The notes: generated by a model from the letters alone, not told the origin. DNA of 32,000 nt from Nitrosomonas europaea (GCF_900167395.1 NZ_FUWK01000032.1:1-32000); one strand, 5' to 3'; shown: positions 1-32,000, counted from the first letter of the stretch. Made by a program: numbers and translations.

Positions 1-294
1 GCTCTTGATCTGATCAGCGGGTTCAGGCCCTCGCATGTTCTGGCGGATAAAGGCTACGACAGCGATAATATTCTCGACGCCATTGCCTCCATGAAGGCCG
101 TGCCTGTCATCCCACCGCGATCAAACCGCAAAATACGAAGAACGTATGATCGCGAAATCTATAAATGCAGAAATATCATTGAGCGCACATTCAACAAACT
201 CAAGCATTGGCGCAGACTTTCAACCAGATATGACCGTAAAGCTATTTACTTCTCCGCCTTCATACATCTGGCTGCAGCAACTTTATGGCTTTAA
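1..294 (+). mobile_element. IS5-family (IS427/IS1031-like) DDE transposase, C-terminal fragment entering from the left window edge. The IS right end lies somewhere in about 295-400.
   Basis: Frame 1 is open from nt 1: ALDLISGFRPSHVLADKGYDSDNILDAIASMKAVPVIPPRSNRKIRRTYDREIYKCRNIIERTFNKLKHWRRLSTRYDRKAIYFSAFIHLAAATLWL*. The ADKGYDS, PVIPPRSNRK, YK-RN-IER-F-LK and R-ATRYDK-like signatures are typical of the C-terminal DDE region of IS5-family transposases. The terminal inverted repeat could not be defined without the left end. Confidence 0.8.
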
Positions 295-365
295 ATGTCG
301 ATTCGACCTAGACACGATCTGACACCTCGATGCCCGGCATCACTTCCATCTGGTTTAATCCCAAG

Positions 366-395
366 TTGATTAAGCATTCTGATTACCCTCATAAT
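366..395 (+). promoter_or_regulatory. Candidate sigma70 promoter for the convergent ATP-grasp gene
   Basis: TTGATT (366-371), an 18-nt spacer, then CATAAT (390-395), about 55 nt upstream of the ATG at 449. Pattern match only. Confidence 0.3.
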
Positions 396-448
396 GTGTC
401 ACAAACGCGTATATCCCCAACATGGAACAGCATTAGTATTTATTCGTT

Positions 449-1570
449 ATGAAAAACTTTATCAGGAAGTTGATACGAGCACTCACAGCTATCAGGCTTG
501 AAACCGATCGCTACAAACATTCAACCCTACGTATAATTATCAATTGGCTCACCGCATTCCTTAAAGATTTATTTTCAGCTCAAGAAATTCGATTATACGG
601 ACTTGCTGATCCCGAAGATGGTGCTAATCGTATCCGACAGTATGTTTCGAAGGAAATGGCAGATCGCTTTTACCGTAAATATAATCCTGGCGCTGCGGTT
701 CCAAACATTGAAGATAAATTTATTTTTACCACCCTATGCTTACAACATCATCTGCCTATTCCTGCAACTTATGGTATTTTCAAACAAGGTATTGTTAAAA
801 CATTTGATGAAAGAATTTTTCAGGAATCAAGTAGATTCCGGGATTTTATTCGAGAATTAGAACCTGGAGAATATCTACTTAAACCCAATAATGGAATGCT
901 TGGACTGGGATTATCCATCTTGGAGATAGACGATCAAGGCAGCCTGAAATTTCAAGGAAAATCCATTACTGCAGACGATCTTTATAGAGAATTATGCTCT
1001 ATCGAGGTCACACTTCCTGCATCGAGCAAAGGAGATTCTGTTGACATGGATTTTGAGGGATTGCTGTTTCAACAGCGCATAGCCAACCATCCGGAAATTA
1101 CAAAACTGACTGGATTTAAAATGCTGCAAACGATCAGAATCTGCACGCATGTAACCGATAATAATCAGGTTGAGATACTTTTCGCTTTTATGAAGCTTGC
1201 TGGCCAGGAAGGCCTAGCCGATGCCTTTAATCTTGGCAAAACCGGTAATATGCTGGCAAAAATCGATCCAGCCACAGGCAAGTTTTGCAATGTCTATGCA
1301 ATGGATCAGCAGCAAGGCTATCTTGTAGAAACCACTCACCATGCAGTAACACAAGCAAATTTGCTAAATTTTACCGTTCCTCATTGGCAGGCATGTTTGA
1401 CGCTAGCCATGAAATTATCCACCACTTTCCTGCCATTGCGTGCAGTCGGATGGGATATTGCCATTACTGACAACCGCCCTGTGGTACTCGAAGGCAATGA
1501 CAACTGGGTGCCTGTTGTCCCCTTTGATATCAACATCGATAAGCTCAAGCAATACAAACTGAAATCTTGA
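449..1570 (+). CDS. Sugar-transfer-associated ATP-grasp family protein (PF14397-like), paralogue A
   Basis: 373-aa ORF. The C-terminal signature FLPLRAVGWDIAITDNRPVVLEGNDNW is shared with the neighbouring ORF 1578-2663 (FAPLRTIGWDVAVTNEGPFLIEGNVFW). There is also a central KP-x-x-G-x-x-G-x-G nucleotide-binding-like segment (LLKPNNGMLGLGLS). Family call is from memory of the ATPgrasp_ST family and has not been HMM-verified. Confidence 0.6.
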   Translation: MKNFIRKLIRALTAIRLETDRYKHSTLRIIINWLTAFLKDLFSAQEIRLYGLADPEDGANRIRQYVSKEMADRFYRKYNPGAAVPNIEDKFIFTTLCLQHHLPIPATYGIFKQGIVKTFDERIFQESSRFRDFIRELEPGEYLLKPNNGMLGLGLSILEIDDQGSLKFQGKSITADDLYRELCSIEVTLPASSKGDSVDMDFEGLLFQQRIANHPEITKLTGFKMLQTIRICTHVTDNNQVEILFAFMKLAGQEGLADAFNLGKTGNMLAKIDPATGKFCNVYAMDQQQGYLVETTHHAVTQANLLNFTVPHWQACLTLAMKLSTTFLPLRAVGWDIAITDNRPVVLEGNDNWVPVVPFDINIDKLKQYKLKS

Positions 1571-1577
1571 TAGAAAT

Positions 1578-2663
1578 CTAGTTCACGAGAGGCGCATTCA
1601 GCGCCATAAGCAATTGACATATAGCCTGCATACTCCCCTCTTGAGGCGTTAACGGATCCCAGAAGACATTACCTTCAATTAAAAAAGGACCCTCATTGGT
1701 CACCGCAACATCCCAACCGATAGTCCGTAATGGAGCAAATGCTTTCTGGGCATTCAGAACAAGCACTACACATTGATTCCAGAAAGGAATTGTAAATTCT
1801 GTTTTCTTTCCACTGATATCTTCAATATAGTCATAACGCACCAGATACTTTTTTATGTGATCATACTTAATGAAGCTCTCAATTTTTCCGTACTCATCAA
1901 TTAAACATAGACGCCCATTACTTATTCCCCATGAAAAATTATCAATCAGGTTTCCTTGTTTAGGAAACTTGATTTTTCGAATAATCAGTTTGGGCTGACC
2001 ATTTTCATCAAGACAGGTAATCAAACGCAAGCTTTGCAAAACTGTATTCCCCGTAAATTCCGCAATAGCTTGATGACTGTATAACCTTTTTTGCAAGATA
2101 TATCGATCAGGGTTTTCAGCTAGTATTTTCTTGAATACATCACGTAATGACAAACTTAAATCGGTAGTAAATCGATGTACACCATCCACAAAATCCAAAG
2201 CTGATACCCCTTTACCATGGTAACCATAGACGGGCTTCATAATAATGTCAAAAGGATAACGAGCCAATCCATCCAACAAATTATTTTTGGTCTCAATGCC
2301 CTGCCCATTCTCCCAATAGGATTGGCCATTTGGGTCAAAAACTGCTACTAATTCGGGAACAGATAAGTTGTTCTTAATACAGTGATGATGAAATGCAATT
2401 TTATCTTCCGTTAGATACCAATGTGAAGCAGGATTCACTTTTTTCTGTAAATGCAGAAAGCATTCTTTACTGATCATCCCATTACGTTCTTCATTATTCC
2501 AGGATGGGTTAAGCAAATCTTCCATGAATATCTCCACTGGCGAATACTGCTCTGATGTCGCCAGCTGAAGAAAGCGCAGGTAGCTCGCTATTTTTGGATA
2601 ATGATTAACTCTGGTTATCTCATTTACCTGCTTGACAGCAGCATACAATTTTTGAAGTTTCAC
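1578..2663 (-). CDS. Sugar-transfer-associated ATP-grasp family protein (PF14397-like), paralogue B. Last gene of the minus-strand EPS operon.
   Basis: 361-aa ORF with a GTG start at 2663 and a TAG stop at 1578-1580. Carries IMKPVYGYHGKGVS and the C-terminal GWDVAVTNEGPFLIEGNVFW signature. It starts 18 nt downstream of the preceding ATP-grasp gene. Confidence 0.6.
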   Translation of the reverse strand: MKLQKLYAAVKQVNEITRVNHYPKIASYLRFLQLATSEQYSPVEIFMEDLLNPSWNNEERNGMISKECFLHLQKKVNPASHWYLTEDKIAFHHHCIKNNLSVPELVAVFDPNGQSYWENGQGIETKNNLLDGLARYPFDIIMKPVYGYHGKGVSALDFVDGVHRFTTDLSLSLRDVFKKILAENPDRYILQKRLYSHQAIAEFTGNTVLQSLRLITCLDENGQPKLIIRKIKFPKQGNLIDNFSWGISNGRLCLIDEYGKIESFIKYDHIKKYLVRYDYIEDISGKKTEFTIPFWNQCVVLVLNAQKAFAPLRTIGWDVAVTNEGPFLIEGNVFWDPLTPQEGSMQAICQLLMALNAPLVN

Positions 2664-2681
2664 TACGATATAGAGTATGGA

Positions 2682-3755
2682 TTAGGTTAGTTTTGAATAT
2701 AAATGAGGAACTGGATCAGTTATTGCTTGAACAAATCCGCGCACACTACCCACCGAGAGATTTTTCCAACCTTTATGTGGTAACAACAATTGCTTCCATA
2801 AGGAACCAGCCAGACAATAGCGCCCTTCTCCAGATTTTTCAGAAATTTTAGGCAACGTCCCTGTTTTTGTGTAATGAATGCCCATTTCGATAAAATTTAA
2901 TCCCTGCCACATCGAAGCAGAAATGGTATACCAAGCTCTGGGATTACATTCGATCACATATAATTTGCCATCACGTGCATCAATACGCATGTCAAAATGA
3001 GCCAACCCCTCGTAATGGAAAGCTTGAACCAATCGTGTAGCAATCGCATGCATTTCCGGATGTTGAGTAAACTCAAGTACCCCATCTTCCAGCCAGGATT
3101 GGACGGTATTGCACAGTATTCGATCATTCGCAGCCAGAATACTGATATCGATATCGCGCCCCGGTATATACGACTGTACAATCAACGGTAATTGTGCGTA
3201 GTGTGAGTCCTGTTCGATATACGTACGCAAAGCTTGAAGATTATCCAAACGCACCACCCCGTGACTAGACTCAGCCTCTAATGGCTTTACAATGAGTGGA
3301 AAACCAACTGGATCAAGAGTGCTGGTATCAAGCTGATCAGAAGATGTCAACAGGATTGTCGGAGGGATAGGCAATCTATATTTCGCACAGGTTTGTGCAA
3401 AAGACCACTTATTATGTAATGTATCCAGTATCACCTGATCACTACAAGGAAAGCATGGTAAATCTGGATAAGCCTTTTTTGTGGCCGCTAAGAACGCCGC
3501 ACTGCCCATGTCAGATGGCAATATGATATCAAAATTCTCCCCTTGAACTCTCTCTCTCAGTAATTGCTGAGTCTTTACAGATGGCAGACCATCCTGCCAA
3601 AATTGAACCTCACTATGTCCATCCGTATAACGAGAATATTTAAGTATTCGTGCACCGCGCGGCCCCGCTGTCTGAACAAAAGCATTCATGCCCTTCAAGC
3701 AATATAATACCTTCAACCCCAATGGACCAGATTCACAGAGCAACAATACTTTCAT
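2682..3755 (-). CDS. ATP-grasp domain carboxylate-amine ligase (classical type)
   Basis: 357-aa ORF. Has LIVKPLEAESSHGVVRL (the Lys-containing ATP-binding strand), IVQSYIPGRDIDISIL, and the Mg-binding E-x-N motif within HFDMRIDARDGKLYVIECNPRAW. Confidence 0.7.
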   Translation of the reverse strand: MKVLLLCESGPLGLKVLYCLKGMNAFVQTAGPRGARILKYSRYTDGHSEVQFWQDGLPSVKTQQLLRERVQGENFDIILPSDMGSAAFLAATKKAYPDLPCFPCSDQVILDTLHNKWSFAQTCAKYRLPIPPTILLTSSDQLDTSTLDPVGFPLIVKPLEAESSHGVVRLDNLQALRTYIEQDSHYAQLPLIVQSYIPGRDIDISILAANDRILCNTVQSWLEDGVLEFTQHPEMHAIATRLVQAFHYEGLAHFDMRIDARDGKLYVIECNPRAWYTISASMWQGLNFIEMGIHYTKTGTLPKISEKSGEGRYCLAGSLWKQLLLPHKGWKNLSVGSVRGFVQAITDPVPHLYSKLT

Positions 3756-3821
3756 GATATTTACATATAATCCAAATAATAAGACGATATAAGTTTAAGT
3801 AAAAACTACTCTGACCTTAAT

Positions 3822-4760
3822 CTAGGCCTTGGATCGAAATAGTTTTTTTATGGCCGCTTTCACACCAAATTTATCCAGCATTCGAACAATGCCATCCGAT
3901 AATTTGTCGCTGCTCGCATGCAGTGCCACTTTGATTAAATTGAGCCAGGTACGCCGAAAATAATACACATCTGCACAATATTGATTGTTGGTTGCAAAAA
4001 ATGCCTTATGCGCACCTTCTCCCTCGGTAAAATCAAAGATTTTTATATGACTTGCCGTAAACATACGCTGCAAAGCAAAATATTGCAGTAGAGTACCGGG
4101 AGACCAACGTTGATATTCCGGGTCATGACCCACGTATTCGTAGAGAGCAATCCCGTCATGTACTGGACAATAAATATAAGCGATCGGCTTTTTCTGATAA
4201 AAAAGAAGATAACCTCGTACGTTATCCTCAGCAGCAAGCGCTAGCATATTCTCTTGAAATTGTTGATCAGAAGGTAAACCACAATCGAGCAGCCGCTCCT
4301 GATAAGTTTTTTGTGAAACTTCCATTGCCAGCTTATAAAATTCATGCATTTCTTCCGGTTTGCAATATTCCCTCCAATCTATCTCTCCTCCTGATAACTC
4401 AGCAAATCTTTTTATTTTTCGCAAGAGTGTGTTTCTGGATTTGGCAGAAAATTTTTTCAGATAATCTTCAAAATTGCCATCAAGTACGACCCAGTATCGT
4501 CGATAGCTTGAAGGAATATACTGAATCGCTTGGGGCAATATGCTTAGCTTAGCTAGCGATGATTCTATCGGATGAGAACGTGTCACTACTACGTCAACAG
4601 AATCTCTGAATAATTTTGGAAGCTCTGCCGGTACGGTTGGATGGATAGGAAGTTTAGTGAAATGAGTTTTCAGTACGCAGGCATTCAATGGCCAGGCGAG
4701 AACACTCATTTCTCCCAATCGCACAGTGAAGTTTATTGATTGCCTGGACCATTCTTCCAT
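3822..4760 (-). CDS. GNAT-fold, FemAB-like acetyltransferase-domain protein (PF13480 / CelD-BcsL-like)
   Basis: 312-aa ORF. FEDYLKKFSAKSRNTLLRKIKRF is followed by a C-terminal GNAT-like core (YLLFYQKKPIAYIYCPVHDGIALYEYVGHDPEYQRWSPGTLL), typical of the BioF2-like/FemAB-like acetyltransferase family. The ATG at 4760 shares one nt with the TGA of the upstream gene (TGATG). Confidence 0.6.
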   Translation of the reverse strand: MEEWSRQSINFTVRLGEMSVLAWPLNACVLKTHFTKLPIHPTVPAELPKLFRDSVDVVVTRSHPIESSLAKLSILPQAIQYIPSSYRRYWVVLDGNFEDYLKKFSAKSRNTLLRKIKRFAELSGGEIDWREYCKPEEMHEFYKLAMEVSQKTYQERLLDCGLPSDQQFQENMLALAAEDNVRGYLLFYQKKPIAYIYCPVHDGIALYEYVGHDPEYQRWSPGTLLQYFALQRMFTASHIKIFDFTEGEGAHKAFFATNNQYCADVYYFRRTWLNLIKVALHASSDKLSDGIVRMLDKFGVKAAIKKLFRSKA

Positions 4761-5752
4761 CAGAAAAACCTTGAATGGATCTGCTCAGCATAACGCTTAA
4801 TCGTATGATGCAGACGAGAATATAAAATTTTCTGTGGCCTTATTTCAGGAATCGTTATTGGATCAAGCTCGGAAAACAGAGTAGTTCTAAATTTATCGGG
4901 ATGATCAGATAAAAATTTACACAAATGATTAAAGCGACTGATATTCAATTTATCCGGCAAACTTAATTTACCGATACTTCTGCCTTTAACTAGCTCAAAA
5001 CTATGCAAGACAATTACAAATGAAAACCAGCCTTGTCGCCAGGCATTGAGTAAGACTGTTTCCATTTCTTTTGTAGAACATGCTGCCAGTTGGACATGTC
5101 GCCAATGGTTTGGATAATCCTGAAAAAAAGAAATAGGGAATTCCCATACACCCTCAATCTTACATGGCTGAAGCAACTGTTCATTCAGATCAATCTTGCA
5201 ATCTTCGCCCAGATAGCAAGAGTTATAGCTGGAATCAAACAACAGCTTATTTTGTGCTACAGCGCGTAACGTATCCCGATTAGCACCATAACCTCCAGCG
5301 CGAAAGGCATGTAGTTCTTTTACGCCAGCTGCCTGAAGACTGCGTATTCCCTTTGCAATTAAGGTCACCTGCTCATCTAAAGTGAATTGATGCATGTATT
5401 GCTTAAAATGGACAGGAATAGTTGGATCATAAATTTCACTGAGCCATTCAGTATGCAAGTGTAGCTGGACTTCCTGGTCATTACGTTGAATCAAATCAAC
5501 TATGTCTGCAAGATGATTGCTGCCAATCCGGTCAGCAAACAGTGGCTCCAGAAAATAAGTGGCTTTTAATCCATACTGATTAAATCGCTCAATTTGATAA
5601 GGCAGCCCGAATTCACCTTCAGATGTTTTGCCATAAAAGCATGCAGCAATTTCTTCATCAAACGCTATTTTATACGGTGACAAGGCACGTACCGGCCAGC
5701 CATCGGAATAAGGCCATAGCTCAGTGTCAACGGTGAGATAAACGTTCAACAT
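4760..5752 (-). CDS. Divergent NodB-fold / polysaccharide-deacetylase-like protein
   Basis: 330-aa ORF with an AGGAG Shine-Dalgarno 5 nt before the ATG. The N-terminal LTVDTE (Asp-x-Glu metal/catalytic-like), HLHTEW (His-x-His-like) and FRAGGYG segments resemble divergent CE4-type deacetylases. This is the weakest family call in the operon. Confidence 0.45.
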   Translation of the reverse strand: MLNVYLTVDTELWPYSDGWPVRALSPYKIAFDEEIAACFYGKTSEGEFGLPYQIERFNQYGLKATYFLEPLFADRIGSNHLADIVDLIQRNDQEVQLHLHTEWLSEIYDPTIPVHFKQYMHQFTLDEQVTLIAKGIRSLQAAGVKELHAFRAGGYGANRDTLRAVAQNKLLFDSSYNSCYLGEDCKIDLNEQLLQPCKIEGVWEFPISFFQDYPNHWRHVQLAACSTKEMETVLLNAWRQGWFSFVIVLHSFELVKGRSIGKLSLPDKLNISRFNHLCKFLSDHPDKFRTTLFSELDPITIPEIRPQKILYSRLHHTIKRYAEQIHSRFF

Positions 5753-5800
5753 TGAACTCCTGCCCCCCAGTCGAGAATCCTATGTTTTATTAAATCAATA

Positions 5801-7735
5801 TCAGGCAACCTTTTTATCCTGCCCGGTATATGACATATTCCCCATACTAAGTATGTTGCGCAAAAAAGCCTCAAACATCAATAGTGTCCAGATAGGTGCA
5901 CTGTAATCCCGTCTGCCGGATTGGTGCTGGTCAAGCATTTTTTTGATGAATCCCATATCAAAAATTCCGGTACCAGCCAGTGTATTGCCCAGTAACGCAG
6001 TGCGCACACGTTCACGTAATGGGCCGCGGAACCAGCTGGCCAATGGTACTGAAAAACCCATCTTGTTCCGGTAAAGCACTTCGTTCGGTAAATAGGGTTC
6101 CAGTGATCTTTTGAGAATATATTTTCCTTCCTGTTGACGTAACTTCATGGAGGCAGGCAACCCCGAAACCCATTCGACCAGTTCATGATCCAGCAGCGGG
6201 ACCCGCACTTCCAGTGAATGCGCCATACTGGCACGATCCACCTTGGTCAGAATATCGCCCACCAGATAAGTTTTCATATCCAGATACTGAATCAGTGATA
6301 AAGCATCTTTTGTCGGGCTTTTATCCGCATAATCACGTAATACCTCTACCGCCCGATAGCCCTGCAGATCACGATAAAAATCCCGGGTAAATAACTGCAT
6401 ACGCAGCTTATTATCCAGAATGGATACGCTGTGGAAATAACCTTCCACGGAATCGCGCGCAAGTGATTCAAATGTAGTTTTGGCACGCAGGAATTTCGGT
6501 GCCCAGTCCGCCTTAGGATAAACACTGCCCAACAGACCAAATAAAGGTTTACGCAATCCCAATGGTAATTTTGAACGCAACCGTTCCTCTATCATGTGCC
6601 AGCGATAACGGCGATAACCGGCAAAATTCTCATCTCCTCCATCTCCGGAAAGCGCTACTGTCACCCGTTTCCTGGCTAACTCACAGACACGATAAGTCGG
6701 AATAGCAGAGCTATCAGCAAATGGTTCATCGTAGAGCGCAGCCAGTCGATCGATGAGATCAAAATCATCTTGCTGAACCTGTTCAGTAAAATGCCGGGTC
6801 TGGTAGCGTTCAGCAACCAGCCGGGCATAATCCGATTCATCAAAAGCGGGATCGGAAAAAGCGATTGAACAGGTATTGACCGGTTCTTTCATCAGCCCCC
6901 CCATCATCGCAACGACAGCACTGGAATCCACTCCACCGGAAAGAAATGCACCCAGCGGTACTTCACTCATGAGGTGACTATCCACCGCATTTCGCAATCG
7001 GAGAATCAATTCTTCTGCAGCTTCCTCTTCACTCAGAGAACCGTGCGGTGTAAACGGTATATCCCAGTATTCGCGGGATTGCACAGTCTGTTGCCCACGC
7101 TGCAATGACAACAGATGGCCAGGATTCAGTTTGAAGGCATTTTTAAAAATAGTTTTTGGCTCGGGAATATAGCCATAAGCAAAATAGTCTTCTATCGCCC
7201 GATGATCGAACGTTTTGTCAAAATCCGGATGAACCAGCAAGGCTTTGAGTTCCGAGGCAAACAGAAATAATCCGTTATCCAGCAGGGTATAGTAAAACGG
7301 TTTGATACCCAGCCGATCACGTGCCATGAACAATGTTTGCCGGTTACGATCCCACACACCAAAGGCAAACATACCACTGAAACGTTCGACACAACGTTCA
7401 CCCCATTCTTCCCAGGCATGTACGATCACTTCCGTATCGCAATGGGTACGAAATCGATGCCCCAGCGCTGTCAACTCTCCGACCAGTTTCTGGAAATTAT
7501 AGATTTCACCATTGAAGACAACGACCACGCTGCCATCTTCATTGAACAATGGCTGCTGACCGCTGGATACATCCATGATCGACAGGCGACGGTGCCCTAA
7601 TCCCAGCCCTGATTCAACATATACCTCTCCTTCATCCGGACCGCGATGCGTCAGTGTTTCATTCATGCGATGAAGCAGATTACGGTCGATCTCACTTGTA
7701 CTGCGCGTATCAAATACACCTGTTATGCCACACAT
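5801..7735 (-). CDS. Asparagine synthetase (glutamine-hydrolysing) family; XrtA/PEP-CTERM system-associated amidotransferase 1 type
   Basis: 644-aa ORF. Has the N-terminal MCGI Cys2 nucleophile, the GHRRLSI and NGEIYN glutaminase motifs, and the PP-loop FLSGGVDSS. Its position directly after the stp2-type glycosyltransferase matches the canonical XrtA locus order. Confidence 0.9.
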   Translation of the reverse strand: MCGITGVFDTRSTSEIDRNLLHRMNETLTHRGPDEGEVYVESGLGLGHRRLSIMDVSSGQQPLFNEDGSVVVVFNGEIYNFQKLVGELTALGHRFRTHCDTEVIVHAWEEWGERCVERFSGMFAFGVWDRNRQTLFMARDRLGIKPFYYTLLDNGLFLFASELKALLVHPDFDKTFDHRAIEDYFAYGYIPEPKTIFKNAFKLNPGHLLSLQRGQQTVQSREYWDIPFTPHGSLSEEEAAEELILRLRNAVDSHLMSEVPLGAFLSGGVDSSAVVAMMGGLMKEPVNTCSIAFSDPAFDESDYARLVAERYQTRHFTEQVQQDDFDLIDRLAALYDEPFADSSAIPTYRVCELARKRVTVALSGDGGDENFAGYRRYRWHMIEERLRSKLPLGLRKPLFGLLGSVYPKADWAPKFLRAKTTFESLARDSVEGYFHSVSILDNKLRMQLFTRDFYRDLQGYRAVEVLRDYADKSPTKDALSLIQYLDMKTYLVGDILTKVDRASMAHSLEVRVPLLDHELVEWVSGLPASMKLRQQEGKYILKRSLEPYLPNEVLYRNKMGFSVPLASWFRGPLRERVRTALLGNTLAGTGIFDMGFIKKMLDQHQSGRRDYSAPIWTLLMFEAFLRNILSMGNMSYTGQDKKVA

Positions 7736-7747
7736 ATTTTTATCCGG

Positions 7748-8911
7748 TCAGTTGATCGTTTCAGTTTTTGATTTATAACCCAGTACCCGATCATAAACCG
7801 CAAGATAACCATTTGTCATTGAACGCATACTGAACTGCTGCTCAATGATTGCTCGTGCATGCTGTCCGTGCTTGTATACCGCGGTATTATCCTGATGATA
7901 TTGACTTATTGCACGGGCCAGCGCGACCGGGTCTCCCGAAGGCACCAGACGGCCGGTTTCCCCCTCCAGAACCAGTTCGGTATTGCCTCCCACTCGAGTT
8001 GCAATAACCGGCAGGCCACTCGCCATGGCTTCCAGAACAGTATTGGAAATTCCTTCCCCCAAAGAGGGCAGTACGAACACATCCATTGCCTGCATCAGCT
8101 GAGGAATGTCGTCACGTTCTCCCGGAAGCCAGGCAAATTGCTCAACTCCGGCTGAGCGCAGCATGGCCTCGCATTCTGCTCTCGCCACACCCTCTCCTGC
8201 AATGATGAGCCGTAATGGCCTGTCGATTTCAGATAATTCATTTCGCAACATCAGAAAAGCCTGTACCAGTGTCGGAAAATCCTTGACTGCCGCCATTCGG
8301 CCAACACTCCCCACAACGAATGGCCTGCCAGCGAAGAAATCCGGAGGAAATATCTCGACCGGAACAGTGCCACCTGGATGGAAACGCAGATGTTCCACGC
8401 CGTTATAAATCTGGTGTACTTTCACTGGAGATACCTTCACCGTATCAATCAACCAGTTTTCCAGATCTTTACTGACGGTAATGAAGTGGTGGATAAACGG
8501 GCGAATTGCCTTGCGCAACAGATTGTATTTCCAGTTTTTACCGTCGAGGTCAAAAATATCCCGGCCATGTTCCCCATGCACCCGTGCCTTCACACCTGCC
8601 ACAGCAGCAACCACCTGCGCTTCCATAGCTGTGAGATTACGCGTGTGCACGATATCCGGCTTAAGTTGCCTGAACACTCTGTAAAGTTTGCCGTAGACAC
8701 TGAAATCTTTTCCTTCGCGTTTGTTCAGCGCAATGATCTCGACATCATCCCGGTTAAGGCGTTTGTGAAATTCCGAGAATCCCTTGAGGCAAATGATGGC
8801 ATGCCGGTAACGATCCGCAGGAATATGATTGATCAGATTCACCAGACCATTTTCGAGCCCGCCTACTCCCAGATGAAAAATCACATGCACAATCAGAGGA
8901 GGATGGGACAT
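7748..8911 (-). CDS. GT4-family glycosyltransferase (PEP-CTERM/EpsH1 system-associated sugar transferase, stp2 type)
   Basis: The ORF track gives 7748-8971. I prefer the ATG at 8911 (MSHPPLIVHVIFHLGVGGLENG), which follows a GGAG about 9 nt upstream and lies 16 nt after the xrtA stop. The GVGGLENG N-terminal motif and the E-x7-E C-terminal motif (EGISNTVLEAMASGLPVIAT) are present. Confidence 0.85.
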   Translation of the reverse strand: MSHPPLIVHVIFHLGVGGLENGLVNLINHIPADRYRHAIICLKGFSEFHKRLNRDDVEIIALNKREGKDFSVYGKLYRVFRQLKPDIVHTRNLTAMEAQVVAAVAGVKARVHGEHGRDIFDLDGKNWKYNLLRKAIRPFIHHFITVSKDLENWLIDTVKVSPVKVHQIYNGVEHLRFHPGGTVPVEIFPPDFFAGRPFVVGSVGRMAAVKDFPTLVQAFLMLRNELSEIDRPLRLIIAGEGVARAECEAMLRSAGVEQFAWLPGERDDIPQLMQAMDVFVLPSLGEGISNTVLEAMASGLPVIATRVGGNTELVLEGETGRLVPSGDPVALARAISQYHQDNTAVYKHGQHARAIIEQQFSMRSMTNGYLAVYDRVLGYKSKTETIN

Positions 8912-8927
8912 TACTCTGATCTCCGCC

Positions 8928-10526
8928 TCAGTCAGTCTGTGCGCTGTGAACAGCCTGAAGTTTCCCGGCAATCACTGGCTTCATATCAGCCATAAACTCG
9001 CGCAGTACTGCTGCAGCCTCTTCCGGATCATGCTCATAGCCCGCAGCAATGATGATCTCGGCGCCATCATCTCCATTGCCCCAAACTCGATTTAGCGCCT
9101 GAATCATTTTGGCAACGTAAGGGTCAGCCGTTTCATAGCCGATCAGCCAGAACCACCTCCAGATCAGCAAGCGCTCTTTCGAAGCATGTAACTGATTCTG
9201 GTGCACAGTGAACGGTGCATCACCCAGCGAAATATTCCGCTTGCTTCCATCCATATTTCGCCACCTGCTGTCCCGGTCACTCACCAGAACATTGCTGGAA
9301 CTGACCAGTTTGTTATTCTGATCCTGATTCCGGTAATATGTTATATAAAGACCAACATGTTTATTTTCGCGATAGAAATGACCAATGAACTGCCTGGGAA
9401 AACCAATATAACCAGGTATCCAGTCAGTAAGAGAAGCTGAGGCCGTACTCCATTTACCGGAAAGATCTGCCACACTGATTTCCGATATCGGGCGTACATC
9501 GGATTTATTATTCAAATAATTCAGATAAACTGGCCAGATCATGGCGACTGCCACCACCAGTCCAGCCATGCCCAACGTTGATTTAATCGGGACGGAAGAA
9601 GATTCCAGACTAGCTGAGGAAGAATTTTCAACTGATACGGTTTCATCAAGATGATCTTCCCGCCAGAATGAGCCGATCCAGAACAGCAGCAACATGACCA
9701 GACCAAAAAAGATCCAGCCATAAACCAGATGATCGACACCAACCGCCAGTTGCATATCACTGAGATGACCGGTCATGACGATCAGATATGCGCGCACCCC
9801 GTTGGCAACGATCGGTACTACGATCGAAAATGCAATGAATATCAGTCTCCGGCTGATACTGTGGTAGGTCAGATAGGCGTAAAGTGTTCCCAACGTCACC
9901 GAAGCAATCAGATAACGCACTCCGCTACAGGCTTCCACAACCGACCAGTTACCGCTGGGAATACTGAAGAAACTCCCCTCACGATAAACCGGAATACCAG
10001 TTGCCTGTAACGCGCCAACGGTAAAATCAGCTGTAAAATCAATGAGAGGTGGAATGAATATTTCACCGAATGGTACAGCAAACAGCAGATATGCAAGTGG
10101 AAACAGAATGGCACTAAAAGCGCGTAAACCAAGCAAAGCCCAGACGATCACTGGTATCATCGCGACCAGAGCGTACTGTTCCACCACCACAACACTTGCA
10201 GCAGAAGCCAGCAACCACCCCGCCCCCAGCCCGACCAGCACCGATAATGGCATATAGTCAGGACGGTATTGAATCGTCGATAGCATTGCACGCTTTTTCC
10301 AGATCATGTACACGCTGAACGGGAGGATCAGGTAACCATGAGCATAGGTATCAGACCGGTTCCAGATAGCTACCATCGATTCGACGGTTGTATGATAAAT
10401 ACCCAGGATGACGGCGATTACCAGCAAGGTGATCAATGCTGTCACACTTCGCCCGTTAATCATTCTGCTGCCGACAGCAGTACGTTGTGATTGAACTGTA
10501 ATATTCATGGCAGAACCATCAGTCAA
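8928..10526 (-). CDS. xrtA: Exosortase A (XrtA) fused to a C-terminal EpsI-family domain
   Basis: 532-aa ORF with a TTG start preceded by GGAAGG. It is polytopic, with the exosortase catalytic signatures VVEACSGVRYL (Cys), PIVANGVRAY (Arg) and a downstream His (MTGHLSD). After about residue 300 there is one more TM helix (GMAGLVVAVAMIWPVYL) and then a roughly 200-aa soluble domain, as in EpsI. Gene context is the complete XrtA cassette. Confidence 0.85.
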   Translation of the reverse strand: MTDGSAMNITVQSQRTAVGSRMINGRSVTALITLLVIAVILGIYHTTVESMVAIWNRSDTYAHGYLILPFSVYMIWKKRAMLSTIQYRPDYMPLSVLVGLGAGWLLASAASVVVVEQYALVAMIPVIVWALLGLRAFSAILFPLAYLLFAVPFGEIFIPPLIDFTADFTVGALQATGIPVYREGSFFSIPSGNWSVVEACSGVRYLIASVTLGTLYAYLTYHSISRRLIFIAFSIVVPIVANGVRAYLIVMTGHLSDMQLAVGVDHLVYGWIFFGLVMLLLFWIGSFWREDHLDETVSVENSSSASLESSSVPIKSTLGMAGLVVAVAMIWPVYLNYLNNKSDVRPISEISVADLSGKWSTASASLTDWIPGYIGFPRQFIGHFYRENKHVGLYITYYRNQDQNNKLVSSSNVLVSDRDSRWRNMDGSKRNISLGDAPFTVHQNQLHASKERLLIWRWFWLIGYETADPYVAKMIQALNRVWGNGDDGAEIIIAAGYEHDPEEAAAVLREFMADMKPVIAGKLQAVHSAQTD

Positions 10527-10588
10527 AATAACCTTCCGCTAATGTATCTGGATATGGCAGAAACGGCCCATTTTTACTGAACCTTAAC

Positions 10589-11785
10589 CTAGGGTGCCGC
10601 AAGCAACGCATCGATTCGTGACAGATTAGCCGGCCAGGTGTAATCCTGCAGAACTCGTTCTCTCGCCAGTCGTCCCATGGTTACCTGTTCATCAGAGTCG
10701 AGAAGCAAGAGAATCTGCTCAGCAAAATCCCCGGCATCCCCAGCCACGATCAGTTCCTTCTCTGATACGGCATGAATTCCCTCCATTGCCTGTACGGAAA
10801 CAACAACAGGTTTTTGCATGGCCATTGCCTCCAGCACTTTGTTCTGGATACCCCGCGCAATCCGCAAGGGAGCAACTGCCACTGCTGCATGTATAAGATA
10901 CGGCCGAATATCCTCTACAGCGCCGGTCACATAGATCCCCGGCAAATCTGCCAGCATCTGTACCTGTCTGGCGGGTTTAGCACCCACAATATAAAAATCG
11001 ACATCCGGCTGTTTCGTGCGTATCGCAGGAAATACTGAATTTGCAAACCAGCTTACTGCATCGATATTAGCCCAATAATCCATGGCACCTGTAAACACCA
11101 GCACTTTCTTTGCAGCCGGATAAGGATTGAGATAACTACGCTGAGGGGAAAAAAAATCGGTATCGACACCATTATTGAAGAATGTCGTCTTACTTGCTGC
11201 ATCCGGCGCAAGCTGCCGGAATAACTCCGCCTCTTTTTCCGAAACAAAAGTTGAATGGCTGAATTCTTCCGCCACTTTCCTTTCATAATTCAGCAAATAT
11301 CGTGATTCCCTGTGATAAATCCGGTTGAACGGCCACTGCTTTGATAAAGCGTACTGCCGCCATTTATCCGAATCCACATCAACGAAATCGATGATGCGCC
11401 GACAACCAGATAAATGTTCAACATACTGCGCCATGGCAGAAGAGAAAACCACAATATCCTGTATGGATTCATTGCTGAACAGCGCTTTAATCCACTGCAT
11501 CAGCCTCGCGTCGCGATAATAAGCCAGTGTCAGCGGATCATTCCCGAACAACGCAAACAGGCTTCTTATCCTGGCCGACAGCGGATTCAGCCTGACAATG
11601 CATACATCCTGACAATACTTTCTGACTTCATCTTCATACTGCCAGTCTTCTTCATCATCAATGAACGTTCCCAGGTACACACGATAACGCTTGCTGAGGT
11701 GCTGCAGAAGATGAAAAGAACGTATCTTGTCTCCCTTATTGGGTGGATAAGGAATTCTGTGTGTCAGATAAAGGAGTCCCCGCAT
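10589..11785 (-). CDS. GT-B glycosyltransferase (PEP-CTERM/EpsH1 system-associated sugar transferase, stp1 type)
   Basis: 398-aa ORF. The N-terminus MRGLLYLTHRIPYPPNKGDKIRSFH is typical of this subfamily. The C-terminal GIQNKVLEAMAMQKPVVVS is a nucleotide-sugar binding region. Confidence 0.8.
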   Translation of the reverse strand: MRGLLYLTHRIPYPPNKGDKIRSFHLLQHLSKRYRVYLGTFIDDEEDWQYEDEVRKYCQDVCIVRLNPLSARIRSLFALFGNDPLTLAYYRDARLMQWIKALFSNESIQDIVVFSSAMAQYVEHLSGCRRIIDFVDVDSDKWRQYALSKQWPFNRIYHRESRYLLNYERKVAEEFSHSTFVSEKEAELFRQLAPDAASKTTFFNNGVDTDFFSPQRSYLNPYPAAKKVLVFTGAMDYWANIDAVSWFANSVFPAIRTKQPDVDFYIVGAKPARQVQMLADLPGIYVTGAVEDIRPYLIHAAVAVAPLRIARGIQNKVLEAMAMQKPVVVSVQAMEGIHAVSEKELIVAGDAGDFAEQILLLLDSDEQVTMGRLARERVLQDYTWPANLSRIDALLAAP

Positions 11786-11791
11786 CCTTTC

Positions 11792-12871
11792 TTAACCCAG
11801 ATTTTTAACGATATGCGGGCCGAGCATATTGGCCAGAGCCAAAGGCATCTTCTGCCAAGCCTTGATAAAAAGCTGATACTTTGGATTAAGCGGATTATGT
11901 TCAGGAATCGTTTTTGCTTGATGGAGCTGGTATTCATAAAACAACGGCTGCGGCTCAAACCCCCAGTTCTTTTTAAAACTGTATGATCCGGTTCCTCGCT
12001 TGCTGCGTCCGAAATCGAAAACCCGGTAGCCCCGTTCACAGGCACGCCGCATCAGTTCCCAGTACATGAAATCATTACCCGCCAGATCTCGAGCCGCGTC
12101 CGTTCCACCGCCATAATAAGGCAGCACTTCATCCCGGAAATAGAAACTCATGACTGCGCTGACTACATTTTCATCTTTAGTGATAATGAGCAGCTCACAA
12201 TCTTCTGCAAAAACACTTTTCAATAACCGGAAATATTTGCGGGAAAAAACTGGTGTACCCAGGCGATGTACACTGGCTGAATAGGCTCGAAAAAAATGGT
12301 CGGTATCCTGATCCAGATAGCTCTGCAACTCATATTTCATCCCTTTACGTACCATGGCACGCTGCTTGCGGGGAATTGCCAGCATGTTTTGCTCTACATC
12401 AGAATCCATGGTTTTGCGGAACGTAACGTATAAATCTTTAGTGGGCCAATCGTGGTGAAAAGGGTGAAGATGACGATATTCCAGATAATCAACCTTCAGA
12501 TATGTTGCCAACATCTGGGCTGCCTGATCAAGGCGGATTCGTGCGTCATCTGATATTGCAGCAATACCACCATACACACAAAATGGCAAAGCACTCAGGC
12601 TGTGCCCGAATAACAAACTGTCAATCTCTGCCAGAGGCAATACACCTTGAATACACCCGCCCTCTTCTATATACAGGAACCAGGTTTTATGCCCGAAAGC
12701 TTGTTCTATCACCTGCTTCCATCCGGCACGGTGAAAAAAGGTCGCTTCAGGACAAGCCATGATGAACTCATCCCAAGCCTGGAATTTATCTGGGGATAAC
12801 ACAGAAATCCCGGGTAATGCGCCTGGAAACAAATAAGGCGTATTTTGCACAATAGAACCGCTGAAACTCAC
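11792..12871 (-). CDS. FemAB-related protein, PEP-CTERM system-associated
   Basis: 359-aa ORF. The GTG start overlaps the upstream stop (GTGA). ATFFHRAGWKQVIEQAFGH, VLPYYGGG and FDFGRS segments are typical of FemAB-like (aminoacyl-transferase fold) proteins found in XrtA loci. Confidence 0.8.
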   Translation of the reverse strand: MSFSGSIVQNTPYLFPGALPGISVLSPDKFQAWDEFIMACPEATFFHRAGWKQVIEQAFGHKTWFLYIEEGGCIQGVLPLAEIDSLLFGHSLSALPFCVYGGIAAISDDARIRLDQAAQMLATYLKVDYLEYRHLHPFHHDWPTKDLYVTFRKTMDSDVEQNMLAIPRKQRAMVRKGMKYELQSYLDQDTDHFFRAYSASVHRLGTPVFSRKYFRLLKSVFAEDCELLIITKDENVVSAVMSFYFRDEVLPYYGGGTDAARDLAGNDFMYWELMRRACERGYRVFDFGRSKRGTGSYSFKKNWGFEPQPLFYEYQLHQAKTIPEHNPLNPKYQLFIKAWQKMPLALANMLGPHIVKNLG

Positions 12872-13716
12872 ACCGACTGTCGCAGGAAAATCTGATCCAT
12901 ACGCCCCCAGTCGAAATGTCGGATCAGGGCATCGAGCCGTTTTTCCATACGACCCAGATTAAGGTAATGACGAAAACGCGTCTTGAAGCTAATTCCCACT
13001 TGCCGGGGCTGATCGGGATCGATCTCCCATGGGTGAAAATAAAAAATTGCAGGTTGACGATCAACTGAGTTGACTCTCTGCAAAAACCAGCGCGAAACCG
13101 CATAGGGCCAAAGACGGAAATAGCCGCCTCCACCTGCTGGAAAATTACGATCCAGCAAGCGTACAGTAGTTACCGGTAATTCAAGTATTTTCCGGGAGCC
13201 AGTCGGATTAAAGGCAAAACGCGGAGCGTCCGGCATACCGTAATGATCATGCTCTACCGGATAAATACTGGAACTATATCGATAGCCTGCTTCTTCCAGG
13301 TAATCCAGCGCCCAGAGATTATCTTTATTGATAGAAAAACTGGGGGCACGATACCCCCAGACAGACTGCCCACCAATATCTTCCAGCAGGAATTTACTGC
13401 GAGCAATATCATCATAAAACTGCCCGCGGCTCAGCTCAGTAACACGGTGATGGGCATAACCATGACTGGCCAGTTCATGGCCATTCTCAACAATTCTTTT
13501 CACCATGGACGGATAACGCTCTGCTATCCAGCCCAATGTAAAAAAAGTGGCCTTGATTTTATGCTCGTCCAGCAACACGAGAATCCGGTCAATATTGCGC
13601 TCGACTCTGCATGGCAAACTATCCCAGGATGAACGCGGAATATACCGGGCAAAAGCCGATACCTGGAAATAATCTTCCACATCAATGGTCAACGCATTAC
13701 GGATCATAAGATTCAT
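12868..13716 (-). CDS. XrtA-system polysaccharide deacetylase (NodB/CE4)
   Basis: 282-aa ORF. Has the NodB motifs LTIDVEDYF and HELASHGYAH, followed by WGYRAPSFS. ATGA overlap with the upstream ATPase gene. Confidence 0.85.
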   Translation of the reverse strand: MNLMIRNALTIDVEDYFQVSAFARYIPRSSWDSLPCRVERNIDRILVLLDEHKIKATFFTLGWIAERYPSMVKRIVENGHELASHGYAHHRVTELSRGQFYDDIARSKFLLEDIGGQSVWGYRAPSFSINKDNLWALDYLEEAGYRYSSSIYPVEHDHYGMPDAPRFAFNPTGSRKILELPVTTVRLLDRNFPAGGGGYFRLWPYAVSRWFLQRVNSVDRQPAIFYFHPWEIDPDQPRQVGISFKTRFRHYLNLGRMEKRLDALIRHFDWGRMDQIFLRQSV

Positions 13717-14546
13717 TCAGGAGAAACCGCCAGATCAAACTCTTTTTGAATATCGAGCATTACTTCATTCGCTTCAGCTTTACCCAAAGTCTGTAATTCT
13801 TCCAAACACCCCATGATCAGCAATCTGTCACAAAACAGATTGATTTTACGAGGAATCCCGGCAGAAAAATTATGTATCACTTCAAAAATCTCATCCTGCA
13901 GTACAGGACTTCCATTCCAACCGGCTTTTTGAAGACGATGTTCGATATAGGCCCTGGTTTCCGCCTGATCCAGCGGACCCAGATGATAGGTGGCAATCAC
14001 TCTCTGGCGCAGTTGCTGCATTTGACTGCCGAGCAACGTCCTCCTGAACTCTGGCTGGCCAAGTAAAAAGGTTTGTAACAAAGGCCTGTTATCTGACTGA
14101 AAGTTCGATAACATCCGCAATTCTTCAAGTGTCTGCGGAAGAAGATTTTGTGCCTCATCAACCACTAGTAAAACTCGTGTACTTTCCCGTTCACACTTAC
14201 GCATAAATCGTTCGAGCTCGAGCAGCAATGCAGCCTTGGACAGACCTTCATAAGAAAGGCCAAAAGCAGCAGCTACCATTCTCAAGGCATCATCCGGGTC
14301 CAGCCGTGTACTCACCAATTGTGCAGCCGCCACCCGCTCTTGCCTCAACTTCTGGAACAGGTAGCGCATCAGGGTTGTTTTGCCAGCGCCTACATCACCC
14401 GTAATGATGATAAAACCATCTTCCTGCGAAAGGCCGTATTCAAGATAAGCCGCAGCACGTTTATGGCCTCGACTGGGAAAAAAGAAATTCGGGTCGGGTT
14501 TTAACTGAAACGGCTTCTCAGCAAAACCATAGTAGGCTAGATACAT
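13713..14546 (-). CDS. XrtA/PEP-CTERM system-associated AAA ATPase (ExeA-like)
   Basis: 277-aa ORF. The N-terminus MYLAYYGFAEKPF is typical of ExeA-like proteins. Walker A is GDVGAGKTT and Walker B is LLVVDEAQNL. Confidence 0.85.
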   Translation of the reverse strand: MYLAYYGFAEKPFQLKPDPNFFFPSRGHKRAAAYLEYGLSQEDGFIIITGDVGAGKTTLMRYLFQKLRQERVAAAQLVSTRLDPDDALRMVAAAFGLSYEGLSKAALLLELERFMRKCERESTRVLLVVDEAQNLLPQTLEELRMLSNFQSDNRPLLQTFLLGQPEFRRTLLGSQMQQLRQRVIATYHLGPLDQAETRAYIEHRLQKAGWNGSPVLQDEIFEVIHNFSAGIPRKINLFCDRLLIMGCLEELQTLGKAEANEVMLDIQKEFDLAVSPE

Positions 14547-14560
14547 AAAATTTCAATTTT

Positions 14561-16135
14561 CTAAAAATTCATGTTCAAAGTAGCCGTTATCGCATTGGCA
14601 TCATAGCTGCCGTTATTGCGATTAGACTCACGGTGGAGATGATAGTACATGATCGACCCGCTGATATTAGAAGTAAATCGCTTATTCAAGCCGGCCGTCA
14701 CTATTATGTTGTCATCTTCCTGACTGGTTACATCATAACTGGTTCTGATATACCCCAGATTGATATTGGCATTTGTTCTGGGAGACAACCGGTGATTCCA
14801 CAATAGATTGCCTCCTGTCTGCGTAGTATCTCTAGTCAATGCTGCATTCTCGATACCAATCAAATCAGCATCTTCCTCATCTGAACTGAATGATTTTCTG
14901 GAATAGCTAAATCCACGAAATACCAGCGAATTCTTCTTACCATTCAAAGTAAGCGAAGCCTGTAAACGTCTAAGCAAAAACAAACGATTGGTCAGAAAAT
15001 TATTCGGGTCAGAAAATGAGAGCGGAAGCCCCTGGTTCAATAATGCGTCTCCTCCCTGAATGCCGGAAAATAATTGACCCAACATAGAGGCACTCAAAAT
15101 TGAACCACCAGCCAGAGATTGCTGACCGAAAGTAGTGATATCCTCTACATAACTCAGATTCCATACTGTACTGCGAGTACGGTGATCAACTGATGCTGCA
15201 TAAGTATTACCGAAAAATCTTTTCCCTCCTGACGCATCAATTTTCGTCCTTTTGGTAGGAGTCCAAGAAAAACCAACTGTCCATAATGGGCTGGATGTCC
15301 GCCCTCTTATCGAAATAAAACTGTTGCGCTCATATCCCGCCGTACCGATCAGGCTAAATTGTGACGTCACTATATATCTAAGTGTGCCAGTAGTCCGCTC
15401 CAGCTCGATCGTTTGCAACCTCCCAAGATTGGATCTGGCATACTTTCTGTCGATCTGTGTATGACTGTAATTGACTCCCCAGCCAAGCGTCCTGAACGCC
15501 GAACCGCTATTCAGAGAAAAAATTGCCGCATCAGAGCTGCTATTGGAGAAACTATTGGCATTCGAACTGACTTCACCGTGAACGTAGCGAACTTCACCTG
15601 AAGCAAGATTACTGAAACGCTGGCGCACATAGGGACTGATATTCCACATGTAGATATTTCTCCGATTTCCCGTCAAAACGGCATTATCCGGCGCCTGTGG
15701 CCCAAACAAGAAAGCATTCTGCTGGGAGATTGTAGCTCGCCCATCTACAAAAAAATGATGCTTGATAATTTCAGCAGTGGCATCAGTATTCAATTGATTC
15801 CGTATCCGGAATCGCTCATTTTTTGCGTAAATGAGATTATTCAAAGTGTAACTAAGATTCGATTTAAAGCGACGCCCTTCACCGGTTATACTTACCCCCG
15901 GGTTAATTTGTGTAATAAACTCCCCTCCTCTGCCAGCTCCACCAAACCCTCCGAAACCTCCTCCACCTAACCCCACGTTATCAGTATAAGTCTCGCTGAC
16001 TGTTAACCGTGGCTGAATATTCCACTCTGCTGCACTTACCTGAAACCCCCAGCTACTCAATCCAACAATACAACCAACCCTCAGACACATCCTCAAACGG
16101 GAGAAATTGTCATTACCGCACCCAAATGATTTCAT
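14561..16135 (-). CDS. PEP-CTERM system-associated putative outer-membrane beta-barrel protein
   Basis: About 524 aa. A signal-peptide-like N-terminus ends FQVSA-AE. The rest is rich in alternating Y/S/T/N/G with a C-terminal aromatic residue (LNMNF), as in OM beta-barrels. The ATG at 16135 overlaps the TGA of the kinase gene (TGATG); the ORF-track start at 16138 is a TTG one codon upstream. Confidence 0.65.
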   Translation of the reverse strand: MKSFGCGNDNFSRLRMCLRVGCIVGLSSWGFQVSAAEWNIQPRLTVSETYTDNVGLGGGGFGGFGGAGRGGEFITQINPGVSITGEGRRFKSNLSYTLNNLIYAKNERFRIRNQLNTDATAEIIKHHFFVDGRATISQQNAFLFGPQAPDNAVLTGNRRNIYMWNISPYVRQRFSNLASGEVRYVHGEVSSNANSFSNSSSDAAIFSLNSGSAFRTLGWGVNYSHTQIDRKYARSNLGRLQTIELERTTGTLRYIVTSQFSLIGTAGYERNSFISIRGRTSSPLWTVGFSWTPTKRTKIDASGGKRFFGNTYAASVDHRTRSTVWNLSYVEDITTFGQQSLAGGSILSASMLGQLFSGIQGGDALLNQGLPLSFSDPNNFLTNRLFLLRRLQASLTLNGKKNSLVFRGFSYSRKSFSSDEEDADLIGIENAALTRDTTQTGGNLLWNHRLSPRTNANINLGYIRTSYDVTSQEDDNIIVTAGLNKRFTSNISGSIMYYHLHRESNRNNGSYDANAITATLNMNF

Positions 16136-17076
16136 CAATAATAGCCGTAGTATTCGGTGCTGCCATGTGCTCTGGCTTTGTTATAAATGAGGTTAACTAC
16201 ATCGCATGCCTCAATCTGCTGTAAAGCCTCTTTTACCGTCTGCTGAGTTGTCCTCTCCGCCTCGACTACCAGCACGATTTGTCCCATCTGGCTTGCCAGC
16301 ACTCGCGCCTCACTGGTCAACAATAATGGGGGAGAATCAAAAATCACCACACGATCATGATAGCGTTGCGCAAGCTCTACCAGAATAGAATGCATACTCT
16401 GGCTGGCCAGCAATTCAGTTGCATGTGTATGGCGCCTCCCTGCCGGTATCAGCGTCAACTTCTTTATATTGGTTTTCATCATCACATCAGATATCGACAG
16501 CTGTGAATCACGAAGCATATCCAGCAATCCCGGTTCTTCCGGACTAAAGCCCAAGGTTGCAGGAATAGAGGGACGCGCAACATCAGCATCCACCAGCAAA
16601 ACCCGATGGTCCATTTCCATTGCGATACTCATTGCCAAATTCAGTGAGCAGAAGCTTTTCCCTTCTCCGGACAAAGAGCTGGTAACCATGATCAGGTTAC
16701 CGTTCTTTACTCCACTGTCCGGGTTGAATGCGTTAGCAAGTAACGGACGCTTTATCAGCCGAAACTGTTCAGCTATTTCAGATTTAGTATGGTGAAGCGT
16801 GACAACACCCTTACGGTGCAGATTTTCCAGATCGACTTCGATTCTTTTAACTGTCTTTTTTGTGTCAGCAGCTTTATTAATCCGATCGGCTCCCACCTCT
16901 TCTTTGATAATCCTGCCGTGCCCAGTTTTTTTACCCGGCACTCCATCAGATGAAAATAACGAATCGGGGCCGATTCCTTCACGAGAATCATGCTGCGACA
17001 CACTGCCTGGCATAAAGCCATTCATATCATTCTTTACAAGCTTGTCCGCAGCCCTTTCTATCAGGCTCATATCCAC
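16135..17076 (-). CDS. BY-kinase type tyrosine autokinase (cytoplasmic ATPase subunit), XrtA-locus subfamily
   Basis: 313-aa ORF. Walker A is SSLSGEGKS, Walker A-prime is VLLVDADVARP, Walker B is VVIFDSPP, and the C-terminal Tyr cluster is STEYYGYY. Confidence 0.8.
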   Translation of the reverse strand: MDMSLIERAADKLVKNDMNGFMPGSVSQHDSREGIGPDSLFSSDGVPGKKTGHGRIIKEEVGADRINKAADTKKTVKRIEVDLENLHRKGVVTLHHTKSEIAEQFRLIKRPLLANAFNPDSGVKNGNLIMVTSSLSGEGKSFCSLNLAMSIAMEMDHRVLLVDADVARPSIPATLGFSPEEPGLLDMLRDSQLSISDVMMKTNIKKLTLIPAGRRHTHATELLASQSMHSILVELAQRYHDRVVIFDSPPLLLTSEARVLASQMGQIVLVVEAERTTQQTVKEALQQIEACDVVNLIYNKARAHGSTEYYGYY

Positions 17077-17110
17077 TCCATCATTATATTACAACCCTTA
17101 CACCATCAAT

Positions 17111-18661
17111 TCAGGCAGCTGTCATCCCATGTGGCTTTACATAAATCATCAAGACAACATAGCATGCCATCAGCATCAACAGAGAAATACCAAACGCATA
17201 AATCTTCCTCTTGTCTTTTAATTTTTGCTGTTCTGTCCATACCATTGGAATCGTCCCCAGAATCGGCAAACCTGTCAGCTCCCTCAAAGTACTCTGGCTA
17301 TGGAATGTTGGCCGGATCTGGCTAATAATGAAAGCAAAACCAATTCCTCCCGCTAGGGCTCCAATCAAAACAAGTGTAAAAAATTTCTTGCGATCCGGTC
17401 CGGATGGAGCTTCTGGAACCGTAGGAGGATCAACGATCCTGAAAGACATCAAGCCTGAAGTAGAAGTCAGCTCACCAGAGATTTCAGCAGATGCTCTACG
17501 CTCCAGCAGCTTCTCATAATTGGCTTTATTCACATTGTAATCACGGTTGAGCTGCTGCATCTCCACCTCTACGGCAGGAACCGTATTACTCATCGATTTC
17601 AGACGTTCAAAGCGGGCTTCATACTCCGCCACCCGCGCCTTCATGGATGCCACTTGTGCTTCGGATTCAGCCAGTGCGATATTCAGTTGCTGCATCATCG
17701 GATCATAATTTCTACCACGATTATTGACTGTACCGGCAAGTTTGGCTTCTTCGACCTTACGCTCCTCCAATTGAGCAATCAGTCGTTTGGTGGCGACAAC
17801 ATCAGGATGTTGATCGGTAAAATTCAACATCAAATTATCCAGATTCGTATTCAATGCCTGAATACGGGAATCGATCTCCGGATTGACAATACTTTGCGGT
17901 GATACTTCACCCACTTCGAACAACAGCACCGGCTCATCACCCGTTATCTGTTTCTTGACTGCATCACGTGCCTGTTCAGCCTCAAGCAAGGTAAGCCTGG
18001 CCTTTTCCAACTCTTCTGCAGCCGATACCAGTTGACTGTAGTAATCCCCCCCCTGTCCGGGCAAAAAACCAATATTCTTCTGTTTGAAAGCCGTCAATGC
18101 TGCTTCGGCAGCAACCAGCTTTTCCTCATAGGCAGCAATTTGCTGGTCGATAAAACGCAATGCAGAAGCTGAATCCTGTTTTTTACCTTCCAACCCACCT
18201 TCAACAAAAATAGTCAACAGTGACTGGACAATGTCCTTGGCCAGCCTGGGATCTTTATTATCATATGAAATCATGAAAATATTATCGCTACCCGTCGTTG
18301 AAAGCTTGATATCCTTCATCAGGGTAGTGACCAGCTTTTCTCTGGCACTGTCATCTGTAATCTTGATATCCAGATCAACCATACGAATGATTCTCTCGAC
18401 ATTCGGTCGACTGATGAGCGTTCGGCTCATTATGGTAATCTGCTGGTCCGGGTTGGGGGATACCGTCATCCCGGCCATCAGCGGGCGCAGAATACTCTGG
18501 GTATCGACGTAAATCCGTGCAGAAGCCTGATAATTGTCCGGCATCTGATAAACGAAGAACCAGCCCGCAATCGCGACAGTCCATGCGGTCGCAACTGAAG
18601 CCCATCTATATTTCCAGATACCCTTGATATAAACCAGCAGTTGAGCAATCAACTCACTCAT
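17111..18661 (-). CDS. Polysaccharide chain-length determinant (PCP/Wzz-like), XrtA-locus subfamily
   Basis: 516-aa ORF. Has an N-terminal TM helix (WASVATAWTVAIAGWFFVY) and a long coiled-coil-like periplasmic region rich in E/A/L/Q. The Pro-rich PCP motif PPTVPEAPSGPDRKK precedes the C-terminal TM helices. Confidence 0.8.
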   Translation of the reverse strand: MSELIAQLLVYIKGIWKYRWASVATAWTVAIAGWFFVYQMPDNYQASARIYVDTQSILRPLMAGMTVSPNPDQQITIMSRTLISRPNVERIIRMVDLDIKITDDSAREKLVTTLMKDIKLSTTGSDNIFMISYDNKDPRLAKDIVQSLLTIFVEGGLEGKKQDSASALRFIDQQIAAYEEKLVAAEAALTAFKQKNIGFLPGQGGDYYSQLVSAAEELEKARLTLLEAEQARDAVKKQITGDEPVLLFEVGEVSPQSIVNPEIDSRIQALNTNLDNLMLNFTDQHPDVVATKRLIAQLEERKVEEAKLAGTVNNRGRNYDPMMQQLNIALAESEAQVASMKARVAEYEARFERLKSMSNTVPAVEVEMQQLNRDYNVNKANYEKLLERRASAEISGELTSTSGLMSFRIVDPPTVPEAPSGPDRKKFFTLVLIGALAGGIGFAFIISQIRPTFHSQSTLRELTGLPILGTIPMVWTEQQKLKDKRKIYAFGISLLMLMACYVVLMIYVKPHGMTAA

Positions 18662-18703
18662 ATCGGGTCACCTCTTCATTTATCACGATCACGATCAAAT
18701 CAA

Positions 18704-19321
18704 TCAAAAAAAGCTTTCAGGAATAACCAGCACATCGCCCTGGTAAACCGGAACATTGGCGGAGATATCACCATCCCGAATCAGGTCTTCCAGTCTGACC
18801 CGGAATTGCTGCTGTTCACCATCGACATTCCGAATAATTCTTGCTCTGTTTCCTGCTGCAAAATCAGTCAACCCTCCCACCGCAATCATGACATCCATCA
18901 ATGACATGTTTTCCCGGTAAGGTAATGCCTGTGGTTGCGCTGCCTCGCCGATCACCCGGATCTGCTCACTGAACGGTCCGACGAAACCAGTTATAACGAC
19001 GGTGACTACCGGCTGCTGTAAATATTTAGAAAGAGTCTCTTCGATATTACGTGCCAGTTCGGTTGAAGTCTTTCCACTTGCCGGCAAATCCTCTACGAGT
19101 GGTGTAGTAATCTTCCCGTCCGGACGCACCGGCACACTCATGGATATTTCCGGATTGCGCCAAACGATGATATTTAATGTGTCACCCGGTCCGATCAGAT
19201 AATCATGCGGCACCTGTTCACCTTGAGTAGAAAGTAATGGATAAGTCGTGCAACCACCGAGTGCAAGCAGATAAAAAATGACTGATAGACTGACTATCCA
19301 GGCTTTAATGGAAATATTCAC
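18704..19321 (-). CDS. Polysaccharide export lipoprotein (Wza/Poly_export plus SLBB), PEP-CTERM system-associated
   Basis: 205-aa ORF with a GTG start. The lipobox is LLALGGC. The Poly_export motif is IGPGDTLNIIVW and the SLBB-like segment is LMDVMIAVGGLT. It is the first gene of the operon. Confidence 0.85.
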   Translation of the reverse strand: MNISIKAWIVSLSVIFYLLALGGCTTYPLLSTQGEQVPHDYLIGPGDTLNIIVWRNPEISMSVPVRPDGKITTPLVEDLPASGKTSTELARNIEETLSKYLQQPVVTVVITGFVGPFSEQIRVIGEAAQPQALPYRENMSLMDVMIAVGGLTDFAAGNRARIIRNVDGEQQQFRVRLEDLIRDGDISANVPVYQGDVLVIPESFF

Positions 19322-19718
19322 TCGAAACCCTCAATAAAAAACAAATATGTCTCTAACCCCGGTTCTCACTACAATAACTACAGCTGCATATATTACTATT
19401 ACTCGCCTGCAAACCGAGTGTTAACTTATGTTTATCTATCAGTTCAGCAGCGTTCCGTAAAAATAACCGGAGCCGTAACGAAAAATCTGCTTGTGACAAC
19501 GGAACAACTTATTACACTTTTAAATAGCGGGATATGACTAATATCACTTTTTTTCACCCGGATATGGCACCAGATAAACATAACTCCGCTACCCATCAGA
19601 AATATTACGATTGAACCATATCGATAAATCAACCATCTAATATTTTTTAACACGACAGGCATTTTGGGAGTTATACAGTACACATTTACAACAGTGACCG
19701 ACTGATCCAGGATTGCTG

Positions 19719-19898
19719 CTAGTGTTTCCCTTCTCCGGCATGACATCGATGAGGTCTTGAACCAAACGATGTAAATTCTACTCTGAGCACTTCTCCACCC
19801 ACTTTCTTGGCCATTTCTCGAAATTCGGTAACATGTATCTCGGCCGGAACAATAAAAACTTGAACTTCCCCCGACTTATAATGAACTGTAATTTTCAT
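19719..19898 (-). CDS. Hypothetical small protein (59 aa), below the ORF-track length cutoff
   Basis: My own translation is MKITVHYKSGEVQVFIVPAEIHVTEFREMAKKVGGEVLRVEFTSFGSRPHRCHAGEGKH*. The ATG at 19898 follows a G7 run (minus strand) after one nt; that run could act as a purine-rich RBS. It has the same orientation as the EPS operon and I recognised no family. Coding status is uncertain. Confidence 0.25.
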   Translation of the reverse strand: MKITVHYKSGEVQVFIVPAEIHVTEFREMAKKVGGEVLRVEFTSFGSRPHRCHAGEGKH

Positions 19899-19899
19899 A

Positions 19900-19906
19900 C
19901 CCCCCC
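19900..19906. repeat. Homopolymeric C7/G7 tract
   Basis: The sequence ccccccc is read directly at 19900-19906, separated by one nt from the start codon of the 59-aa ORF on the minus strand. Confidence 0.9.
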
Positions 19907-19981
19907 GATGATAAGTTCATATCCGCTCAGACAAACGACTCTACCCGCTTGATGGAATGCTTCACTTCTTCAGCGCCGGTA

Positions 19982-20007
19982 TTTGCCTTTTACATTTTTG
20001 CCTTTTA
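19982..20007 (+). repeat. Two copies of the 11-mer TTTGCCTTTTA with 15-nt periodicity, followed by TATAAT
   Basis: TTTGCCTTTTA occurs at 19982-19992 and again at 19997-20007. TATAAT lies at 20009-20014, about 135 nt upstream of the ettA ATG. This may be an operator plus -10 element for ettA or for the divergent region. Confidence 0.6.
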
Positions 20008-20148
20008 ATATAATTAGATGTAAATCGTCTGCTCTGCCATACTGGCTGCCGGCTTTAAACTGTAGCTTTTTCTTATTAAATCCCGGCAGAAATTCCCCAG
20101 ATTCTAGATTGTTCAGATCAATTCAAATTCAGGATTAATAAAGCATTT

Positions 20149-21816
20149 ATGGCCCAATACGTTTTAATTATGAATCGCGTCGGCAAAATCGTTCCTCCCA
20201 AACGCGTCATTCTCAAAGATATCTCGCTGAGTTTCTTTCCAGGAGCAAAAATCGGCCTGCTCGGCCTGAATGGTTCTGGTAAATCTACCCTGTTAAAAAT
20301 CATGGCCGGCGTGGATAAAGATTTTGAAGGGGAATGTACACCCATGCCAGATCTCAAGATTGGCTACCTGCCGCAGGAACCGCAACTGGATCCCAAACTT
20401 ACCGTGCGCGAAACAGTTCAGGAAGGGCTGGGAGACGTGTTCAACGCACAACAACAACTGGAAGCGGTTTATGCAGCCTATGCCGAACCAGATGCTGATT
20501 TCGAAGTACTGGCAGCCGAACAGTCACGACTGGAAGCAATACTAACGACACAAAATGGGGATAATTTATCCCAACAGATGGAGATAGCCGCTGATGCACT
20601 GCGCCTCCCGGAATGGGATGCTCATATCGAGCACCTTTCAGGAGGAGAAAAACGTCGCGTTGCACTCTGCAGACTGCTTCTATCCAAGCCGGACATGCTG
20701 CTTTTGGATGAGCCTACCAACCATCTGGATGCGGAATCAGTCGAATGGCTCGAGCAGTTTCTTGCACGTTTCCCCGGCACAGTAGTAGCCGTTACACACG
20801 ACCGGTATTTCCTGGATAACGCAGCAGAATGGATACTGGAGCTGGATCGCGGCCACGGTATCCCCTGGAAAGGAAACTATTCAAGCTGGCTGGAACAGAA
20901 AGAAACACGCCTGAAACAGGAAGAAAGTGCAGAATCCGCCCGCCAGAAATCACTCAAACAAGAGCTGGAATGGGTACGGCAAAATCCCAAAGGCAGGCAA
21001 GCGAAATCCAAGGCCCGCCTGGCCCGGTTTGAAGAACTCAGTTCCCAGGAATACCAGAAACGCAACGAAACACAAGAGATCTTCATTCCCGTCGCAGACA
21101 GACTGGGAAATGAAGTCATTGAATTTATCAATGTCTCCAAGGGATTTGGAGATCGCCTGCTGATTGACAATCTGAATTTCAGAATACCGCCTGGTGCAAT
21201 CGTTGGAATCATCGGCCCCAATGGTGCCGGAAAATCCACCCTATTCCGCATGATTACGGGAAAAGAACAGCCGGATACAGGTGAGATCAAAATAGGTGAA
21301 ACAGTCAAAATCGCCCATGTGGATCAGTCACGTGATGCTCTGTCCGATAGTCAGACCGTATTCCAGGCCATCTCGGGCGGAAACGACATGCTCATCGTCG
21401 GAAAATATGAAGTACCTGCACGCGCCTACCTTGGCCGCTTCAATTTCAAAGGTCCTGACCAGCAGAAAATTACCGGGACACTTTCCGGTGGTGAACGAGG
21501 CCGGCTGCACCTTGCCAAAACACTGATAGCGGGAGGTAACGTATTGCTGCTGGACGAACCTTCCAATGACCTGGATGTAGAAACATTGAGAGCACTGGAA
21601 AATGCCTTGCTGGAATTTGCCGGTTGTGTGCTGGTGATTTCTCATGATCGCTGGTTCCTGGATCGCATTGCCACCCATATCCTGGCCTTTGAAGGCAATT
21701 CACAAGTCACGTTTTTTACAGGCAACTACCAGGAATACGAAGCCGATAAACGCCAACGCCTTGGAGAAGAAGCGGCCAAACCCAAACGAATTCGCTACAA
21801 ACCGATTACACGTTGA
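20149..21816 (+). CDS. ettA: Energy-dependent translational throttle protein EttA (ABC-F ATPase)
   Basis: 555 aa, nearly collinear with E. coli EttA as I recall it ([40 protein letters not shown]). It has two ABC cassettes ([17 protein letters not shown] and [17 protein letters not shown]) and the PtIM-like linker ARLARFEEL. Confidence 0.95.
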
Positions 21817-21883
21817 CCAGTCGCTTGCGCTCAGCAATTCCATAAAAACTCAACCTTTACTGTAATTTACTGTATACTTACCG

Positions 21884-21916
21884 CCCTGCCTCTATCAAGT
21901 CAAGGCAGGGTTTCAG
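21884..21916 (+). terminator. Probable intrinsic terminator of ettA
   Basis: CCCTGCCT (21884-21891) and AGGCAGGG (21903-21910) form an 8-bp GC-rich stem with an 11-nt loop. The stem is followed by TTTCAGGTTT, a short interrupted T-tract. Confidence 0.5.
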
Positions 21917-22077
21917 GTTTCATCGTTTCTGACCTCTCCAGATTTTTCTTCTCGAAATTGTGCAGTATCCCTGGTTAGCAGCGATGTTTTATAGATATGC
22001 GCCAGCGGTACCAGCATTGTTTGCTGCGGTATATTCCTGTTCGCGCATTAAATTTCTTCATTATCAGGAAAACCAAA

Positions 22078-23451
22078 GTGTCATTTGAAAATTTGAATCT
22101 GCATCCCGCAATCGTAAAAGCCGTACTGGCAGCGGGTTATACTGCCCCCACCCCCATTCAGCAGCAAGCCATTCCGGATCTGATCGCAGGCCATGATGTC
22201 ATGGCAAGTGCACAGACCGGAACCGGCAAAACAGCCGCCTTCATGCTGCCGGCATTGCATCGTCTGGCCACACCCGCACAAATTCGCGGACGTGGCCCGC
22301 GCATACTGGTTCTGACACCAACACGTGAACTGGCTCTGCAGGTTTCCGATGCTGCCAGCAAATATGGAAAATTCCTGCCACGTATCAATGTCGTCAGTAT
22401 TCTGGGCGGTATGCCCTACCCCCTGCAAAATAAACTCCTGTCACAAACCGTCGATGTACTGGTCGCCACACCCGGGCGTTTGATCGATCACATCGAACGC
22501 GGGCGGATAGATTTTTCGCGGCTGGAAATGCTGGTACTGGACGAAGCAGATCGCATGCTGGATATGGGGTTCATCCAGGATGTCGAGCGCATCGCTCTCT
22601 CGACACCCGCAACCAGGCAAACGCTGCTGTTCTCGGCAACGCTGGACGTTGCAATCGAGAAAATCGCCACACGTCTGCTGAAAGCACCGAAACGCATTCA
22701 GGTGGCTGCTCAGCATACCAAACTCGATCACATCGAACAGCGTATGCATTATGTAGATGATCTCACGCACAAAAACAGGTTACTGGACCATCTGCTGCGT
22801 GACACCACCATCAAACAGGCAATCGTATTTACTGCAACGAAACGTGATGCCGATTCCCTCGCAGATAATCTTTCTTCCCAGGGACACAAGGCTGCCGCCA
22901 TGCACGGAGACATGACGCAGCGTGAACGTACACGCACTCTGACCGGCCTGCGTCAGGGCCGGCTCAAGATTCTGGTGGCTACGGATGTCGCCGCACGCGG
23001 AATCGATATTGCCGACATTACCCATGTCATCAATTTCGATTTGCCAAAGTTTGCAGAAGACTATGTGCATCGGATCGGGCGGACCGGCCGGGCTGGCGCT
23101 TCCGGTATCGCAGTTTCGTTCGCATCCGGGAAAGATGTTGCTCATCTGAAGAGAATCGAACGGTTTACCGGCAATCGCTTTGAATTTCATGTCATACCCG
23201 GTATAGAACCACGTACCAAACCAAGATTTGGTCGTAGTGACGACAAACCAGGAAGAAGACCATCTTCCTCTGCTGCTGCACACAAAACCAGACGTTCATG
23301 GTCGGACAATCCCAATACACGCACGGCTTCCCCAGGTCACCGAGGAGACAAAGATGCTGGGTTCGGGCAACCATTTGGTCGTGAAACCCGTAAACGTCCG
23401 TTCAGGGACAGCAAATTCAACAGCGCCGATCGTTTTGCCCGCACGGAGTAA
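22078..23451 (+). CDS. rhlE: ATP-dependent DEAD-box RNA helicase, RhlE-like
   Basis: Motifs present: Q (GYTAPTPIQ), I (AQTGTGKT), II (DEAD), III (SAT), VI (HRIGRTGR), plus a basic low-complexity C-terminal tail. I prefer the GTG at 22078 (VSFENLNLHPAIVKAV, matching the usual MSFE-LGL N-terminus, with AGGA 8 nt upstream) over the ORF-track ATG at 21997. Confidence 0.9.
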   Translation: MSFENLNLHPAIVKAVLAAGYTAPTPIQQQAIPDLIAGHDVMASAQTGTGKTAAFMLPALHRLATPAQIRGRGPRILVLTPTRELALQVSDAASKYGKFLPRINVVSILGGMPYPLQNKLLSQTVDVLVATPGRLIDHIERGRIDFSRLEMLVLDEADRMLDMGFIQDVERIALSTPATRQTLLFSATLDVAIEKIATRLLKAPKRIQVAAQHTKLDHIEQRMHYVDDLTHKNRLLDHLLRDTTIKQAIVFTATKRDADSLADNLSSQGHKAAAMHGDMTQRERTRTLTGLRQGRLKILVATDVAARGIDIADITHVINFDLPKFAEDYVHRIGRTGRAGASGIAVSFASGKDVAHLKRIERFTGNRFEFHVIPGIEPRTKPRFGRSDDKPGRRPSSSAAAHKTRRSWSDNPNTRTASPGHRGDKDAGFGQPFGRETRKRPFRDSKFNSADRFARTE

Positions 23452-23461
23452 AACTGGATCT

Positions 23462-23493
23462 CCCGGGTATTGATTGTCACGTCGATACCCGGG
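23462..23493. terminator. Perfect 9-bp hairpin between convergent rhlE and radA (possible bidirectional terminator)
   Basis: CCCGGGTAT (23462-23470) pairs with ATACCCGGG (23485-23493) across a 14-nt loop. The flanking T-tracts are weak on both strands. Confidence 0.4.
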
Positions 23494-23604
23494 TCATTTA
23501 GCTCGCTGCGTAACTCACCACATGATTTATGTCGCTTTCTCCCGCCTGACAACCCACATACTGGCATTCATGCCGGAAAAATCTGCACATGATCTGTTCA
23601 GAAC

Positions 23605-24954
23605 TCAGAAAAGTGCGCTGACAGCTTCTTCTACTCGCTCCACAGCGATGATTTCGATTCCTTTGACAGCTTGCCTGGATTGATTGGCCTTTGGAATCAC
23701 CGCACAGGTAAAACCCAGTTTGGCAGCTTCTTTAATCCGCTCCTGTCCTCGCTGTACCGGCCGTACTTCACCTGCCAGTCCAATTTCTCCAAATATGACT
23801 GTTTTTTCAGGCAGAACCCGATTCTTCAATGACGAAACGATCGCCAGCATTACCGCCAGATCAGCTCCTGGCTCAGTAATTTTGACCCCCCCGACCGCAT
23901 TGATGAAAATATCCTGATCGAAACAGGGGATACCGGCATGACGATGCAACACCGCCAACAACATTGCCAACCGGTTCTGTTCCAGTCCAACACACAATCT
24001 TCTGGGGCTGGGTGCATGTGCCTCATCCACCAGTGCCTGGATTTCCACCAGCAGAGGACGTGTGCCCTCTTGCGTTACCATCACACAAGTACCCGCTACA
24101 CGCACACTATGGTGAGAAAGAAACAACGCTGAAGGATTTCCCACTTCCCGCAATCCTTTTTCAGTCATGGCAAAGACACCCAGCTCGTTAACTGCCCCAA
24201 AACGGTTTTTGAAAGCACGAATCAAACGAAATGTTGAATGCGTATCTCCTTCAAAATAGAGCACCGTATCCACCATGTGCTCCAGAACACGCGGCCCGGC
24301 CAATGCACCATCCTTGGTTACATGCCCTACCAGTACGATACAGGTACCACTGGTTTTAGCGAATCGGGTCAATCGTGCTGCACATTCACGCACCTGAGCC
24401 ACCGAACCGGGTGCAGACTGTAATGTTTCGGAATAAATTGTCTGAATCGAATCGATAATTGCGATACGCGGACGATGCTCAGCCAGAATCGATTGGATCG
24501 CCTCCAGCCGGATCTCGGTCAACAAATCAACCCTGGCCACATCCAGAGACAGCCGCCTTGCACGCAACGCTACCTGCTGCATGGATTCTTCACCGCTGAC
24601 GTACAACACCCGATGATGAACAGACATTCGGGACAATGCCTGTAGCAACAACGTCGATTTACCTATACCCGGATCGCCACCTAATAACACAACCCCGCCT
24701 TGTACCAGCCCCCCTCCCAGCACCCTGTCAAACTCATCCATTCCCGTCAGGAAACGAGGCATATCCTCAGTCTCGACCTCGCTCAAACTCAACACCTGCT
24801 TCTGCATCGAATCTGGCGAAAAACGCAGTACATTCTTCTCTTGTACAGTCTCAGTCAGCGTATTCCATTCACGGCAATGCGGGCACTGACCCTGCCATTT
24901 CAAAGTCTGTCCGCCACAAGAATTGCAAACGTAAAGTGTCTTGAGCCTGGTCAT
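23605..24954 (-). CDS. radA: DNA repair protein RadA (Sms)
   Basis: 449 aa. Has the N-terminal zinc finger CNSCGGQTLKWQGQCPHC, Walker A GDPGIGKST, the RadA-specific KNRFG motif (FKNRFGAVNELGVF) and a Lon-protease-like C-terminal domain. Confidence 0.95.
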   Translation of the reverse strand: MTRLKTLYVCNSCGGQTLKWQGQCPHCREWNTLTETVQEKNVLRFSPDSMQKQVLSLSEVETEDMPRFLTGMDEFDRVLGGGLVQGGVVLLGGDPGIGKSTLLLQALSRMSVHHRVLYVSGEESMQQVALRARRLSLDVARVDLLTEIRLEAIQSILAEHRPRIAIIDSIQTIYSETLQSAPGSVAQVRECAARLTRFAKTSGTCIVLVGHVTKDGALAGPRVLEHMVDTVLYFEGDTHSTFRLIRAFKNRFGAVNELGVFAMTEKGLREVGNPSALFLSHHSVRVAGTCVMVTQEGTRPLLVEIQALVDEAHAPSPRRLCVGLEQNRLAMLLAVLHRHAGIPCFDQDIFINAVGGVKITEPGADLAVMLAIVSSLKNRVLPEKTVIFGEIGLAGEVRPVQRGQERIKEAAKLGFTCAVIPKANQSRQAVKGIEIIAVERVEEAVSALF

Positions 24955-25127
24955 GAACAGATCACATAACTGGAATTTTCGGATAGATGACAGTAAAGCC
25001 CGCTATTACGACCAGCGCGCTCTTGCCAGATAGAACAGTAATACAAGTGATAACCCTTTACGCAAAGCAGCTCGACGATAAACAGGCTGAAAAACTGATA
25101 AAATAGCACCCGTTGTTCGCCGCAAAC

Positions 25128-25221
25128 CGGAGAGGTACCGAAGTGGCCATAACGGCGCTGACTCGAAATCAGATGGTCAGGATTTCCTGGCACGTGGGTT
25201 CGAATCCCACCCTCTCCGCCA
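25128..25221 (+). tRNA. tRNA-Ser (anticodon CGA), class II with long variable arm, CCA encoded
   Basis: Cloverleaf folded by hand:
- Acceptor stem: GGAGAGG pairs with CCTCTCC, then discriminator G and CCA.
- Anticodon arm: GCTGA, loop CT-CGA-AA, TCAGA. Four Watson-Crick pairs plus one terminal mismatch.
- Variable arm: GTCAGG-ATTT-CCTGGC.
- T arm: GTGGG-TTCGAAT-CCCAC. Confidence 0.9.
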
Positions 25222-25459
25222 AATGCCAAGTATATATCAAACATTTTCCACCCTCGCCAGATAGCCCTGAGTAACCACATCCTCCAGCAGCAAAGCAGAA
25301 TAAAACCAGAATAGGTTTATACCCTTTTACTTCTTACCCTACTTCCCCGTAATAAAACTGACTGATCCACTCATTGCAACCAGAGAACCCGAAAGCTGTA
25401 TCACAGCAGCTGTGCTCGGTCACATTTCAGCCGGCGCATCGCGTGATATCAAGGAATGG

Positions 25460-25489
25460 CTGAAATCGGATCGTTGCCGGTGCTATAAT
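25460..25489 (+). promoter_or_regulatory. Candidate extended -10 sigma70 promoter for mcl
   Basis: CTGAAA (25460-25465), an 18-nt spacer, then TGcTATAAT (TG at 25481-25482, TATAAT at 25484-25489). It would give a leader of about 170 nt before the mcl ATG at 25668, which has a GGAGGA Shine-Dalgarno. Confidence 0.35.
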
Positions 25490-25667
25490 TTCGCAAATCC
25501 GACTGGTAATGCTGCCAAATTTTCAAAAATATCACTTCCGTGTTTCCGGTTTTACCCTTCAATTCCGCACATCTGCTGGTCTTTATGAACGACCGGGACC
25601 CTCACCGGCAGTATTCATACATCCCAGTATCCACACATAACATCATATTTAATCCGTTGGAGGAATA

Positions 25668-26618
25668 ATGAGTCATACCCTGTATGAAACCAAAACACCG
25701 CGTGTACAGCGCTGCGAACTGGCTGTTCCGGGTTCCCGTCCCGAAATGTTTGAAAAAGCGCTGAAAAGCGGAGTGGACTTCATATTTCTGGATCTGGAGG
25801 ATGCAGTCGCACCAGATGACAAGATCCAGGCAAGAAAAAATATCATTCAGGCAATCAATGATCTGGACTGGAAAAGTCACGGTGTCACGCTTTCTGTACG
25901 CATCAATGGTCTCGATACCCAATATATGGTGCGTGATGTGGTCGATCTGGTAGAGCAGGCCGGGCACAAGATCGATACGTTGCTGATTCCCAAAGTAGGT
26001 GTTTATGCTGATGTTTACATGGTCGAAGCCATGCTCAGCCAGCTTGAAATGCAGCAGGGGCTGAAAAACCGAATTGGTGTGGAAGCACTGATCGAAACGG
26101 CACTGGGGATGGCCAATGTTGAAGATATCGCCCGCAGAGGAACGGCCGGGCGTCTGGAAGCATTGCATTTCGGTGTAGCTGACTACGCTGCCAGCAATCG
26201 TGCACGTACCACCAATATCGGCGGGCTCAATCCGGATTATCCAGGGGATCAGTGGCACGCAGCCATCAGCAGAATGACCGTTGCCTGCCGCGCATTCGGC
26301 CTGCGACCAATCGATGGCCCATTTGGTGACATTCAGGATCCCGAAGGTTACAAACAGGCAGCCAGACGTGCTGCAGCACTGGGTTGTGAAGGTAAATGGG
26401 CAATTCATCCGACACAGATCGCGCTGGCCAATGAAGTCTTTACGCCGCCCACAGCAGAAGTCGACAAAGCCAAACGCATTCTGACAGCATTGAAGGAAGC
26501 TGCAGCTCAAGGTAAAGGTGCAGCCTCACTTGATGGCCGCCTGATCGATGCCGCTTCGGAAAGAATGGCAAATAACATCGTCAAAATGGCGGAAGCAATT
26601 GCTGCCAAAAGCAAATAA
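25668..26618 (+). CDS. mcl: L-malyl-CoA/beta-methylmalyl-CoA lyase (HpcH/CitE-like)
   Basis: 316 aa. There are long stretches matching Methylobacterium MclA as I recall it: ELAVPGS-P-, FLDLEDAVAPDDK-QARKNIIQA-NDLDW, RINGLDT-YM-RDVVD, LIETALGMANVE, FGVADYAAS-RAR, GLRPIDGPFGD, GKWAIHP-QI-LANEVFTP. Confidence 0.85.
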   Translation: MSHTLYETKTPRVQRCELAVPGSRPEMFEKALKSGVDFIFLDLEDAVAPDDKIQARKNIIQAINDLDWKSHGVTLSVRINGLDTQYMVRDVVDLVEQAGHKIDTLLIPKVGVYADVYMVEAMLSQLEMQQGLKNRIGVEALIETALGMANVEDIARRGTAGRLEALHFGVADYAASNRARTTNIGGLNPDYPGDQWHAAISRMTVACRAFGLRPIDGPFGDIQDPEGYKQAARRAAALGCEGKWAIHPTQIALANEVFTPPTAEVDKAKRILTALKEAAAQGKGAASLDGRLIDAASERMANNIVKMAEAIAAKSK

Positions 26619-26693
26619 ACAAGTATCCGGGAAAACGCTGAGAAATTATTGCACACCCAGCCATCTCGCGTTGGAATCAGGTACAAAATGCTC

Positions 26694-26720
26694 GTTTACT
26701 CTGCGTAAACCAAGTTTTTT
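26694..26720 (+). terminator. Weak hairpin plus T6 between mcl and mtkA (possible attenuator or partial terminator)
   Basis: GTTTAC (26694-26699) pairs with GTAAAC (26705-26710) across a 5-nt loop, followed by caag and TTTTTT (26715-26720). The stem is AT-rich, so it is predicted to be weak. Confidence 0.3.
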
Positions 26721-26809
26721 GCCTGATTTCATCCTGACTGGCTAATTGATCACACCTTTCCAGAATTTTTTCAAATCCAACAATTCCATCAAATTCAAGG
26801 GAGAAGATA

Positions 26810-32000: not shown

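Follow-up and report, generated by a model that had tools for sequence, protein, structure and literature searches.

The stretch of DNA analyzed here (the window) comprises 32,000 nucleotides of Nitrosomonas europaea (NZ_FUWK01000032.1:1-32000) and carries, on the minus strand from 19321 to 5801, an XrtA/PEP-CTERM exopolysaccharide (EPS) core operon in which each gene scored above its NCBIfam cut-off. Counted from 7748, the genes between 7748 and 19321 encode a glycosyltransferase (GT; TIGR03088), XrtA-EpsI, a further GT (TIGR03087), a FemAB-like protein (TIGR03019), a deacetylase (TIGR03006), an ATPase, an outer-membrane protein, a tyrosine kinase, a chain-length determinant and an exporter. 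The last core gene (5801-7735, minus strand) encodes a WbpS-like XrtA/PEP-CTERM amidotransferase (TIGR03108, 1151 bits against a cut-off of 817), to which a tail of five genes is attached. A preliminary description had placed these five genes outside the XrtA core set, and this was supported by our searches, in which none of the five proteins matched any XrtA-associated NCBIfam model. No curated model or experiment covering the five tail genes was found.

All five open reading frames were recovered exactly where the preliminary description had located them (449-1570, 1578-2663, 2682-3755, 3822-4760, and 4760-5752), and the junctions it reported were also confirmed, namely the 48-nt gap with a ribosome binding site (GGCAGGAG, 5 nt before the ATG of 4760-5752) following the amidotransferase stop, the TGATG stop/start overlap at 4760, and the gaps of 66 and 18 nt between tail genes. 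No terminator-like site was detected in the 48-nt gap. Six amide-bond-type enzymes and two deacetylase-like proteins are indeed encoded at the locus, but the assignment of all five genes to the operon had to be corrected: 449-1570 lies on the plus strand, convergent with the operon, and its stop codon is 7 nt from that of 1578-2663 (minus strand), so that only four of the five tail genes can join the operon transcript. Moreover, hydrophobic segments were sought in the five tail proteins and none was found (maximum KD19 <1.3 throughout), which, given that the three ATP-grasp ligases also require ATP, suggests that the proteins are cytoplasmic and points to the cassette being a cytoplasmic module.

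The gene adjoining the core (4760-5752, minus strand) encodes a 330-residue protein with a NodB/CE4 fold, a candidate de-N-acetylase from an unmodelled family. Its initial designation as a NodB-like hydrolase stands at the level of the fold, given that the AlphaFold (AF2) model (pLDDT 93) retrieved ArnD (8t0j) as the best Foldseek match (E 2e-8), followed by 3rxz and CE4 deacetylases, but it lacks profile support, as the protein had no match in Pfam or NCBIfam; some orthologues score marginally against PF01522. The family is large (586 clusters at E<=1e-30) and conserves D9, E11, H98, H100, R151, and H250, with a D-x-E where CE4 enzymes have D-D, and thus the hydrolase activity is only predicted. 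The next gene (3822-4760, minus strand), whose start overlaps the upstream stop (TGATG), encodes a 312-residue GNAT of the PF13480 (Acetyltransf_6) family (6e-17). This assignment agrees with the initial one, but the FemAB likeness also proposed amounts to shared PF13480 membership, since neither PF02388 nor TIGR03019 matches the protein, no significant similarity to the core FemAB protein emerged when profiles were compared, and no sequence tie to FemABX was found. In most loci the NodB-like gene is immediately followed by the GNAT gene, and here the two are translationally coupled.

The remaining tail genes encode ATP-grasp ligases of two kinds, as had been recognized from the outset. The classical ligase (2682-3755, minus strand; 357 aa) matches Dala_Dala_lig_C (3e-12), ATP-grasp_3 (4e-10), and RimK (6e-5), carries the E-x-N motif within VIECNPR, has RimK and Ddl as PDB sequence matches, and shows a dN/dS of 0.08. 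The other two are divergent paralogues of the sugar-transfer-associated family PF14397 (ATPgrasp_ST) that share 25% identity across 356 residues (E 6e-35). Paralogue 1 (449-1570, plus strand; 373 aa) matches the family at 1.5e-79 (267 bits against a cut-off of 31), retains K145, D336, E348, and N350, and has a dN/dS of 0.14 against L097; its AF2 model (pLDDT 89) retrieved RimK as the best Foldseek match, in addition to other peptide ligases. Paralogue 2 (1578-2663, minus strand; 361 aa, starting at GTG), which closes the co-oriented part of the tail, matches at 1e-33 with a dN/dS of 0.13, and a joint alignment of both proteins indicated that it also keeps the catalytic residues. The N-terminal 100 residues of the PF14397 protein form an all-helical domain. 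Pfam annotates the family as having a predicted role in cell-surface polysaccharide biosynthesis; no member is known to have been characterized, and full-text literature searches with its name and accession returned no paper.

The far end of the cassette is truncated, and the truncation is marked by the 3' fragment of an IS5-family transposase gene with its IS end (1-303, plus strand; ORF 91-294, which enters across the window edge), which matches NCBIfam NF033580 (transpos_IS5_3, 1e-21, profile positions 195-258 of 258) and Pfam DDE_Tnp_1_2. The IS-free sister contig L094, 99.6% identical, is collinear from window position 304 on. A 22-residue relic detected by tblastn at 309-374 (minus strand) belongs to the peptidyl-tRNA-hydrolase (Pth) domain of a MurF-like ligase/Pth fusion (Mur-Pth) and corresponds to residues 543-564 of MurPth2 from L010 (64% identity); L094 keeps a longer relic (residues 542-618).

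Genomic context elsewhere indicates that the five genes are a conserved unit and form a portable, probably horizontally mobile cassette. Orthologues of all five are clustered in Luteithermobacter L098 (E 5e-23 to 3e-84), the same five-gene cluster occurs in L101, and at least four of the five are found in L179 at the same chromosomal site as in L098, the contig ending inside the gene after the PF14397 gene. The set occurs without Mur-Pth genes in L098, L101, and L002, while intact Mur-Pth pairs were found in L010, L011, and L097. The cassette of L097 and L010 is bordered by the XrtA core and, at its opposite end, by the Mur-Pth genes, beyond which come Wzx, a second AsnB, and either Wzy (L097) or a GT (L010). 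In several loci the NodB-like gene comes after the XrtA amidotransferase. Additionally, L117 and L123 carry the NodB-like, GNAT, PF14397, and ATP-grasp set beside a PLP decarboxylase and an AsnB homologue, and Halieaceae L067 combines a convergent PF14397 pair, a GNAT, and a NodB-like gene with XrtA nearby.

Taken together, we consider it about an even chance that the cassette lies in a strain-variable region of an XrtA EPS locus of the Nitrosomonas type and serves in amide-ligase decoration of sugars. The NodB-fold enzyme would N-deacylate an amino sugar, with acetyl as the probable group removed, on a nucleotide-sugar or undecaprenyl-linked repeat-unit intermediate; the fold suggests this, as does the closest structural match, ArnD, whose substrate is a lipid-linked sugar. 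The PF13480 GNAT may then re-acylate the freed amine, likely from an aminoacyl or other acyl donor, as VimE/VimA, NodB/NodA, and MshB/MshC/MshD suggest by analogy. This deacylate-then-acylate chemistry is the best supported; the two genes are coupled here and adjacent in most loci. It is in line with the earlier proposal of an exposed sugar amine bearing a ligase-built amino-acid or peptide branch. Each of the three ATP-grasp ligases, judging from their conserved catalytic residues and RimK-like fold, could add one amino acid or amine via an acyl-phosphate, either to the amine substituent left by the GNAT or to a uronic-acid carboxylate, and in Nitrosomonas relatives the two Mur-Pth fusions might extend the series. 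On this reading, the EPS would end up decorated with an amino acid or a short peptide, a product that would not be universal to XrtA systems; if still made in the window strain, it would be shortened, since the Mur-Pth genes were lost by deletion and IS5 insertion. Overall, the cassette most likely replaces a sugar acetyl with an amino acid or short peptide.

A rather less probable explanation, which nonetheless deserves consideration, is that the product is unrelated to the XrtA EPS, being a glyco-amino-acid or oligopeptide metabolite or part of another envelope glycan (peptidoglycan or LPS), and that its position beside XrtA simply reflects the readiness of variable polysaccharide regions to take up foreign DNA. 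The low GC3 of the tail (0.35-0.38, against 0.46-0.51 in the core) fits such a foreign origin, and the combination of MurF-like and Ddl/RimK-like ligases with a GNAT resembles a peptidoglycan-stem assembly kit. In the alphaproteobacteria L098 and L179 the cassette is found among housekeeping genes, flanked by hemF/SpoU and cytochrome bc1 genes in the former and adjoining hemF/SpoU in the latter, and because no GT, Wzx, or Wzy occurs within 10 kb in either, its substrate need not be EPS. Besides, in L013, where neither GT nor XrtA is present, a PF14397 pair and three Mur-Pth fusions are joined to an acyl-CoA ligase and a dehydrogenase. However, only 48 nt with a ribosome binding site separate the amidotransferase from the first cassette gene, polysaccharide genes bracket the cassette in L097 and L010, and GT genes are present in 18 of the 30 long PF14397-seeded loci, with a further ligase in 15 of the 30; a NodB-like/GT4 fusion protein also exists (P0186), and GT4 genes neighbor the NodB-like family in L006 and L008.

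It is improbable, in our judgment, that the cassette is already a non-functional remnant in the window strain, with reading frames still intact because the pathway would have been inactivated only recently. Decay of the cassette is evident in the lineage of the window while the core is intact: its Mur-Pth partners are reduced to the relic abutting the IS5 element, the flippase of L094 is broken into fragments, the 449-1570 gene carries an 11-bp frameshift in that contig, and 30 of the 48 differences between window and L094 fall inside 1578-2663, against only six substitutions in the XrtA core. Nevertheless, the five frames are full-length in the window with catalytic residues kept, the five-gene set stands without Mur-Pth genes elsewhere, and long-term dN/dS is 0.08-0.16 for the cassette genes (core, 0.05-0.12).

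The preliminary description regarded the tail as an exosortase-acceptor system and called for a neighborhood survey, which revealed that the tail genes are rare beside XrtA. The core deacetylase and core FemAB-like genes were found in 44 of the 56 long XrtA loci surveyed, the NodB-like gene in five, a tail-type GNAT in five, and PF14397 in two; conversely, XrtA was absent from all 30 long PF14397-seeded metagenome loci and from within 10 kb of the cassette in L098, L179, L101, and L013. The cassette is therefore an optional, strain-variable add-on outside the XrtA core and not general exosortase anchor-building machinery. Nor is the acceptor idea itself new, having been proposed for the core deacetylase/FemAB-like/amidotransferase trio with the N. 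eutropha locus cited (Veith et al. 2020, PMC7468200). That the cassette builds or extends an amino-acid or peptide branch as the acceptor nucleophile for XrtA-transferred PEP-CTERM proteins seems very improbable given this distribution, the decay of the cassette beside a nearly unchanged core, and a published hypothesis that concerns the trio and not the tail, even though the cassette adjoins the XrtA core across a terminator-free junction with a ribosome binding site, the layout recurs in several Nitrosomonas-type loci, a sortase-like system relies on an aminoacyl sugar that a CE4 enzyme and a GNAT produce (PMC7468200), and lineage-specific lengthening of a core-built aminoacyl sugar to a peptide would be chemically sensible.

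Considering the sugar-decoration reading, one of the nearest known systems is the Wbp/Vim linking-sugar pathway of type IX secretion, in which the CE4 deacetylase VimE and the GNAT aminoacyl transferase VimA, shown genetically to make a 2-N-seryl or 2-N-glycyl sugar, act with the AsnB-like amidotransferase WbpS to build a 2-N-seryl sugar (PMC7468200). Both loci have a deacetylase-fold gene directly upstream of a GNAT gene, an adjacent TIGR03108-type amidotransferase and a sortase-like enzyme, and by analogy they may share the logic of N-acetyl off, amino acid on. The set linked to exosortase by Veith et al. 2020 (PMC7468200) is the core trio (TIGR03006, TIGR03019, TIGR03108), whereas the tail pair repeats the logic in strongly diverged form, its NodB-like protein not matching PF01522 and its GNAT not matching TIGR03019; moreover, the tail brings three ATP-grasp ligases and, in its ancestral form, two MurF-like/Pth fusions, all of them foreign to the Vim pathway, is an optional addition to XrtA loci, and occurs in a window that lacks the Wbp genes. 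The TupA-like amidoligases (PF14305) are likewise ATP-grasp amide formers in polysaccharide loci, as illustrated by Campylobacter jejuni Cj1438C, whose ATP-grasp domain amidates glucuronate in the capsule (PMC11800379), but the tail has PF14397 in place of PF14305, and its three ligases are accompanied by a deacetylase-fold protein and a GNAT. The full ancestral module further recalls peptidoglycan stem and cross-bridge assembly (MurC-F, Ddl, FemABX) in having stand-alone MurF-like ligases, Ddl/RimK-like ATP-grasps, and a GNAT-fold transferase, in the tRNA connection to which its Pth domain points, and possibly in using one ligase per residue built on a sugar. It differs in that the Mur proteins fail to reach the cut-off for MurF, are fused to Pth, and are missing from the window, in that the GNAT belongs to PF13480 and not PF02388, and in that the cassette is located in an EPS locus or alone, outside the dcw cluster. 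Finally, NodB/NodA, MshB/MshC/MshD, and LpxC/LpxD pair a sugar N-deacetylase with subsequent acyl or aminoacyl loading on the freed amine, and mycothiol synthesis also involves an ATP-dependent ligase and a GNAT; the sequence relationship of the cassette to these systems is limited to the NodB fold, and the biosynthetic logic they appear to share is one of analogy.

The complete XrtA/PEP-CTERM exopolysaccharide (EPS) core operon runs on the minus strand from 19321 to 5801, and all of its genes scored above the NCBIfam cut-offs. The models matched were those for the exporter (TIGR03027), chain-length determinant (TIGR03007), tyrosine kinase (TIGR03018), outer-membrane protein (TIGR03016), ATPase (TIGR03015), deacetylase (TIGR03006), FemAB-like protein (TIGR03019), two glycosyltransferases (TIGR03087 and TIGR03088), XrtA-EpsI and the amidotransferase (TIGR03108). 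XrtA-associated curated models in NCBIfam were thus matched by 11 of the 11 core genes, and by none of the five proteins of the adjoining tail, or cassette. The preliminary description had placed five extra ORFs there, outside the XrtA core set, and both points hold: the ORFs were recovered at 449-1570, 1578-2663, 2682-3755, 3822-4760 and 4760-5752, and their exclusion from the core agrees with the absence of XrtA-associated model matches and of regular co-occurrence with XrtA. The spacing of 48 nt after the amidotransferase was also recovered, with a ribosome-binding site (GGCAGGAG) positioned 5 nt ahead of the ATG, as were the TGATG overlap at 4760 and the gaps of 66 and 18 nt. The terminator scan returned no terminator-like site in the 48-nt gap, and both the terminator and the promoter scans gave chance-level counts that are uninformative on transcription. 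On the other hand, 449-1570, described as an operon member, lies on the plus strand, convergent with 1578-2663, and therefore cannot belong to the operon transcript. Four of the five family calls were confirmed by Pfam, while 4760-5752, lacking Pfam and NCBIfam matches, was assigned by fold only. Apart from the strand error and this one fold-only assignment, the earlier observation was essentially right.

Three of the tail proteins are ATP-grasp enzymes. The two paralogues assigned to PF14397, a family that reportedly originates from Iyer et al. in 2009, scored 267.5 bits (449-1570; 1.5e-79) and 117.2 bits (1578-2663; 1e-33) against a Pfam cut-off of 31.4, and share 25% identity with each other. 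Across both paralogue families the ATP- and Mg-binding residues K145, D336 and E348 are invariant and N350 is at least 90% conserved. The structural model of 449-1570 (pLDDT 89) has an all-helical region in its N-terminal 100 residues, and the closest solved structures in a Foldseek search were RimK, ATP-grasp peptide ligases, LysX and Ddl, whereas a single-sequence search of the PDB with this paralogue gave nothing useful. Based on these residues and on the model, an ATP-dependent carboxylate-amine ligase activity is predicted for the pair. The third protein, 2682-3755, matched Dala_Dala_lig_C (47 bits; cut-off 24), ATP-grasp_3 (40.6; cut-off 23.2) and RimK (23.3; cut-off 21) in Pfam, reached none of the NCBIfam equivalog cut-offs, and carries its E-x-N motif as VIECNPR in the translation. 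Hydrophobic segments are absent from all five tail proteins; as the three ATP-grasps also depend on ATP, the chemistry is assigned to the cytoplasm. Between four and six PF14397 paralogues stand in arrays on the metagenome contigs L162, L156, L168 and L176, suggesting that longer assembly lines use one ligase for each residue. Our full-text literature search found no paper for the PF14397 family name or accession.

The GNAT protein 3822-4760 matched PF13480 (6e-17, Pfam), and this domain, all that it has in common with the core FemAB-like protein, is the basis of the FemAB-like label it had been given. Membership in FemABX is unsupported because PF02388 gave no match at E<=0.01, no NCBIfam model (TIGR03019 included) was matched, and comparison with the core protein was not significant by BLASTP (E 0.34) or by hhalign (E 0.26). 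PDB searches returned nothing useful with the single sequence and nothing with the profile. An origin of the GNAT gene as a recent duplicate of the core FemAB-like gene was also rejected on the BLASTP value (E 0.34) and the non-significant hhalign comparison. The sole hint that its donor may be an aminoacyl-tRNA is circumstantial, namely the peptidyl-tRNA hydrolase (Pth) domains fused to neighbouring Mur ligases in relatives.

The protein encoded at 4760-5752 had been described as a NodB-like hydrolase, a designation that stands at the level of the fold but is accompanied neither by a PF01522 match nor by an exact copy of the canonical motifs. No PF01522 match was obtained in Pfam, nor any match in NCBIfam, and in orthologues PF01522 is marginal (23.0 bits in Luteithermobacter gelatinilyticus, where 23.1 is the cut-off, with weak precomputed matches in others). 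Searching the PDB with the single sequence yielded nothing useful and with the family profile only E >= 0.58, so that the fold search alone was informative. The AlphaFold model, built from 35 homologues, had a mean pLDDT of 93 and the NodB-type (beta/alpha) barrel fold; ArnD was its best Foldseek match in the PDB (E 2e-8), followed by 3rxz (2e-7), and CE4 enzymes accounted for most of the 44 matches with E<=1e-3. ArnD is the deformylase of undecaprenyl-phosphate-linked aminoarabinose. Canonical CE4/NodB enzymes have an Asp-His-His metal triad with a catalytic Asp/His, carried by the motifs TFDD, HxxH, RxPY and LxH; the conserved residues of 4760-5752 (D9-x-E11, H98-x-H100-x-E102-W103, R151-A-G and H250), all located at strand ends in the model, form a pattern that is similar but not identical, and hydrolase activity is therefore best regarded as putative. 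The possibility that this gene is a recent duplicate of the core deacetylase gene was rejected (E 0.02 between the two proteins; hhalign not significant). A profile search against 1.84 billion representatives retrieved 586 clusters at E<=1e-30 and 2464 at E<=1e-3, revealing a NodB-fold family of several hundred sequence clusters that is uncovered by any Pfam or NCBIfam model. Among its members, P0186 (734 aa) is fused to a C-terminal GT4 glycosyltransferase and P0191 (888 aa) has the fold placed behind a methyltransferase domain.

The gene order recurs in relatives. A NodB-like gene comes after the XrtA amidotransferase gene in Nitrosomonas sp. HPC101, and likewise in three further genomes whose NodB-like proteins share 48-81% identity with the one in the window; in three of these four loci the PF13480 gene comes next. 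The full module was found in loci L010/L011 and L012 and in the N. eutropha-like L097, in the order amidotransferase, NodB-like, GNAT, ATP-grasp, PF14397, a second, convergent PF14397 and two divergently transcribed Mur-Pth fusions, beyond which lie a glycosyltransferase in L010 and Wzx, a second AsnB and Wzy in L097. These fusions, of approximately 628 aa, hit the MurF model at 2e-55, below its cut-off, while their Pth domain scored 143 bits against a TIGR00447 cut-off of 100. They combine the central and C-terminal domains of a MurF-like ligase with a bona fide Pth and occur in tandems of two or three beside convergent PF14397 pairs (12359-16168 in L010, 6119-9931 in L097 and 12400-18265 in L013), and both of the L010 fusions that were tested show a strongly hydrophobic stretch around residue 222 (KD19 2.2). 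A full-text literature search gave no paper in which Mur ligase, Pth and ATP-grasp appear together. Additional arrangements include NodB-like, GNAT, PF14397, PLP decarboxylase, ATP-grasp and AsnB genes in L117 and L123, and NodB-like and GNAT genes with a convergent PF14397 pair near XrtA in the Halieaceae locus L067. Locus L013 has three Mur-Pth fusions and the PF14397 pair with no XrtA.

The decisive observation on the link with XrtA is the stand-alone cassette. In L. gelatinilyticus (L098) all five orthologues are clustered (E 5e-23 to 3e-84) between hemF/SpoU and cytochrome bc1 genes, and no glycosyltransferase, XrtA or Mur-Pth gene was present within 10 kb of them. Another alphaproteobacterial contig (L179), which stops inside the gene after the PF14397 gene, carries at least four of the five genes at the same site, and the metagenome contig L101 contains the same five-gene cluster as L098. 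The site shared by L098 and L179 reads porin, GNAT, DUF1285, NUDIX, PolyA polymerase, hemF, SpoU and then the cassette, whose internal gene order and orientation differ between the two.

Two neighbourhood surveys were classified by iterated profile searches. The first listed 80 loci from GTDB species seeded with the XrtA amidotransferase, and the 56 of at least 15 kb were counted; no Nitrosomonas was among the matches listed, and the counts measure cassette frequency in other XrtA lineages only. Among these 56 listed loci, XrtA was found in 50 and the core deacetylase and core FemAB-like protein in 44 each, compared with five for the NodB-like protein, five for the tail-type GNAT and two for PF14397, and the amidotransferase was usually followed by two GT4 genes. 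The Nitrosomonas loci were found with cassette proteins as queries and give no unbiased frequency within that genus. The second survey was seeded with PF14397, using a narrower alignment since one that joined the two paralogue families proved too diverse for the metagenome scan; of the 80 metagenome loci, 30 of at least 10 kb were counted, and XrtA occurred in none, a glycosyltransferase in 18, two or more PF14397 genes in nine, a classical ATP-grasp in nine and some further ligase in 15. The tail does not co-occur regularly with XrtA in these surveys, and it is outside the general XrtA system.

The EPS variable region seems to have decayed stepwise at its far end. The window edge truncates an IS5-family element, leaving a transposase fragment (1-303), and next to it lies a minus-strand relic of a Pth domain, 22 residues in length (309-374). 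The near-identical sister contig L094 (99.57% identity over 304-11470) is free of the insertion and retains a 77-residue Pth relic and fragments of a Polysacc_synt flippase, showing that the Mur-Pth genes and the flippase were already fragments in this lineage and that the IS5 element shortened the relic further. The cassette in this strain is without its former Mur-Pth partners. Moreover, an 11-bp deletion in L094 (window positions 1286-1296) frameshifts the orthologue of 449-1570 into 336 aa and a 112-aa remainder, while the gene in the window is undamaged. The two contigs show 48 differences, 30 of them inside 1578-2663, and approximately 27 are concentrated in some 285 bp (1847-2131), including a compensating indel pair at 1917 and 1923, with none in the neighbouring 5 kb; this tract may reflect recombination or gene conversion, or an assembly artefact in L094. 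Compared with L097, dN/dS was 0.08-0.16 for the five tail genes and 0.05-0.12 for the core. GC3 was 0.35-0.38 in the tail and 0.46-0.51 in the core, and overall GC was 0.39-0.43 (1-6000) and approximately 0.45-0.50 (6000-19000), respectively. The dN/dS values and the low GC3 indicate that the cassette has been a functional unit over evolutionary time and is compositionally foreign.

Elsewhere in the window, a gene resembling CitE/malyl-CoA lyase precedes a CoA-ligase pair (25668-28900), the beta subunit of which matched the malate--CoA ligase model NF010647 with 708 bits (cut-off 604), unexpected for a Nitrosomonas, the genus to which the closest named homologues point as the source. Within 29039-30841, a Pfam peroxidase domain is encoded by a 577-aa minus-strand ORF (29057-30790), which is probably the real gene; the two plus-strand ORFs that it overlaps gave no family matches.

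The tail had been put forward as a possible system building the exosortase acceptor. It is found in few XrtA loci, turns up where XrtA is absent and is in decay in this lineage, and so cannot be general acceptor machinery. Nor is the acceptor idea new: VimA-related proteins of PEP-CTERM loci have been proposed to make an amino-acid-modified sugar that serves as the exosortase acceptor, with a locus from Nitrosomonas eutropha as the example (Veith et al., 2020; PMC7468200). That proposal concerns the universal core trio of deacetylase, FemAB-like protein and amidotransferase, and not the tail, which narrows the search for the acceptor to the trio as candidate rather than the optional tail. A more restricted version, in which the cassette and the Mur-Pth fusions of Nitrosomonas-type loci would extend a core-made aminoacyl sugar into a peptidoglycan-like EPS stem acting as the nucleophile of XrtA for PEP-CTERM proteins, strikes us as very improbable; if true, the Fem-built cross-bridge of sortase systems would have its Gram-negative equivalent in this peptide stem.

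The reading of the tail as an EPS-decoration system is plausible and can now be better defined. It draws on the family and fold assignments, the conserved catalytic residues, the coupling of the genes and their recurrence as a unit, and linkage of the cassette to glycan genes is frequent and not obligatory. Amino-acid and peptide substituents are common on bacterial surface polysaccharides, and to our knowledge the enzymes adding them are mostly unknown. In the proposed order of reactions, the NodB-fold enzyme would uncover the amine of an amino sugar in a cytoplasmic precursor, the coupled GNAT would place a new acyl or aminoacyl group on that amine, and the three ATP-grasps would attach further residues or amidate uronic acids, with the chain possibly extended by the Mur-Pth fusions in complete versions. 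Altogether, a compact set (NodB-fold enzyme, PF13480 GNAT and three ATP-grasps, with or without Mur-Pth) recurs in Beta-, Alpha- and Gammaproteobacteria with a testable reaction order, and a natural comparison is available between strains that have the cassette and strains that lack it, with Nitrosomonas sp. HPC101 and the N. eutropha-like genome as examples.

The strongest precedent for such chemistry is the Wbp/Vim pathway, in which a CE4 enzyme, VimE, and a GNAT that matches TIGR03019, VimA, turn a di-N-acetyl uronic acid into a sugar with a 2-N-seryl or 2-N-glycyl group, and WbpS, of the TIGR03108 family, amidates this sugar (PMC7468200). Besides, the ATP-grasp Cj1438C amidates a capsule uronic acid (PMC11800379). 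The Wbp/Vim system comprises an adjacent CE4 deacetylase and GNAT, the AsnB-type WbpS and the Wbp genes for the UDP-diNAc-uronic acid; the window has the core trio, as identified by NCBIfam, and no homologues of WbpA/B/D/E among its annotated genes, and the tail adds a second, analogous NodB-like/GNAT pair. The cassette is an undescribed variant of the amidoligase accessory genes found in surface-polysaccharide loci.
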